A stretch of DNA of 64,000 bases, from positions 57,025 through 121,024 of IMG/VR virus record IMGVR_UViG_3300016472_000940; one strand, given 5' to 3'. Shown here one piece after another: positions 1 through 64,000 of this stretch. The notes under the pieces were generated by a model. It worked only from the letters and a program-made list of their open reading frames with translations. It did no database searches and was not told where the DNA came from. The position numbers and the translations under genes are program-made. Every line of letters begins with the position of its first letter. Within the stretch, counting starts at the first letter, position 1. Source of the stretch: a virus.

Positions 1-303
1 CTCAATATAATTTCCTGACCTTACAAAGATGGTATAATTTCTACCTGGGTTAAATGAGGCAAACGAACAAGCTTTTTTAATAGTTTTAAATGGTTCGTCT
101 TCACCAATACCTCTAAAATTGGTATCACTACCGCTTGTCGTAACATATAAAACGTTTGGTGTTGTTGTTAAACCACCAGTAATAATTTTTGAGAGTGTAT
201 AGAAATTTACTTTAAATTCACCTTGCAGAGGTCTAAAACCGACAATATAGTCGGATGCAATAGGAGAAATTTCACTAAAATCCGCAAACGAACGATAAGG
301 CAT
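1..303 (-). CDS. Virion/tail-fibre-like protein, 5' part (runs off window start)
   Basis: Hand-translated from ATG at 303: MPYRSFADFSEISPIASDYIVGFRP...NVLYVTTSGSDTNFRGIGEDEPFKTIKKAC...VRSGNYIE. The YV..SGSD...G....PFKTI..A motif precedes beta-helix domains. TAAATA at 309-314. Confidence 0.65.
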   Translation of the reverse strand, partial: MPYRSFADFSEISPIASDYIVGFRPLQGEFKVNFYTLSKIITGGLTTTPNVLYVTTSGSDTNFRGIGEDEPFKTIKKACSFASFNPGRNYTIFVRSGNYIE

Positions 304-342
304 AGAATTATTTAGTTCTATGTCGCTGTAATTAGATGCTAA

Positions 343-516
343 TTAACTGTTATTTTCAGTATTTTGCGAATCAACAGAGACAACATCAACACGGCTAAAT
401 ACTTTGTCTCCACTGATTAACGTAACCGGGACAAGTGCGGCTTTGTTTTGCTGCAAAATTTCCTCGATTTGCTTCTTTACTTCAAGAAGCTTGATATCTT
501 TTTCGCTTGTTGACAT
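343..516 (-). CDS. Small hypothetical protein (57 aa)
   Basis: Hand-translated MSTSEKDIKLLEVKKQIEEILQQNKAALVPVTLISGDKVFSRVDVVSVDSQNTENNS; fills the gap in a minus-strand run. Confidence 0.6.
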   Translation of the reverse strand: MSTSEKDIKLLEVKKQIEEILQQNKAALVPVTLISGDKVFSRVDVVSVDSQNTENNS

Positions 517-546
517 ATAAGAGATTTATATTTTTTATTACTATAA

Positions 547-915
547 TCAACTATATGCTGAAACTATTTCTATATAAGTAAACCGTTTTCCGCTCGAAGC
601 TAATCTATAACCAGCTTCGTTTGCATATATTATGTCAATTTTTTGCGGTGAGGAAAAAGAACTTAATTCAAAGTGCAGTGTATTGTTTGTATTAACGGTA
701 AATTCCTTTACTGGGTAAGCGCTAAAAGGAGGATTGCCTGCACTTACACTTTGAATAAGAGAGTAAAAATCACAATATTGTTGGCTGCCGTCAAATTTAT
801 TTGAGCTTAAATACAATCCATTGCCTGTAGAAAAACTAAACATATCACCTTCAAGTACAATTATTTTACCAGGTGTGTTAGTTTTTATTCGAAAAGATGG
901 TTGTTTTTTGCTCAT
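547..915 (-). CDS. Hypothetical protein
   Basis: 122-aa ORF overlapping the stop of the gp15-like gene. Confidence 0.6.
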   Translation of the reverse strand: MSKKQPSFRIKTNTPGKIIVLEGDMFSFSTGNGLYLSSNKFDGSQQYCDFYSLIQSVSAGNPPFSAYPVKEFTVNTNNTLHFELSSFSSPQKIDIIYANEAGYRLASSGKRFTYIEIVSAYS

Positions 916-1730
916 ATTTCGGTAAACAATTGTACCCCGGTTATAATTGGTCGTCCGGAAACAGAGAATGTATCGGTATTATAAAAAGATGATAAAGCAG
1001 CAGAATCTGCTGTCACAACTTGTGATTTAAGTACATTATAATTACCGAACTGTAAGCTTGTACCACCACTTACTGCGGTCATGCTTACATCAATACGGAA
1101 AATATTATTAATTGGATTTTGTGGATCGGGAAATAACCACCCTTTAATTGTAAATTTTGTATTTGCTACTATCTGGGCTTTCTGATTGCCATTCATGTCT
1201 TGCGGATACTCTAAATCGATATTACCGCTCCATAAAACTTCTGTACGTATTTCTTGTGTATAAGGCAGATTGAAATCTTTTGGAACTGTCCAGCTCAATA
1301 CTATATAAGGATTATTAAATGGTACAAAATTTGATAAGATTTGATCCATATCGGATTGATACCTGGCAATAACACTCATATTGACACCTATGTTTACTGG
1401 AACAGGTGTCTTATAATGAAAAGTCTTGCTTGAGGGAGACCGATCCTCAACAGAACCGTAAGCAAAAAAACCGGCATTCTTATTAAAGACTCTATTATTA
1501 TCGCGCGAGATATCAGAGATGGTAATACTGACTACAGGTAGAGTAATATTCTGCGCAGCATTAACGAGATCAAATAATACCCTTTGTTTGGGTGCATAAA
1601 TGTAGCGAACTTGCTGTGTGGCTTCAGCTACTCTGTTTCTATTATATCGCTTTATAACTACATTGTCAAAAGCAGCCAGAAACTGTAGTATGAGGTCTTT
1701 GACCTCAAAGTAATAGGTATACGCTCTCAC
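912..1730 (-). CDS. Tail sheath stabilizer/tail terminator (T4 gp15-like)
   Basis: YYFEVKDLILQFLAAFDNVVIKR...YIYAPKQR...TLPVVS...DQILSNFVPFNNP...FTIKGWLF matches the gp15 pattern; late promoter upstream. Confidence 0.8.
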   Translation of the reverse strand: MRAYTYYFEVKDLILQFLAAFDNVVIKRYNRNRVAEATQQVRYIYAPKQRVLFDLVNAAQNITLPVVSITISDISRDNNRVFNKNAGFFAYGSVEDRSPSSKTFHYKTPVPVNIGVNMSVIARYQSDMDQILSNFVPFNNPYIVLSWTVPKDFNLPYTQEIRTEVLWSGNIDLEYPQDMNGNQKAQIVANTKFTIKGWLFPDPQNPINNIFRIDVSMTAVSGGTSLQFGNYNVLKSQVVTADSAALSSFYNTDTFSVSGRPIITGVQLFTEI

Positions 1731-1765
1731 GGTTTATTATTTATGAATAAACCTTTATCGTAAAA

Positions 1766-1969
1766 TTAATAATACTTCCACTTTTGTGCAGATATCTGCT
1801 TTGATAACTTCCGTCTAACCGAAGGTTTCATATAGTTACGTAATAGCCTTAATTCATCTATTATACCACACCTCTTTACTGCATTTGAGAATTGTTTTAA
1901 TTTTTTGTCGAAATATAGCTTGTTTGAGGCTTTTTTTGTATCAAGCTTTACTTCACAGTTAATTTGCAT
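1766..1969 (-). CDS. rpsU: Phage-encoded ribosomal protein bS21
   Basis: 67 aa from ATG 1969: FDKKLKQFSNAVKRCGIIDELRLLRNYMKPSVRRK matches the bS21 core L++F.+.V...GI..E.+.R..Y.KPS..RK. TAAATA lies 4 nt upstream. Confidence 0.8.
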   Translation of the reverse strand: MQINCEVKLDTKKASNKLYFDKKLKQFSNAVKRCGIIDELRLLRNYMKPSVRRKLSKQISAQKWKYY

Positions 1970-1989
1970 AATGTATTTACTATTAAAAA

Positions 1990-2331
1990 TCAATTTTCTA
2001 CTATAGTTATTTCTGCTTGGCAATTATGAAATTTACCAGTTTTTTTCGGTATGAGCAACTTTGCATAGTTACGAATATCGCTTACATTGTGACAGAATGT
2101 TTCTAAAGTATAGTCTAATATAATTTTATTGTCTCTGATTAAAAATGCGTATGGATAAGGTATTTCAAATATTTTTTTTGTTTGTTGTATATGTAATGTA
2201 AAAACAAGATAAAAATCCTTTATACAAAATAGAACCAACTTACCGGCTTTAATAGTTTTACCATTTACAGTAAAGTAAACCTTTTGCTGCAAAAATTGAT
2301 TAATAGCTTTTTCTATTTTTTCTGCAATCAT
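1990..2331 (-). CDS. Hypothetical protein
   Basis: 113-aa ORF coupled to its neighbours. Confidence 0.65.
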   Translation of the reverse strand: MIAEKIEKAINQFLQQKVYFTVNGKTIKAGKLVLFCIKDFYLVFTLHIQQTKKIFEIPYPYAFLIRDNKIILDYTLETFCHNVSDIRNYAKLLIPKKTGKFHNCQAEITIVEN

Positions 2332-2702
2332 GAGTCCATATACATCATTTTTTGAGATGTGTTTAGTTTCATTAAATTTTTCTTAAAATATTCCCAAAAA
2401 GAAGCAGCAGGCACTGTTGTGATTAGGTCACAGCTATCACAATTTACACACCTATAATCTTGCATAAAAATATCCCACACAATAATAAGATTTTTTTGCA
2501 TGGGATTATATCGAGGACTTTTTGATGCAGGTTTATAGTTTAAGGTTATCCTACCATCAACTGTATTTAAAATACTATTTGCTGTAGTACAGAGCATCCT
2601 ACGGTACGGTGGTCTCCCCGCTTTAGGTCTCCGGCGGAGAAACTTTATCTCACACGCGCTGTTTTGTAGAACGGCTCTTAGGTTTGTTATCGATACTAAC
2701 AT
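2328..2702 (-). CDS. WYL_2/DUF2693-like SH3-fold phage protein
   Basis: Pattern IKF.RR....R.MLCT.....IIVWDIFMQDYRCV is typical of this family in T4-like phages. Confidence 0.55.
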   Translation of the reverse strand: MLVSITNLRAVLQNSACEIKFLRRRPKAGRPPYRRMLCTTANSILNTVDGRITLNYKPASKSPRYNPMQKNLIIVWDIFMQDYRCVNCDSCDLITTVPAASFWEYFKKNLMKLNTSQKMMYMDS

Positions 2703-3117
2703 TGTTAATTTCTTCTTTGCGGGGCTGCACTACACCAAAGATTCTTTGTTCATTTAAAAAGATTCCATGCTTTACAGGTCCATGATTAACTACCTCTATG
2801 TTAGCAATTGGTACCCCCATATTATTTGGGAAGCACACATGGTCACCCACCTTAACTAAGCGACAACTGGCACCACAGAGAATCACCTTACCGATGCGCC
2901 AGGCATTAGTCTCCGCATTCACAGGAACTAATATACCATTTCTTACGATAGTATTATTGCTTCCACCTTCATCAACAAATTCAACCAATAGAATATCATC
3001 TAAAAGATGAGATAGATCATATCCCACAAAAACACTATTCAAGGAATTGCGTGAATGCGAGCTTAGATCGATTAAACTTTTTTGTGTCGGTAGTTGATCT
3101 ACACTTGGCTTACTCAT
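2650..3117 (-). CDS. groES: GroES/Cpn10-like co-chaperonin
   Basis: LLDDILLVEF...NGILVP...GKVILCG....VKVGDHVCF...IFLNEQRIFGVV; probable start at MSKPS. Confidence 0.75.
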   Translation of the reverse strand: MSKPSVDQLPTQKSLIDLSSHSRNSLNSVFVGYDLSHLLDDILLVEFVDEGGSNNTIVRNGILVPVNAETNAWRIGKVILCGASCRLVKVGDHVCFPNNMGVPIANIEVVNHGPVKHGIFLNEQRIFGVVQPRKEEINNVSIDNKPKSRSTKQRV

Positions 3118-3147
3118 ACAAGCACTTATCACATAAGCGCTTGGAAA

Positions 3148-3417
3148 TCAAGTTTTTGTAGGTTTCTTAATATAGTTAATTTTTTGTCTTTTATATCTAG
3201 GTAATATTTCTGTCAATAGTTTATATTGCTCTTGGTTTGTAAAGACGTGACCGAACCGATTGACCGTGTCGTTAACAATTTTTGCCGCGGAGGGATCTAA
3301 CATAGAAATCCAGCGATTGACAATAAAGGGTGAATATTCTTTTTCTTTTTCAACATTGTCAAGTATATCTTTTTTCTTAGAAAAACAAATACCGTCTAAT
3401 ATATCAAATATATTCAA
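3148..3417 (-). CDS. Clamp-loader small subunit (gp62-like)
   Basis: EKEYSPFIVNRWISM...EQYKLL..ILPRYKRQ..YIKK pattern. Confidence 0.65.
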   Translation of the reverse strand: MNIFDILDGICFSKKKDILDNVEKEKEYSPFIVNRWISMLDPSAAKIVNDTVNRFGHVFTNQEQYKLLTEILPRYKRQKINYIKKPTKT

Positions 3418-4007
3418 TGTGAAATAATCTTTGTTGATGCAATAAAGATGTCATCGTTCATTGCGTAAAAGGAATTAATAACATCTCCCATAAAATTACG
3501 TATATCAAGATCGGACAAATTTGTACTATAAGCAAATGCAGGTGCCTTCTTTCCTGCGACAACGTTAATACCGGTATGGCCGAGTGCGGCCGCATCCTTG
3601 ACATGAACGATGCTAACACTACATTTACCTTTTGTTTGTACAACCCCACCTTGCGTAAACTCTTTATGTACCATAAGATCATCACCATCAACCTCGATAG
3701 GTGCATTAAGATACTTAGAACTTAAGATATTCGCCACAATCGTATTGAATAATCGCTGGTAGGCAATCGCACCAAAACTTTCTGTAATCAAAGGTATCTC
3801 ATATAGGAAATGTATCATATCTTCACTGTAGATAAAATCATTACTAAGTGAATCCTCTTGATCGATTAAACCTGCGGTCTCAACTTTTGCAGGTGCACGA
3901 AAAGCAATTATGTTACCTATAGGGAGACACTTCTTTCGAAAATATTTGTAAGCAAAGCGATTATGTAATATAACACCATCATATACCTTAATATCTTCAA
4001 TGATCAT
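3414..4007 (-). CDS. DUF366-like protein (BPL/LplA-like fold)
   Basis: YDG..LH..FAY....GNIIAFRAP...LIDQED....DFIYSEDMIHF..EIP...GDDL...GKCSVSI...HTGINV. Confidence 0.65.
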   Translation of the reverse strand: MIIEDIKVYDGVILHNRFAYKYFRKKCLPIGNIIAFRAPAKVETAGLIDQEDSLSNDFIYSEDMIHFLYEIPLITESFGAIAYQRLFNTIVANILSSKYLNAPIEVDGDDLMVHKEFTQGGVVQTKGKCSVSIVHVKDAAALGHTGINVVAGKKAPAFAYSTNLSDLDIRNFMGDVINSFYAMNDDIFIASTKIISH

Positions 4008-4026
4008 GAAATGATTATAAAGCTGG

Positions 4027-4215
4027 TTATAAGTAAATCCACGTTATACTAATACCTATTCCAAGTACTGTCACTCGGAATATTTTACCATAATCATATT
4101 CGGAGTAATAGACGCCGGTATCTAGATTTGTTATATAGGGTCCGCATTCGAAACCATCCTCTGTTTTTTTATGAAAAAGGATTTTTGGAAAAAGGAAATC
4201 AATAATCGGTGTCAT
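4027..4215 (-). CDS. Small hypothetical protein
   Basis: 62-aa ORF with a hydrophobic C-terminus. Confidence 0.45.
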   Translation of the reverse strand: MTPIIDFLFPKILFHKKTEDGFECGPYITNLDTGVYYSEYDYGKIFRVTVLGIGISITWIYL

Positions 4216-4392
4216 AGGTTATAATTTTGGCGCGCGCGCAAGTTGATAAGGTACTAGTGAATTGATGATTTTCGAATCCTGCATAGAAGATAAAATCATT
4301 AGATGGTGAAACGCAATTCTGGCACGCAATCAAAAAATTCTTTCCATTTATTTTTTCCATATAAAAAGATTACTTTCTGAAACCCACAATCT

Positions 4393-4420
4393 ATTATAAT
4401 GAAAAGGATTAAAAAATCAA
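4393..4420 (-). promoter_or_regulatory. Sigma70-like early/middle promoter
   Basis: TTGATT-N16-TATAAT on the minus strand, heading the leftward gene run. Confidence 0.55.
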
Positions 4421-4453
4421 GTGGTAAAAGTTATTTGAATCTATATTTTTTAT

Positions 4454-4461
4454 TATAAATA
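4454..4461 (+). promoter_or_regulatory. T4-type late promoter TATAAATA (portal)
   Basis: Exact TATAAATA 4 nt before the portal ATG. Confidence 0.75.
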
Positions 4462-4465
4462 AGGT

Positions 4466-6271
4466 ATGCCCGAATACGGAAATTCAGATAGCGGTAGAGA
4501 AAGTACCTTTGGCCGCTCACTAATGAATTATGTTAATTCACGCTTACCTTATCAGAGCTATACTGTTATAGATACTTTAAATAAGCTTAACCCCAAATTT
4601 AAGCTGTTTCAAGATACAGGTAGTAAGCGAACTGAAGCGCTAGCTAGGCAGAGCATAAGTTCAAACACAGGGTTTAATAATATTGATCCTGCAGGCATTA
4701 TAGGTCTAGATAATAATTTCACACAGTACATGTATGCTAATATACAGCATGACAAAATCTCTAGGCTTCGCGATTATAGAGTCATGGCAGCTTTTGCTGA
4801 AGTAGCTGATGCGTTGGATGAAATTTGTGATGAAGCAATCAACAAAGATAGGGATGGTAAAATTGTAAAGGTAAAATTCCCTGATTTAGAGATGAAAGCT
4901 GAAGACTTGGAGATATTGGAAAAGGAGTTTCAGAAATATATCAATCACTTTGATCTAGAAAATAAAGGATGGGAATATTTCAGAAGTCTTCTAGTGGACG
5001 GAGAGCTTTACTTTGAACATGTTGTCCACAAACAATATGAAGACGAAGGTATTCTCGGAACTGTTACTGTTCCAACAGAATTTATTGACCCTATTTTCGG
5101 TAATGTACAGAATATGATGATAAAGGGGTTTTTACTACGTAAACCTGTATTCGATAAAACAAACCCCTCAAAGATATTAGATTATGAACTAATACCGCTG
5201 GATAAAAACCAGGTCACATATATTAACTCTGGTATATGGAATGAAAACAAAACAATAAGATTACCCTTTATAGAAAATGCAAGACGCGCTTATAGGCAGT
5301 TAAGTCTTATTGAGGATGCAGTGGTAATATATAGATTGGCCCGTGCACCGGAAAGACTGGTCTTTAATGTAGATGTTGGTAATATGCCCCCACCAAAAGC
5401 TGAAGCCTACTTAAAGAAGCTAATGAACCAATATTGGTCTTCAAAAACATATGACAAAGATCAAGGTGGTGGTGCAGTTAAAAAGTTTAACCCTCAATCA
5501 ATTTTAGACAATTTTTGGTTTGCCAAGCGAGCCGGTAGTGAAGGCACAAAAATTGATAGGCTCGCTGGAGGTGAAAATCTCGGCAAGCTTGAAGATCTAG
5601 ATTATTTTCTTAAGAAACTTTATAAAAGTCTCAAGGTACCAGTATCGAGATTGAATGTTGATGATGCCTATAAAGATGATATGAACATTCTTAGAGAGGA
5701 ATTAAAATTTGCTAAATTTATTGTTAGGATGCAGCAGCAATTTTCAGAGGGACTAAAAAATGGATTTATTACACACTTAAAGCTAAGAAAACTCTGGCAA
5801 GAGTATGATCTCAAGGAGAATCATATACAAATTGAATTTAATGTGCCGGTGAATTTCTTTGAAATGCGTGAAGCACAAAAGCAAGAAATAAAAACAACAT
5901 CATTTGTTAATATTACTCAATCTGATGCTGTGAGTAAAACCTACGCTCTTAAGAAGTATATGGGATGGTCTGATATTGAGCTTCTAGCAAACAGAGAATT
6001 TATGAGAAAAGACATAGGCTTCTTGTGGGAACTTGAGCAAATTAAAGCCGGTGGTCCAAATTGGAGAGAAAATTTACAAGCCGGTGCACCACCCGCTGCT
6101 GGCGGGGAAATGCCTGGTGGCGGTGGCATGGGAGGCGGTACTGCTCCGGGTATTCCGCCTGCATTCGGACCAGCTCCAACAGGAGGTGCACCAGAGGCCG
6201 GTGCACCAGGCCCTGAGGCTGCTGCACCAGGCGGCCCGGTGCCTGCTCCCGGTGGTGAGGTTGTAACTTAA
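4466..6271 (+). CDS. Portal vertex protein (T4 gp20-like)
   Basis: YR.MA...EV.DALDEICDEAI, LVDGELYF, QLSLIEDAVVIYRLARAPERLVFNVDVGNMPPPKAEAYL, LYKSLKVPVSRL, REELKFAKFI. Confidence 0.95.
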   Translation: MPEYGNSDSGRESTFGRSLMNYVNSRLPYQSYTVIDTLNKLNPKFKLFQDTGSKRTEALARQSISSNTGFNNIDPAGIIGLDNNFTQYMYANIQHDKISRLRDYRVMAAFAEVADALDEICDEAINKDRDGKIVKVKFPDLEMKAEDLEILEKEFQKYINHFDLENKGWEYFRSLLVDGELYFEHVVHKQYEDEGILGTVTVPTEFIDPIFGNVQNMMIKGFLLRKPVFDKTNPSKILDYELIPLDKNQVTYINSGIWNENKTIRLPFIENARRAYRQLSLIEDAVVIYRLARAPERLVFNVDVGNMPPPKAEAYLKKLMNQYWSSKTYDKDQGGGAVKKFNPQSILDNFWFAKRAGSEGTKIDRLAGGENLGKLEDLDYFLKKLYKSLKVPVSRLNVDDAYKDDMNILREELKFAKFIVRMQQQFSEGLKNGFITHLKLRKLWQEYDLKENHIQIEFNVPVNFFEMREAQKQEIKTTSFVNITQSDAVSKTYALKKYMGWSDIELLANREFMRKDIGFLWELEQIKAGGPNWRENLQAGAPPAAGGEMPGGGGMGGGTAPGIPPAFGPAPTGGAPEAGAPGPEAAAPGGPVPAPGGEVVT

Positions 6272-6622
6272 TTAAGAAGATGGCTGTTCTGGCCAAATTA
6301 CATCTTTTGGTGTAGCAAAATTCTTTGTAATATCCCTCAATGCCTGTCTATATTGCGCCCACGCCGGTATAATACCAGCACCAGTATCATACGCTTTTAA
6401 TATTACCCAATCGGTATCTGCTAGTTTCTGATTTCTCATACCTCTAATAGTATTCCATGTAATGTTATCCAAGCGCTTATCTACAAACTTTCCATCCTCA
6501 TAAGTCCAACCCTCCTCAACGTCGGAACCACACTCGCGACACTCTATATGAACGCCATCCGCGCCTGCGAATGGCGTTTCCCTTATATTGACAACTTCAG
6601 ATTTATAAATTACAGCGTACAT
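6272..6622 (-). CDS. Tail fibre assembly chaperone
   Basis: IRGMRNQKLADTDW...WAQYRQALRDIT...VIWPEQP. Confidence 0.8.
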   Translation of the reverse strand: MYAVIYKSEVVNIRETPFAGADGVHIECRECGSDVEEGWTYEDGKFVDKRLDNITWNTIRGMRNQKLADTDWVILKAYDTGAGIIPAWAQYRQALRDITKNFATPKDVIWPEQPSS

Positions 6623-6625
6623 ATA

Positions 6626-7537
6626 TTAAGAATATTTATATATCACAACAATTCCCGTGGCACCTTCACCGCCAGTGGTAGGTGCACCTGCAGTTGCTGC
6701 GCCTCCCCCGCCAGGTGCTTGGACTCTTGCTGTATTAGTTGTACTTCTTGATTTCTGACCGCCACCCCAAAAAGATGCACCCCCATTTGCAGTTCGAACA
6801 ACTGTATTTGCACCGCCATAGCCACCCCCACCGCCGTTAAGTCGTATTTGACCAACAATACCTGAGCCACCGTCTCCGCCGTTACCTGTGTTGACTATTG
6901 TATTGTTATTTGCAAAACCACCTAGTGCTGATGCATACACTCCAGCCGATGATACGAAAGCAGAAATACCACCATTCGTGGGAGTTACATCGCCTCCAGG
7001 CCCAACCTCCACTGTAGCTGTAGTTATGTTTGCAACATTTACATATGCCATAGCAGTACCACCTCCACCACCACCACCTTCTACCACTGAAGTACCACCT
7101 CCCCCGCCTGTTACAATAACAAAAACATTTTTAACATTTGCATCTCTTGTCCAGGTAAACGTCCCAGGCGAACTATATACATCTACACCTAAGAATTGTC
7201 CACTTACAGGTACAGAGTTTATTACACGTGTAGCAATACCCTTTTGATTTATGTCGATAATTGGAATCGAATAGTTACCTCCATATGTACCGGGTGTTAT
7301 TGTATCAATATCCACCAAGCTCCGTGTTTCTACAGTATTTGAACCTATCCTACTACCTACTATCGATGAAAGGCCATAATGTCTTGTTTGCAAAATATTA
7401 TTATCTAATGCATCAGAATTTATAGAAGAAAGTGCATATTTACCAGTGGTAACTAATTGAGCTGAAAGACTGACGGTTGTGACAGAGTTTCTATCTAATA
7501 GTCCTTGAGTAATTTTTGTTGTACCGGAGATAGGCAT
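6626..7537 (-). CDS. Glycine-rich tail fibre/virion protein
   Basis: YSSPGTFTW..VKNVFVIVTGGGGG...GGEGATGIVVIYKY glycine-rich domain; TAAATA at 7544-7549; chaperone gene downstream. Confidence 0.75.
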   Translation of the reverse strand: MPISGTTKITQGLLDRNSVTTVSLSAQLVTTGKYALSSINSDALDNNILQTRHYGLSSIVGSRIGSNTVETRSLVDIDTITPGTYGGNYSIPIIDINQKGIATRVINSVPVSGQFLGVDVYSSPGTFTWTRDANVKNVFVIVTGGGGGTSVVEGGGGGGGTAMAYVNVANITTATVEVGPGGDVTPTNGGISAFVSSAGVYASALGGFANNNTIVNTGNGGDGGSGIVGQIRLNGGGGGYGGANTVVRTANGGASFWGGGQKSRSTTNTARVQAPGGGGAATAGAPTTGGEGATGIVVIYKYS

Positions 7538-7561
7538 ATCGATTATTTATGCCTTATTATG

Positions 7562-7999
7562 TTAGATTATTTTTTTATACAAATAGTTAAGCTTTGTTTT
7601 CTCATAGTTTCTTGCATCGATTTCATCCGGGTCATTCCAATACTTAGGGTTAAGTAAAGTCATATCTCTCATAGAGTAACTAAAGGTAAATGGTTTTTTA
7701 TGTATTCTATATTGGATAAAATGTCTTAACTCATGCAATAAATTTCTGCAAACTCTTCTTAATTTTATGTATCTCGGTGCATTACCCTTAGAACCGACCG
7801 CTACATTCAATGTATCTACCCAGTAATAATAATTACTATCCAGAGCATGCGGCATAATATTAATCTTTATACGGCGATTAGTTTTACCTTCTTTTTTACA
7901 CAATGTTAATATACCAGCTTCAAGCTTTTTTAGAGAAACTTTTTGTTTATCTAACCATCTCAATGATTTTCTGGTAAATTTTATTATCATTTTAACCAA
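7562..7999 (-). CDS. Putative zinc metallopeptidase-like protein
   Basis: LLHELRHFIQ (HExxH) plus a downstream EIDAR. Confidence 0.55.
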   Translation of the reverse strand: MVKMIIKFTRKSLRWLDKQKVSLKKLEAGILTLCKKEGKTNRRIKINIMPHALDSNYYYWVDTLNVAVGSKGNAPRYIKLRRVCRNLLHELRHFIQYRIHKKPFTFSYSMRDMTLLNPKYWNDPDEIDARNYEKTKLNYLYKKII

Positions 8000-8589
8000 A
8001 CAGTGGTCGGGTCAAAAGCAGTTGTATCAAGAAAATCCCAAACATCATACTCAGGCTTTGTCTCTATACATGCTGCTTTTATAAGATTATTTAGTAAGCT
8101 TTGTAGGTCTTGAATGTGCCATACATCATCTAATAAGCGTCTACCTGACGTTCTGGTTTTATGTGCAACATGATCTGCGTACGAATAAGCAAAACCTGCA
8201 AAAGGAGGGATCATACAACCCAGACTTACCAGATTACCTAAAATTCTAGAAACTATTTCTTTACCACCAACAGAGTGCATTGTTACTATTGCACATGCAG
8301 GCTTTCCTACCAAATATTTTGATCCCTCTAATACTGTCATTTTTTCAAATAGCTGCTGCATCGGTGAACCCCAGCTATCCCAGTAAGTACCTGAAGAAAA
8401 AATTAACCCATCGGCTTTCTTAATATTACGCTTAACTGTATTCCAGCAAAAGCTAGGATGCAAATGTATTGTTTTGACCTTTACACCTTCCTGCCCCTTT
8501 AAAATCATCTTTTTAATTTTTTTGAGAAGCATCGATGTATTACCAGTGCGACCACCAAGAGCACCGTTGATAATCAGAATATTCTTCAC
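7987..8589 (-). CDS. NAD(P)H-dependent FMN reductase/flavodoxin-like protein
   Basis: ILIINGALGGRTGNTSML...ADGLIFSSGTYWDSWGSPMQQLFE...GKPACAIVT; TTGATT-N17-TATACT promoter at 8596-8624. Confidence 0.75.
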   Translation of the reverse strand: MKNILIINGALGGRTGNTSMLLKKIKKMILKGQEGVKVKTIHLHPSFCWNTVKRNIKKADGLIFSSGTYWDSWGSPMQQLFEKMTVLEGSKYLVGKPACAIVTMHSVGGKEIVSRILGNLVSLGCMIPPFAGFAYSYADHVAHKTRTSGRRLLDDVWHIQDLQSLLNNLIKAACIETKPEYDVWDFLDTTAFDPTTVWLK

Positions 8590-8628
8590 ATTCTCAGTAT
8601 AACTGATCTTGTTGAAAAAATCAAATAG

Positions 8629-9393
8629 TTATTTTTTTGTAAATATGCCAAATACTTTTGCAAATACTTTTATGGCAGCTTTATAATCACTTGATGCTTC
8701 TGCATTAATATCAGACGTATACTGCCAATTAAAAGATAATATATCTGGTGTTTTAAACCCAAAGAATTCTAAAACTTTTTTCTGATTATTAAGTACATTT
8801 TTACCATTATAATTCTGACCAATCAATATTATACCTGCATCAATGTTACTTACAATATTACTCTCTCCTAAGGTGGTATGCCTGTTTTCTATCCAGGTTA
8901 ATCTCTCTATCAACTTCTGGTAAAACATATTGGTTTGCCCCCAACGAACTGAAACAAAAAATACAACCGCATCACTTTCAAAAAGCGGCTTAGAGACTTT
9001 CCATAGTTCGTCGTTCTTATTATTAATTGATGCCCAGCACCTATGATAGCCGGTAGGATCTTTATCCTTATCTTTAAGTAATGCAGCCTTTACACCGCAA
9101 GAGTTGCCCTTACTAGATGACACATTACCCTCACATGGAAAAATCTTTAATTCAGGTATGTTAACTATACGGATATTTTTACTAGGCAGCTGCTCTCTGA
9201 TATAATGTGCTAGCTGCGTGCTCTTAGGCTTATCATCAGGATGCCCTTCCCAGCGATTAGACGTTGTAATAAAAAGTATGTTATTCTTTTTTTGTAAGTA
9301 AGAAATTAGTCGGTTGACTTTATTTTTATAAAAAATAGGACTATTCTCAATTTTCTCGAGAAGTACTTGTGCCGAAAGCTTTCCAAAATCCAT
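8629..9393 (-). CDS. Flavodoxin-fold/iron-sulfur flavoprotein-like protein
   Basis: ILFITTSNR...IFPCEGNVS....C...CWAS...ESDAVVFFVSVRWG.....QKLIERL; TAAATA at 9398-9403. Confidence 0.7.
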   Translation of the reverse strand: MDFGKLSAQVLLEKIENSPIFYKNKVNRLISYLQKKNNILFITTSNRWEGHPDDKPKSTQLAHYIREQLPSKNIRIVNIPELKIFPCEGNVSSSKGNSCGVKAALLKDKDKDPTGYHRCWASINNKNDELWKVSKPLFESDAVVFFVSVRWGQTNMFYQKLIERLTWIENRHTTLGESNIVSNIDAGIILIGQNYNGKNVLNNQKKVLEFFGFKTPDILSFNWQYTSDINAEASSDYKAAIKVFAKVFGIFTKK

Positions 9394-9439
9394 ACATTAT
9401 TTATCTTGATTTATTATAACTATCTCTTACTATATCGGT

Positions 9440-9643
9440 ATGGAAACATTCACGGCTATTATAAAAAATGTTTATGCCTCTGACAAATCAAGAAGCATCA
9501 AGGTAAGAGCAGAGGATACATGGCTAGCGCACAAATTAACCTCTGAGCATTATAACCAACTAAGAGAAGACGTAGTTACAATTAAAGATAGCCGTGGTAA
9601 TGAAGTTTACAATCTAGAAAAAGGGTTTCTTCTCGAATCCTGA
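9440..9643 (+). CDS. Hypothetical protein
   Basis: 67-aa ORF downstream of a TTGATT promoter-like element. Confidence 0.55.
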   Translation: METFTAIIKNVYASDKSRSIKVRAEDTWLAHKLTSEHYNQLREDVVTIKDSRGNEVYNLEKGFLLES

Positions 9644-9718
9644 TGCAATCAAAAATAAATATCTTTAAAAAGATATACAGATGCAATTAAAGTTCTTGAA
9701 TTTATTATCTTGAAGTAG

Positions 9719-9952
9719 ATGAATACACTCACTCTTCAAGTTGTCGAACAAAGTAAAAGCGGCTCTTATCACGTCAAGCTTTTTGTTGATGAAAAAGAAG
9801 CAGGTATTTTTTATTTAACTGAAAAACAGTTTGATTTTTTTGTTAGTTCTTTCAGGCAAAATGCTCACGACAAAGGAATAACCTTTTCTGTAGAAAATCC
9901 GTTCGATTTTTTTGAAGAAGACGACGAAAATTATTTCGACGAAAATAATTAA
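9719..9952 (+). CDS. Hypothetical protein with acidic C-terminus
   Basis: 77-aa ORF. Confidence 0.55.
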   Translation: MNTLTLQVVEQSKSGSYHVKLFVDEKEAGIFYLTEKQFDFFVSSFRQNAHDKGITFSVENPFDFFEEDDENYFDENN

Positions 9953-9984
9953 TTTTTTTCCAAAAAAAAATAATAAATAATTGT

Positions 9985-10191
9985 GTGAAGTTCACGCAGT
10001 CAGTTGGCAAGTTCTTCTGCGAAGAATTCAGCACACATGTGTATGAAGATGCTCGGCGTCATAGTATTCTTGTGAATATTGATCATGAATGGTTCAGTCA
10101 ACTAGTCACAGGAATGGAGAAAAGAAGATATAAACTCGTACATGTAACTGAAATGCCTAAGTCGATCACTTGCGTTTTTTGTAAGCCTTGA
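9985..10191 (+). CDS. Hypothetical protein
   Basis: 68-aa ORF, GTG start, TAAATA at 9974-9979. Confidence 0.55.
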   Translation: MKFTQSVGKFFCEEFSTHVYEDARRHSILVNIDHEWFSQLVTGMEKRRYKLVHVTEMPKSITCVFCKP

Positions 10192-10221
10192 TTATACTTT
10201 TTTATATAATATTATAGAAGG

Positions 10222-10959
10222 GTGTCAAGATCTAGAGTTCCTGTTTTTAATGCCAAAGCTCACACCTACACAGACCCAGTAGATGATTTTGTTTATACAA
10301 GCGTTACAAGGTGGGTAGAGAGATTTAAAAAGCCTTTTGATGAAAGAGGCACGGCGGCGCGAATTGCCCTTCGTGAAGGAATTCCCATACAAATGATTTT
10401 AGATGAATGGGAGAAAAAAAGAGAGGATAGTAAAGTCTTTGGCACAGCTGTTCACAGACTACTAGAAATGTATTTTACGGAGAATAAAATTGTTAATCGT
10501 CCTCTATCTCCCGTACTAACAAAATTTAAAAAACTAAACATTTCTTTTAATAAGAAAACCTTTTTTGAAAAATTAGTTTTTAACCGAAAACTCGGTATTG
10601 CAGGTATGTCTGATATAATTGCACACAATGACGATGGTCAAACGTTTGATGTGTATGACTTCAAGACAAACAAAAAACTTAGATACACCTCGAGCTTTGA
10701 TGATTTTATGCTCGAACCACTGCAGAAATATCCTGCATGCGAATATTTTTCATATTCTCTTCAATTAAGTATGTATGCGTACTTATACAGTCAAATGTCA
10801 GGTCTAGAGCCCAAGAGACTTAAAATATTTTGGTATGAAAGAAAGAAGCCAGAAGACTATAGTAATTTAGAAGGTGAGTGGAGAGTTATTGATGTACCAT
10901 ATCTAGAAAACGATATACATAATTGCCTGAAGCATGAAAAGCAGAAGATCTTGGCCTGA
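10222..10959 (+). CDS. PD-(D/E)XK exonuclease
   Basis: H.Y....YTSVT, GTAVH, E...IAGMSDII...YDFKT, YSLQLSMYA motifs. Confidence 0.8.
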   Translation: MSRSRVPVFNAKAHTYTDPVDDFVYTSVTRWVERFKKPFDERGTAARIALREGIPIQMILDEWEKKREDSKVFGTAVHRLLEMYFTENKIVNRPLSPVLTKFKKLNISFNKKTFFEKLVFNRKLGIAGMSDIIAHNDDGQTFDVYDFKTNKKLRYTSSFDDFMLEPLQKYPACEYFSYSLQLSMYAYLYSQMSGLEPKRLKIFWYERKKPEDYSNLEGEWRVIDVPYLENDIHNCLKHEKQKILA

Positions 10960-11353
10960 ACATGCAATGGCGCTAGCTATAGAGGCCTCAAAGCGTAGTG
11001 AGGACCCCTATAACAAAGTTGGTGCTTGTGCCTTAGGTTATGATAAAAGAGTTTTGGGGGTAGCGTACAATGGATTAGCTTCTGGTAAGAATGTTAAGAA
11101 AAAATTTTGGCGAAACAGAGATGAGAGACGACCATATATGATTCATGCTGAACAAAATTTACTAAGTTTATTTGGTCGTAATCAGGCTGAGCTTATAGCT
11201 GTGACACTTTTTCCCTGTTCGTATTGTGCGCGATTAATATGTACATGGAATATACCGATAGTTTATTATAATGAAGAATATAAGCATGATATCTATGGAA
11301 AAAGTGTATTTGATTTTTATGGTGTGAAATACTATAAATTGCCTAGAAAATAG
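10934..11353 (+). CDS. dCMP deaminase
   Basis: RSEDPYNKVGAC, YNG, HAEQN, PCSYC zinc-deaminase motifs. Confidence 0.85.
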   Translation: MKSRRSWPEHAMALAIEASKRSEDPYNKVGACALGYDKRVLGVAYNGLASGKNVKKKFWRNRDERRPYMIHAEQNLLSLFGRNQAELIAVTLFPCSYCARLICTWNIPIVYYNEEYKHDIYGKSVFDFYGVKYYKLPRK

Positions 11354-11376
11354 TAGGCGCCATATAAATACATTAT

Positions 11377-12084
11377 ATGGCAGTAGCTACAATATCAGTA
11401 AACTTTGCAAACTCAACAGACACTGCAAACGGTTCATCTAATAGTACAAGTATTAATCCAGCAGTATTAAAAGATGCACTACAATCTGGCTCTAGTTTTT
11501 ACAATATAAGCATTAATGGTGCAACGTTTAATAATAATGTTACTATTGCTGCTGGCGGCTTGACAATTACCTCGGGTGTTGCAACCATAGGTGGTGGGCT
11601 AACAGTTAATTCTGGTGGTGTGGCTGCAACAGGCAACTCTTCTATTGACGGTACTCTTACTGTTTCTGGTGTAAGTACCTTCACAAACGGTACTACTTCA
11701 AGCTCTCCTTCTAACGGTGCAGTTGTTATTACAGGTGGATTAGGTGTAGGCGGCCCGATCAATGCAGCTGGTGATATAACCGCGTATGCAACCTCAGATG
11801 TAAGATTAAAAACTAATGTTACGACAATTGAAAGTGCATTAGATAAGATTTTAAAATTGAGTGGAATTAAGTTCGATTGGAAGCCGGAATCTGGACACGA
11901 AGGTACAGATTATGGAGTACTCGCACATGAAGTTGAAGCGGTACTACCTGAGATAGTAACAACTCGCCCTGGTGAAGAAAAGTATAAGGCAGTAAGGTAT
12001 GAAAAACTAATTCCTGTATTAATAGAAGCTATTAAAGAATTAGCCTCTAAAAGCAATTACGGTAAATGCAGTAGGGAAGTTTAA
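11377..12084 (+). CDS. Tail fibre/spike with C-terminal intramolecular chaperone (peptidase S74)
   Basis: GDITAYATSDVRLKTNV...GVLAHEVEAVLPE...VRYEKLIPVLIEAIKEL; TATAAATA at 11363-11370. Confidence 0.85.
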   Translation: MAVATISVNFANSTDTANGSSNSTSINPAVLKDALQSGSSFYNISINGATFNNNVTIAAGGLTITSGVATIGGGLTVNSGGVAATGNSSIDGTLTVSGVSTFTNGTTSSSPSNGAVVITGGLGVGGPINAAGDITAYATSDVRLKTNVTTIESALDKILKLSGIKFDWKPESGHEGTDYGVLAHEVEAVLPEIVTTRPGEEKYKAVRYEKLIPVLIEAIKELASKSNYGKCSREV

Positions 12085-12614
12085 TGAAACTGCCAGCGTC
12101 TGGGCCGCTCTCTGTATCACAAATAAACACGCTAAAGGCGTTAGGTAATGTGCCAACATCTCTTGATGCACGAGAACTTCAATATATGGGCGGTAACACA
12201 CCTGCTAATGCTCAAGTAGCGGGTGTTTGTATGCCTAACCAAGCTGAAATGAGTAATACCCCACGGCCTGCAGGTACGTCTAACGTTACTTGGACATACA
12301 CAGGACCAACGGTAAGATGGCGCCCAACAAGAATTAGTGAATTCTACGCTGCATATAATGGCCTGCCAAGTATTGCTGGTGTTGCTGTACCTACAGGCGA
12401 TGCAGCTGGTAATAACGGTCAGATTAGAGTTACATGCAGTGGCAGTGACGCTGGTGCACCGTATACTGTATATTATAACGGTGCCTGGTATGTGACAAAC
12501 GGAAGTAACCAAGCAACCTTCAATGTTTCTCGCGGCGCACGGGTTTTCTACGTCAGAGATAGTGAAAATTGCGGTACAAATTTAGAAATAAGTGCAACTG
12601 TAAGCTACCCGTAA
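12084..12614 (+). CDS. Putative virion/fibre-associated protein
   Basis: MKLPASGPLSVSQIN N-terminus typical of fibre-associated proteins; coupled to the S74 gene. Confidence 0.55.
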   Translation: MKLPASGPLSVSQINTLKALGNVPTSLDARELQYMGGNTPANAQVAGVCMPNQAEMSNTPRPAGTSNVTWTYTGPTVRWRPTRISEFYAAYNGLPSIAGVAVPTGDAAGNNGQIRVTCSGSDAGAPYTVYYNGAWYVTNGSNQATFNVSRGARVFYVRDSENCGTNLEISATVSYP

Positions 12615-12652
12615 CTTGATTCAAAATATTTTGTAGCTATATATATTATACT

Positions 12653-13915
12653 ATGGAAAGTAATTTTGCTGCAACTACAGTCTATTCCAAGATATTAGAC
12701 AAAGTAATTATAAAGGCGGCCTATGATCAAAACGATGATTTTCTGTTTTGGTCACTCTTTACTAATAATAAAAAGACAATTAAAAGAGTATTTCCAGATC
12801 TAGATATTACTGATCTGGAGTTTAACACTGAAAAGCATGATCGTTTTGAAACTTTTGATTTAAAGCAAGGTAAAAAAACAATTATTGATCTTGACAAAAT
12901 TGATTGTGTGTCTATACCTGAACTTCCGTTTGAATTTTCGCCAGTCTTTCTTTTCAATGAAAGATTTGAAAAGAAAGTCAAAACATTTCCCTATCAAAAA
13001 ATTCAAAAGAAAACTATTTTTGAATTAAAAAAACATAGTATTATTTCAAACAAAGAATCTGCTATTCTTACTCCTAAAGTCACTTTTCTTACAAAAGTTA
13101 AACCTGGATGTGATATATTAGGCATTTCAAACAGCGAGGCCCTTTCAAACAAAAAAACAATACTCAAAACAGCATTTGCCAACTACAAGAAAGAGCTAAA
13201 CAAACATTTTAAATTTCTTCTTACCGAGCTTACCCAGGAGCGAACAACCTTACAAAAACGATTAACCGAAGGATGTCCATTTGCTGCTGACTCACTTAAA
13301 ACATTAGAGACACTTGAGATCTCGGCCAAAGAAGAACAAACAAGCATTAAACTTGAAAATTATTTGATACCTCTTGATATGATTACTTCTTGGCCAAAGA
13401 GTCTACTACCATCCCCGGACTGGATAATTACTGATGATGTAACAATCAGTTGTATTAATAATTACAAGAGTGGTATATTATACAATAAAGCCTCTTTTGT
13501 TGATTTTTATACTAATATTGCAAAAAATATTACTTCCTTCTACAAGGTAAACATTACTAATAAAAACAACAACAATACAGAAGAAAAATTGTTGGGTATA
13601 AAACAGGAAGATGATGTAATAGAGCTTTTATCTATACCATTAGGTGATTATGTTGCAGAACAAACACCTATTGAGGCGCTTAACACTAGCGTATTTACTA
13701 ATGCATATGCTATTCATCATCTTTTCTTTGAAATTGATGCTAACGGAAAGTTTGTTGAGAGCAATGTCAACTATTCTATTGAATTGAATAACGAAGCAAT
13801 TTATATTAAAGACGCCACGGGTAACTTACTATTTGAAGCTGTTAAAGACAATACAGTTAATATTACAATCGACGATATAAATGACCGACTTAAGAAATTC
13901 CTAATCGTTGGGTAA
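12653..13915 (+). CDS. Hypothetical protein
   Basis: 420-aa ORF; internal helical segment ending WPKSLLPSP. Confidence 0.6.
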   Translation: MESNFAATTVYSKILDKVIIKAAYDQNDDFLFWSLFTNNKKTIKRVFPDLDITDLEFNTEKHDRFETFDLKQGKKTIIDLDKIDCVSIPELPFEFSPVFLFNERFEKKVKTFPYQKIQKKTIFELKKHSIISNKESAILTPKVTFLTKVKPGCDILGISNSEALSNKKTILKTAFANYKKELNKHFKFLLTELTQERTTLQKRLTEGCPFAADSLKTLETLEISAKEEQTSIKLENYLIPLDMITSWPKSLLPSPDWIITDDVTISCINNYKSGILYNKASFVDFYTNIAKNITSFYKVNITNKNNNNTEEKLLGIKQEDDVIELLSIPLGDYVAEQTPIEALNTSVFTNAYAIHHLFFEIDANGKFVESNVNYSIELNNEAIYIKDATGNLLFEAVKDNTVNITIDDINDRLKKFLIVG

Positions 13916-14828
13916 TATCAACAAACCTAGAAACTATACTTTGTTCGTCGTTCTCATTTTCTCGCGATTTAATATTTTGTAAGATATCTAAAAAATATTG
14001 TTCGCTTGTTGAATAGTTCACTAGCTTTTCAACAAAATCGTATGCACCATCTATTTCGATAAAATCTTTGCTAGGGGTACCAACAGCACATAGTGCTGGT
14101 TCTTTATTATAAAAACCTGGTATGTTGCAATAGAAAGACATAAACAGTCTGTTTGGATGCTTATAGCCAGCATAATTATAGCCTATTTCCTTATTTCTAA
14201 TAAAGAAAAATATATCCTCGTCGCCTTTATTATTATTAGCCGTACAGTTCAACCTAAACTCTATGTTTGATATCATATCTACTTTCTTTTTTGTATTGCA
14301 GTATTTTTTTATAAAAGCTTCTTTTTGCTCGATCAAATATAATAAATCTTTATCAATATTCTCATACAATCCCATACATGTAGCCACTTTAGGTGGGAAG
14401 CATACTGTTGTTTTCTTCAGTCCAACCGGCAGGGGCTCTGGAAAATATAACAACTCTACTGAATATTTTTTCTCTACAATTAACGAGGGATTAATATTAC
14501 CTGAATAACCCGTACATGCTGTTAAATCGGCTGTTAGATATAAATTACACCCACCAATCAACGGCTTATCCGAAACAAATTGTATCTTTTTTGCTGGTGT
14601 ATTGAAGTTAAATGCATCTAGGTTATCAAAATGGAAAAAAATTGCATCGCTTGCTCGAGTATTACTTAAATCTCTAACCAGCTCTATGTTTTGAATGCCG
14701 TTATTTTTCAATATCCAATATACATACGAAGAATAAACATCTCTTCCTTTAAACGATTTATAACAATTATAAAGAGAGGGAAGCTCTCTATAATTTGGAA
14801 GCAACGTCTTTGTAGGGAAGTAAATCAT
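13890..14828 (-). CDS. Hypothetical protein, possibly GT-B glycosyltransferase-like
   Basis: 312 aa; YKHPNRLFMSF..NIPG resembles the K..R......gvP segment of GT-B enzymes. Confidence 0.45.
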   Translation of the reverse strand: MIYFPTKTLLPNYRELPSLYNCYKSFKGRDVYSSYVYWILKNNGIQNIELVRDLSNTRASDAIFFHFDNLDAFNFNTPAKKIQFVSDKPLIGGCNLYLTADLTACTGYSGNINPSLIVEKKYSVELLYFPEPLPVGLKKTTVCFPPKVATCMGLYENIDKDLLYLIEQKEAFIKKYCNTKKKVDMISNIEFRLNCTANNNKGDEDIFFFIRNKEIGYNYAGYKHPNRLFMSFYCNIPGFYNKEPALCAVGTPSKDFIEIDGAYDFVEKLVNYSTSEQYFLDILQNIKSRENENDEQSIVSRFVDITQRLGIS

Positions 14829-15598
14829 TTTCTGTTTACCATAATAAACTCTGACCAGACAACAGGTAAATTATACTTACTTTGTTGCGTATGATACTTC
14901 CCATATTCGGTGAGAGTTTTTTTGTCTAAAAACGTACACTCACAATCTTCGAAATTAATATTAGGTCTTATTTTTCTATATAAATCTTTGCGGTAATTTC
15001 TTAAATTTGTCGTAGTTTTATCAATGAGAAAAAATCTTTCGAATAGCTGCAAACTTTGACGGTATTTTATTGGCAGAAAGAAGAAGATATTATACCATCC
15101 CCAATATGTTTTATCTTTTTTTGCTTTTGAATGTAGATTTAAATCTAAGATGTATATATGCCCGCCCGGCTTGACAACTCGGCGTATTTCCTTACATACT
15201 TTCTCCTTGTTTAGTGCATGTGAAAAGCTTTCTATAAAATAACACCCGTCGAAGGAATTATCTCTAAAATCTAAATTTTCAAAATTTTGAAGGGATATAA
15301 TGCAACGGTCTGTGCATTTACTAGCAGCAATGTCTACTTGCTTTTGACTTAACGTCACGCCAGTTATGTTTATATTCTTATTATTCTTACTAGCTTTTAA
15401 GGAAAAAGAAAAATCACCGCATCCAGCATCGAGGTATGACCCAGGTTTCTTAAAAATCTTTTTATATAATATATTATCATGTTCATCGAGAAACTGGTGG
15501 AATCTAAACGATTGCGTTCTTCTGTACGTATCTATCCAAGCCCGTGTAGTAGTATTATAGTAAATACCTACCTTAGTATAATGTTCAGCTAAATTCAT
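14825..15598 (-). CDS. Class I SAM-dependent methyltransferase
   Basis: YLDAGCGD, ITGVTLSQKQV, FRDNSFD...IESFSH...RRVVKPGG. Confidence 0.85.
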   Translation of the reverse strand: MNLAEHYTKVGIYYNTTTRAWIDTYRRTQSFRFHQFLDEHDNILYKKIFKKPGSYLDAGCGDFSFSLKASKNNKNINITGVTLSQKQVDIAASKCTDRCIISLQNFENLDFRDNSFDGCYFIESFSHALNKEKVCKEIRRVVKPGGHIYILDLNLHSKAKKDKTYWGWYNIFFFLPIKYRQSLQLFERFFLIDKTTTNLRNYRKDLYRKIRPNINFEDCECTFLDKKTLTEYGKYHTQQSKYNLPVVWSEFIMVNRK

Positions 15599-16344
15599 AA
15601 ATGCGAGATAGTATCTACTTCACCTGCTTTTTCTAATTTTAAATAATCTTTCGGATATATGTAGGCCGAATACTCTATATTCGTTAAGTATGCACCGTAA
15701 TTCTTATAAATCAAATTTTTAGGTAATTTAGGAAAGTTTTTTTGAAAACAATTTTTATCAGAATTAAGCATTATTATCTTTGAACCAAAATTTGTTTCGG
15801 TGTATTCGACAGTATCACAGGAAATATCTATATTAAGATTTCTACTAAAATACTCTTTGGCCATGTTATTTTTGAAATAAATGTAATTTTTTAAGAATTT
15901 AGATTGTCCTCTGTATTCGTATGATATACCGTATATTTCATCACCGGTAAATATTCTCTCAGGCAAAAAAACTGTCTTATGTTTTGCCATAGCGGGGCTT
16001 GAATAGAATATTGACGGTACTTTGAAGTGAAACTGCCTTACAAGCCCGCTGTTTGTTTTCTTAATAGCAAATGTAACTCCACGCTTACATACCGGATTAT
16101 CAGAGAAATCTGCAAATCTATATACATTTAGCAAATCTTCTTCAGTTGGTAAAAATTGCAGAGCTTGCTGTTTGCTAAGAAAAAACGATGTTGTAAAGTA
16201 AAATTTTTCCGAGATTATATTTTTGTCACGATCTACGTTTATTCCTAGTATGTTGCCTCTGCAAAATTTATTATTTGAATCTATTTTTCTATAGTTTATA
16301 ATAAATTTAGAAACCTCAGGGTCTTTTAATAACGTCTCAAACAC
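15595..16344 (-). CDS. Hypothetical protein (possible ABBA-barrel-like; paralogue of 21789-22439)
   Basis: Probable GTG start at 16344, because the longer ORF overlaps the Asn synthetase; repeated G-x(7-10)-K-x-Y units. Confidence 0.55.
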   Translation of the reverse strand: MFETLLKDPEVSKFIINYRKIDSNNKFCRGNILGINVDRDKNIISEKFYFTTSFFLSKQQALQFLPTEEDLLNVYRFADFSDNPVCKRGVTFAIKKTNSGLVRQFHFKVPSIFYSSPAMAKHKTVFLPERIFTGDEIYGISYEYRGQSKFLKNYIYFKNNMAKEYFSRNLNIDISCDTVEYTETNFGSKIIMLNSDKNCFQKNFPKLPKNLIYKNYGAYLTNIEYSAYIYPKDYLKLEKAGEVDTISHL

Positions 16345-16357
16345 GATAATATATAAT

Positions 16358-17644
16358 ATGTGTAGTTTTTCCTTTTCAACTAATTCCAACGATTTAAACG
16401 TATTAAGATCTAATAATATCTTTCTTAGCAAGCGCGGCCCAGACCATACTAGCATAGTTGACCAAGATGGAATTTGTGCTATACATAACTTATTACACAT
16501 TACAGGCATTCGAACTGTTCAGCCTGTACGAAGTAAAGACTTACTCGTGTTTTTTAATGGTGAAATTTATAATTACCCAAAAAAGTATAAAAATGATTCT
16601 TTAGCGTTGCCACATTTCTTTAAAAGTATAGATAAGTTTCATTCTGTGGTAGATGGTGAATATGCAATAGTTTTTTATGATAAAAAGAATGAATTGGTCT
16701 ACTTCTTAAGAGATATTTTTGGTACAAAGCCATTATATTACTCTACCGCAAATAATAAACTACTTCTATCTTCTCTTAAGAGCGGTCTTCATAATTTAAC
16801 TGAAAACATTCAGACCGTGCTACCAAATGCCATTTATATATATAATATACGTAATAAGAAGTTAACAATTAAACACAACATACATAAGTTTGACATTAAT
16901 CAAAAAAAATCGGATTTATCAGACTTTAATACCGCTCTCAAGAATGCTGTACGCAAGCGGGTGCCCAAACAAAAATTTTGTGTTGGACTTTCAAGCGGTA
17001 TTGACAGCGGTACTATTGCTCTCTTAACTTGTAAGCGTAAAAATTCAAATTTTATTTCTATTTTAAATAACGAAAATAAAGAAATAATTTTTCAGCGTAG
17101 TAGTATTATTGGTGGCAAGCTAACAACCTATACGTTTGATACGCGAGCTAAAACTGCTGCATTTAAAACTCTATTACAGCAATCTGAACCTGAAACCTAT
17201 TTAGGGTATAATTATTTTACAGATTCCTCATCTTTTTGTCTTTCTTATATTGGACAATTTTGCAATAAGAACAATATAAAGGTATTTTTATCTGGTACGG
17301 GCGCGGATGAAATTTATTCTGATTACGGGTTTAATGGTTATAAGTTTACAGATAATAGTTGCTTTGGTGGTCTCTATCCCGCGGATCTAGCAACAATATT
17401 TCCGTGGAAAAATTTTTATGGTGGTACAATGGACCAGTATCTCGAAAAAGATGAAAAAATACTCGGTTCTTTTGGTATAGAAACCAGATATCCTTTCCTT
17501 GATAAGCAACTGGTTCAAGAGTTTTTATGGCTAACACCCGCCGTAAAAAATAGGTATTATAAGTATTGCTTTGTGGACAAATTAACTAAAGCTCGATTTC
17601 CGTTTTGGACTGAAAAGAAAGGATTTTCTTGTGAAAAGAAGTGA
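16358..17644 (+). CDS. Asparagine synthetase B-like amidotransferase
   Basis: N-terminal MC, RGPD, FNGEIYN, RDIFGTKPLYY, LSSGIDS, SGTGADEI, ETRYPFLD. Confidence 0.9.
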   Translation: MCSFSFSTNSNDLNVLRSNNIFLSKRGPDHTSIVDQDGICAIHNLLHITGIRTVQPVRSKDLLVFFNGEIYNYPKKYKNDSLALPHFFKSIDKFHSVVDGEYAIVFYDKKNELVYFLRDIFGTKPLYYSTANNKLLLSSLKSGLHNLTENIQTVLPNAIYIYNIRNKKLTIKHNIHKFDINQKKSDLSDFNTALKNAVRKRVPKQKFCVGLSSGIDSGTIALLTCKRKNSNFISILNNENKEIIFQRSSIIGGKLTTYTFDTRAKTAAFKTLLQQSEPETYLGYNYFTDSSSFCLSYIGQFCNKNNIKVFLSGTGADEIYSDYGFNGYKFTDNSCFGGLYPADLATIFPWKNFYGGTMDQYLEKDEKILGSFGIETRYPFLDKQLVQEFLWLTPAVKNRYYKYCFVDKLTKARFPFWTEKKGFSCEKK

Positions 17645-18428
17645 TCATTCCTTAGTTTTCGTGTTAGATTCTAGTTATTATTTAGACCTATTTAAAATAG
17701 CTTTATATAGCATACAGAAAAATAACGACATTTCGACGATAGATATTAATTTATTTGTGTTGCCAGACCAAGAGATTTTCTTTACCAAGATCTTAGATAA
17801 GTTTAATTTTAAAAACAAGTTTATTCATATAATTAATACTAAGAAATACGATACTATAGAGTTTGCTAAACAAAGAGACTGGCTCTTTTCACCTGCATAT
17901 AGGTTCGAAATCTTTAAACTCAAAAAATACAAAAGCATACTCTACATGGATACAGATATTCTTGTTATTTCAAATTTTCTTGATATCTTTCAAATGGATA
18001 AACTAAGCGTATGTAATTTACATCGTGTGACTAACAATTATTATTTTGAGAATAAATTTCAAGGATTTAATGCTGGTGTAATGCTCATACCACAAGCTTT
18101 TTTGAAGGCTAAAATAGCGAGCGATTTAATTAAACTATGTAAAAAAACTAAATTTAACGGTAATCAAGAACCACTAAACCTCTATTTTAAAGATTATATT
18201 AATTTTTTACCTCAATCGTATAACACGACAACAGATTTATTGACAGTAGAAAATTTAGAGGTAGCAAAAATAATACATTTTATTGGTCTTGAGAAATATA
18301 ATTTCAATGAAAATAAGCTCTATTTTTCTAGCTATGTAAATAAGTTTTTATCAGATTTCTTAAAAGCCAAGCTAAACAATATCTATAATAAATATTTTTT
18401 AGAGGCTAGACAATTTTATAATGAATGA
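17631..18428 (+). CDS. Glycosyltransferase family 8
   Basis: YRFEIF, ILYMDTDILV (DxD), FNAGVMLI, NQEPLN, IIHFIG. Confidence 0.85.
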   Translation: MKRSDHSLVFVLDSSYYLDLFKIALYSIQKNNDISTIDINLFVLPDQEIFFTKILDKFNFKNKFIHIINTKKYDTIEFAKQRDWLFSPAYRFEIFKLKKYKSILYMDTDILVISNFLDIFQMDKLSVCNLHRVTNNYYFENKFQGFNAGVMLIPQAFLKAKIASDLIKLCKKTKFNGNQEPLNLYFKDYINFLPQSYNTTTDLLTVENLEVAKIIHFIGLEKYNFNENKLYFSSYVNKFLSDFLKAKLNNIYNKYFLEARQFYNE

Positions 18429-18627
18429 TGTTTACAAGGTTTCATTAGATTTTTTTAACTTTAATCTTCCATGTCCAAAAGAGATACCGAATTGTGAAGA
18501 ATATAGAAAAGAGTATTATAGTAAGGTAAAGTTCGTTGAATCGCTAGGTGTTTGTACTCCATGTGAGGTAACAAACATAAAAAACTTTTATATCATATTA
18601 TTCAAAGAATTGCTCGGCAAAACATAA
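18421..18627 (+). CDS. Small Cys-containing protein
   Basis: 68 aa, C-x6-C...CxxC. Confidence 0.55.
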   Translation: MNDVYKVSLDFFNFNLPCPKEIPNCEEYRKEYYSKVKFVESLGVCTPCEVTNIKNFYIILFKELLGKT

Positions 18628-19136
18628 CCATCAGTATCATATTGCGGCTCTACATCGCTATCAGCTAAGATTAATCGCCCCTCTTCACCTGTAGTGTTTT
18701 CAGGGGTTATTACATCATTATCCATAATAAGAAACTTAACTAACCAGGCGTTTTGATCAATCATGTTCACCTTCATTAATTTAAAACTATCTTTACCAAT
18801 AAACCCCGCGTAGTTGGCTTCCCCTCCAGCTGTTTGAAGATTGAGGGCACCATAGGCATCAGCATCTTGTAATGCTGTAATTGTAAAAATACCGTCATTA
18901 TTCTGTGTAACGCGAATATCTTGGTCTTGAAGGCTATTATCAAGCGGCGCTAATATTTTTAACCGAAAATCTGCTGTTCTGTTTTCTAGGTTAAAACTTA
19001 ATTTTGTATATTTTATTCTGACTAATTGTAATTTAAAATCTGTAGAATTTTCAAAAAAAGCTAAGTCTTTATGACAATGAAAATAGGTACTATACCACAT
19101 ATAGTTTCTATTTAAAAGGTTAAAATTAACCGCCAT
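18588..19136 (-). CDS. Hypothetical protein, late-expressed
   Basis: 182-aa ORF with TAAATA at 19146-19151. Confidence 0.6.
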   Translation of the reverse strand: MAVNFNLLNRNYMWYSTYFHCHKDLAFFENSTDFKLQLVRIKYTKLSFNLENRTADFRLKILAPLDNSLQDQDIRVTQNNDGIFTITALQDADAYGALNLQTAGGEANYAGFIGKDSFKLMKVNMIDQNAWLVKFLIMDNDVITPENTTGEEGRLILADSDVEPQYDTDGYVLPSNSLNNMI

Positions 19137-19196
19137 AAGCGCTATTATTTATGTATAGTTTATGGAAAAACTATATTTTCAATATAATATAATTAT

Positions 19197-20024
19197 ATGC
19201 TTAAGAATAATATAGACAATAGAAAGCTATATACTGATGGCTATATTATTCTTCGAGGTGTTATAGATAAAAATATACTATCAAGACTTAGGGCTTTTTA
19301 CGAGCAAAATATTAAACAAGCAAAATTTGATATATATTGTGGCAAGGGCATTAATCATGTCAATACAGCAATGAGTCCAAACAAAACTTACAAAAAAAAT
19401 GTATTAAAAATTGTTAGGAAAGAGCTCCAACCAGTAGTAGACGAGCTATTCGAAGAATTTAAAATTGTTATTGCAAATTATATTATAAAGTATCCTGGTG
19501 GTGAAAATGAATGCAAAGTGCATCAAGACATCTCTTTAATCGAAGAAGACGACACATCTTCATCTTATACAATATGGTTTACTCTCGACACAGTAGATGC
19601 AAAATCAAGCCCACTTTATGCAGTACCCCGCACACACCATACGTTAAGAAACTTTATTAGAGGCGTCGGCGTAACACTGAATCTCAATAAGTACCGAGAT
19701 AAACTAATTCCAAAAGCAACAACACTATTACCTTTTAATGCAGGCGATATGTTAGTGATGAATCCCCGCGTGATTCACGGGTCACTGCCTGTATCTGATA
19801 ATCATGATACTAGGATCGCCATTGGAATAGGTATTATACCATGCTCAAAAAAGCATGTTTTGTATATTAAAGAAAACGACGTAGTAAAAAAATATTTTGT
19901 TAACGAAGAAACAATGCTAAATTATAATCCTGAAAAAAAATACAAATTTAAGGAAGAATATGAAATTATTTCGCCAACAGAGATTGACTACGAACAATAC
20001 AAAAAAATTTTAGAAAATATCTAA
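19197..20024 (+). CDS. PhyH-family 2OG-Fe(II) dioxygenase
   Basis: DGYIILRGVI, HQD, TIWFTLD, VPRTH, AGDMLV....IHGS...R. Confidence 0.85.
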   Translation: MLKNNIDNRKLYTDGYIILRGVIDKNILSRLRAFYEQNIKQAKFDIYCGKGINHVNTAMSPNKTYKKNVLKIVRKELQPVVDELFEEFKIVIANYIIKYPGGENECKVHQDISLIEEDDTSSSYTIWFTLDTVDAKSSPLYAVPRTHHTLRNFIRGVGVTLNLNKYRDKLIPKATTLLPFNAGDMLVMNPRVIHGSLPVSDNHDTRIAIGIGIIPCSKKHVLYIKENDVVKKYFVNEETMLNYNPEKKYKFKEEYEIISPTEIDYEQYKKILENI

Positions 20025-20713
20025 TGCAACTTAAAGATTATTGCAATACCCCGTATAGCTTACAATATATAAAATATTTAAACTACGTACGTGTCTTTAA
20101 TTCTGAACCTTTTTTATATAAAGATAAAAAACTAGAAAATCTATACGTGCCATGCTGTGGATTTAAGGGTGTGTATTTGAACTACAAATATGCGTTTAAA
20201 AAAATAGTTTTATACGATATTAGCCCAGCTCAAATTCATTTTTATACATTTTTAATACAAAATTGGGATGGTAGAAAAGAACTGTCAAGTCTCATTAAAG
20301 AGTTTAAAAACAATTATAAAAATTCTATATTTAAAACCGATATTACTAATACCCCTCTAAAGTTTTACGATAAAAAATTTTATGAAATGCTTAGACAATA
20401 TTATAAAAACAAAAAAGAATTTATATGTGCGTGGGCAAAATTTTTACAGACCGAAAAAGAGATTGTAGTTTTAGATATAACCAGAGACTTTAACAAAATT
20501 AAAACAGCACAAAGTAGCTACTATTCGCTGAGTAACATTTTTGACTTTGAAGTTACATCCTGCTTTCTTACACCCTCACAAAGACAAGAAAAATTTAAGC
20601 AGTGTATGCAGCATTTAGCAAAAAGCAAAAATAGTTTATTCGAGTTTTATTTTGACAATAACAACGGGGTTTTTACCTCAAAAGAAATCCACAGCATAAT
20701 TAATCATATATGA
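20024..20713 (+). CDS. Hypothetical protein, possibly SAM-binding DUF3419/BtaA-like
   Basis: IVLYDISPAQIHF and YYSLSNIFDF resemble DUF3419 motifs. Confidence 0.4.
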   Translation: MQLKDYCNTPYSLQYIKYLNYVRVFNSEPFLYKDKKLENLYVPCCGFKGVYLNYKYAFKKIVLYDISPAQIHFYTFLIQNWDGRKELSSLIKEFKNNYKNSIFKTDITNTPLKFYDKKFYEMLRQYYKNKKEFICAWAKFLQTEKEIVVLDITRDFNKIKTAQSSYYSLSNIFDFEVTSCFLTPSQRQEKFKQCMQHLAKSKNSLFEFYFDNNNGVFTSKEIHSIINHI

Positions 20714-21792
20714 CACAAGAAGAATTTCTAGAACAACGAGAAAAAATAGGTCAACTGTGTAGTGCACCCTTTAACTCGCTTTACATTGGACAGAGAGGTC
20801 ATTTTTTTGTTTGCTGCGCAAATAGATTTTATAAACTAGGCACTTACCCTGAACAAACTATAATGGAAATTTGGAATGGAAAGCCACTACAAAAGATAAG
20901 AAACGAGATGAAAAAAATGAAATTTAATGTGGGTTGTGGCCATTGTAGCCATAATTTAAAATGTGGTAATTTTGGAACGTTAAAGATTCCGTTTTACGAC
21001 TATAAAAACACCACAGATAATTTAAAATATCCACTACGATTAGATTTAGAGCTAGATAATACCTGTAATCTAGAATGTATTATGTGTAACGGGAATCATT
21101 CCTCATCAATTCGAAAAAATAGAGAAAACTTACCAAAATACATTACCCCGTATAACGACAAGTTTTATAAGGAGCTTTTTACTATATTGCCCCATGTAAG
21201 GAGAATAGACTTTTATGGAGGCGAACCGTTTCTTATTCCCGGGTATTTTAAAATTCTAGACTTTGCAAGTGAAAATAAGCTAGATATTAATTTCTATCTT
21301 CAGACTAACGGTACTATTTTAAATAGTAAGATAGAAAAATATTTAACAGAAATGGACATTGATGTAGGTATTAGTATGGATGCTGGCACCAAGGAGTTGT
21401 ATGAAAAAATTAGAGTAAATGCAAAGTTTGACAGGGTTATAAAAAATATAGAAAAAATAAACAACATTCTTACAGCAAAGAAAAAAACAATGTCTATAAG
21501 TTCAGTGGTGATGGGCAATAACATTTTAGATATTCACAATATTGTTAATATTGCTAATCATTTTAATGCAAAGGTGTATTTTCACAAACTAATGTTTCCT
21601 CGTAGGCTTTCTCTTGAAGGTGTCGATGAAACGGCCTTACAAAATGTTTATAAGGTAATGTCATCAAAGAAATTTTTTCTTATAAACCCTACACGTGTAC
21701 AGTTAGGAAACATTACAAAGTATAGAGACTTAGTAAATGAGATAAAATATTATAAAGATAGTAAAGTACCTGCTAATGCTAATTATCTATGA
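20710..21792 (+). CDS. Radical SAM protein with N-terminal SPASM/twitch domain
   Basis: CSAPF...VCC...CGHC, then CNLECIMC, GGEPF, TNGT. Confidence 0.9.
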   Translation: MTQEEFLEQREKIGQLCSAPFNSLYIGQRGHFFVCCANRFYKLGTYPEQTIMEIWNGKPLQKIRNEMKKMKFNVGCGHCSHNLKCGNFGTLKIPFYDYKNTTDNLKYPLRLDLELDNTCNLECIMCNGNHSSSIRKNRENLPKYITPYNDKFYKELFTILPHVRRIDFYGGEPFLIPGYFKILDFASENKLDINFYLQTNGTILNSKIEKYLTEMDIDVGISMDAGTKELYEKIRVNAKFDRVIKNIEKINNILTAKKKTMSISSVVMGNNILDIHNIVNIANHFNAKVYFHKLMFPRRLSLEGVDETALQNVYKVMSSKKFFLINPTRVQLGNITKYRDLVNEIKYYKDSKVPANANYL

Positions 21793-22439
21793 ATATAAAG
21801 GATGTCTTTAATAATAGTACAGTAAGTTTTATTGGTTATAATTACAATAATTTTAAGCAAATATCTATTAAAAAGTATTTTACTGTAAATGAAGATTTTT
21901 TTCTTTTTTTTGTAAGAAGAGAGCTTAATTTAAATATTTCTCTTGATAATGAATCGCATAGTAATGAAATGGGCTTAAAGCAGCCATGTATTTGTTTTAA
22001 AACATTAAAAAATAAAAACTATATTTCAGTATATTATAAAGAAACGGTTATAGGGAATAATATATACGAAGATTACTGCTTAAATGCTTTTGAAAAACAA
22101 GAAAATCAAATTTACTTTAAAAAATATAATTATTCAAAAAATAAAAATTTTATAAGCAAAATACTTAAAAAATATTCTATTCAAAACAATAATTTTTATG
22201 GTATTGAAATTTGTAATGGAAATAGCTACAGAAATAGTGGAAGTAGTGATAAAATAGCAATTATAGATGAAAAGAGTAATTACCAAAAATTAAAAATCTT
22301 TAATTCTTCTTTTATTAATTTAGAAATTCCAAATAATCAGTTAATAGCTTATGGTAAAGATTTACATTCAACAGTAAGCAGTTATTACTTTACAAATGCT
22401 GTGACGTGGAAGCTTCCAGAAAAATTAATATATAATTAA
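21789..22439 (+). CDS. Hypothetical protein (paralogue of 15595-16344)
   Basis: FIGYNYNNFKQISIKKYF, FKKYNYSKN, DKIAII, AYG...SSYYF align by eye with the other ORF. Confidence 0.55.
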   Translation: MNIKDVFNNSTVSFIGYNYNNFKQISIKKYFTVNEDFFLFFVRRELNLNISLDNESHSNEMGLKQPCICFKTLKNKNYISVYYKETVIGNNIYEDYCLNAFEKQENQIYFKKYNYSKNKNFISKILKKYSIQNNNFYGIEICNGNSYRNSGSSDKIAIIDEKSNYQKLKIFNSSFINLEIPNNQLIAYGKDLHSTVSSYYFTNAVTWKLPEKLIYN

Positions 22440-22440
22440 A

Positions 22441-23046
22441 ATGAAGCTGTTTAGATCATTAAACGAATATCCTGAATTTAAAGATCTTTTGAATAATATT
22501 CATATAATTAAAGAAGAATATTTAAATTTTCTAAATAATAATTTATACATTAGTAGAAATTTACAATTTAAAAAAGCGCATTTAAAAACCATTGAATGGA
22601 TAAAACAACAGAAAAACGATGAAACGTACTATCAGGAAGGAAAAAATGCAAATAATTGGATTGTTATTCCTCTATTTAAAAGAAAGTTCTGTTTTTTAAA
22701 AGAGTTTCAGGAAACAAATAAACTATTAAAGAAAATTAAAAGTTTAAATTTTGCAGGATATTTTTGCTTAAAATCAAATCAGAGTATACCATACCACAAG
22801 CACGATACTAAAACAGTTATTATACATATAAATCTTTTTCCTCTTAAAAAAGGTAGAACATTTACATATTTAGATGAAAGTTTGAATGGAGATCCTAATA
22901 CAGTAGAAGAATACTCTTCTTATTTTGAAAAAAAATATATGGAGAAAGAGGGAGACTATGTTATCTTTAATCCATTTTTATATCACTGTGCTAAAAACAA
23001 ATCACTAACAGATAGAATTACTTTTGGAGTTGAAATAAAAATATAG
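22441..23046 (+). CDS. Aspartyl/asparaginyl beta-hydroxylase-like oxygenase
   Basis: W.VIPLF, AGYFCL....IPYHKHD, GDYVIFNP..YH.A.N....RIT. Confidence 0.7.
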   Translation: MKLFRSLNEYPEFKDLLNNIHIIKEEYLNFLNNNLYISRNLQFKKAHLKTIEWIKQQKNDETYYQEGKNANNWIVIPLFKRKFCFLKEFQETNKLLKKIKSLNFAGYFCLKSNQSIPYHKHDTKTVIIHINLFPLKKGRTFTYLDESLNGDPNTVEEYSSYFEKKYMEKEGDYVIFNPFLYHCAKNKSLTDRITFGVEIKI

Positions 23047-23824
23047 CAGGTATTGAAATATCTGCCTTAGTTTCCACTAATTGATATACCATTTTACCAA
23101 AATCAGAAATTTCTTTGTTTTTAAAGAAGAAATAATTTTTATCATATTTGTTGTTAGTAATTTTTAAAAAGTTTTTATTGTTGACTTCTTGATATAAGCA
23201 CTTAAATCCCGCATTTTTGAAGTTATTAACTGTATCTTTAGGCTCTTCTAAATACATGCTCATACTATCAACAAATGCTTCCCATTGTTGTTGATTGTAG
23301 TCTTCCTGAACAAACCAGTCTATAATTAACACTCTGCCTCCTGGCTTTAATATACGCTTTAATTCTTTTAGTAATAAAGGCCTGTTATAAGAATGAGAAT
23401 AAGACTCAGAAAACATAATAACATCAGCTGAATTATCTCTAAGTGTAGTTTTATGGTAATCCTCGTTTAAAAGTGTTATATTATTAAGATTATATTTTGA
23501 TTTAATATATTTTAAATGCTCAGTGTTAGAATTAACAAGTGTAAAATTTATTTTTTTGTATTTTTTTGCAAAATCAAGGGTTGGTTTACCAATACCGCAA
23601 CCAAAATCGTAAAATGTTTCTATACTATTATTTAAGTTTAATATATTCTCAATAAAAAAATTACACTCTTTATATGTCTTTCTAAATTTATATCCTTCAA
23701 TTCTTTCTTTGGAATTACAGTTTTTACTAAGCCAAAAAGTAAATTTATCGTAAAAACTGTGCATTACTTTAAAATGTTTATCAGCTCTCACCTTTTTACT
23801 TAACTGGATAAATAAGTTTATCAA
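23018..23824 (-). CDS. Class I SAM-dependent methyltransferase
   Basis: YDFGCGIG, DNSADVIMFSESYSH, RILKPGG; start codon uncertain. Confidence 0.85.
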   Translation of the reverse strand: MINLFIQLSKKVRADKHFKVMHSFYDKFTFWLSKNCNSKERIEGYKFRKTYKECNFFIENILNLNNSIETFYDFGCGIGKPTLDFAKKYKKINFTLVNSNTEHLKYIKSKYNLNNITLLNEDYHKTTLRDNSADVIMFSESYSHSYNRPLLLKELKRILKPGGRVLIIDWFVQEDYNQQQWEAFVDSMSMYLEEPKDTVNNFKNAGFKCLYQEVNNKNFLKITNNKYDKNYFFFKNKEISDFGKMVYQLVETKADISIPAIFLFQLQK

Positions 23825-23838
23825 TATAAGATAATAAA

Positions 23839-24243
23839 ATGTTTTTTAAGGTAAAGGTAGTTAAAGTTTCAAAAAAACTTAAAAATGAAGATCTTATTGG
23901 CAGGGAATTCTTTTTGTTCTGTACCAAAAAAAAAGCCTACAAAATAGGCAAAAAGAATGAACAGTTTGATTTTGAATATTTTATTCAAAATAATATATTG
24001 GTTGGAAAAAGCATCTGTACATGTACTGAAAAAGATTGCTTTATTACAAAAATACCTCTTAAAACTCTAGAAAAAAATAAATTTTTAGTAAAATCTGTAA
24101 TTTTAAAGCAACATGATAATGAAGCATCTCCGTATAAAATAAATGAATATGTAATATTGGAGTTTATAAAAGACACTTCTATTAAAACAAAAAAAGATGC
24201 ACTATTGTTATATTCAAAAAGTAAAATTAGGAAGGGTATATGA
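23839..24243 (+). CDS. Hypothetical protein
   Basis: 134-aa Lys-rich ORF coupled to the next gene. Confidence 0.5.
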   Translation: MFFKVKVVKVSKKLKNEDLIGREFFLFCTKKKAYKIGKKNEQFDFEYFIQNNILVGKSICTCTEKDCFITKIPLKTLEKNKFLVKSVILKQHDNEASPYKINEYVILEFIKDTSIKTKKDALLLYSKSKIRKGI

Positions 24244-24788
24244 AGAGCTTTTACGACGTAAAAGATTTTAATTTTTTAAATCTTTTTCAAAGCAATATTA
24301 AAAATATAATAAAAGAATATAAAGATATTGATCTGGTAAATGACTTAAAGAAGTATATTTATGTTAACAATAAAGACGATGTTGCTAGTTTTAGATCTGT
24401 AGGGTCAGAAAAGAGTACATGGAAGACATTACCTATTTTTTGTGGTGTAAATAAAGAAATAGAAAAGCAAGCAGTAGAGCTTTTCCCCGAAACCTTAAAA
24501 ATGATTTATACACTACAAAAGCATGTAACTATTAATGCGGCACAATTTTGCAAGCTTGACGGGTTAAGCTTTTTCCCCAGACATAAACATGATAAAGATA
24601 ATTTTGTTATCTTTCACAATCTTCTCTTTGATCTTGATAGCACGTGTTTATATGAATCCGAGAACGAATACAAGAAGGTCAAGGATGTAGGCGATTATGT
24701 AATTTTTCCGCTTTCAAATATGCATTCAGTATATAATTTTAGCAAAAAGCCAAAAATAAGTTTTAGTGTAAGTTTTAAGGTTGATTAG
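24240..24788 (+). CDS. Aspartyl/asparaginyl beta-hydroxylase-like oxygenase
   Basis: WKTLPIF, FPET, FPRHKHD, GDYVIF...MHSVYN; paralogue of 22441-23046. Confidence 0.7.
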   Translation: MKSFYDVKDFNFLNLFQSNIKNIIKEYKDIDLVNDLKKYIYVNNKDDVASFRSVGSEKSTWKTLPIFCGVNKEIEKQAVELFPETLKMIYTLQKHVTINAAQFCKLDGLSFFPRHKHDKDNFVIFHNLLFDLDSTCLYESENEYKKVKDVGDYVIFPLSNMHSVYNFSKKPKISFSVSFKVD

Positions 24789-25494
24789 TTTTTTGAAAGG
24801 ATTGATATAGAAGATTAGCCCACTTGACACTACCCCGGCTTGACAAAACTGGGTAGTTAACATGAAGAATCAAGTGTATTCTTGGTTCACTTGAATTATT
24901 ATAAACAACATGCTCATTACTTGTATCTAGTATTAACGCATTACCTGGTTTAAATGGAACTATACCGTACCCCTTCATCTTAAATTCACAGCCTTGGGGG
25001 TTACTAAGTGCAATATTAATAGGTGCTAGTATCTTTTTAGGCATATCAGTATGCGGTAAAATGTAGCCACCTGGTTCTAAAAGCATAAATCGCACACGAA
25101 AAAATTTAGCGTTAAAAAAGGAGTTTTTTAAGAAAGATGTTGTTACCGGACATGCCTCACTTACTTCTGTCCATTTATACGGTACTAAATTCTGGTCGAT
25201 ATTTTTATATTCTGGATAACTCGTGTAGTCATATATTTGATCGCTTGATAGCCCGTGAATACACAACGACTTCCATCCCTTACTATTACTTTCCCTGTAT
25301 TCTACGAACTTGCTCTTCAATGCATAGGCCTCCCTATACATTTCTTTATATGGAACCTTGAGATCTAGTTTTATCCATGGCAGGCCACATTGAAAAATAT
25401 ACCAATCTAAGTTCTCACGCGTATCTAGGAAATTATTAATAGTGGATATATCGCGATCCATATGAATATTATAATCAATACTTTGCAAAAACAA
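24775..25494 (-). CDS. Aspartyl/asparaginyl beta-hydroxylase-like oxygenase
   Basis: WKSLCIHG, CPVT, RVRFMLLEPGGYILPHTD, HVVYNNSSEPRIHLI; start uncertain. Confidence 0.85.
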   Translation of the reverse strand: MFLQSIDYNIHMDRDISTINNFLDTRENLDWYIFQCGLPWIKLDLKVPYKEMYREAYALKSKFVEYRESNSKGWKSLCIHGLSSDQIYDYTSYPEYKNIDQNLVPYKWTEVSEACPVTTSFLKNSFFNAKFFRVRFMLLEPGGYILPHTDMPKKILAPINIALSNPQGCEFKMKGYGIVPFKPGNALILDTSNEHVVYNNSSEPRIHLILHVNYPVLSSRGSVKWANLLYQSFQKTNQP

Positions 25495-25528
25495 GTTGAA
25501 TATACATTTTTAAGTATATAATAAAGAC

Positions 25529-25861
25529 ATGATAGTGTTTTATTTGACCGGGTTAGGGGTAACGTTGACAGCATTAACTATATGGTTTTTTGGCCCTCTT
25601 AAAGCAACCCTTGGTCAGATTTTTTTCGATAAAAATATATATACAAATGATCAATTTGAAACAGCAATGCTAGTCAAATACCCGTTATTAGGCAAATTAT
25701 TAAGTTGCTATGTATGCTGTAGCTTTTGGCTGTCTTTTTTAATTGGTGTAGGTTTATTGTTAATTTTCAATCTTCCATGCTATTTTCCTTTTTTGACGTG
25801 GTTTACGTATCCATGTATTGCTTATCTATATAAGTCGTTAGTAGACAGACGAGATCGCTAG
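25529..25861 (+). CDS. Membrane protein, DUF1360-like
   Basis: Hydrophobic helices plus LGKLLSCYVCCSFW. Confidence 0.6.
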   Translation: MIVFYLTGLGVTLTALTIWFFGPLKATLGQIFFDKNIYTNDQFETAMLVKYPLLGKLLSCYVCCSFWLSFLIGVGLLLIFNLPCYFPFLTWFTYPCIAYLYKSLVDRRDR

Positions 25862-25884
25862 TCAATTGATATAAATATATTATA

Positions 25885-26253
25885 ATGAAATTTGGTTGGC
25901 ATCCAAAAATAGATAAATGGATTCCCGAGAGCTATGATGGTAATACGGAGAGAATTACCCAACCTTACGAATATTCTCCGCCTATTTCCGATTATGCGGG
26001 TAGCCAGTCATACGCTCCTAATGAAGGCGAAGAAATGAAAATAAAAATTACCGGTTTTGGAGATATGACAATAAAGCAAATTAAGGAAAAGATTGTTGAG
26101 ATTTTAAATGATCTAGTTACTGCTGCGGAAAGTGATGAAGTAGCCGATGTACAGAAAATAGAGCACAATCTATTTGGCGCGCCAGAATTACAAAACCTTG
26201 TAAAAGAATATAGTAAGCATATAAAACTTTTGAAATCTCGCGAAACGCGTTGA
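25885..26253 (+). CDS. Hypothetical late protein
   Basis: 122 aa; TATAAATA at 25870-25877. Confidence 0.6.
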   Translation: MKFGWHPKIDKWIPESYDGNTERITQPYEYSPPISDYAGSQSYAPNEGEEMKIKITGFGDMTIKQIKEKIVEILNDLVTAAESDEVADVQKIEHNLFGAPELQNLVKEYSKHIKLLKSRETR

Positions 26254-26284
26254 TTTTAAATTAGTTAATCATAAACACTTTAAC

Positions 26285-26464
26285 ATGACCGGTAAGATAA
26301 AACAAAAGATTACTGCGGATTATGTTCTCGACGTTTATGCGGAATATAAGAAGAAAAAAGGCAAGGAAGCTGCAATACTTCTTGATACCGCAAAGATGTT
26401 GAGCAAGCATTTAAACGAGTGGCTTGTGGTGCCTGAAGAGATTTCGAAGTTAAAGAAAAAATAA
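26285..26464 (+). CDS. Small basic hypothetical protein (59 aa)
   Basis: Hand-translated MTGKIKQKITADYVLDVYAEYKKKKGKEAAILLDTAKMLSKHLNEWLVVPEEISKLKKK; TTGATT upstream. Confidence 0.6.
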   Translation: MTGKIKQKITADYVLDVYAEYKKKKGKEAAILLDTAKMLSKHLNEWLVVPEEISKLKKK

Positions 26465-26498
26465 GCTTGATTCTACATTATTATTCATAAAATTAGGA

Positions 26499-26945
26499 AT
26501 GGATAAACTATACCTATCGTGGAATGAAATTAACAAGAGCTTACTAGAAATACATGAGCAGACTAAGAATTTAAGTGGTAATGCAGCAATTATAGGTCTT
26601 ACAAGAGGCGGTCTTTGCCCGGCTGTATTATTTTCACATATTAAGAATATAAAAGATTTTTATACATGCGGAATCAGAAGCTACGACAATCAAAATAAAG
26701 CCGCTGAAACTATGTTTCAATATCCCGATAAGCATGCACTTAAGCATAAGGAGGTTGTATATGTCATTGATGATATATGCGATACCGGTGGTACACTTAA
26801 GTTTCTAGAAAATTATCTCTTGCCTATTAAACCTATTTCAATTACACTTGTATATCGGACAAATGAAGGCTATAGACCGAATTATTTTGGTACAGAACTT
26901 TCGGACGAAAGATGGGTTGTTTTTCCCTGGGAAGAGACTAAATAA
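26499..26945 (+). CDS. Purine phosphoribosyltransferase (XGPRT-like)
   Basis: IIGLTRGGL, VYVIDDICDTGGTL (PRPP motif), WVVFPWE. Confidence 0.85.
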   Translation: MDKLYLSWNEINKSLLEIHEQTKNLSGNAAIIGLTRGGLCPAVLFSHIKNIKDFYTCGIRSYDNQNKAAETMFQYPDKHALKHKEVVYVIDDICDTGGTLKFLENYLLPIKPISITLVYRTNEGYRPNYFGTELSDERWVVFPWEETK

Positions 26946-27001
26946 CTCACCTACTAGTAACATAGTTTTAACGCAGCCAGTTTGCTGCAACTAATCTTTT
27001 T

Positions 27002-27568
27002 ATGAAAACAAACAAAAAAATACACAAGCTAGGAGCAATCATTATATGCATAATCCTTTCGACAGTATCTGTTTGCTATACAGATTTTGTTGATCGGAAG
27101 CTTACCGTAAAGGATGTAAGGGCAGATTTGAAAAGCCTGCCACCGCAAGAAGAAAAAAAGATAGCTAAAGAGATAAAAATTAAAAATAACGGAATAGTGT
27201 ATAAAGATGAATTTATACCAAAAACAAATAATAGCGGATTTCGTATTATGACTGTTCGCCTAACCGTATATTGGGCTAGGGGCGGTGAAACTGACTATTA
27301 CAGCTCAAAAAAGAAGAGTTCAACCGGTTATACACTTAAACAAGGTGAGTCTATTGCTGTTGATCCAAAGATTATTCCTTACCGTAAAGAAGTAATTATT
27401 CCTAATGTTGGTTTAGTAAAAGCAGTAGACACGGGTACAGCTGTTGTTGCAAAAAGCGCTTCAGATGGAAAATTACCTGTTATAGATGTGTTTTTTGAGC
27501 ATAAAAAAGACGCTATATTGTTTGCTAATAGATATCCCAAGGTTGTTAAGGTCGCGGTGTTGAACTAA
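27002..27568 (+). CDS. 3D-domain (MltA-like) peptidoglycan-active protein with N-terminal TM/signal
   Basis: LTVYW, IAVDPKIIPY, AVDTGTAV, IDVFF; hydrophobic N-terminus. Confidence 0.75.
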   Translation: MKTNKKIHKLGAIIICIILSTVSVCYTDFVDRKLTVKDVRADLKSLPPQEEKKIAKEIKIKNNGIVYKDEFIPKTNNSGFRIMTVRLTVYWARGGETDYYSSKKKSSTGYTLKQGESIAVDPKIIPYRKEVIIPNVGLVKAVDTGTAVVAKSASDGKLPVIDVFFEHKKDAILFANRYPKVVKVAVLN

Positions 27569-27575
27569 ATAATAG

Positions 27576-28070
27576 GTGAAATTCAATAATCTCGTCAAAA
27601 AGATATTAGAACAAGCAGATATACCACCAGCACACATACAACAGTATGATCTTTCAGAAAGAGATAAAAACATACTCGCTACTTTACTGGTAAAAGAAGC
27701 TGGTGGTGAAAAAGATTATGTTGCAGGTATGGCTGGTGTGATGAATGTCATTTACAACCGAGCTAGAGGAAATCCAAGAGATTTTGTACGTGAAGCAACA
27801 AGAAAATTACAGTTTAGTGCGTTTAATGCTATAAAGACCCCACAACAAATGGATCAACTAATAGCTGTAACGAAAAACCACCAAGCGTTTAATGCAGCAA
27901 GGCAGATGGTTCAAAGAGCTATACAGGGCAAATTACAAGACATAACATCTAAATCTACCCATTATTATGCGGCTTCCGGGCCAAATAAAATATCGGCTCC
28001 GCGATGGGCCGATCCCACCAAGAAAACTAATAAAATTGGTCACCATCAATTTTATTCAGGTATAAAATAA
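27576..28070 (+). CDS. Cell wall hydrolase (Hydrolase_2/SleB-like)
   Basis: LA..LVKEAGGE...GM..VMNVIYNR...QFSAFN...THYY....WA....IGHHQFY. Confidence 0.85.
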   Translation: MKFNNLVKKILEQADIPPAHIQQYDLSERDKNILATLLVKEAGGEKDYVAGMAGVMNVIYNRARGNPRDFVREATRKLQFSAFNAIKTPQQMDQLIAVTKNHQAFNAARQMVQRAIQGKLQDITSKSTHYYAASGPNKISAPRWADPTKKTNKIGHHQFYSGIK

Positions 28071-28277
28071 TTATTTCTTCTTTTTCTTTTTGCGTGGTAG
28101 AGTTACAAGAACGGGTTGACCTGGGTTAGGCGCAATACCTGGTAGATTAGCGCCCTTAAAACCAGTCGGGCTAGCGCCGCGAAAATCAATATTAGGCCCC
28201 GACCCCGCAACGTGCTTTACGCTAGGAAATACATTAAAATCTTCTAGCAATTTCGATACATACGTATCAAACTTCAT
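28071..28277 (-). CDS. Small hypothetical protein
   Basis: 68 aa, MKFDTYVSKLLE..., poly-Lys C-terminus; coupled to the upstream gene. Confidence 0.55.
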   Translation of the reverse strand: MKFDTYVSKLLEDFNVFPSVKHVAGSGPNIDFRGASPTGFKGANLPGIAPNPGQPVLVTLPRKKKKKK

Positions 28278-29434
28278 ATTTTAATAATCTTGTTTATTAC
28301 TAACGATGGCTGCATATTATTGTGCGGCTGACCACCACCTGTAGTCAGCGTATTGTACGGTCTAGTATTACCCGCATTACCACCGCTTTCAGTAGAACCA
28401 TAAGAATCAATACTACCGGGTGTAGAGTTATCTCTCGGAATGACGTGATCATGGCTAGGTATTTGTGCTACTGTTAGAGTATGGGTTTCCGCACCTACCT
28501 GGTCACCTCTCGTACGCACACTTAACCCTGGCCCTTGTCCTGCGCCAACAGCCGCCCTACCTCTAAAATCTGGCAAGTTAAATGTTGAACCACCGTCACC
28601 AGAACCATACGCTGTTCCAATTATTGCAAATAATGCAGAGTATGTAGCTCTGCTTACTGCACTGCCATCACATAACAAATATCCTGTAGGTATATTTGTA
28701 TTTGAACCAGCGTAATCAAAAATAGTTCCTGTCGGTATGGTGGTGCTACTACCACCTCCGCTGCCACCGCCGCTAGTTCCGCCGCCTAATTGTGCATTAA
28801 TAAGAGTAGCAAGTGTTGATATGGGAATGTCTGTTGGGGTGCTTGCAACGTTAAGACAACCTTTAATTGTATTTGGTGCCATCACAGCTAGCTTAGAATT
28901 CTGTACACCTGCGTTTGTTATACCGAGAGCATTGTCAGTAAAGGTCAGCTCCGGTGATGGCGAAGCAATACGTAAAACTTGATTTGAGCTAATTCTTTCT
29001 AAACCACGACCAATGGTGGTGCTTGTTAAATACCGGGCGTTAAGAGAATTTTCCTTTACAGAAATAGATGTGCCTACACGCTGTATGGTTGCATTATCTG
29101 CTGTAATGTTAATACCTACAGGTCGGTAATTTGCAACGAGAGTATAATCAGATGCAGTCAACGTATAAAGAATATTCGATGTATTATCAAATACAAAATC
29201 ATTAATAGCCGGGGCATTTGTCGCCGGTACATTCGATGCTATGCCGCTAAACGAGGTAAACCCTAAAAACTTTAAGCCTACCGGGACCCCGCCCATTGTT
29301 GAACCGTCGCCTATATATAACCGGCTCGAATCGATTGCAAAGCCTGGTTCCGCCTGTAAAAGTAACACACCGCTTCGCTCTTGCTCTGTCCCGCGTCTAA
29401 TTATAATTCTTGTAATTGGTTCTGGATTAGGCAT
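28274..29434 (-). CDS. Tail fibre protein with tail-collar domain
   Basis: N-terminal RIIIRRG...EPGF..D..RLYIGDG; C-terminal PTGTIFDYAG...GYLLCDGSAVSRATYSALFAIIG...FNLPDFRGR...HNNMQP. Confidence 0.85.
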   Translation of the reverse strand: MPNPEPITRIIIRRGTEQERSGVLLLQAEPGFAIDSSRLYIGDGSTMGGVPVGLKFLGFTSFSGIASNVPATNAPAINDFVFDNTSNILYTLTASDYTLVANYRPVGINITADNATIQRVGTSISVKENSLNARYLTSTTIGRGLERISSNQVLRIASPSPELTFTDNALGITNAGVQNSKLAVMAPNTIKGCLNVASTPTDIPISTLATLINAQLGGGTSGGGSGGGSSTTIPTGTIFDYAGSNTNIPTGYLLCDGSAVSRATYSALFAIIGTAYGSGDGGSTFNLPDFRGRAAVGAGQGPGLSVRTRGDQVGAETHTLTVAQIPSHDHVIPRDNSTPGSIDSYGSTESGGNAGNTRPYNTLTTGGGQPHNNMQPSLVINKIIKI

Positions 29435-29492
29435 AATCTATTATATATTTAGTAATTTGATTTATTTACAGGTGTATTTATAATAGCAATAT

Positions 29493-29993
29493 ATGCCTAA
29501 GTTTACTGTTAATTGTATTGTTACAAATAGAGAAAAATCGCTAACTGGGACAACACTTCAGAGAAGAATCAACAAGTTTGGGTCTGAAGAAATGGTACAA
29601 AAATATTATGTTGATAAAGATGCGGCTAAACTCCTTAAAAAGGGGTTTACAGTTGAAGAAGTAAGAGAAAAACTTAATATTAAAGGATTTAATAAAAAAG
29701 TAGATATAGAAGTTCTATATAAATTAAAGCTATACAAAAAGAATAAAAAACGTGTTTTAACACCAGAGGAATTAGAGACAAAAAGGGTATTAACAGAGGA
29801 AAATGAACGTAAATATTATGAACTTCAAGAAAAATTAAAAACGTGTAGTAAGTCGTGGGTTGAATGGGCTACTGGTAATGATACGTGTATAAGACCGGAT
29901 ATCTATTATGATTATGAGCATAACGCGGATGGTCGGTGTAAACCTTGCCCCTATCATGAACATTGTTTATGTAAAAATAAGGAAGTCGTTTGA
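29493..29993 (+). CDS. Hypothetical protein with C-terminal Cys cluster
   Basis: 166 aa; TTGATT-N16-TATAAT promoter at 29457-29484. Confidence 0.65.
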   Translation: MPKFTVNCIVTNREKSLTGTTLQRRINKFGSEEMVQKYYVDKDAAKLLKKGFTVEEVREKLNIKGFNKKVDIEVLYKLKLYKKNKKRVLTPEELETKRVLTEENERKYYELQEKLKTCSKSWVEWATGNDTCIRPDIYYDYEHNADGRCKPCPYHEHCLCKNKEVV

Positions 29994-30331
29994 AAACAAA
30001 GAAACTTAGATGTATTATAACAGGTAGAGTATTAACCGCGACCGCGGATTACTATGCCAAAAAGCTAGAAAAAGCTGGTACAGAAAAAGAACTACACCGC
30101 ACGTATATTTGTAAAGAAGCTAAAGACTTACTTGTTAAAGGGTATACCATAGAAAATATCCGTCAACAGTTAGGTACTGAAGGTGAGATAGCAGATGTAC
30201 CGGCTGATATTGTTAAGGAGCTGACAACAAATGAATACGGTTTACAGAGAAATACAATGTTTTCAGAAATTACATCATTTACACACAAAGACACGGATCC
30301 TGAGGTGTTAGATTTTATAAATAATCTATAA
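29990..30331 (+). CDS. Hypothetical protein, paralogue of the upstream gene
   Basis: Shares CI.T.R....K.G.E....Y..K.A..LL.KG.T.E..R..L with 29493-29993. Confidence 0.65.
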   Translation: MKTKKLRCIITGRVLTATADYYAKKLEKAGTEKELHRTYICKEAKDLLVKGYTIENIRQQLGTEGEIADVPADIVKELTTNEYGLQRNTMFSEITSFTHKDTDPEVLDFINNL

Positions 30332-30564
30332 TGTTTGTAAGTGGTGAAAAGATTTACACGGTTATAGCATCAGGAAATACGTTAAAATGCGTTGATGCAG
30401 CTACAGGCATGCAGCACAACACACATAGATTTGACGGAACAATAGTTTCTGGTCCAATTGTCACTGGTGACAGAGTTACTGTTGTTATTCGCCGCGGAGA
30501 TACAAATTACGGTATAGTTTTCAAGCTTCCTTCCTTCCTACAAACTTCTACTTTTCGAGGATAA
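30331..30564 (+). CDS. Hypothetical protein
   Basis: 77-aa ORF, coupled. Confidence 0.55.
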   Translation: MFVSGEKIYTVIASGNTLKCVDAATGMQHNTHRFDGTIVSGPIVTGDRVTVVIRRGDTNYGIVFKLPSFLQTSTFRG

Positions 30565-30602
30565 TTCCTGGATATTTAAAAAACATTTCATATTATGTAC
30601 TC

Positions 30603-31094
30603 ATGGAGATGATATTAAATCCTGAGTTGTCCGAGCAAAGTGTAAGTGAAGCGTATCGAGTATTAGATGATACTTTTCATTATGGTTATTTTTATGGGTT
30701 TAATATAAAAAACAAATATGATGAGGAAAGATTGGCAATCAGTAATTATTCTGGTGCGAAAAGAATTTACTTTGAAACTAATAACAAACCATACAACCTA
30801 TATGGGTTGTTAGATGAAAATCCTATCAATGATATGCTTGTAAGGCAATTAGATAAGACACCACCTGCTTCAATTGGTGAATATAATTCTAAGCTTACTT
30901 TAAGCGGGTTAACATGCTTCACATGCTTTCTACATTTTAGTCCTGGGCTTTATCCTATAGACAGCTGTTATGCGGAGAAGTTTTTTCCAGGCGTAGATAT
31001 TTCCATTTTTAATAGCAATAAAAAAATATCGAAGTTTCAGCGCATGGGTCATATTTATCTTTTCGCTCTTGTAAATCATAAGAGAAAAAAATAA
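30603..31094 (+). CDS. Hypothetical protein
   Basis: 163-aa ORF. Confidence 0.6.
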   Translation: MEMILNPELSEQSVSEAYRVLDDTFHYGYFYGFNIKNKYDEERLAISNYSGAKRIYFETNNKPYNLYGLLDENPINDMLVRQLDKTPPASIGEYNSKLTLSGLTCFTCFLHFSPGLYPIDSCYAEKFFPGVDISIFNSNKKISKFQRMGHIYLFALVNHKRKK

Positions 31095-31152
31095 AGTTTC
31101 CTCGTAGGAAATACTTTATTTTTCAAATATAAATATAAAATTAAAATAAGAA

Positions 31153-33408
31153 ATGAGCACTCAGATTTATGTAAAGAAACGTAGCGGAAACCCTGAAAAG
31201 TTTAACATAGAAAAAATTCATAAAGTTATTTCTTGGGCAATCGAAGGTCTCGAGGGTGTAAGTCTTTCAGATATTGAAATTAACGCTAAGTTAAATATGG
31301 TTGAAAATATTTCAACCCGTGAAATTCATCAGAGTATTATTGAAGCTGCGGCAAATCTTATATCTGTTACTGCTCCAAATTATCAATTTGTTGCAGGTCG
31401 CTTGTTAAATTATCAATTGCGTAAAGACGTTTGGGGCGGTAAGCACCCGCCTCGCCTGATCGACACCATACATAACGGCATCAAAAAGAAAATATATGAC
31501 CCAGTCATTATAGAAAAATATTCTGAAGATGAAATCAATAAGATTGGAGAGTTTATTGACCATGAGCGTGATTTTATTTTTACGTACGCTGGCATAAAGC
31601 AGCTTTGTGACAAATACTTAATTAAAAACCGTACAACCGGTATTATACATGAAACACCGCAATTTGCCTACGTTCTTATTGCAGCGTACGCTTTTGCAAA
31701 TTATCCAAAGGCTAGTCGATCAACCTATATTCGTAGGTTTTATGACGCTATTTCAAAACATAAAATTAATTTACCTACACCAATTATGGCCGGTGTAAGA
31801 ACAGTATCTCGTGGTTATGCTAGCTGTTGTTTAATAGGTGTTGATGATACAAAAGAATCTATTACTGCATCTGGCACGGCAGTTTCGCTTGCAACAGCTA
31901 GTCGCTGCGGTATCGGCATTGATATTTCACGAATAAGGGCGATTGGTTCGTCTGTTAATGGGGGCAGTGTTGTGCATACAGGGGTTATTCCGTTCCTAAA
32001 GATATATGAGGCATCCGTTAAAGCGTGGCAGCAAAATTCTATTAGAGGGGGTTCAGCAACAATAAATGTACAATGGTGGCACTATGAAATTGAAGATATT
32101 GTTGTTCTAAAAAATAATGCCGGTACAGATGATAATAGAGTACGAAAGCTAGATTATACGATTGGAATGTCAAAGTTGTTTTATGATAGAGTTATAAAAA
32201 ATGAACAAGTAACATTGTTCTCACCGCATGAGGTGCCTCACCTCTGGGAGGCGTGGGGCACACCAAAATTTAGTAAAATTTATGAAGAATGTGAAAGCGA
32301 TAGAAAAATTAAGTTTAAGAAAAAAATATCTGCGAGAAAGCTTTTTTCTTTAATTGTAAAGGAGAGAGTTGAGACAGGAAGAATATATATTCTTAACGTT
32401 GACTGCGCTAATGAGCATGGTGCTTGGCTTGACCAGGTCACAATGTCAAATTTGTGTACAGAAGTCATACACCCCTACATACCGTTAAAAGATTTTCACG
32501 ATACTGATGCAGAAATAGGTATGTGTATATTATCGGCTGTTAACATGTTAGAGATTAAAAATTGGAACGAATTAGAAAGAGTTTGTGAGTTAATTGTTAG
32601 GTTTTTAGACGAAATAATAGATATCCAGGATTACTTTAACAAGGCGGCTGAAAATTTTGCTAAAAAGCGTAGAAGTTTAGGAGTAGGCATAACCAACCTC
32701 GCTGCGTTTTTAGCAAAAAATGAGCTAAGATATACAGGCAGTAAAACATTACCAGCGCTTGATGAATGGATGGAGCATTTTCAATACTATCTACTCAAAG
32801 CTAGCGTTCAAATAGCAAAAGAAAAAGGTAAATGCGAGAAATTCCATCACACAAAATATTCCAAAGGCATCTTACCTATAGACACATACAAAAAGAAGGT
32901 TAATGAGCTAGTACGTAGAAAGCTTACATTAGACTGGGAGCAATTGAGAACAGATATAAAAGAACATGGTCTAAGACACAGCACTATGTCGGCTATAATG
33001 CCGTGTGAATCAAGCTCAGTTGTCCAAAACTCCACTAATGGTGTTGAGCCAATAAGATCCTTAATAACATATAAAATGTCTAAGATGGGTAAGCTTCCTG
33101 TATTGGTACCCGGAATAGGAAAATACGAACAAAATTACGAACTAGCATTTAACTTGCAAGATAATACAGGTATTATCAATGTAAATGCAATATTGCAAAA
33201 ATATATTGATATGGCTATCTCTACAAACATATATTACAACTATAATCACTATCCAAACCATGTTTTACCTGATGCAAAAGTTATGAAAGAGATAATGTAT
33301 GCATATAGTACAGGTCTTATAAGTTTATACTACAACAATACTGATGATGGCGACAAGGAACAGTCAATAAAAGAAGATGCCTGCAGTAGTGGCGCTTGCA
33401 AACTTTAG
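31153..33408 (+). CDS. nrdA: Ribonucleotide reductase class Ia alpha subunit
   Basis: ATP cone (VKKRSG), PTPIMAG, SCCL, SNLCTE, MPCESSS, C-terminal CSSGACKL. Confidence 0.95.
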   Translation: MSTQIYVKKRSGNPEKFNIEKIHKVISWAIEGLEGVSLSDIEINAKLNMVENISTREIHQSIIEAAANLISVTAPNYQFVAGRLLNYQLRKDVWGGKHPPRLIDTIHNGIKKKIYDPVIIEKYSEDEINKIGEFIDHERDFIFTYAGIKQLCDKYLIKNRTTGIIHETPQFAYVLIAAYAFANYPKASRSTYIRRFYDAISKHKINLPTPIMAGVRTVSRGYASCCLIGVDDTKESITASGTAVSLATASRCGIGIDISRIRAIGSSVNGGSVVHTGVIPFLKIYEASVKAWQQNSIRGGSATINVQWWHYEIEDIVVLKNNAGTDDNRVRKLDYTIGMSKLFYDRVIKNEQVTLFSPHEVPHLWEAWGTPKFSKIYEECESDRKIKFKKKISARKLFSLIVKERVETGRIYILNVDCANEHGAWLDQVTMSNLCTEVIHPYIPLKDFHDTDAEIGMCILSAVNMLEIKNWNELERVCELIVRFLDEIIDIQDYFNKAAENFAKKRRSLGVGITNLAAFLAKNELRYTGSKTLPALDEWMEHFQYYLLKASVQIAKEKGKCEKFHHTKYSKGILPIDTYKKKVNELVRRKLTLDWEQLRTDIKEHGLRHSTMSAIMPCESSSVVQNSTNGVEPIRSLITYKMSKMGKLPVLVPGIGKYEQNYELAFNLQDNTGIINVNAILQKYIDMAISTNIYYNYNHYPNHVLPDAKVMKEIMYAYSTGLISLYYNNTDDGDKEQSIKEDACSSGACKL

Positions 33409-33427
33409 TATATAATAAATATAGCTT

Positions 33428-34492
33428 ATGAAGTCTGTCTTAAACCTAAAAAATATTGATCATACCAAACAGCCACTTTTTTTTGGTGAAGATCTCAACC
33501 TACAACGATATGATAGGTTTAAATATCCAGTATTTTTTGAGTTGTTTAAGAAACAAGAGGAATTCTTTTGGTGGCCTCATGAAATATCTCTGCAAAAAGA
33601 TCGCCACGATTACCGCGAATTGAAAGGTGAAGAGAGATTTGTTTTTGACACCAATCTCAAGTTTCAAACACTCGGAGACAGTATGCTTTCCCGGTCAATA
33701 CATTCTCTTAAGGACTATGTTTCGAATCCTGAGCTAGAAATCTGCATGAATACATGGCAGAGGTTCGAAGGTATTCACAGCTACAGTTATTCCTACCTTC
33801 TAAACAATGTACATCCTCACGCCTCAACATTCTTTGATAGTATAATGGAGGATAAAGAAATTGTAAGTAGAGCTGAACTTATTAGATCAAACTACGATAA
33901 AATTTTAGGTGACGACAACAAAAAAGATTTAAAGGAAAAGGTTTTTGATTGTATTCTTGCTGTTAACGCAATGGAGGGATTAGTGTTTTATGTATCTTTT
34001 GCTTGTTCGTTTTATTTTGGTTATCGTGGAAAAATGGAGGGCAACTCAAAAATTATTAAGTTTATTCAGCGCGATGAAGCACAACATTTCGCGATTACAC
34101 AAAATCTTATTAAGATTTTAAGAGAAGAAGATGTCGAAGGCTTTACAACCGTAGCAAAAAGGAGCGAAGATAAAATATACGCTATATACGAACAAGCAGC
34201 TAAAAATGAAATTGAATGGGCACAATATTTGTTTAGTAAGGGATCATTACTTGGTCTGAACGCTGAGGTTTTAGGTGGATATGCCAAATGGTTATGTGAT
34301 AATAGGTTGCGCTCACTTGGTTATAAGAAAATTTTTAACCAAAAGGATAATCCTATTGCTGGTTGGTTAGATAGCTATTTAGATAGTAGCAAAGTACAGG
34401 TAGCGCCACAAGAGGCTGAAATAGGCGCATATAAGATTGCAGCCCGCGACACAACAATTACAGAAGATTCTTTTGCGGACGTCGAATTATAA
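33428..34492 (+). CDS. nrdB: Ribonucleotide reductase class Ia beta subunit
   Basis: FFWWPHEISL, EGIHSYSY, EGLVFYVSFA, RDEAQH, VQVAPQE. Confidence 0.95.
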   Translation: MKSVLNLKNIDHTKQPLFFGEDLNLQRYDRFKYPVFFELFKKQEEFFWWPHEISLQKDRHDYRELKGEERFVFDTNLKFQTLGDSMLSRSIHSLKDYVSNPELEICMNTWQRFEGIHSYSYSYLLNNVHPHASTFFDSIMEDKEIVSRAELIRSNYDKILGDDNKKDLKEKVFDCILAVNAMEGLVFYVSFACSFYFGYRGKMEGNSKIIKFIQRDEAQHFAITQNLIKILREEDVEGFTTVAKRSEDKIYAIYEQAAKNEIEWAQYLFSKGSLLGLNAEVLGGYAKWLCDNRLRSLGYKKIFNQKDNPIAGWLDSYLDSSKVQVAPQEAEIGAYKIAARDTTITEDSFADVEL

Positions 34493-34505
34493 TAAATAAT
34501 AATAC

Positions 34506-35708
34506 ATGATACCAATACTTGATAAAAGGTGGGTGAAAGACAACCAGTTACATCCTACGCTCTTTGGATTTGGCACAAAAAATAAATTAGCAGCCAATCT
34601 ACTTAATTATGTATATGGTGTGGTTATGGTGGTTGCAATGGCTTTTGCGTATCATGCCTTGAGCATTATTCTTTCAGATTGGAATAAGCTATTTGTATTT
34701 TTAGCGAGTATTGCTGTTGTAGGACTCCCATACTGTATTAAGATAGTTCTGTTTGGTAATGAAAGATTTGAGCCTAAACACGCCTACTTGTGTCTAGCGA
34801 TAAGCGTTTTACCTGCTATATTTGATTTTGTTGGTTTTTACAGTGAAACAAGTATTAAGCAAACTTTAGTTCAAACAAAGTTTCAGATCGTTGAGACTAT
34901 CAATTATTTTAATACGGAGGCTAGAGCTAAACTAGAAGAAGAAAAAATAGATTTACAGAAAAAACGTGATCAAGAATTAGCAAACATGAAAACTACTACT
35001 GCGCAAAAAATTTCTGATCTAGATGTAAGACTAACAGATGCAAAGCAAACCTATATAGACGAGACCGAGGGGGTTAAAGGCCAATATACTACTGGTAAAC
35101 CAGGCTCTGGCCCACGCGCTAAGGAATATCAAGCTGAAATAAGAAAAACACAAGCAGCTAATGATTTAGAAGCCAAACGTATTACACAACAACAACAAAT
35201 TGAGGAAGAGAGAATTACTAAGGAATATGCTAAGCAAATTGAACAGTGTGATCAAGGATTACAAGAAATAAATGAATTAGTATCGAGCGATGCTAAGCAA
35301 AAAGGACTATTATTTCAAGTAAACAATGCAACAAATTTTAATGAACTGTCAAAAGTAATTATTGTTGTAAACAATAGCATCTCTACAATTAGCTCTAAGA
35401 TGGGCCTTGAACCAAAGTTTGTTTCCTATACAACTGACGATGTGATCCAATTATCTTTTGGAGCCTTATTAAGAGGCGAGATAACCGCTCTTATTTGTTT
35501 TCTTCTAGCATTTTTATTAGAAATGGTTGATACTATTATTGTGTTTATGGTTCGCGGTACACGGAAGAAACCAGAGGAAGAAGCAGTAAAAGAAACTGAA
35601 AAAGAAAAGATATTTGTTAAGACGTACAATACGGATATAATGCCAGAAAAAAGCCCAGAGATGATTGATAGCTTTTTTTACCCATATAAAAACTATACAA
35701 AAAAATAA
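34506..35708 (+). CDS. Membrane protein with long coiled coil (DUF4407-like)
   Basis: Three N-terminal TM helices, E..G...TGKPGSGPRA motif, coiled coil, C-terminal TM. Confidence 0.65.
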   Translation: MIPILDKRWVKDNQLHPTLFGFGTKNKLAANLLNYVYGVVMVVAMAFAYHALSIILSDWNKLFVFLASIAVVGLPYCIKIVLFGNERFEPKHAYLCLAISVLPAIFDFVGFYSETSIKQTLVQTKFQIVETINYFNTEARAKLEEEKIDLQKKRDQELANMKTTTAQKISDLDVRLTDAKQTYIDETEGVKGQYTTGKPGSGPRAKEYQAEIRKTQAANDLEAKRITQQQQIEEERITKEYAKQIEQCDQGLQEINELVSSDAKQKGLLFQVNNATNFNELSKVIIVVNNSISTISSKMGLEPKFVSYTTDDVIQLSFGALLRGEITALICFLLAFLLEMVDTIIVFMVRGTRKKPEEEAVKETEKEKIFVKTYNTDIMPEKSPEMIDSFFYPYKNYTKK

Positions 35709-35738
35709 CCCTTATTGAAATAAGTAAGTATGAAGGAG

Positions 35739-35792
35739 TATTCAAATAGGGGTGGGTGGTGGGCCCGCTAGAAGAGTGGGACTATTTGAATA
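35739..35792. other. Inverted repeat/hairpin with G-rich interior
   Basis: TATTCAAATAG (35739-35749) and CTATTTGAATA (35782-35792) are perfect 11-bp inverted arms; inner CCCGCT/AGTGGG stem. Confidence 0.6.
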
Positions 35793-35798
35793 AATATT

Positions 35799-35990
35799 AT
35801 GGTGAGCGGCAGTATGGTTGAAATGACCAATACAGATCTCTACAAACACTTTGTAAGGGTGAGAGAAGAGATTCTAAAGCATAAGTGGTGTGAAAGTGAA
35901 AAAGCACACCGAGATGTTGGATTTGAATATGCTCTTGTAGATTGGATAGTCAAATATAAAGCAACCTGGGATAAAGATCGAAAAAACTAG
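35799..35990 (+). CDS. DUF4032-like small protein
   Basis: EEILKHKWCESEKAHRDVGFEYALVDW. Confidence 0.65.
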   Translation: MVSGSMVEMTNTDLYKHFVRVREEILKHKWCESEKAHRDVGFEYALVDWIVKYKATWDKDRKN

Positions 35991-38374
35991 GGACCCTTCT
36001 TACAATCATTTTGCGGGCTAGCAGTATTTCTATCAATATTATTATTTTTTGTACCAGCTTGTCTAACGCCCTTATTATCTGCAACCAGAGTTAAAGGCAA
36101 GTTTCTAAAATGATGGCTATGCGGGTAAATTATAACACCATTATCATCAGGGTAGCAATCTTTATCCGGTAAGCAGCTGTATATAGGCTCGCCGCTACCT
36201 CTAAACCCAATAACCTTTATAGTTTCATCATTACTAATACCATATACTTTAGTTAATTCTGTCTCTTGTATTTCTACAGGAGCTGTGATATGATTAATGG
36301 AAAGTTCACCTTCTATATGTGCCCCGCCTGCGACGATAAGATTTTTTGAAACTCCTAAACTACTGTCAATCATAACCTGAGCCATTTGACGTTGCTTTAT
36401 ATACACAATATCAGCTACTAAAGTAAATCTCTTACCGCCGTCCAAGTTAACTTCATTAGTACTTCCGATATTTAACTGCTCACCAGCAACATTAACAACA
36501 CTACCACCTATTTGTACAGGTCCAAATGTTTTCAAGCTTAATCCCCCTGCGCCGACCTGTAAAGTATACCTATTACATGCTGTAACTGTGTAATTGCCCC
36601 CAGGCAAATCGTCTACGTGGACATATTCGATTAGCGGCGATGGTTTTTGATTCTCAAAAACACCTTCCTCGTCGACAAGTACTTGCGCATTATACATCTT
36701 ACCTTTATCATCTACCCTAATACTACCAAAATCATTCATAATAAGACCTATAGTCTCAATTTTGTGCTTGGTTATATCAACTATTTCGTGGCCACCAAGC
36801 CCTAGACCAGCCTCGCTTTTCGCCAAATCTGTTGCCTTGCTTGTTATTAACGAAGCTAGCTGTTGTTTTATAGGATCGGGTCCCCAATTTCCACCCATGC
36901 TACTCGGACTTAGCCCTGTTCCGTTACACGCAGGACATCTTTTTGTTGTTGGGAAGGCTATTTTTTGAGGTGTACCAGGTTGAAAGACGCCACGAGGGTC
37001 TACATAAGTGTATTTTGATACCTCCGAATTAAGATTGTATCCTTTTCTGGATAGATAATCACGAGGCCGTCTTCTTGGTGGTCTTTGTCTTAAAGGAAAA
37101 TCAATATCAACAGTTTCGAAAAATCCTTTATTAGGGCTAGACCCGCCACCCGGATACCCGCCAACATAAACATTTGATATTTCAACTTTTTTAAAGGGGG
37201 TATTTTTTAATGTTGGTATTGTCTTCCCGCCTTGACAGACTGGACATTTGCCAGCTGATCCGCTCTTTTTTTGTTGTGAGCTACTAAACAAGCTATCACT
37301 ACCTGTACGCTGTAATTCAAATCGTTGCTTAGCGTCAGCAATACTTTGCATGGAATCTTTCCAGTTTTGAATAGCTGATGAATCTAAACTACCAATTTTT
37401 CGATATACATCACCCCGTATTATTGTATCTCTATCCCCATCGACGTAAAAATTGTCTGCTCCGCGAACAGTTTCGAATTTATCGCCCAAAATGAGATGCT
37501 GTTCATTAGCTGTTGCAAGATATATTGTCGCTGGGTTTGTAAATTGTATAGAACTGCCACTATAATGGGTTAGTTTAAGCGATTCTTTATTATCTGTATT
37601 AGTAAATTCAAGCGTACCACCTTTTTGATTAACGAGATATTTGTTTCTATATGTTTCGACGTTATGGTCACTTTGACCTTGTGCTTGGCTCTTATTCTCG
37701 TACGAGTCCGGGTAGTCACTAAACTCATAAACACCCTGCCACTCTTCTGAACCATGACTTGCAGCAAAGTATACCGGGTACATGGGGTTACCATCCATAA
37801 AAAATATCCACAAATGCGACCCTACAGGGGGAATAGAAAATGATCCCTTCGCTTTATTACTGTAGGATGCAGGTTTATAATTTTGACCATATATATTAGC
37901 TTTGTTTGTACCTGACGCACCAGGCGAAACAAAAGCATCACTAAGGGCAAAATCAGATTTCTCTAAAAGATTTGCTGGTTTTTCTCCAGTACCATCAACA
38001 TTTTGGCTATATTTTGTTGGTGTAAAGTCTTTTACCGGTGTCGATGATTTAAAATCATTACTATCACTTATTGTTGATGATTGATTGTAGGCGTTGTACC
38101 GGCCTGACGATACTTCACCAGTAATAGGTGAAGCACATTCAGCCCAGGGTAGGATATCTTTTACTTCCTCAACAACATCATCAAGAGGACTATCAACATT
38201 TTTACCTAAAAACTTAAATTTTTTATCTTTTGAAGTCTCTGTCCAATTACTATAGACATTTGGCGAAAGATGCGGTACAAAGACCTTTACACGTCCTTTT
38301 TTTAGCGGGTCATTATTGGCAACACAAATGCCAAGATAATTACCATATAATTTTTGTGAATTAGGCTGCCCCAT
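35987..38374 (-). CDS. Baseplate hub/spike (gp5/VgrG-like OB fold)
   Basis: YLGICVANNDPLKKGRVKVFVP...LPWA...FSIPPVGSHLWIFFMDGNPMYPVY; beta-helix-like repeats; C-terminal HSHH. Confidence 0.8.
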   Translation of the reverse strand: MGQPNSQKLYGNYLGICVANNDPLKKGRVKVFVPHLSPNVYSNWTETSKDKKFKFLGKNVDSPLDDVVEEVKDILPWAECASPITGEVSSGRYNAYNQSSTISDSNDFKSSTPVKDFTPTKYSQNVDGTGEKPANLLEKSDFALSDAFVSPGASGTNKANIYGQNYKPASYSNKAKGSFSIPPVGSHLWIFFMDGNPMYPVYFAASHGSEEWQGVYEFSDYPDSYENKSQAQGQSDHNVETYRNKYLVNQKGGTLEFTNTDNKESLKLTHYSGSSIQFTNPATIYLATANEQHLILGDKFETVRGADNFYVDGDRDTIIRGDVYRKIGSLDSSAIQNWKDSMQSIADAKQRFELQRTGSDSLFSSSQQKKSGSAGKCPVCQGGKTIPTLKNTPFKKVEISNVYVGGYPGGGSSPNKGFFETVDIDFPLRQRPPRRRPRDYLSRKGYNLNSEVSKYTYVDPRGVFQPGTPQKIAFPTTKRCPACNGTGLSPSSMGGNWGPDPIKQQLASLITSKATDLAKSEAGLGLGGHEIVDITKHKIETIGLIMNDFGSIRVDDKGKMYNAQVLVDEEGVFENQKPSPLIEYVHVDDLPGGNYTVTACNRYTLQVGAGGLSLKTFGPVQIGGSVVNVAGEQLNIGSTNEVNLDGGKRFTLVADIVYIKQRQMAQVMIDSSLGVSKNLIVAGGAHIEGELSINHITAPVEIQETELTKVYGISNDETIKVIGFRGSGEPIYSCLPDKDCYPDDNGVIIYPHSHHFRNLPLTLVADNKGVRQAGTKNNNIDRNTASPQNDCKKGP

Positions 38375-39437
38375 AAGTCGGTGGTGCGTATTTTACGTAT
38401 TTATACGGTGATGATGGAGGATATACCTTAACAATAGTTTCTTGTGGAAAAGTATTAGTAAAACGCTTGGCCGCTTCCCTTGTTCTAAAGTATACATCTA
38501 CAATCGGACGTCCACCCCCGCTTGCTTTACGAGCTTTGACGGCACCTCCCGTGTCGACAGCTAATCTAGTACCAAGATTAGGTATAATTATACGACTTAA
38601 ATATGGTATTATGCACGGATCTACCGCCGCACTAATACCCTCGGCAAGTATACGCCCTGTCGAACTCATACCTAATGCTGTCCAAAAATCTGTACCAGGT
38701 CCCTCAGACCAATAAGCTGTCAGCCTAACAGGCAGATCAAAACCTTGGCTATTTCCCCCGCTGAACGCAGGTGAACCAAGTTGTTGCAGTGCCCCTTGAC
38801 CTGAATTATTAAAAGCAGCATTCAAGGCTTCGGCGTTTGCCATCTGTGTTGCTGTGGAGGCAATATTCTGTTGAGCGCTTGCAACAGTATTAGATATTTT
38901 ACTAGCTAACGCCTGTGGGTCTCTCAAATCTCTTATGTTTTTTGGTGTTAACTGTAATGCTTTATCTAAAGATCCTTGTAGTGCTTGCTGAATGGAACCA
39001 AACTGAGCACCTTGAGTAACACCGCTAAAAATTCCAGCCATTTGATTTGATGCTTGAGTAGAAAACGTATTAGCCGTTTGAAAAAGATCCTGTGATGTTT
39101 GAGCTAGCTGACCAACCGCATTAGCGCTAGGAAAATTTCCTAAAGTTTTACCTGCCGCAGCATTAATTAACCCTGTTGCTTGTTCTGTTACAGACGCGTT
39201 CAACTGACCTATACCATAATTAAGTTGTTGTTGAAAATTGGTTGGATTGATTAGTGCTTTGCTGCCCGACGAGTCTGTAGTAATAAAATTATCAGGTAGA
39301 AGGGAGTACGAGTTTTGGCTAAAGTCATCAAAATTAGGAATTGTAGTTAAATTTGCAACGTCATCTTGAGTCAACCCTTGTAATTTTTCTTGTAGCGCTT
39401 GCGTAGCTGCGGCTAAATCCTGTGCTTGGTAGTTCAC
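38361..39437 (-). CDS. Gln/Ala-rich protein with C-terminal 3D domain
   Basis: LTAYW...AAVDPCIIPY...AVDTGGAV...VDVYF; TAAATA at 39443-39448; coupled to the gp5-like gene. Confidence 0.7.
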   Translation of the reverse strand: MNYQAQDLAAATQALQEKLQGLTQDDVANLTTIPNFDDFSQNSYSLLPDNFITTDSSGSKALINPTNFQQQLNYGIGQLNASVTEQATGLINAAAGKTLGNFPSANAVGQLAQTSQDLFQTANTFSTQASNQMAGIFSGVTQGAQFGSIQQALQGSLDKALQLTPKNIRDLRDPQALASKISNTVASAQQNIASTATQMANAEALNAAFNNSGQGALQQLGSPAFSGGNSQGFDLPVRLTAYWSEGPGTDFWTALGMSSTGRILAEGISAAVDPCIIPYLSRIIIPNLGTRLAVDTGGAVKARKASGGGRPIVDVYFRTREAAKRFTNTFPQETIVKVYPPSSPYKYVKYAPPTYGAA

Positions 39438-39484
39438 ATTATTATTTAAATGGATTATACGGTTTTAACACGTATAATGAAGGT

Positions 39485-39907
39485 GTGAATACGTTTTTAC
39501 CTTATAGTGATTTTCATAAATCGGCTAAATCATTGGATAATAAGAGACTCGGAAAACAGCGGGTAGAAGTCATACAGATGCTAAACAAAATACACGGTTT
39601 TACAAAAGGCAGAGGCTGGACTAACCATCCATGTACAAAAATGTGGTCTAAACACCCTAACGCTTTAGTAAAATACGGTATTGCTGTATGTGAAGTGTGG
39701 AGATCGAGAGGGTTTAAGGACACTTGTTTAGAGAAAATTAGTAACTATCACAGATCAGATCTAACTAATGAAATGCCTGACTGGCTTGGTAGAGAAGACT
39801 TTCATACTTCACATAAATCCAATCTAATACAAAAATTTCCTGAGCATTACAGGCCTCAATTCAGTAATGTACCGGATAATCTGGAATATATTTGGCCGGT
39901 TATATAA
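39485..39907 (+). CDS. Pyrimidine-dimer DNA glycosylase family (DenV/MSMEG_6728-like)
   Basis: TFLPY..F..SA..LD.KRLGKQRVE..Q...GW.NHP...MW...SH.SNL..K.P.HY; GTG start follows a promoter at 39451-39478. Confidence 0.8.
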   Translation: MNTFLPYSDFHKSAKSLDNKRLGKQRVEVIQMLNKIHGFTKGRGWTNHPCTKMWSKHPNALVKYGIAVCEVWRSRGFKDTCLEKISNYHRSDLTNEMPDWLGREDFHTSHKSNLIQKFPEHYRPQFSNVPDNLEYIWPVI

Positions 39908-39908
39908 T

Positions 39909-40721
39909 ATGATAATGAAAGTTTCGCACGAAACTCCCATTTCACTATTAGATGTATCTCGTCAGTACAATGATTTTGATTATTGTTTGGTACATTTATT
40001 AGACCAATATCCGGAATATAAACAATTTTATGAAACAGCACGTACAGCGTACGATCGAGAAGTTTTATTAGATAATTCTATATTTGAATTAGGAAAAGCA
40101 TTTGACTCACAACAGTTCTATGAATCAACTCTCGACATAGAGCCAAATATGTTTATAGTTCCAGATGTATTAGAGGATATGTACGGTACAGTAGATAGCT
40201 TTAAAGCTTTTGAATCCAAGAAGAACGATATAAAAAATACGTTTCTTACTAAAGCTATAGGCGCTGTTCAAGGTAAGAACTGGCAAGAATTAAGGGAATG
40301 TTATAAGTTTATGGCTGAACGGGCTGATATGATAGCTATTAGCTTTGATTTTAGTTACTACCAACATACTGGCCAAGGCTGGCACCATCTAGAGAGATGG
40401 TGTTCCGGTCGACAGCGTTTTATTGAAGATTTAATAAATAATGGTGTATGGAGGTGGGATAAGCCGCATCACCTTTTAGGGTGTTCGCTTGCAAAGGAAT
40501 TTAGGTTCTATGTCGATAGAAACATTTACAATATTGTGTCTTGTGATACTAGCAATCCAATTGTTGCCGCTATTCATGGATTAAAGTATGATGCTGATTA
40601 CGGTCTTGATACCAAACCTTCAACTAAGTTAGCTGATTTAATTACACATAAATTTACAGAAGATCAGCTTGAACTTGTAAAATACAACACAGCAATGTTT
40701 AAAAAGATTATTCGTAGATGA
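39909..40721 (+). CDS. tRNA-guanine transglycosylase-like protein (DpdA3-like)
   Basis: LLDNSIFELG, PDVL, GAVQG, HHLLG, SCDTSNP: TGT barrel motifs; lies near queF. Confidence 0.7.
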   Translation: MIMKVSHETPISLLDVSRQYNDFDYCLVHLLDQYPEYKQFYETARTAYDREVLLDNSIFELGKAFDSQQFYESTLDIEPNMFIVPDVLEDMYGTVDSFKAFESKKNDIKNTFLTKAIGAVQGKNWQELRECYKFMAERADMIAISFDFSYYQHTGQGWHHLERWCSGRQRFIEDLINNGVWRWDKPHHLLGCSLAKEFRFYVDRNIYNIVSCDTSNPIVAAIHGLKYDADYGLDTKPSTKLADLITHKFTEDQLELVKYNTAMFKKIIRR

Positions 40722-41284
40722 GACCCTGGGTAGCTTTTTTTTCACAAACAGGAACAGAAATAAACAATCTTTCAAGAGAGCTAGGTCTATACCCTGAAGC
40801 TATAATTACTAATCGTCAAGACACGAACGGGGTTAACTCTGGTTTAATTAATACAACAGCATTTAGAACACACAAGCTTAACCGAACAATATGGCATACA
40901 CTACCGCAAAAGCCTGTACTCGAGTCTTATATGGAGGTCTTATCTAAATTTAGCAACCCGATTATAACGTTGCACGGCTACTTAAGAATAATACCAAAGG
41001 AAATTTGTGAAAAATATGAGATCTACAACCTACACCCTGGATTAATTACGAGATACCCAGAGCTTAAAGGGTTTAATCCACAAGAACGTGCATTTACGCA
41101 AGGCTATCATACCGCAGGGTGTGTTATTCACAAAGTTACACCTGGAGTCGACGAAGGCCCTATAGTAAGAGAGGGAGAGATTAGTATTGACAACTTAACG
41201 CTACCCGAGGTCTATAGCGACCTACATAAATTAGCATTTAAATTATGGAAAAGTTTCTTAACTGAGGATATAGCAATAGTATAA
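40718..41284 (+). CDS. PurN-like formyltransferase (DpdN-like)
   Basis: FFSQTGTE, LHGYLRII, YNLHPGL, GCVIHKVTPGVDEGPI. Confidence 0.8.
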   Translation: MRPWVAFFSQTGTEINNLSRELGLYPEAIITNRQDTNGVNSGLINTTAFRTHKLNRTIWHTLPQKPVLESYMEVLSKFSNPIITLHGYLRIIPKEICEKYEIYNLHPGLITRYPELKGFNPQERAFTQGYHTAGCVIHKVTPGVDEGPIVREGEISIDNLTLPEVYSDLHKLAFKLWKSFLTEDIAIV

Positions 41285-41285
41285 T

Positions 41286-42257
41286 ATGGACATTTCCTTA
41301 CACTACGAAAACGTTTATTTAAAACCTAATTTTAATACAGTTAGTACTCGATCTAGCATTGATACTGAAATTAATTTTTTAGGAAAAACTTTTAGTTTGC
41401 CTGTAATACCAGCAAATATGAAATGCTGTGTTGACTATGATGTGTGTAAGTTTTTAGACCTAAACAACTATTTTTATATTATGCATAGGTTTGATATAGA
41501 TATTATAAAATTTGTTGAGGAAGCCAACGATACCACCTGGATGAATAAGTTTAAAACCGTTTCTATTAGCCTAGGCATTCAACAAAAAGACGCTCAAATT
41601 GTTACTGATATAGCCTCACGCAAACTACATGTCGATTATATTACTATCGATGTTGCTCATGGACATCATTCAAAAGTTGCTAAGCAAATTGAACATATAA
41701 AAAATACTCTACCAACAGCGAAGATAATTGCTGGTAATGTAGCAACGTTTAGAGGTGTTGAATATTTAAATAATGCAGGGGCTGACGCTATTAAAGTTGG
41801 TATAGGCGGCGGCTATGCATGTACGACGAAGGACAAGACAGGGTTCACATATCCTATGTTTAGCTGTATCTTGGAGTGCACTAAGGACAGGAATATACCT
41901 ATAATTGCTGATGGCGGTATTCGATGTAACGGTGATATTGCTAAGGCTTTAGTCGCTGGTGCAACAATGGTAATGTGCGGTTCAATATTTGCTGCATGTA
42001 CAGATAGTCCAGCACCAACAGTCAAAGATTCTTCCGGTAGAAGGTACAAGCAATACTATGGTTCAGCCAGTATTCACAATAAGATGGATAAAAAGAACAT
42101 CGAAGGTACAATGAAGCTTATGGATACAGATAGCTTTACATACGAAGAAAAATTATTAGAAATTACTCAAGACCTACAGAGCGCTATTAGCTATGCAGGT
42201 GGTTGCAATTTAAAAGCACTAAACCTATATAATGTACAATACGGGGTAAGAATGTGA
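41286..42257 (+). CDS. guaC: GMP reductase
   Basis: PVIPANM, YIMHRF, ITIDVAHGH, IAGNVAT, KVGIGGGYACTT, IADGGIR, YYGSAS, LQSAISYAG; no CBS domains. Confidence 0.85.
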   Translation: MDISLHYENVYLKPNFNTVSTRSSIDTEINFLGKTFSLPVIPANMKCCVDYDVCKFLDLNNYFYIMHRFDIDIIKFVEEANDTTWMNKFKTVSISLGIQQKDAQIVTDIASRKLHVDYITIDVAHGHHSKVAKQIEHIKNTLPTAKIIAGNVATFRGVEYLNNAGADAIKVGIGGGYACTTKDKTGFTYPMFSCILECTKDRNIPIIADGGIRCNGDIAKALVAGATMVMCGSIFAACTDSPAPTVKDSSGRRYKQYYGSASIHNKMDKKNIEGTMKLMDTDSFTYEEKLLEITQDLQSAISYAGGCNLKALNLYNVQYGVRM

Positions 42258-42601
42258 ATCCTGATGATGTAGTAAAAGTAGTTGAGGGGTCATATCCAGA
42301 GACTTGCGAGGAATTTAAGAAAATACAAAAAGAACAATATGAAGTTTTTTGTAAGAAACAATATGATTACGGGCCGCATAATATTAGTCTAGGGTCAGAT
42401 TTACACAAAAGAGAAGACATTCAAGCTTCAGTTTCTGCAATAGTTGTTCGTCTTAACGATAAGATACAGAGACTTATAAATTTAGTTTTAAGAAAAAAGA
42501 CATTTGAGACAGCTAATGAGCCTATTTTTGATGCATTTTCAGATACTTCTGTATATTGTATTATTGCTGAAATAGTTAAACGAAAGAAGTGGTGCAAATG
42601 A
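42254..42601 (+). CDS. DUF1599 / nucleotide-modification-associated domain 1 protein
   Basis: F..KQYDYG..NI.....VRLNDKIQRL.NL......E...D...D...Y.II. Confidence 0.75.
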   Translation: MNPDDVVKVVEGSYPETCEEFKKIQKEQYEVFCKKQYDYGPHNISLGSDLHKREDIQASVSAIVVRLNDKIQRLINLVLRKKTFETANEPIFDAFSDTSVYCIIAEIVKRKKWCK

Positions 42602-42744
42602 AATGGACAGAAATTAAAAACCGTTGGGTTGATGATGAAAATCATCTTCTTAAAGGATACCCGACAAAAGAACTTAGTATTATTAATGTTAGTTGGTGGA
42701 AGTATTTTATATTGAAGGTAAAATCACTTTTTAAAAGGGATTGA
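42598..42744 (+). CDS. Small hypothetical protein (48 aa)
   Basis: Hand-translated MKWTEIKNRWVDDENHLLKGYPTKELSIINVSWWKYFILKVKSLFKRD; ATGA overlap with the upstream stop. Confidence 0.5.
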   Translation: MKWTEIKNRWVDDENHLLKGYPTKELSIINVSWWKYFILKVKSLFKRD

Positions 42745-42768
42745 CTTTAACGTACCGTATATTATAAT
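42741..42768 (+). promoter_or_regulatory. Sigma70-like promoter
   Basis: TTGACT-N16-TATAAT, 7 nt before ATG 42776. Confidence 0.7.
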
Positions 42769-42775
42769 TGGTTAT

Positions 42776-43363
42776 ATGGTGAATATAACTTTCACAGGTC
42801 CGCAGTGTTCAGGTAAAACTACTTTACTTAAGAAGATGAGGTATAGTGGAGGTATATTTGATAAGTTTTATTATATTGACGAAGTTACAAGAAAAATAAG
42901 GGACGAATGTAACGTACCTATTAATGAAGAGGGTGCAAATGATATAACTCAATTGTTAATTATAAACGAGGAACTAAAGAATTTGTTTAATTGTGGTTCT
43001 ATGGGAGATTGGTGTAGGGGCACTGTGCATGATAGGTGTTTGCTAGACGGGTTAGTCTTTACCGAATACTTTTATGACAATAAGCTAGTTAGTCAGCCGG
43101 TATGGGATCAGGCGTTGAGATATTGGTACAAGTTTTTCGGGAAGTATGATATTATATTCTATCCAAATCCGCATGATGTTGAATTAGAGGATGATGGTGA
43201 AAGAAGTATTGACGTAAAGTTTAGAAATGCAATTATTGACAAGTATGAAAATTATTATCTAAGTCAGTTTCAATGGAAAGATAAAGTACATATTTTAAAA
43301 GGAACAGTTGAAGAACGAATGGAACAGATTAAAATAGTCCTCAATGAACACAGTATTAGATAA
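42776..43363 (+). CDS. P-loop nucleotide kinase (AAA_28/NadR-like)
   Basis: ITFTGPQCSGKTTL, DRCLLD, YDIIFY, EDDGER, GTVEERM. Confidence 0.8.
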   Translation: MVNITFTGPQCSGKTTLLKKMRYSGGIFDKFYYIDEVTRKIRDECNVPINEEGANDITQLLIINEELKNLFNCGSMGDWCRGTVHDRCLLDGLVFTEYFYDNKLVSQPVWDQALRYWYKFFGKYDIIFYPNPHDVELEDDGERSIDVKFRNAIIDKYENYYLSQFQWKDKVHILKGTVEERMEQIKIVLNEHSIR

Positions 43364-44270
43364 TAGCAATATTTCCAAGCATCTTGGTAGAATAACCGGG
43401 TATAAATCCACATATGACCCGTCGTTATTAGTTCGCGAACCTAGAATTAACAATAGAAAGCATCTAGGAATTACAGATGACAGCGTAGATAGCCTGGTAC
43501 CGTTTTGCGGCTATGATATATGGAATGCTTATGAGGTTTCGTGCTTAACAAACGAAGGTATGCCCATTGCAGCAATAGCTAAGATTGTGTACCCTTGTAG
43601 AAACAGGTATATTGTTGAGTCAAAATCAATCAAGCTATACTTAAATTCATTCAATATGCAAAAGTTTAAAGGATCAATGTCACAAATTGTTGAGGAATTG
43701 CAGCGTACCATTGCAAAGGACTTATCTAATTTGCTTGAAACCGAGGTTAAGGTTCATGTTAAACCGACAAGAACGATTGTTGATAGTGTTTTTTACCCTC
43801 CTGTTTTTTCTAATAAAGACTATCCCACTCTAGAGAGTAATATTGATGTGACCATGATTGGCGCGCCCAATTATTCTGAAACACCAAGCCTATTAAGTGC
43901 AGTAGAAAGCACCGTGTCGACAGTCCAGCGGTTTCATTCAGCTTTATTAAAGTCTAACTGCCGGGTGACAAGCCAACCTGATTGGGGTGATATATATATT
44001 CATTACAAAGGTAAGTATGCTATAAACCCTACCTCATTATTGCAATATATAGTGTCCTTCCGTGATGAATGTCATTTTCATGAAGAAATTTGTGAGACCA
44101 TTTACATGCGCTTATTTGAAAAGTTTAATCCTGAGGAGCTCTTAGTTTCGTGTTTGTATGTGAGGCGTGGAGGTATAGATATTAACCCAACAAGAGCTAG
44201 TAACTATAGTCTTCTAGATAAATGCCTTATTGATGAAACAAAGTATTTTACTAAAACTGTAAGACAATAA
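43344..44270 (+). CDS. queF: NADPH-dependent preQ0 reductase QueF (long, bimodular type)
   Basis: YDPSLL, DIWNAYEVS, VESKSIKLYLNSF, LKSNCRVTSQPDWG, FHEEICE, YVRRGGIDINP. Confidence 0.92.
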   Translation: MNTVLDNSNISKHLGRITGYKSTYDPSLLVREPRINNRKHLGITDDSVDSLVPFCGYDIWNAYEVSCLTNEGMPIAAIAKIVYPCRNRYIVESKSIKLYLNSFNMQKFKGSMSQIVEELQRTIAKDLSNLLETEVKVHVKPTRTIVDSVFYPPVFSNKDYPTLESNIDVTMIGAPNYSETPSLLSAVESTVSTVQRFHSALLKSNCRVTSQPDWGDIYIHYKGKYAINPTSLLQYIVSFRDECHFHEEICETIYMRLFEKFNPEELLVSCLYVRRGGIDINPTRASNYSLLDKCLIDETKYFTKTVRQ

Positions 44271-44273
44271 CTG

Positions 44274-44639
44274 TTATTGCAATTTTAACAAATAACAAGT
44301 TTGGTTTAAAACACTTAACATCTCATCTCGGATATTCAATAAATCTGAATCAATTTGAGGGTTTAATTTACAAGTAAGTTCAGATAGGAAAGTCTTGTAC
44401 GTGTCCATAGCCGTACAAATATCTAATTCTTTAATATCAAATAGCTTTATATCGATATTACCATTGGAAAAACATGCCTCTTTTCTTCCTAACGCTGTTT
44501 CTACAAAAGTATCAATCAATCCGTCCAAAGACTCATAAGCTTTGCCTAGGGCCTTGTGTTGTGTGTAACTTTCTGTCTGCCAATGAAAAATACGCAATTG
44601 ATTTTGTATTTGTAATAGGTCTCTAACCGCATCGTGCAT
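44274..44639 (-). CDS. Ferritin/Dps-like four-helix protein (DUF5856-like)
   Basis: QLRIFHWQT.SY..HKAL...Y..L..LID.FVE...G...NIRDEML.....YLL. Confidence 0.7.
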   Translation of the reverse strand: MHDAVRDLLQIQNQLRIFHWQTESYTQHKALGKAYESLDGLIDTFVETALGRKEACFSNGNIDIKLFDIKELDICTAMDTYKTFLSELTCKLNPQIDSDLLNIRDEMLSVLNQTCYLLKLQ

Positions 44640-44693
44640 ATGATTATTTATTTGGTTTCTATTGATACTTTCTATTTTATCAATAAATAAAAC

Positions 44694-47600
44694 GTGAACC
44701 TGTATAACGTACTCTTAAACAATAAGATACCGTTTGTATTGCTAGAAAATAATGATTCTGAAAATGTTATATACTGTAAGTCATTTTCAGATTACCTGTT
44801 CAATGTTGGGACTTTTGTTACTAAAACTAAGGAAGTTATATTAGAATATGTCACGGAAGGTGAAGAAAAATATGTATTTGTAGATGTAGTACTAGAAAAT
44901 GGCGAATGCTTAAACAATGTTAAATTTAAAATTGTTATTGACGAGCACACCGAAACGCCATACTCCACCATTAATTTTGACTCGCCTGTCGATATAACTA
45001 GAGTTGAATTACCAATACAACAAAAACAAATAATTGAAGAATCTGATGAAGTTATAGAAGAGCCTGCACCAGCATATACATCCATACCGTTAATTGAAAC
45101 ACCGGATTACAGCGAAACTATTAATGAGGCATTAAAGCTACAAAGAAAACTTAACGAGGAAAAAGAAGAGATAAGAAAACAGAAGATATTACTAGAGAAA
45201 CAAAATATTGTTAAGCGTAAAATTGCTGAGTATAAGCAAGGATTGTTAGAAGATTATTTTAATGCGACAAAAAAACAAACTGAATTACTCGAAAATAATA
45301 TTAAAAATAGTATCGCTACGGCTGAATACGAATTAAATGAAAAAATTACCAATACGTTAAACGATTTAGGCTTTCAGCTTGAAGAATATAGAGAGAGAAC
45401 TAAAGAAGAGCAAATAAAAGTAGTATTAAAAAAACTCAATGAAACTGCTAGTTCAACAAAGGCGGAAATCGCAGATATAATTTCAAATCGATTTATTACC
45501 GAACATGATAACTTAGTAGGTACTTTATACGAAAAAATTAAACTTCTGGAAGAGACTTATCAAAAGAAATTAATTTTTGAATTAGAGCAGTATAAAGAGG
45601 AGCAAAACGAGATACTGAAGAATAGTATAAAGGAAGATATTACTGCAGCTGAGGAAAAGCTGAATGAAAAAATTACCAATACATTTAACGATTTGAATTT
45701 ACAGTTAGGTGAATACAACAAGAAAACTAAAGAAGAGCAAATACAAATAGTATTAGAAAAATTAGAAGAAAATGCTATAGCGACAAAAACAGAAATCACA
45801 GATATAATTTCAAATCAATTTATTACTGAACATGATAAACTAATTGAGATATTATTTGAAAAAACCGTATTACTTGAAGAGACTTATCAAAAGAAATTAA
45901 TTTTTGAATTAGAGCAGTATAAAGAAAAATTATTTGAGGAATATAAAGTCTTTTCATCAGAAATTGTAGAGCATACATTACAATCTAAAACCGATTCAAT
46001 CTATCAAGCTATCGACGAAGTTATAGATAAGAGACAAATAGAAATAAAAAATTATCATGATAAAAGATTAGATGAAACGAGACAAGAGATAGATGTCTTT
46101 AGTAAAGAAATTAAAGCATTTTCTGATCATTTAAAAGAATTAGAAGCTACATTTCAGGAATCAGAAGAAAAATTTAAAAGTATTTTAACAGAAAAAGAAG
46201 AGACAGTTACCAAAGTACTAGAGCAAAAAATTGCAAATTCAAAAACTGAATTTGATAATATTATCTCTGAATATACAAAGCGCTTACCTACAATTACAAG
46301 TAGTATTAATACCCTAGAGACTAAAGTAAAAACATTAATTGAAGAGAAAACTAAATTGTCTAAGGAAGATTTCTCTGCAACACAGCGAGAACATATTGCC
46401 AAGACTGCTCAGTATTGGGCTCGGAGAATTTTAGAATTAGGCGGGGGAGGCGGTAGTGTGGCCGTTCAATATGCCAAGGGCGGTACTATGGATGGTAACC
46501 TGTCTGTTAATAACCTGTACCCCAACAATAACAATGGAGAGATAGGATCTCCGTCAAACCGGTGGGATAGAATATATGCCAACCAAATTGATTCTTTGAG
46601 TTCCAACATTGTTGTAGAATTATCTGGATTTTTTGTAGATGGGGACTTCACAGTTAATGGAACCATTAGCGCTCTGGGGGGTAACAGCAATCAGTGGAAT
46701 AGTACCTATAATACCATGCAAGCGAATAGTGCGGGGTGGGAGAGTGTAGAAAGCACAGTATATGCAAATTCAGCTAAATGGGAATCTAATTACACCACTA
46801 CAAATACCTACAGCGGATTATGGCAATCTGTTTATACTACCGTAAGCGCGTTTTCTGCTAGTTGGGAGGAGTCAGCCGATATTACTGCTTTACAGAATAG
46901 TCTGACAAATGTAGCAGTAACCAGCGGTAACTGGAACAGTAACTATACAACTACTAATTCTAATTCAGCATTGTGGAGTAATTGGTCCACAGTAAGTGCT
47001 AGTTATGCGTTGGGTAGCCAGTATGTAAAATTATCTGGTGATACCATGACCGGTTCTCTGACGCTGTCCCCCACCGATACTGTACTGAATGCACCCGCAT
47101 CACTATTAGTAAATTCACTATCTTCTCAGAGAACTGCCCTCTCAATTGCACCGGTATGGAACAATTCAAACACTACATACACTGCTTTGTCTGTTAATGC
47201 TACAGATACGTCCAGCGACGCATCCAGTAAGTTAATGGATTTACAGGTGAATGGAGCAACAAAATTAAATATAGATAAAACCGGAACAATTTTTGTTAAA
47301 CGTGCAAATGACGGCACATCTGTATTAAGAGCTGTAGACTCTGATTCAGGTATTAGCTTAGAAGGCTCTACTGGAAGTGCAGTAGTTATTAGAAGGCTTG
47401 GAGGTGCAATAGCTAGATTTGATCAAAACGGACTAATGATTGGTGATCAAGGCGGCGTTGCAGGGTTTGGTATAGGTTCAAGCTATGTAGCAGATGATGT
47501 TCGTTTGTGTAGGGATGCTGCAAATATTTTTGGTCAAAGAAAAGGAACTAATGCTCAGACTTTTCGCCTTTACAACACCTACACGGACGCATCTAACTAC

Positions 47601-48512
47601 GAGCGATTGGTACTGTCTGCCAGCAATACTGGTGCACTATTAGGACAAGAATCTGCGGGTACTGGTAGTTATAAATCATTAACTCTGGCCACCAGTGGTA
47701 CTAGCAGAGTCACCATATTAAGCTCTGGTCAAGTAGGTATCGGTACAACTGCTCCTGTGGAACAATTAACGGTTAATGGTAACGCAAGGGCAAATATCTT
47801 TATAGTACCTAACGCTGGACGCCTACAAAATGCACTCAGCACCCATTACATACAACTAGAAAATGATCTTACTCTTTGTGTAGGTAATGGTATTCGAACA
47901 TTATCTATTGCGGAAAATATAACCCCGGGTAACGGGGGTATTTGGATGCGCAACGATAGAATTATAGGATGGTCTACTGGGACACTGCCGCAAAACAGTG
48001 GCGATTTGAGATTAAAGAGAATTGGGGCGTCTAGCCTTGCTTTAGATAGCGGCGATACAGCCAACACCCCCAAGTTCACTGTATTTGGTGATATTAGTGC
48101 TAGTCGTGATATTTACAGTAATGCCACGGGTTATTTTAATCATGTGGCAGCAGCAACCAAATCATTCTATATTCCACACCCAATCAAATCTGGCATGCAC
48201 CTACAATATGGAAGCCTAGAATCACCTTACCATGGTGTACGTTTGACAGGTACTGCATCTGTAAAATGTGGCGATTCAGTTGTGGTACAGCTTCCTGATT
48301 ATATTTTCAGCCTGGTACATCAAGAGGGTGTAAATATTCAATTGACCAATTACCAGCATAACAAAACACTGTTTGTAGATGATATTAATGTGAATAACAA
48401 TACCTTTACCGTTAAATGTGAGAAGAAATTATTTGACAAAGGTGAATATAAATTCTTCTGGTCATTCACAGCTATCAGAAAAGACATACAAAAATTAGAA
48501 ACAGAAATTTAA
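44694..48512 (+). CDS. Large virion protein: N-terminal coiled coil plus fibre-like C-terminus
   Basis: About 580-aa Glu/Lys coiled coil, GGGGGS linker, Trp-periodic repeats, VGIGTTAP.EQLTVNG, C-terminal KSFYIPHP...LQYGSLESP; TAAATA at 44684. Confidence 0.7.
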   Translation: MNLYNVLLNNKIPFVLLENNDSENVIYCKSFSDYLFNVGTFVTKTKEVILEYVTEGEEKYVFVDVVLENGECLNNVKFKIVIDEHTETPYSTINFDSPVDITRVELPIQQKQIIEESDEVIEEPAPAYTSIPLIETPDYSETINEALKLQRKLNEEKEEIRKQKILLEKQNIVKRKIAEYKQGLLEDYFNATKKQTELLENNIKNSIATAEYELNEKITNTLNDLGFQLEEYRERTKEEQIKVVLKKLNETASSTKAEIADIISNRFITEHDNLVGTLYEKIKLLEETYQKKLIFELEQYKEEQNEILKNSIKEDITAAEEKLNEKITNTFNDLNLQLGEYNKKTKEEQIQIVLEKLEENAIATKTEITDIISNQFITEHDKLIEILFEKTVLLEETYQKKLIFELEQYKEKLFEEYKVFSSEIVEHTLQSKTDSIYQAIDEVIDKRQIEIKNYHDKRLDETRQEIDVFSKEIKAFSDHLKELEATFQESEEKFKSILTEKEETVTKVLEQKIANSKTEFDNIISEYTKRLPTITSSINTLETKVKTLIEEKTKLSKEDFSATQREHIAKTAQYWARRILELGGGGGSVAVQYAKGGTMDGNLSVNNLYPNNNNGEIGSPSNRWDRIYANQIDSLSSNIVVELSGFFVDGDFTVNGTISALGGNSNQWNSTYNTMQANSAGWESVESTVYANSAKWESNYTTTNTYSGLWQSVYTTVSAFSASWEESADITALQNSLTNVAVTSGNWNSNYTTTNSNSALWSNWSTVSASYALGSQYVKLSGDTMTGSLTLSPTDTVLNAPASLLVNSLSSQRTALSIAPVWNNSNTTYTALSVNATDTSSDASSKLMDLQVNGATKLNIDKTGTIFVKRANDGTSVLRAVDSDSGISLEGSTGSAVVIRRLGGAIARFDQNGLMIGDQGGVAGFGIGSSYVADDVRLCRDAANIFGQRKGTNAQTFRLYNTYTDASNYERLVLSASNTGALLGQESAGTGSYKSLTLATSGTSRVTILSSGQVGIGTTAPVEQLTVNGNARANIFIVPNAGRLQNALSTHYIQLENDLTLCVGNGIRTLSIAENITPGNGGIWMRNDRIIGWSTGTLPQNSGDLRLKRIGASSLALDSGDTANTPKFTVFGDISASRDIYSNATGYFNHVAAATKSFYIPHPIKSGMHLQYGSLESPYHGVRLTGTASVKCGDSVVVQLPDYIFSLVHQEGVNIQLTNYQHNKTLFVDDINVNNNTFTVKCEKKLFDKGEYKFFWSFTAIRKDIQKLETEI
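45272..45925 (+). repeat. Intragenic tandem duplication (2 x 327 bp, 109 aa)
   Basis: Identical 50-mer at 45549-45598 and 45876-45925; the protein units align along their length. Confidence 0.85.
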
Positions 48513-48513
48513 T

Positions 48514-49230
48514 ATGGCAAATACCTTAATAGTTCCAGCGTCTGGATTCATTTCCTTTAGTAATGATCCTCAAGGAAGCTCGACAATTCCAAATCTTTCC
48601 AACGCTTCTCAAATACAATATGATGGCGCAGGCGGTCTGGTAGTTTCCAGTTTAGCTCAAGCTACAAGCGCACTTACCCGTTTTTCTGTTGCAGGTAACA
48701 GAGGAATACTGCTCACCGTAACCGATACATTAACAGCTACTTTGAGTGCAAAAGGCGTCATCCACGCAGATGGCGGTAATAGCAATCAATGGAATAGCAA
48801 TTGGACTACTACTAATGCTAACAGTGCCAATTGGTCTGGTGCATATACTTCTTTTAGTGTTAATAGCGGATTTTATGATGCCGCGGTAAATGAATTGTTC
48901 ACTTATTTTATAACCGAAACAGGCGATGAGATTATTACTGAAGATAATCTATTATTTGCTTCTAGTAATTTAGATGGTTATCCTATTTGGAATTCTACAG
49001 CCGAAACATTATACAATCTTAGTGCAAATTGGATCACAAATCAATATTTAAATAATAACAATATCAGTGTAAGCGCGCTGACAGTAAACACTGCAGGGGT
49101 AACTGGGTTAAGCGCTGCAACCCTTCATGGAGTAGTCTCAGCATCCTCTTTAATAGCAACTAACTATGTTTTTTTACTTAAAATAAATAACAAATCTTAT
49201 GGTATACCCATATTTGAAATAACATATTAA
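48514..49230 (+). CDS. Virion/fibre-associated protein
   Basis: Shares GGNSNQWNS..TT..ANSA.W with the upstream gene; ITETGDEIITED motif. Confidence 0.65.
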   Translation: MANTLIVPASGFISFSNDPQGSSTIPNLSNASQIQYDGAGGLVVSSLAQATSALTRFSVAGNRGILLTVTDTLTATLSAKGVIHADGGNSNQWNSNWTTTNANSANWSGAYTSFSVNSGFYDAAVNELFTYFITETGDEIITEDNLLFASSNLDGYPIWNSTAETLYNLSANWITNQYLNNNNISVSALTVNTAGVTGLSAATLHGVVSASSLIATNYVFLLKINNKSYGIPIFEITY

Positions 49231-49249
49231 ATACATAAATAAATAGATT

Positions 49250-52200
49250 ATGGCGTTTGTTCAAAGAAAAATTACTGATTTCCCTTCTGCTTCTTCTTTA
49301 AATAGTTCAGACGTACTGCCTATTGTTTCTTTTCCAACAAATACTAATAAAAAAATATCTGGACAAACCTTAGCCGCAAGCCTGGCTACTAATTCTTTGC
49401 CTACCCTTACCAGCTATTTGATTAATAATGATTTAATTGTAGATGCTAGTATTTTAAATCCTAGTAACTTTGTCAAACCCGTACAAAATGATGCAGTGGA
49501 AAGAATTCGCGTATCAGATCCTCAATCCCTCATTGATACTGACTTTGAATATAGCTTACAATCTTCTAAGTGGGAAACCTTACAAACGTTAAACAACAGA
49601 CCGTCTTTATATATTCGTTCTAATGAACCAAGCTTTACGAACGAGCAAGTCAGAGGAATATTTGCTTCTACCGATCTTCTTGTTACTACACTCACTTCTA
49701 ATCCAGTCGTAGTATATGCAGATCCCCGTCAAACAAGAACTGGTCCGCTTTCATCCGGTTGGAGTGTGGTGTATGAGGGTGGATACCAAACAAATTATGA
49801 TAATTACGGGACTCCTTATGAAACTATTGATGCAACACTAGATTTTAATTTTATTACATCAAACCTTGCATTTCCGGTTAATTATTTTGGTAGTAATATT
49901 CCATCTATAACTTTTGGAGGGGGAATGGCCGGGGTACACCTTAGGGAGCCCGGTTATACTTTTTATGGTCTTAGTATTACTAGTAATCTTAATCAGGGAA
50001 TATATATAACAACATCTGGGGTATCTGGCACAACTACCGGTGGAGGGTCTTATGCACCTTTCAAGAGAATTTATAAAAGAGTTGAAGATGTAGGTACAGT
50101 AAATGAGAGACAAATATACCTTGCGTACGGGTTCACCAGTGATATTTCAAATAATTATAGTGCTGGTATTCCCAACCGCAATGAAAACTATGGTTATGAG
50201 GATTTAAAATTTTCTATAACATTTTACAAAAATATTCCTAATAAAATCTCTTTTCAAACACTCTCTGGTTATAATCCTGGGCAAAACATACACGTTACAG
50301 CCAATTATCCTTACAGTATAACTTATAACGTCTACCCCCCAACATCATATGCACCTTACTTTAACAAAAGAGTTTACGATTTTGCAACAGTTTTAGATTC
50401 TAATAATCTAAGAATTAATACAGCAGTAACTCCTACTAATTTGCTTTCAAGCGGCACACCCATTGTTCTAAGAGAAACTACTGACCCAACTAATATTGAT
50501 GGTAGTGGAATTTTATTAAGAGTTCTAAGTCAAGGTGCAGCCGGATCAAATACCCCGGCCTCTTTTATTGTATCGATGCCCCGGGTGGCAAATACCAGCC
50601 TCTCACTATCGCCTTCCGGGTTTAAAACTCAATACACAACCATCTATACTGGTGGTTTTTTTACTGATTCAGAAATTCCAATTATTGCTCTTTCAGGTTT
50701 AGCTAATACTACTAGCATTGAAGTTACAACTAAATCACCAGAAAAATTTTATTTAAATCAACCAATCTACATACTAGATACTGTTAATCTTGCAACGATT
50801 GATACACAATATGGTGCCTTTTTTATCAACAATATCACCTCACCTACCTCATTCACCTATACTAATGCTAATGCAATTAGTACTTACCCGATTAATACTA
50901 ATCTCTTTAGATCGACAAATAAACTTTATGTGAGACCCACAGGAGTTGCCTTACACAGAAGTACAGACGGGGGTGTTCAGATCAACTCTGGAGATATAAC
51001 ACCGAATTGCCAGATAATAAGACAGACAAGAAAATATTTCAGATATCAATCAGGTAAAAGTATGTTATTCAGTACTGGGTTACTGTTCAAACCCTCCTAT
51101 GATATACAAAGCGTCACGGTATCGCCCGGGCTCTACACTTCTGCAAACCCGTTTTATACTGTGACAGTAACTACAGACCAAGATCATGGATTTGTAGGGA
51201 CAAATTCATTTATTTCTGGTACTTCTATTAGCATAAGAGGGCTAGAAACAGCGCTCATACCAAACCCGTATAATGGTAATTTTATTGTACAGTCAATACT
51301 TTCAAACAAGAGCTTTACCGTAAGCTTACCGGTTTCAAGTTTAGACGTTGCACCGGTGGATTTATCCCCAGGAGGGGTTGGTAAAGTAGAGGTTTCTTCA
51401 TGGTATGATGGAACAGTTCGTTCTGGAATGTTTGACGATCAAAATGGAATTTATTTTCAATACGATGGTAGTTCTTTTGGTGTGGGAAGAAGATTTAGCA
51501 CAACAAACTTAACAGGAACGGTTAATCCTACTTATACGAGTACTTTGATAACTGGCAACAACACAAAATTTACTACTCAACTCTCTGTTGGTGATTTTAT
51601 TATTTTAAAGGGAATGGCATATTTGATAGATAGAATCAATAGCGATACATCTATTCAAGTTTCACCTAGCTACCGGGGACCGACCACCACTCTGGTAAAA
51701 ATAACCAAGCGTATAGACGAAGTAGTTAATCAAGAGAATTTTAATCTAGATAAGTTAGATGGCACCGGGCCTTCTGGTTATACTATTAATCTGAATAAAA
51801 TGCAGATGATTTATTTTGATTACAGTTGGTATGGAGCCGGTAGAATTCGGTGGGGGGTTAGATCCACCGATGGTAGTATCGTTTACTGTCACGAAATGCC
51901 CAACAATAATATCAATACAGAAGCTTACATGAGATCGGGTAACTTACCGGCTCGGTTTGAGATAACCACTAATTCGAAAGTAGGTAAAATTTTTCAAACC
52001 AATGCAATGGAATTTAATTATACTAACTCCACAAATATTTCGGTTAGTGCCACATTAAAACGTTCCACCGATTACATTAACTACTATAATTTGACGCCAC
52101 CGGTGAGTGCAGTTATTACCCCGGGCAGCACACAAACGTTCACAGTATCAACAAATAATCTTAATACGTTTTACGACTATAAACTTTTTGACACCCGAAA

Positions 52201-53059
52201 TATTGATTTACCAATAGACACGTATGGGTTATCAGGTTCCAATTTCTTTAGAATTAATTCTCTTACAAATATACCATTAGCAGGTAGACTTAATGTAGCC
52301 GATGAGTTTTTAACTTATACTACTATTAGTACTAATAGTAGTCCAGTAGAGAACAAACTAATTAGTGTCAATAGAAACACAGGCAATTTAAATACGGTTT
52401 CAAAATTTAATATAGGAAAATATAATTTACTATCACAAAATCAAAATTGCTCTCCCGCTCTTTCTCATTGGGGTACATCTGTTCTTATGGATGGTAAGTT
52501 TGATGTAGATAAGTCGTATTTATTTACGGCCATCAACAATAACAACCTAACGATACCAACAAACCAAGAAATTCCATTAATTTCTATAAGACTTGCACCT
52601 GCAGTAGATTCTGGCCTCTCAAGTATAGTTGGTATTAGAAATCTTATTAACCGCTCTTACCTATCACTTAAAAGCATAGGAATTATTACAAACAATACTT
52701 TAAACGTCAATGTCAAGTTAAATAGCTCCTCTTCATTATTTGAACGACTGTCAAGCTTTGTAAATCTTGGCACCGGTAGTATTGCACAATACATAGATCA
52801 TTCAAACCCTTTAATTGGTACTACTCCCCTGCCTACAGGAGGAGACACTATTCTTAGTTTTTATGCCAATGAACAGACTGCTGGTAGGCAGCAAGTTACT
52901 GTAGCAGATATTGATTCAATAAGAGAACTCAGCAATAGTATTCTTGGTGGAGATAAACCCTACCCAGACGGCCCAGATATACTAACAGTTTTAGCACGTG
53001 CTAATGCATCTCAGGCGACTGCTAGATGCAGAGTTTCTTGGACAGAGGCTCAAGGATGA
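49250..53059 (+). CDS. Large tail fibre/baseplate-associated protein, paralogue A
   Basis: 1269 aa, S/T/N-rich; RVSDPQSLIDTDFEY, RQTRKYFRYQSGK, C-terminal PDGPDILTV...SWTEAQG. Confidence 0.7.
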   Translation: MAFVQRKITDFPSASSLNSSDVLPIVSFPTNTNKKISGQTLAASLATNSLPTLTSYLINNDLIVDASILNPSNFVKPVQNDAVERIRVSDPQSLIDTDFEYSLQSSKWETLQTLNNRPSLYIRSNEPSFTNEQVRGIFASTDLLVTTLTSNPVVVYADPRQTRTGPLSSGWSVVYEGGYQTNYDNYGTPYETIDATLDFNFITSNLAFPVNYFGSNIPSITFGGGMAGVHLREPGYTFYGLSITSNLNQGIYITTSGVSGTTTGGGSYAPFKRIYKRVEDVGTVNERQIYLAYGFTSDISNNYSAGIPNRNENYGYEDLKFSITFYKNIPNKISFQTLSGYNPGQNIHVTANYPYSITYNVYPPTSYAPYFNKRVYDFATVLDSNNLRINTAVTPTNLLSSGTPIVLRETTDPTNIDGSGILLRVLSQGAAGSNTPASFIVSMPRVANTSLSLSPSGFKTQYTTIYTGGFFTDSEIPIIALSGLANTTSIEVTTKSPEKFYLNQPIYILDTVNLATIDTQYGAFFINNITSPTSFTYTNANAISTYPINTNLFRSTNKLYVRPTGVALHRSTDGGVQINSGDITPNCQIIRQTRKYFRYQSGKSMLFSTGLLFKPSYDIQSVTVSPGLYTSANPFYTVTVTTDQDHGFVGTNSFISGTSISIRGLETALIPNPYNGNFIVQSILSNKSFTVSLPVSSLDVAPVDLSPGGVGKVEVSSWYDGTVRSGMFDDQNGIYFQYDGSSFGVGRRFSTTNLTGTVNPTYTSTLITGNNTKFTTQLSVGDFIILKGMAYLIDRINSDTSIQVSPSYRGPTTTLVKITKRIDEVVNQENFNLDKLDGTGPSGYTINLNKMQMIYFDYSWYGAGRIRWGVRSTDGSIVYCHEMPNNNINTEAYMRSGNLPARFEITTNSKVGKIFQTNAMEFNYTNSTNISVSATLKRSTDYINYYNLTPPVSAVITPGSTQTFTVSTNNLNTFYDYKLFDTRNIDLPIDTYGLSGSNFFRINSLTNIPLAGRLNVADEFLTYTTISTNSSPVENKLISVNRNTGNLNTVSKFNIGKYNLLSQNQNCSPALSHWGTSVLMDGKFDVDKSYLFTAINNNNLTIPTNQEIPLISIRLAPAVDSGLSSIVGIRNLINRSYLSLKSIGIITNNTLNVNVKLNSSSSLFERLSSFVNLGTGSIAQYIDHSNPLIGTTPLPTGGDTILSFYANEQTAGRQQVTVADIDSIRELSNSILGGDKPYPDGPDILTVLARANASQATARCRVSWTEAQG
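51696..51965 (+). repeat. 270-bp direct repeat, copy 1
   Basis: Matches 55526-55795 with one mismatch seen (A51911 versus G55741). Confidence 0.9.
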
Positions 53060-56000
53060 GCTTTCCTTATAATAACAATACAATAGGTAACAGAATTTTT
53101 AAACCTATTCAAAACGATGCAGTAGAGCGGTTACGTACATCTGCACCTCAATCTATGATTGATACAGATTTTGAATACAGCTTACAGCCTACCAAATGGG
53201 AAACTCTAGAATTAATGAATAACATCCCATCATTCTTTAATAAATTTGAAGATATTCTAATACCAGCTGAATCTATAATCGGTTTGTCCGCAACATCTAC
53301 TTTAAATGTGACTGTTTCAACAGTACCGGCCAATATATCATTGTGGCCTGATCCCCAGCCTAGCTACAACGGTCCAATTGCCGCAGGTTGGACACGGGAA
53401 GTCCACCATATAGATGAAAGTGCTAGTAATGGAACCTTCTACAATTCTCCTATTGGCTTTAATATTAATATTAATAATGTAAGTATTAATCGGGTCGGCT
53501 TTCATGGTGGCGGTGCAATAGTTTTTGGTACAGGCAATTCACTTGGTTATTATTCTGATTATGGTGAAAATACTAATAATGTTTCAGGTGCTTTGACAGG
53601 TAGAGTCATGTTTCTTTCTGCTGGATCCGTCATTCCTAATATAGACTACGGAATTGCTCCTCCTGGAAATATTTTTGATGCATCTGCCGTTTTTAAACGG
53701 CAAGTATCTGGTGGCACCAATCCTCTAGGCCCATACTATGTTAGTAACACCGATAATTTAACAATTATTAATGATGGAAGTCTTGGTGGAGACGATGCCG
53801 GCATTTATACTTCTCCTTTTCAAGTCTCATTAAGGAGGGTATATTTCAGAACATTAGATGCAGGGCAACCAAACGAAAGAAAGGTCTATTATGTATTTTG
53901 TACTGGCCCGGGTCTCACGTACTGGCCAAACACTACATTTAATAGAACTAACAGATTCCTTAATTATGGAAAAGAGCCAAGCCGCAAAGTGGTTGAAATA
54001 TACAGAAATCAACCCCGTGTGGATATTACCACCATAAGTGGTACTTCCGGTTTAGATTCTTGGACAGAACAACCCGGTGGCCCGGTTTTAAACAGAAACA
54101 TGTTTACACAGTTTGGTATTTCGTATGGTGTAGATGTTCTCTACAATGAAGGAAACCATTCTACTACAACAAGCCAGCTACAAGGAAGCGCTAAAAGGAT
54201 AAACTACGGTGCTATTAAAGCAGGGGGAGGTGTATTATTACGAATATCAAATACAGCAACACAGACGTTATCTGTGGGTCAACCTATTTTTATTGATAAT
54301 TCCTTAGAAAGCACTGTAGACGGAACCGGTATTGTTGTAGGCCTTTCATCTAATCCATCTTTTACAGATTACACTATTATTCCAAGAAAAAGATTTATAC
54401 CAACAAGCGTTCGTAGAAACTATGCAACAACTCTAACAAACATATACCCCGCAGGCATATATACTAACTCCAGTATACCCTTCACCTCAATTGTACCAAT
54501 ATCTGGTACAGATTCTGTAATGATTAGAACCCCAAACCCACATAACATGTATCTTGGTCAGCCATTTTTTGTTGTGGACCCTACCAAATCAGATTTTGAT
54601 CAGTTTCCATGGATTGGTGGTTTTACTGTTGATACCATAAAAGATACAAATAGCTTCACTTACAAAACAAACACTGCTGCGTTTCCTGAAATAACTACTT
54701 TTACAAATCTTAATACAGTTAAACTGTATGTGCGTCCAGAGGGTATAGCTCGTCACAGATATACCGATGGTGGTGTACAGATTAATAGTGGCAATAATAC
54801 ACCTTACACACAAATTATAAGACAAACAAGAAATTATTTTAGATATCAGTCTGGTAAAAGCATTCTCTTTAGTACAGGGTTGCTATTTAAACCTAGTTAT
54901 GATGTTGAATCTTTTACAGTTGATGCTTCACAATATTTAAATCAGCAAGCACCAATTATTAATCTCACAATCAAAACTGAACAACCTCATGGTTTTGCCC
55001 TTGATTCTTCTTATCTAGAAGGCCCACTCATACAAACAAGAGAATTTTCTGTAAGGTCTGGTATTAATAGATATAACGACTTGTTCAGAGTGACGGGCAT
55101 AGTAAATGAGTATATATTCACTATAAGCATACCAGTATCTAGCTCTTTTTCATCACTTTACGCATCACCGGGATATGCCGCTCCAAGTGACTTTTTTCCA
55201 GGAGGAAACCCCAAGGTTGATGTAATTGAATGGAACGATGTCGCGGTAAGATCTGGTATGTATGATGAGCAAAATGGAATATATTTTGAATGTGATGGCA
55301 GAAGACTCAAGGTTGGTAAGAGAACTAGCACTTTAAATTTAGCTGGTACAGTATCTGTAGCAGCTGATAGTAATATTGTTACTGGTCAAGGTACTAAGTT
55401 TTTATCACAGCTTCAGGTAAATGATTATATCACGATAAAAGGCATTAGCTTTATAGTAACCGGTATTATTAGTGACACCTTACTTTATATTTCGCCTAAA
55501 TATTCTGCTCAAACAAATTCAGGGATAAAAATAACCAAGCGTATAGACGAAGTAGTTAATCAAGAGAATTTTAATCTAGATAAGTTAGATGGCACCGGGC
55601 CTTCTGGTTATACTATTAATCTGAATAAAATGCAGATGATTTATTTTGATTACAGTTGGTATGGAGCCGGTAGAATTCGGTGGGGGGTTAGATCCACCGA
55701 TGGTAGTATCGTTTACTGTCACGAAATGCCCAACAATAATGTCAATACAGAAGCTTACATGAGATCGGGTAACTTACCGGCTCGGTTTGAGATAATTAAC
55801 TTACCACAAACCGGCAAGTTACTTCAAGGTAATAAAATAAACATACTAGCCAGCAACACTATTGCTAATTCTGCTATATTAGTTAATGTAAAAAAAGCAT
55901 CAACCCCACAAGGTCCTTTCTTTAATATGACCCCCCCGGTATCTGCCCGTCTTCTTCCATTTAGTAATCCAGCTGCTAATACAGGGTTTATTTATAATTT

Positions 56001-57774
56001 TGATGGTAATGGTAATAATACCGGTAAAATTAAACCTAATAATGATTTTAGAAGTGTTGCTGCAATAGGCGCGGGGGCAACTTATTCTAATTTTTCTAAA
56101 TTTGGTACTGGTAGCGTTTCACTCTCTATGACCCCTGCACTACAATTTAGCAGCAATTCCACCTTCAAACCTGGAATAAGAATTTACGGTAACTTTTACT
56201 ATACGGGCGCTTTTAATAATAGTTATATGGCAGGTGATTTTTGTATTGAAGGTTTTTTCTACTTCACCGATTTTAGATCGTCAACTTATATTCATTACCC
56301 TTACGCTAATACTGCTACTATATTGGATCCAATATTATTTGGACTTTTTGATTATAATTATTTCAGTAATCGGGACGTAGAAAACTACGGTCTTAATGTT
56401 AGAGCACATAGAACCTCAGGAAGTACTACTTTTATTAAAGCTAGTTTTGGTGAGTCAGTCAGTTCTTTTTCGCAAGCACTAACTTCAAATACTCAATGTC
56501 TTAGTCTTAACACCTGGCACCATGTAGCCCTACAAAGATCCAACAATACATCTAAGGTTTTTGTAGATGGAGTTCCTGTAATAACCAAAACGAATGATAT
56601 ATCTGTTTATACTTTTAGCGGTTACAACCCTATTAATTTTGGCGGGTACCCTTACATGTACGGAAGTTCCGGTGAAAATTTTTGTAATTCTATGGTTCTT
56701 ATAGATGAAATAAGAGGTGTATTTGGCGCTACCGTATATGACCCTGAAGGATTTTCTCCACCTACATCATCCTTAACTACATCAACATTTACAGTCTCTT
56801 CCTTTTATCTTAACCATACCATACAAAAAGATATAAAAGAAACAGAAAATGATTATTATAAAGTTTTTACTCTACCTAACAACAGTATTCCTTATGTAAG
56901 GGAAATACCTTCTATACAAACTTTAGTAAGTACTGCTTCTACCATATCAGTTAGTCCTTCTGCAACTTTTATGATACCCAGTTCAGGGAGACTTTTATTA
57001 GGATCTGAATATATTCATTACTCTAAAGTAGCCACAAAACCTTCAGGAGAACAAGTTCTTGAGATAAAAAACCGTAATGTAGGGGGTCTCGCTTCTCCTG
57101 GAGATATTAACCTTTACACAAACAACACATATACAAACATTTTTTCAATTAATAATAACTGCTCCCCTGCTCTTTCTCATTGGGGTACTTCTGTTATTAT
57201 GGATGGATTATTTACTGAGGATAAATCTTATTTGTTTACAGCTTCCATGTCGGCGTTTGCATTTCCCGAGTCTACCTTGATAGATGTTCCTTTGGTATCC
57301 ATTAGACTTGCACCTGCAGCAGATTATGGGTTGGGGTCACCACTGGGCATAAGAAACCTTATCAACAGGTCAATTATAACATTAAATGATATTCAGATAG
57401 TCACCAGACAAGCTGTAAGTATTACCGTGAAAGTAAATGCAGACTCACCTCTTTGGGCACAGTCCTCAAAATGGTTACCGGCCGGTAACGGTAGTATTTC
57501 ACAATATATGGATCACTCCTTGCCTAGTAATGTAGCTCCAATTAGTGGTGGAGTTGTGGTATTCGGGTTTCTCGCCGGAGAACAAGAGGTAGGAAGAAAC
57601 CAGGTCACACAATATCCTATAAGTATAATTAGAAATCTTGGAAATTCTATTCTTGGGGGAGATCGAGTTTATCCTGATGGTCCAGACATATTAACAGTTT
57701 TTGCTAGACCATTTACTAGCAGTTTAAGCAATAGAACGTTGGCTAAAATAAGCTGGCTTGAAGCTCAAGGTTAA
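53056..57774 (+). CDS. Large tail fibre/baseplate-associated protein, paralogue B, with LamG-like insert
   Basis: Same conserved blocks as paralogue A plus DFCIEGFFYF...WHHVALQR...VFVDG...IDEIR; ATG 53056 overlaps the upstream stop. Confidence 0.7.
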   Translation: MSFPYNNNTIGNRIFKPIQNDAVERLRTSAPQSMIDTDFEYSLQPTKWETLELMNNIPSFFNKFEDILIPAESIIGLSATSTLNVTVSTVPANISLWPDPQPSYNGPIAAGWTREVHHIDESASNGTFYNSPIGFNININNVSINRVGFHGGGAIVFGTGNSLGYYSDYGENTNNVSGALTGRVMFLSAGSVIPNIDYGIAPPGNIFDASAVFKRQVSGGTNPLGPYYVSNTDNLTIINDGSLGGDDAGIYTSPFQVSLRRVYFRTLDAGQPNERKVYYVFCTGPGLTYWPNTTFNRTNRFLNYGKEPSRKVVEIYRNQPRVDITTISGTSGLDSWTEQPGGPVLNRNMFTQFGISYGVDVLYNEGNHSTTTSQLQGSAKRINYGAIKAGGGVLLRISNTATQTLSVGQPIFIDNSLESTVDGTGIVVGLSSNPSFTDYTIIPRKRFIPTSVRRNYATTLTNIYPAGIYTNSSIPFTSIVPISGTDSVMIRTPNPHNMYLGQPFFVVDPTKSDFDQFPWIGGFTVDTIKDTNSFTYKTNTAAFPEITTFTNLNTVKLYVRPEGIARHRYTDGGVQINSGNNTPYTQIIRQTRNYFRYQSGKSILFSTGLLFKPSYDVESFTVDASQYLNQQAPIINLTIKTEQPHGFALDSSYLEGPLIQTREFSVRSGINRYNDLFRVTGIVNEYIFTISIPVSSSFSSLYASPGYAAPSDFFPGGNPKVDVIEWNDVAVRSGMYDEQNGIYFECDGRRLKVGKRTSTLNLAGTVSVAADSNIVTGQGTKFLSQLQVNDYITIKGISFIVTGIISDTLLYISPKYSAQTNSGIKITKRIDEVVNQENFNLDKLDGTGPSGYTINLNKMQMIYFDYSWYGAGRIRWGVRSTDGSIVYCHEMPNNNVNTEAYMRSGNLPARFEIINLPQTGKLLQGNKINILASNTIANSAILVNVKKASTPQGPFFNMTPPVSARLLPFSNPAANTGFIYNFDGNGNNTGKIKPNNDFRSVAAIGAGATYSNFSKFGTGSVSLSMTPALQFSSNSTFKPGIRIYGNFYYTGAFNNSYMAGDFCIEGFFYFTDFRSSTYIHYPYANTATILDPILFGLFDYNYFSNRDVENYGLNVRAHRTSGSTTFIKASFGESVSSFSQALTSNTQCLSLNTWHHVALQRSNNTSKVFVDGVPVITKTNDISVYTFSGYNPINFGGYPYMYGSSGENFCNSMVLIDEIRGVFGATVYDPEGFSPPTSSLTTSTFTVSSFYLNHTIQKDIKETENDYYKVFTLPNNSIPYVREIPSIQTLVSTASTISVSPSATFMIPSSGRLLLGSEYIHYSKVATKPSGEQVLEIKNRNVGGLASPGDINLYTNNTYTNIFSINNNCSPALSHWGTSVIMDGLFTEDKSYLFTASMSAFAFPESTLIDVPLVSIRLAPAADYGLGSPLGIRNLINRSIITLNDIQIVTRQAVSITVKVNADSPLWAQSSKWLPAGNGSISQYMDHSLPSNVAPISGGVVVFGFLAGEQEVGRNQVTQYPISIIRNLGNSILGGDRVYPDGPDILTVFARPFTSSLSNRTLAKISWLEAQG
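55526..55795 (+). repeat. 270-bp direct repeat, copy 2
   Basis: Matches 51696-51965. Confidence 0.9.
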
Positions 57775-58592
57775 TGATATTTACATGTCATTTTAATTTT
57801 TTTAAAAACCCTTACAGAGAGCAATTACTAAATAAGTTTACATCAACCTACCCGAAATGTAAGGTTATAGAATATAGCGATCTTAATAATATAATTTTTA
57901 TTAAGGAAAACCTCCTTAACAATTTAATTAGTCAATGGATTGAAGAGACAGATTACGTTTTTTGGGTAGATTATGATGTAGAGTTTATTGATAAGGATTG
58001 GTATAACAAGGCTATAGATAAATTAAATGAAGGTTTTGATATAATTCAGCCCTTTGATATGACGTTTCATGAAAATAAGCACTCAATATTAATACAGAAA
58101 CAGCCTGGGTATGTATCCACAAAAAAAACTTGCAACACAATTTATGGGCATTGCGGGTTTGCATGGGGAATGACAAAGAAAACGTTTTTACATTTAAAAG
58201 GACTTTATGAGTATAATATTTTTGGTACAAGCGATGGTGTTATGTCTAGTTGTTTTACACAATCACCTATTCCTTTGTTCCAAGACATTGAGCCATCTAC
58301 ACGAAAACTACCTTTTTACCCTTTTTCACAAGGTCACTGTAATACTATTCAAGAATATTATAAAATGTGTAGAGATCTTAAAAGTTCTTTTATCCAAGGA
58401 ACCGTAATTCATAGATATCATGGGGAGTTGTGGAGACGAAACTATATTAATAGATATAAATTGTATGAGCAAAATAATTTTGATCCCCAGCAAATGCTAT
58501 TCAAAGAAAACAATATACTCAAAATAAAACCTGAATTTAGTAGTCTAAAAAAAGATGCAGAGGCATTTCTTAAATTTAAGGAAACTATTTAA
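57774..58592 (+). CDS. GT-A glycosyltransferase-like protein
   Basis: KENLLN, YVFWVDYDV (DxD), IIQPF, GHCGFAW, G.SD, H.YHG...R.Y..R. Confidence 0.65.
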   Translation: MIFTCHFNFFKNPYREQLLNKFTSTYPKCKVIEYSDLNNIIFIKENLLNNLISQWIEETDYVFWVDYDVEFIDKDWYNKAIDKLNEGFDIIQPFDMTFHENKHSILIQKQPGYVSTKKTCNTIYGHCGFAWGMTKKTFLHLKGLYEYNIFGTSDGVMSSCFTQSPIPLFQDIEPSTRKLPFYPFSQGHCNTIQEYYKMCRDLKSSFIQGTVIHRYHGELWRRNYINRYKLYEQNNFDPQQMLFKENNILKIKPEFSSLKKDAEAFLKFKETI

Positions 58593-59446
58593 TGATTGGT
58601 ATTGTTATTAATACTGGTTATCATAACGCAACCGGGCTCTGTTTATACAAAATATTAAATGATTTAGGGGTAGATGTCTCTTTTAAAATACTTAATAATA
58701 GGTTTAATTTTAGAGGCTTATGCGAAAAATATAACCTTAAAGTATCTGATTATGAAAAATACGATATGTGTTTTGTAGTGACAGAAAAAGAACAGGATTA
58801 TGTACCTAATTTCTCATCACCTACTCTTAAAAATAATAAATTAATTTTTATTAATCATCGACCATTAAAAACGAATAATATTACACAAAAGTTTTTTCCT
58901 AAAAGCTTGAATTTAGCTAACGGTATCTATGAATCACCCTACAGTGATAATTATTTTTTGCAAGTTGAGTATCCATTTGCAGTAAATTCTCTTAAGACGG
59001 AATCTATAGGAGTAACCTGTAATTTCTTAAATAAAGGAGCTGACTTAAATCTTGTAGAAAATCTTAGGCACAAGCTTTCTTTGCCGATGACATTTATAGG
59101 TAGAGGAAGTAAAAACTTATCTGACAATTCTTATCAAGATTTGTCTCATGTAGAGCTGTTTGATTTGCTGAGCCGTCAAAAATTTTTATTATTACCTTAT
59201 ACTAATAATGAATATATTGATACTAAAATTAGCGAGACATATACTCATAGTATATCCTTAGAAATACCTTTAATATGCTATTCAAAATTTATGACACCCT
59301 ATAATTTGCCGCATTTAAGTTTAGATAATAAACTAGATTTAAATAGCTTTGACTATAATAATTTCTGCAAACAGGTAAAAAAATTTAAAGAAGACGCAGC
59401 TGTCTATAATAAAAATATAATCACAAAATATCTTGAAATGCTCTAG
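58592..59446 (+). CDS. Possible glycosyltransferase (GT-B-like)
   Basis: 284 aa; C-terminal FLLLP...Y...KIS......SLEIPLI resembles GT-B. Confidence 0.45.
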   Translation: MIGIVINTGYHNATGLCLYKILNDLGVDVSFKILNNRFNFRGLCEKYNLKVSDYEKYDMCFVVTEKEQDYVPNFSSPTLKNNKLIFINHRPLKTNNITQKFFPKSLNLANGIYESPYSDNYFLQVEYPFAVNSLKTESIGVTCNFLNKGADLNLVENLRHKLSLPMTFIGRGSKNLSDNSYQDLSHVELFDLLSRQKFLLLPYTNNEYIDTKISETYTHSISLEIPLICYSKFMTPYNLPHLSLDNKLDLNSFDYNNFCKQVKKFKEDAAVYNKNIITKYLEML

Positions 59447-60119
59447 TTAAGTCTATCTTATAATCAGTCTTTATATTACTAAAGTTTATAAAAATATCTT
59501 TTAAATTTCTTGTTTCGCTTTTAATTGTTTTTGGAACTTCATTTTTATACTCTAAACCTATAAAATTAAAAATTTTTTTTAAATTTTTATTGATAGAGTT
59601 ATACTCATATACTTGATAATTTATTTTATGTTTTTTAATAAAATTTATTATAGTCATAATAGCTCTTCTCATATTAAAGATATAATTATTAAACAAAAGA
59701 TTGTTAAAAAAAAGTCTTTTACTAGACTTTAATTTTTTAATTTCTTTAGTATCATTAAAAGAATTAAAGATTTTTGCTAACTCATTTGAGCTGTATTGCT
59801 CTAAAATATTTTCTCTATATAAAAAAAGTATCTTAGTAGGTAAAATAAGATTAATTAAATTAAAATTTTCTAAATTAATTATATCTTCTGCACTAACTGT
59901 ATAGAGATAGCAAGTTTTTTCACCTAATTCGTCGATACGAAGTATAATGTTTTGTACAGTACTGGTATAAGCCTCTTTTTTCTTGTCTATACTTAAATTA
60001 ATAAACGGTCTAAAGACTTCATTTTCAACCACTATATTGTTATTTTGTTGCAGTACAGATCTTAACATTGTCGACCCACATCTCCGGGTAATAGCTAGCA
60101 TTATAACGTCTTTAGCCAT
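59421..60119 (-). CDS. Sulfotransferase (Stf0-like)
   Basis: TRRCGSTML (PAPS loop), E.F, LYRENILEQYSS, YE. Confidence 0.7.
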   Translation of the reverse strand: MAKDVIMLAITRRCGSTMLRSVLQQNNNIVVENEVFRPFINLSIDKKKEAYTSTVQNIILRIDELGEKTCYLYTVSAEDIINLENFNLINLILPTKILFLYRENILEQYSSNELAKIFNSFNDTKEIKKLKSSKRLFFNNLLFNNYIFNMRRAIMTIINFIKKHKINYQVYEYNSINKNLKKIFNFIGLEYKNEVPKTIKSETRNLKDIFINFSNIKTDYKIDLTRAFQDIL

Positions 60120-60134
60120 AATTAATAATAATTT

Positions 60135-60941
60135 ATGCGAGGATTAGAAATAACAACAGTTACAGGGTGTGGTATAAACTGCTCTTACTGTCCGCAAGAC
60201 GTTTTTGTAAAAGCTTATAATTCTAAGCAAAAAAAATTATCATTTGAAAACTTTAAGCATATAATAGATAAGCTTCCCAAAGATATTAACCTTCACTTTA
60301 CAGGGTTTTCAGAACCTTTTTTTAATACAGACTGCTATAAAATGGCCGCGTACGCAAAAGATAAAAATTTTTATACAAAAATATCCACCACCCTCTACAA
60401 AGCTAGTAGCGATAATATTAATTCTCTTATTGTAAGAAAAAGACTGTATGATAAAGTAATACTACATCTACCAGCAGACAATAACAATATGAATATAGTT
60501 GTTGATGAGAATTATATTAATAATGTAGAGAGAGTCATAAGCTCGTTAATACCTAGTGATTCAATAGTAATTTTTGGTAAAAAAATAAATCCTAAACTAA
60601 AATTTACTAGAAATTTAGCAAATATAAGTTATCTTTCCCTAGATTATAATAAATGGACTGGTAGAGCCGGTCATTTAGAATATGAGCATAAAATTAACCA
60701 TACTCATTTAGAAAAAATTAAATGCTCTAAAAACAGAACAACACAAAATGTTTTACTACCAAACGGTGATGTTGTATTATGTTGTATGGATTGGAAGCTG
60801 GAGTATAAATTGGGAAATCTTTTAACTCAAGATTATGAAGATCTTCATAATTCTGATGTATATAAATATATTATTAAATCAATGTCAGATAATACAGCTA
60901 AAACTTTATGCTGGAAATGTGAGTATGCAACAGCCGCCTAA
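60135..60941 (+). CDS. Radical SAM/SPASM protein
   Basis: CGINCSYCPQ, GFSEP, C-terminal C...LPNGDVVLCCMD...GNL...CWKCE. Confidence 0.88.
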   Translation: MRGLEITTVTGCGINCSYCPQDVFVKAYNSKQKKLSFENFKHIIDKLPKDINLHFTGFSEPFFNTDCYKMAAYAKDKNFYTKISTTLYKASSDNINSLIVRKRLYDKVILHLPADNNNMNIVVDENYINNVERVISSLIPSDSIVIFGKKINPKLKFTRNLANISYLSLDYNKWTGRAGHLEYEHKINHTHLEKIKCSKNRTTQNVLLPNGDVVLCCMDWKLEYKLGNLLTQDYEDLHNSDVYKYIIKSMSDNTAKTLCWKCEYATAA

Positions 60942-61887
60942 TTTTCCAGTAATTAAAAGTATATCTAATGATATATTTGGAATTAATTTTGTTATTAATA
61001 CTAAATGTAATCAGAGATGCAAATACTGTCATCCAAACTTTTATGAAGGTAGGTTTCCTGGGATTTTACCCGAAACTTATATTAATTTTTTTAATAATCT
61101 TGTAGTAGACAATCCTGTAATTCAGCAAAAAGCACAAAGAAAGATTACTATAACAGGCGGTGAACCCAGTTTCTATAAAGGCGTAGAAGATGTTATTAAG
61201 TGTCTCAAATCTCTCAATTTTCTAGTAGCTATGAACACCAATTTAGGAAATAATTTTGATTTTTGGGATAGAGTATCAGATACTATGGATATATTATACC
61301 CAAGTTTTCATCCTAGATATGCAAACATAGATCATTTTGAGAAAATAATTAATCTTTTTCTTAAAAAAAATAAATTTGTTGAACTACATGTATTAATGGA
61401 TCCGGAATATTGGGATAAAGCTGTAGAGGCTTCTAATTATTTTTTTAAAATGGATAATATAACCGTTAACAATAAAGGAATTTTAGATATTAATATTAAT
61501 AAAAAATATTTTATCAACACATACACAGAAGATCAAATTAATTTTATAAAAAATAATCCTTCAAATAAAAAATTTGCTGTAAAAACTGATCATATAGTGG
61601 TAGAATGGTTTGATGGTAGAAAAACCAATTTAGATGCTCAGGAAATACTTGTAAATAATTATCATAACTTTAATAAAATTTTTTGTCATGCTGGTAAGAA
61701 CGCTTTAAATATAAAAGAAAGCGGCTCGATATATGGGGCCTGTTGTGGAATGAAGTATTTTGGTAATTTGCATGAGACACCAAATTTAAGAATTAAGCTT
61801 AATAATCGACCAGTTCAATGCACTAAAACCGCTTGTCCTCATATTTTTGATATGAAAATACATAAATCATATGATTTCTCTGTATAG
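60925..61887 (+). CDS. Radical SAM protein with C-terminal Cys cluster
   Basis: CNQRCKYC, TGGEPS, TN, SFHP, CHAG...CC...GN...C...C; probable start ATG 60925. Confidence 0.85.
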   Translation: MQQPPNFPVIKSISNDIFGINFVINTKCNQRCKYCHPNFYEGRFPGILPETYINFFNNLVVDNPVIQQKAQRKITITGGEPSFYKGVEDVIKCLKSLNFLVAMNTNLGNNFDFWDRVSDTMDILYPSFHPRYANIDHFEKIINLFLKKNKFVELHVLMDPEYWDKAVEASNYFFKMDNITVNNKGILDININKKYFINTYTEDQINFIKNNPSNKKFAVKTDHIVVEWFDGRKTNLDAQEILVNNYHNFNKIFCHAGKNALNIKESGSIYGACCGMKYFGNLHETPNLRIKLNNRPVQCTKTACPHIFDMKIHKSYDFSV

Positions 61888-62493
61888 TGGGTTTATATCT
61901 TTAATTATCATTTTTCTGCAATCTCTATAATTAACTATAGGGGTGTAGTATTCACCTACTGTGATATATTCTTTTAACTTCAAAAGACCATTTATACATT
62001 CTCTATTATTAAGTTTATAATGATATCCAATGTCAAAATATATTTGTTGTTCTTTTTCTATTGTTTTATTATTAATATTTCTACCGTCAAATCTTAATTT
62101 ATTAAGCTGTTTGTATTTTTCCTCATTATCGAGCAAAATTGCCCCGCCTCGACCTAAATCTAACGGTTTATTCTCGCCAAAACTTAAGCAAATATAGCTA
62201 TCAGGAATATACATATTAGGAGTAAATTTTCTAGCACTATCCCATATGCTTGTATTGTGAAATTTATACATTCCGCTCCATTTTTCGAATATTAGATTAA
62301 ATGATACATTTAAGTTTTTTAATAACATTGGTATACCAACATAAGTAAAACAAGTAAATTTAACAAAACTTGGATTTAAAACTCTAAAACATAGTTCTAA
62401 GGCCTGTGTACATGAGCATGTCGTAATTACATATGGAGCTCCTGTAAATTTTGATATTTCTTCTTCAAATTTAAATATATCTTTAAATTTCAT
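61867..62493 (-). CDS. DegT/DnrJ-family PLP aminotransferase (short)
   Basis: FEEEI..FTGA.Y.....SCT.AL, DSA, SFGENKPL..GRGGAIL. Confidence 0.75.
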   Translation of the reverse strand: MKFKDIFKFEEEISKFTGAPYVITTCSCTQALELCFRVLNPSFVKFTCFTYVGIPMLLKNLNVSFNLIFEKWSGMYKFHNTSIWDSARKFTPNMYIPDSYICLSFGENKPLDLGRGGAILLDNEEKYKQLNKLRFDGRNINNKTIEKEQQIYFDIGYHYKLNNRECINGLLKLKEYITVGEYYTPIVNYRDCRKMIIKDINPLYREII

Positions 62494-63376
62494 AACTCAA
62501 TATTTTGTTTTTAAATAATAAAAATTGGTTCAATCCATAATTTTCTTCTATTAATTTTCGGTATAAGTTTGAATTATAAGTGGAGTTTAAATGTTTTTCT
62601 ATTTCTCTTAAAGAATTATATGAAAATTTCTCAAAAACACAGCCTGGGTAATTTCTAACAATAGGTTTTATACCTTTTACTAGTGCCTCTAAAACACAAT
62701 TTGGTAGACCTTCAGATATTGATGTTGTTATCAAGTAATTTTTATCGTTTAAAAAAGTATTCATTTGTTCCTGTGTTTTAATGTTTTCATGGAGAGTTAT
62801 ATTCTTTAGATCATAGTGTTTTATAAAATCTAAATAAAGCTCTTTCGAAGGACCAGGCGATATGGCGCAGTGAAACTCATAGGCTTTAAAATGATTTGCC
62901 ACCTCTATCAAGAAGTCTGGTGCTTTTCTATCTTTTAGCTCACCAACCCACGCAATTTTATTTCCAGGTTGCCTTGTCTTAAAATCCCATAAGCGTTCAT
63001 CAATATAATTTTTTTCAATCTCTGAATCTATATTATATTTTATTTTTAATTTATTTTGTAAAAAATTATTTAAAGTATATACTTTTGTAAACTTATGTTT
63101 TGATTGAATAATTAGTGACTGTAAATTATCATAAAGTTCATGCCGTCTGAAAAATATAATATTTTTTCCCTTGCCGTTTGCTTTTAATATATATTGTAAA
63201 CTATTACGTTCCGCAAATAAAAATATTTTGTTTGCATCAGGTGACATACTGTTTATTTCATCACTCTTACAAGGATCGATGAGCTTTGCATTGAATTCAT
63301 TACAAAAGATGTCTTTATAAAAATGTTTGTAGGGAGCTACTATATAGTCAATAATCATTAATGTATTACTTAGCAT
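62483..63376 (-). CDS. Glycosyltransferase family 4 (GT-B)
   Basis: WVGEL..RK, TSISEGLPNCVLEAL..GI.P. Confidence 0.8.
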   Translation of the reverse strand: MLSNTLMIIDYIVAPYKHFYKDIFCNEFNAKLIDPCKSDEINSMSPDANKIFLFAERNSLQYILKANGKGKNIIFFRRHELYDNLQSLIIQSKHKFTKVYTLNNFLQNKLKIKYNIDSEIEKNYIDERLWDFKTRQPGNKIAWVGELKDRKAPDFLIEVANHFKAYEFHCAISPGPSKELYLDFIKHYDLKNITLHENIKTQEQMNTFLNDKNYLITTSISEGLPNCVLEALVKGIKPIVRNYPGCVFEKFSYNSLREIEKHLNSTYNSNLYRKLIEENYGLNQFLLFKNKILSYEI

Positions 63377-63396
63377 GAAATATATAAATAATCAAT

Positions 63397-63612
63397 ATGG
63401 CCATTATACCTGTATCCACCTTGAAAGCAGCATTTGAATCCGGAGACACTCCCACCGGTTCAGATTTTGCCAACTTGATTGATACCACCTACAACTTTCC
63501 TAATTCTGCAACGGGAGTGGTAACCGGGCTTACTCTAACGGTATCAACCTCAGGGATCCCTGTGTTATTGAACGGGCAAACACTGTATATTCCACTGTTC
63601 ACAGCTAGTTAA
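63397..63612 (+). CDS. Small virion protein
   Basis: LKAAFESGDTPTGSDFANLIDT motif typical of fibre N-termini; TATAAATA at 63383-63390. Confidence 0.6.
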   Translation: MAIIPVSTLKAAFESGDTPTGSDFANLIDTTYNFPNSATGVVTGLTLTVSTSGIPVLLNGQTLYIPLFTAS

Positions 63613-63641
63613 ACTAGTCTTTTTTTATATTTTTAACCAAA

Positions 63642-63667
63642 AAAAGAGGCCCTTGCGGGCCTCTTTT
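63642..63667. terminator. Bidirectional intrinsic terminator
   Basis: AAAAGAGGCCC-TTGC-GGGCCTCTTTT hairpin with A/T tracts on both sides, between convergent genes. Confidence 0.85.
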
Positions 63668-63712
63668 AAACCAGGACATACTGGAAATTTTTTTGTCTCT
63701 ACCGAGATTCGC

Positions 63713-64000
63713 TTAGAAGTACACCGACGTTGTCGCAGGTGTAAATCCTTGACCGAGTCCACTCAACAGAATGGTGTGGTAATACAGATTAGCGCCGAAG
63801 ATATTATCGACAACGCCATAACGTGTTAGCAAGCCAACACGAGGACTGAAGTCGTTCGGGCCAATTGTACGCTGTACCATTACTGGAATGTATGGGCAAT
63901 AAATGATACCGGTGTCATAGAACTCCGGACCCTTATAACCCAACAGAGCGTATTCAACGCGTGTTTGACGCAAGCCGCCCTCAAATTGGGCTTCTGTGCG
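63713..64000 (-). CDS. Major capsid protein (T4 gp23-like), C-terminal part
   Basis: LGYKG...YDTGIIYCPYIP......GPNDFSPRVGLLTRYGVVDN; the ORF continues past the window end. Confidence 0.92.
   Translation of the reverse strand, partial: RTEAQFEGGLRQTRVEYALLGYKGPEFYDTGIIYCPYIPVMVQRTIGPNDFSPRVGLLTRYGVVDNIFGANLYYHTILLSGLGQGFTPATTSVYF

Follow-up and report, generated by a model that had tools for sequence, protein, structure and literature searches.

Analysis of a 64,000-nucleotide stretch of IMG/VR virus record IMGVR_UViG_3300016472_000940 (the window) revealed an operon that is probably an expanded copy of a DpdA3-type system, in which guanine in DNA would be replaced by 7-(formylamino)methyl-7-deazaguanine (fdPreQ1) and the extra genes would act as nucleotide pool helpers. 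The source is an uncultured T4-like phage with the published gene set for converting DNA G to a formylated 7-deazaguanine. An earlier note on this DNA had described a run of seven co-oriented genes, and seven ORFs were indeed found on the plus strand (Table 1), with junctions in run order of +1, -4, +1, and -4 nt, a 174-nt gap that contains a 51-aa ORF, and a last junction of -20 nt. The order DpdA3 (42% identity to immuto gp206, E 1e-65), DpdN (47% to gp204, E 8e-58), kinase (28% to gp203, E 4e-17), and QueF (46% to gp202, E 4e-90) is that of phage immuto, and the orthology of the DpdA3/DpdN/QueF set bears out the proposal of a formyl-preQ1 module. The DNA of immuto carries fdPreQ1 in complete replacement of G (Cui et al. 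2023), and the core of the operon therefore corresponds to a known system. The same core was present in all 21 IMG/VR loci, within the limits of each locus.

Table 1. Features of the operon and its surroundings, in window coordinates
Feature	Position	Strand	Evidence
Gpt/XGPRT-like purine phosphoribosyltransferase (PRTase), ~13 kb upstream of cluster	26499..26945	+	PF00156 at G000:C1:83553-83957
DenV-like pyrimidine-dimer DNA glycosylase, MSMEG_6728 family	39422..39907	+	PF03013 E 6.1e-22; NF038085 169.8 bits vs cut-off 100
DpdA3-family 7-deazaguanine transglycosylase homologue, 270 aa from ATG at 39909	39909..40721	+	identity to immuto DpdA3, phrog_19058
DpdN-like PurN-family formyltransferase, predicted preQ1 or dPreQ1 formylase	40718..41284	+	PF00551 E 1.7e-16
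GMP reductase homologue GuaC, Firmicutes-type, no CBS insert	41286..42257	+	PF00478 E 2.9e-54
DUF1599 / Nmad1-family four-helix protein, 115 aa, candidate all-alpha nucleotide pyrophosphohydrolase	42254..42601	+	phrog_1485 E 5e-13
51-aa ORF between DUF1599 and kinase genes	42589..42744	+	ORF listing
Promoter-like site TTGACT, 16 nt, TATAAT	42741..42768	+	11/12 consensus match, 7 nt ahead of kinase start
P-loop kinase, deoxynucleoside-kinase / NadR-RNK type	42776..43363	+	AAA_28 E 9.7e-13
Bimodular QueF, preQ0 to preQ1 nitrile reductase	43344..44270	+	PF14819 QueF_N E 1e-33; PF14489 QueF E 2.9e-23

The immuto counterpart of the transglycosylase, gp206, is annotated as "DNA guanine transglycosylase," the CP220 homologue is 45% identical, and phrog_19058 was matched at E 4.9e-55. 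Among Atlas clusters, the nearest are viral, one of them automatically named transglycosylase and another with PF23859 DpdA on 17% of its members. No Pfam TGT or DpdA match was obtained for the protein, even at E<=10, and a search of the PDB with profile A4 found no TGT; the previously assigned "TGT-fold" label thus gains orthology to published DpdA3 proteins but not a TGT match, and the protein classifies with DpdA3 and not with tRNA Tgt. The motifs LDN and S-x-D-T/S are invariant in the alignment and may correspond to the catalytic Asp residues of TGT.

The gene set of the fdPreQ1 branch is present, as QueF and a DpdN-group PurN paralogue are encoded together. The best solved relatives of the DpdN-like protein are PurN enzymes (E 1e-11), with NLHPGL/VDEGPI aligned to NIHPSL/MDEGPI; immuto gp204 is named DpdN by Cui et al. 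2023, whose text gives its activity as a prediction only. QueF scored 261 bits against TIGR03138, below the cut-off of 293. The genes folE, queD, queE, and queC lie outside the window, as noted earlier, and are also absent from the whole 121-kb record; this record is estimated to be 57% complete and its contig stops 19.7 kb past the dpd cluster, and these genes of the phage are probably off the contig. QueC, FolE, and QueD were each found in four of the five larger relatives searched and a QueE-like gene in two of the five genomes, and in G001 (100% complete) about 76-99 kb separate the preQ0 genes from the cluster. Because the 121-kb record holds no preQ0 pathway genes, we infer the source of preQ0 for this phage.

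Proceeding by orthology to immuto, whose DNA was analysed by LC-MS, preQ0 would be made from GTP via FolE, QueD, QueE, and QueC, whose genes most likely lie in the unsequenced portion of the genome; QueF would convert it to preQ1, DpdA3 would exchange guanine for the deazaguanine, and DpdN would formylate the aminomethyl group. The kinase would truly phosphorylate small molecules, (deoxy)nucleosides or nucleotides, and work with DpdA3, and the DUF1599 protein would take the place of a (d)GTP pyrophosphohydrolase. GuaC would be a genuine GMP reductase that turns surplus or displaced guanine nucleotides into IMP, which would be useful for an AT-rich, G-free genome and dispensable for the modification itself. 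It is hardly credible that these genes boost host tRNA queuosine metabolism and do not modify DNA: QueF and the preQ0 genes are common to the Q pathway, and a Q-tRNA role has been raised for phages without DpdA (Hutinet et al. 2019), but here a DpdA3 orthologue is present, the two characterised phage groups with DpdA3 have fully modified DNA (Cui et al. 2023), the lack of a Pfam TGT match speaks against a tRNA role, and the gene order equals that of a phage with proven DNA modification.

The neighbourhood of DpdA3 was surveyed in metagenomic loci, using the best 80 of at least 539 DpdA3 matches. The DenV-like gene had been counted as a member of the operon; it is probably co-transcribed with it and is outside the conserved module, since adjacency to DpdA3 is seen only in this window, with homologues within 6 kb in two of the 80 loci, in neither case adjacent, and at other positions in L016 and L018. 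Its true start may be later than the listed GTG. Family searches with the 51-aa ORF gave no match, and tblastn identified ORFs of 46-49% identity at the equivalent position in L007 and L008. The promoter-like site gave the top score of a scan that found 30 sites against 23.3 expected, and it is a consensus match only. The Gpt-like PRTase, under the cut-off for PRK09177 (E 4.7e-18), is 35% identical to immuto gp211 (E 1e-20), which lies among the immuto que genes; homologues also occur in the relatives G001, G002, G003, and G012, and it is a possible distant member of the system.

The kinase gene accompanied DpdA3 in 76 of the 80 loci, the remaining four ending 880-2000 bp past DpdA3; the DUF1599 gene is likewise a recurring member of the DpdA3 neighbourhood. 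In addition, 18 of 20 GenBank DpdA3 records were also in the kinase list. In CP220, DpdA3 is directly followed by the kinase (31% identity), and in the 18 loci with DpdA3 and the P-loop gene as direct neighbours the two share 4-17 nt or lie 1-4 nt apart; different P-loop genes adjoin the DpdA3-like genes of MA9V-3 and Youna2. Although this kinase is labelled as a thymidylate kinase in PHROGs and RefSeq, its predicted fold is deoxynucleoside-kinase-like and not clearly that of a thymidylate kinase. Its profile matched the deoxynucleoside kinase 8puu in the PDB (E 1.3e-4) with the P-loop, Gln, and DR motif aligned, whereas thymidylate kinase chains gave E 0.13-0.3 and covered the P-loop or N-terminal part only. 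In a Foldseek search with the AF2 model (pLDDT 87.7), the matches listed, to rank 50, were all dAK/dCK/dNK/dGK or NadR (E from 4e-7, TM 0.60-0.71), with no thymidylate kinase among them. Residues E36, Q59, D86-R87, R143, and R150 are invariant, and the roles that we assign to the P-loop, Glu, Gln, D-R, and Arg-rich lid motifs are presumed. The kinase had been proposed to phosphorylate the modified nucleotide; a kinase fold is indeed predicted, but because that fold is nucleoside-kinase-like, the substrate may be the modified nucleoside.

The DUF1599 label holds at the family level but not for the window copy, which had no PF07659 match at E<=10; 16 of 25 aligned homologues matched PF07659 at E<=1 (best 4.4e-7), and the domain was precomputed for one of 102 homologue clusters. 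AF2 predicted a helix bundle (pLDDT 89.5), for which VIA-align gave 2p06_B as the sole near-full-length match (Z 7.8, rmsd 3.4, 86 aligned), a weak result for a helical bundle; Foldseek with the model returned nothing at E<=0.001, and hhalign against PF18909-type proteins gave 1% probability. In sister clades this slot is taken by a dATP/dGTP diphosphohydrolase-type gene. A profile was built from four sister-clade proteins, of which two were scanned and proved to be PF18909 (dATP/dGTP diphosphohydrolase); it matched an ORF at this position in 11 of the 80 loci. A PRA-PH protein is encoded two genes upstream of DpdA3 in immuto, an HD-kinase fusion lies directly upstream of it in CP220, and the phiST gene run includes a dUTPase/MazG gene (Cui et al. 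2023). Overall, five lineages repeat this pattern of a nucleotide (pyro)phosphohydrolase gene next to DpdA3.

The kinase, DUF1599, and GuaC genes hint that part of the swap occurs on free nucleotides, and a pre-replicative route that removes G and supplies an analogue, as first suggested in the earlier note, is plausible. We tentatively raise the possibility that DpdA3 systems reach 100% G replacement in this way, before replication. A phosphohydrolase (candidates being DUF1599, MazZ-like or PRA-PH-like proteins, and the CP220 HD domain) would strip dGTP to dGMP or deoxyguanosine, DpdA3 would swap guanine for deazaguanine on the free nucleoside or nucleotide, and the deoxynucleoside-kinase-like enzyme would re-phosphorylate the product for the polymerase; the displaced guanine would be taken by the Gpt-like PRTase and pass via GTP to preQ0, or be removed by GuaC. 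If true, a TGT-family enzyme would act on mononucleotides, and the published view, in which every 7-deazaguanine mark in DNA is added after replication (the role currently assigned to DpdA3; Cui et al. 2023), would be overturned. An alternative to this route that deserves equal weight is that the kinase serves as an ATPase partner, and the tight spacing of DpdA3 and the P-loop gene fits a two-subunit enzyme. Insertion of preQ0 into DNA by bacterial DpdA depends on the ATPase DpdB (Gedara et al. 2023, PMC10164549), and E. coli reconstitution failed when DpdA3 was supplied alone (Cui et al. 2023). A fully post-replicative scheme, with DpdA3 exchanging G in finished DNA, the P-loop protein acting as an ATP-hydrolysing analogue of DpdB and not as a kinase, and DUF1599 and GuaC as unrelated neighbours, seems unlikely as a whole: the P-loop protein matches small-molecule deoxynucleoside kinases and NadR ribosylnicotinamide kinase in fold and motif set, none of its listed Foldseek matches is a DNA-binding or DNA-acting protein, phosphohydrolase genes recur next to DpdA3, and free ADG nucleoside was detected in CP220-infected cells, as cited by Cui et al. 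2023.

GuaC looks like a true GMP reductase, yet accessory to the module. It falls below two curated equivalog cut-offs (NF003966, 336 vs 344 bits; TIGR01306, 298.6 vs 465.65 bits), and its best PDB match is the GMP reductase 1ypf (E 4.4e-78, 308 residues aligned), with which it shares an IMPDH/GMPR barrel without a CBS insert, catalytic Cys/Thr (C-T-T vs C-I-T), and Glu (EG in both); we take the C-x-T and EG motifs to be catalytic. Draining G while supplying the analogue would compete with the need for GTP in making preQ0 (FolE), and GuaC is not a requirement for full G replacement, as the complete genomes of immuto and CP220 both lack it. GuaC lies in the cluster in 19 of the 80 loci and just upstream, before the baseplate hub, in five more; in all, it is within 6 kb in 24 of the 80 loci and missing from that interval in 56, and many phage GuaC records fall outside the DpdA3 hits. 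There is an even chance that GuaC is of general auxiliary metabolic use to AT-rich phages, turning surplus guanine nucleotides from the degraded host into IMP for adenine nucleotide supply, and that it shares the dpd operon only through the tendency of nucleotide genes to cluster, unconnected in any specific way with G replacement. A GuaC homologue is present in 73 phage records, Bacillus phage G, Caulobacter Cr30, and Xanthomonas XacN1 among them, and of the 40 listed none is in the set of 20 DpdA3 records; moreover, the gene moves among relatives (it is far from the cluster in G004 and G012), immuto and CP220 do without it, and the G+C content of the window is 24-42%. Set against this, GuaC is carried by G001, G002, G003, and G012, the four most complete aquatic-group relatives searched or scanned, and it adjoins or overlaps the annotated DUF1599 ORF whenever it is in the cluster. 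Its two diverged lineages in these phages (71-80% and 48-53% identity to the window copy) suggest that it is selected for in this group, and no phage PurA, which would carry IMP on toward AMP, was found in any of five genomes. GMP-reductase homologues acting on 7-deazaguanine nucleotides are known from toyocamycin and tubercidin biosynthesis (ToyE and TubD), and this GuaC sits inside a deazapurine operon in a genome that also has a 6-oxopurine PRTase. Nonetheless, it is very improbable that it makes a 7-deaza-hypoxanthine-type nucleotide, and hence a base other than fdPreQ1: the PurA-like partner is missing from the same five genomes, the closest solved relative is an ordinary GMP reductase, GuaC is optional in otherwise identical loci, and the immuto module yields fdPreQ1 without it (Cui et al. 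2023).

Beyond the shared core and Gpt-like PRTase homologue, the window differs from immuto in having GuaC, DUF1599, and the 51-aa ORF between DpdN and the kinase, a DenV-like gene before DpdA3, and no preQ0 genes nearby, whereas immuto has a PRA-PH-type protein in place of DUF1599 and no GuaC. The Campylobacter Firehammervirus CP220 (dADG), with complete G replacement (Crippen et al. 2019, as cited in Cui et al. 2023), likewise has a DpdA3 homologue and then a homologous kinase, but neither QueF nor DpdN is seen in the neighbourhood shown; in the Campylobacter phages, synthesis ends at CDG (Cui et al. 2023). CP220 also differs in its HD-domain/kinase fusion upstream of DpdA3 and in having no GuaC. 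The logic of an NTP (pyro)phosphohydrolase, a base-changing enzyme, and a kinase, with candidates here encoded side by side, resembles that of T4 and the Z-genome phages. T4 makes hmC pre-replicatively with a dCTPase, dCMP hydroxymethylase, and dNMP kinase, and Z-genome phages use MazZ, PurZ, and DatZ; unlike in either, a TGT-like transglycosylase would change the base here, and its known relatives act on polynucleotides. Bacterial DpdA and DpdB (PMC10164549) also pair a transglycosylase with a separate ATP-using protein on which it depends, a putative dependence here; compared with DpdB, the window kinase has a predicted deoxynucleoside-kinase-like fold. The earlier note took the kinase, DUF1599, and GuaC not to be established parts of the pathway, and the words "kinase," "GMP reductase," "GuaC," and "DUF1599" are indeed absent from the main text of Cui et al. 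2023, beyond which this locus adds the kinase link, the DUF1599 slot, an accessory GuaC, and, in this window only, a DenV-like neighbour.

The cluster comprises seven ORFs in the same orientation and one 51-aa ORF, with gene junctions of +1, -4, +1 and -4 nt followed by a 174-nt gap and a last junction of -20 nt (see the table); the source record is linear, 121,024 bp long and an estimated ~57% complete, and the window is its final 64 kb. Family searches confirmed most labels of the earlier note. The DenV-like ORF matched Pyr_excise (E 6e-22) and scored above the cut-off of the MSMEG_6728 family, the formyltransferase matched Formyl_trans_N (E 2e-16), the kinase AAA_28 (E 1e-12), and QueF both QueF_N (E 1e-33) and QueF (E 3e-23); GuaC matched the IMPDH/GMP-reductase domain (E 3e-54), its top NCBIfam model, GMP reductase NF003966, reaching 336 bits, short of the 344-bit cut-off. 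Two labels had to be qualified. The TGT-like protein has no Pfam match even at E<=10, and a profile of ten DpdA3 proteins found no TGT match in the PDB, but its identity follows from homology to published DpdA3 proteins. Likewise, the window copy of the DUF1599 protein misses PF07659, described in Pfam as "Nucleotide modification associated domain 1," although 16 of 25 aligned homologues match it at E<=1 (best, 4.4e-7).

Coordinates of features in the window and in related loci (L numbers, IMG/VR or phage loci with homologues)
Record	Feature	Coordinates	Strand	Remark
Window	Gpt/XGPRT-like phosphoribosyltransferase, small	26499-26945		
Window	Cluster	39422-44270		
Window	GuaC	41286-42257		
Window	DUF1599 protein	42254-42601		115 aa
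Window	Near-consensus promoter-like site	42741-42768		Ends 7 nt before kinase start codon
Window	Kinase	42776-43363		
Window	DUF5856 gene	44274-44639	-	Convergent to QueF; position kept in several relatives; matching PHROG labelled "starvation-inducible transcriptional regulator"
L007	Halogenase-like gene	8810-10393		Between DpdA3 and DpdN
L008	Halogenase-like gene	2662-5585		Between DpdA3 and DpdN; AsnB-type amidotransferase in addition
L009	He_PIG (Ig-like) protein, 349 aa	5398-6447		Between DUF1599 and kinase
L011	He_PIG (Ig-like) protein, 349 aa	10708-11757		Between DUF1599 and kinase
L015	DpdA3 gene as two ORFs	5911-6824		Via frameshift or sequencing error
L032 (Streptomyces phage LukeCage)	Kinase homologue (AAA_28, E 4e-17)	5213-6624		Directly after FkbM-type methyltransferase

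In Flavobacterium phage immuto, the genes run in the order gp206 (DpdA, annotated as a "DNA guanine transglycosylase"), a 50-aa ORF, gp204 (formyltransferase), gp203 ("thymidylate kinase") and gp202 (QueF), with FolE, QueE, QueD, a phosphoribosyltransferase and a "hydrolase" directly upstream. The window proteins match this set at 42% identity for DpdA3 (E 1e-65), 47% for the formyltransferase (E 8e-58), 28% for the kinase (E 4e-17) and 46% for QueF (E 4e-90). Immuto DNA is reported to consist of dA, dC and dT together with a 324-Da nucleoside that was assigned as 7-(formylamino)methyl-7-deazaguanine (fdPreQ1); in the same paper gp204 (YP_010114479.1) is renamed DpdN, and DpdA3 is described as modifying the CP220, phiST and immuto genomes completely (Cui, Hutinet et al. 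NAR 2023, PMC10516641). Because four proteins match the immuto set, and given these published results, the window cluster is, by sequence, an orthologous, expanded copy of the known DpdA3 system, and the formyl-preQ1 prediction of the earlier note is well founded, by orthology alone. By that same orthology, QueF would yield preQ1, DpdA3 would insert preQ1, and DpdN would formylate it.

As noted previously, folE, queD, queE and queC lie outside the window, and our search of the rest of the 121-kb record bore this out, with no QueC, FolE, QueD (PTPS) or QueE found anywhere in it. QueC, FolE and QueD are each present in four of five larger cluster-bearing relatives (G001 to G004), G005 (43% complete) having no match to any of them, and a QueE-like ORF was seen in two of five genomes, G001 (beside QueD and FolE) and G012. 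G001 (229.7 kb, 100% complete) has its cluster at ~79 kb and the preQ0 genes at 155-178 kb. Since relatives have these genes and the window contig stops 19.7 kb past its cluster, the preQ0 genes of the window phage are most likely on the unsequenced part of its genome.

The strongest new point is the conservation of the kinase with DpdA3. A tblastn search of 50,697 phage records with the kinase returned 25 records (17 Campylobacter, 4 Flavobacterium immuto and 4 Streptomyces), and a DpdA3 search of GenBank phages returned 20 (14 Campylobacter, 4 immuto, Chryseobacterium MA9V-3 and Weizmannia Youna2); 18 GenBank records hold both, corresponding to ~13 distinct phages once the GenBank/RefSeq duplicates included in these counts are removed. 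In Campylobacter phage CP220, the kinase (gp057) follows DpdA3 (gp056) 42 nt on, and gp055, preceding DpdA3, is an HD-domain and AAA_33 kinase fusion. The DpdA3-like gene is adjoined in MA9V-3 by an AAA_18/AAA_33 P-loop gene and in Youna2 by the gene for a 183-aa P-loop protein, of which the P-loop alone aligns to the kinase profile (6% probability). In IMG/VR, the DpdA3 profile found at least 539 relatives, and the kinase is present in 76 of the best 80 loci, a set that is skewed to the window's clade because it is the best-scoring part and that shares some contigs with L002-L022; the other four loci end 880-2000 bp past DpdA3. Within these best 80 of at least 539 loci, DpdA3 is followed by DpdN, DUF1599, kinase and QueF in 19 (plus 5 with GuaC upstream), by kinase and QueF in 18, by DpdN, GuaC, DUF1599, kinase and QueF in 17, by DpdN, a MazZ-like ORF, kinase and QueF in 9 (plus 2 variants), by DpdN, kinase and QueF in 5, and by other forms, mostly interrupted by a contig end, in 5. 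Where the kinase is directly 3' of DpdA3, the two reading frames share 4-17 nt or lie 1-4 nt apart. The kinase family is not exclusive to DpdA3 phages, since Streptomyces phages, which are not among the DpdA3 matches, carry a homologue beside an FkbM-type methyltransferase; that of LukeCage may be part of another nucleotide or DNA modification pathway. In the window, a leaderless kinase-QueF transcript may start from the promoter-like site before the kinase, which would then serve as an internal promoter.

Labelling this protein a "thymidylate kinase," as databases do, is doubtful because both fold and profile matches favour deoxynucleoside kinases. All Foldseek matches listed (to rank 50) for its AF2 model (pLDDT 87.7) are dA, dC, dG or multisubstrate deoxynucleoside kinases or NadR ribosylnicotinamide kinase, with E values from 4e-7, and the sequence profile matched deoxynucleoside kinase at E 1.3e-4, with thymidylate kinases no better than E 0.13-0.3. 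In the main rival reading, the P-loop protein would instead serve DpdA3 as an ATPase partner, the role reported for DpdB with bacterial DpdA (Gedara et al. NAR 2023, PMC10164549); we judge this less likely than not, but only slightly less probable than base exchange on nucleotides. A complex prediction for DpdA3 and the kinase, which scored 0.00 in both runs, has no bearing for or against the pairing. In our literature search, no paper connected 7-deazaguanine DNA with GMP reductase, DUF1599 or this kinase; the word "kinase" is absent from the main text of the 2023 paper (PMC10516641), and its Supplementary Data S1 or Crippen et al. 2019 may mention this protein.

Some nucleotide (pyro)phosphohydrolase is found near DpdA3 in five lineages. 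Proteins of 116-136 aa take the place of DUF1599 between DpdN and the kinase in a sister clade; two of the four proteins in the slot profile were scanned, and both match PF18909, "dATP/dGTP diphosphohydrolase, N-terminal" (E 2e-20), and ORFs matching this profile occupy the slot in 11 of the best 80 of at least 539 loci. The immuto "hydrolase," gp208, belongs to the PRA-PH family (E 3e-10), the CP220 counterpart near DpdA3 has an HD domain, and phiST is reported to have a dUTPase/MazG gene in its DpdA3 gene run (PMC10516641). DUF1599 itself, modelled as a helix bundle (pLDDT 89.5), was considered as a pyrophosphatase, a candidate role that the searches did not confirm: its profile gave chance-level matches alone against PDB sequences, and hhalign to PF18909-type proteins reached no more than 1% probability, across 16 columns with a D/K-Y-G-x-N-N motif. 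Foldseek returned nothing at E<=0.001, with mouse protein 2a3q and RS21-C6 entry 2oig, which we take to be MazG-like dCTPases, at E 2.5-5.9. The sole near-full-length VIA-align match, 2p06_B (AF_0060; presumably a member of the all-alpha NTP pyrophosphatase superfamily), is within helical-bundle noise (Z 7.8, rmsd 3.4, 86 aligned).

GuaC is probably a real GMP reductase: it aligns with the solved enzyme 1ypf over 308 residues (E 4e-78) and shares its C-x-T and EG motifs. Its proposed linkage to dpd genes held in part. Among the best 80 of at least 539 loci, GuaC lies in the cluster, adjoining DUF1599, in 19 and across a baseplate-hub gene from it in 5 more, all 24 being of the DUF1599 type; G004 (53% identity) and the complete genome G012 (48%) carry it at a distance from the cluster. 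Four contigs of 27-60% completeness and two smaller fragments yielded no GuaC, nor did the complete genomes of immuto and CP220, whose DNA is reported fully modified (PMC10516641), and its homologues occur in 73 phage records of very diverse kinds. PurA, sought as a partner, was found in none of five genomes. We conclude that GuaC stands outside the replacement mechanism and is a clade-level, recurrent accessory of an aquatic clade, where it would most simply shift guanine nucleotides to IMP. That it drains the dGTP precursor pool, as the earlier note suggested, is possible but conflicts with the cost of one GTP per deazaguanine.

The small Gpt-like phosphoribosyltransferase is a possible further member of the system. 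It matches immuto gp211, which lies among the que genes (35% identity, E 1e-20), and has counterparts in G001, G002, G003 and G012; CP220 gave a weak match (E 5e-4), and none was found in Youna2, MA9V-3 or the half-complete G004. It could salvage guanine displaced by DpdA3 or ribosylate the deazaguanine base. The DenV-like gene, previously counted in the operon, is a neighbour and not a member: it adjoins DpdA3 in this window alone, and a homologue lies within 6 kb of DpdA3 in only 2 of the best 80 of at least 539 loci; in L016 and L018, which come from a first, separate set of loci, it is likewise nonadjacent. Between DpdA3 and DpdN, some relatives (L007 and L008) encode a FAD enzyme resembling tryptophan halogenases (PF04820, E 2e-75), accompanied in L008 by the AsnB-type amidotransferase; this suggests that the deazaguanine base is elaborated further, in a way not yet described. 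The DpdN-matching ORF is ~300 codons long in L082, L084, L086 and L088, compared with ~190 elsewhere, and may contain an extra domain.

DpdA3 phages achieve complete guanine replacement. For Campylobacter phages, an earlier proposal had the polymerase use a modified dGTP, and undetected 2'-deoxyribosyltransferases could exist (Hutinet et al. 2019). After the discovery of DpdA3, the 2023 paper sets this route aside and proposes that all such marks are postreplicative; the same paper reports that DpdA3 reconstitution in E. coli failed and refers to free ADG nucleoside detected in cells infected with CP220 (PMC10516641). The other DpdA subfamilies reach at most ~30% replacement (PMC10516641; Hutinet et al. 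2019). The constant trio of hydrolase, DpdA3 and nucleoside-type kinase resembles the T4 hmC and Z-genome pathways. Exchange on nucleotides, before replication, is a tentative reading that we judge less likely than not. The strict pairing of DpdA3 with the kinase and the recurrent nucleotide hydrolases name candidate missing components for coexpression and make the pre- versus postreplicative question testable at the bench. G-free DNA, being resistant to many restriction enzymes, is also of practical interest. The locus is of interest for its conserved kinase and hydrolase partners; GuaC matters less and looks like a clade-level add-on.
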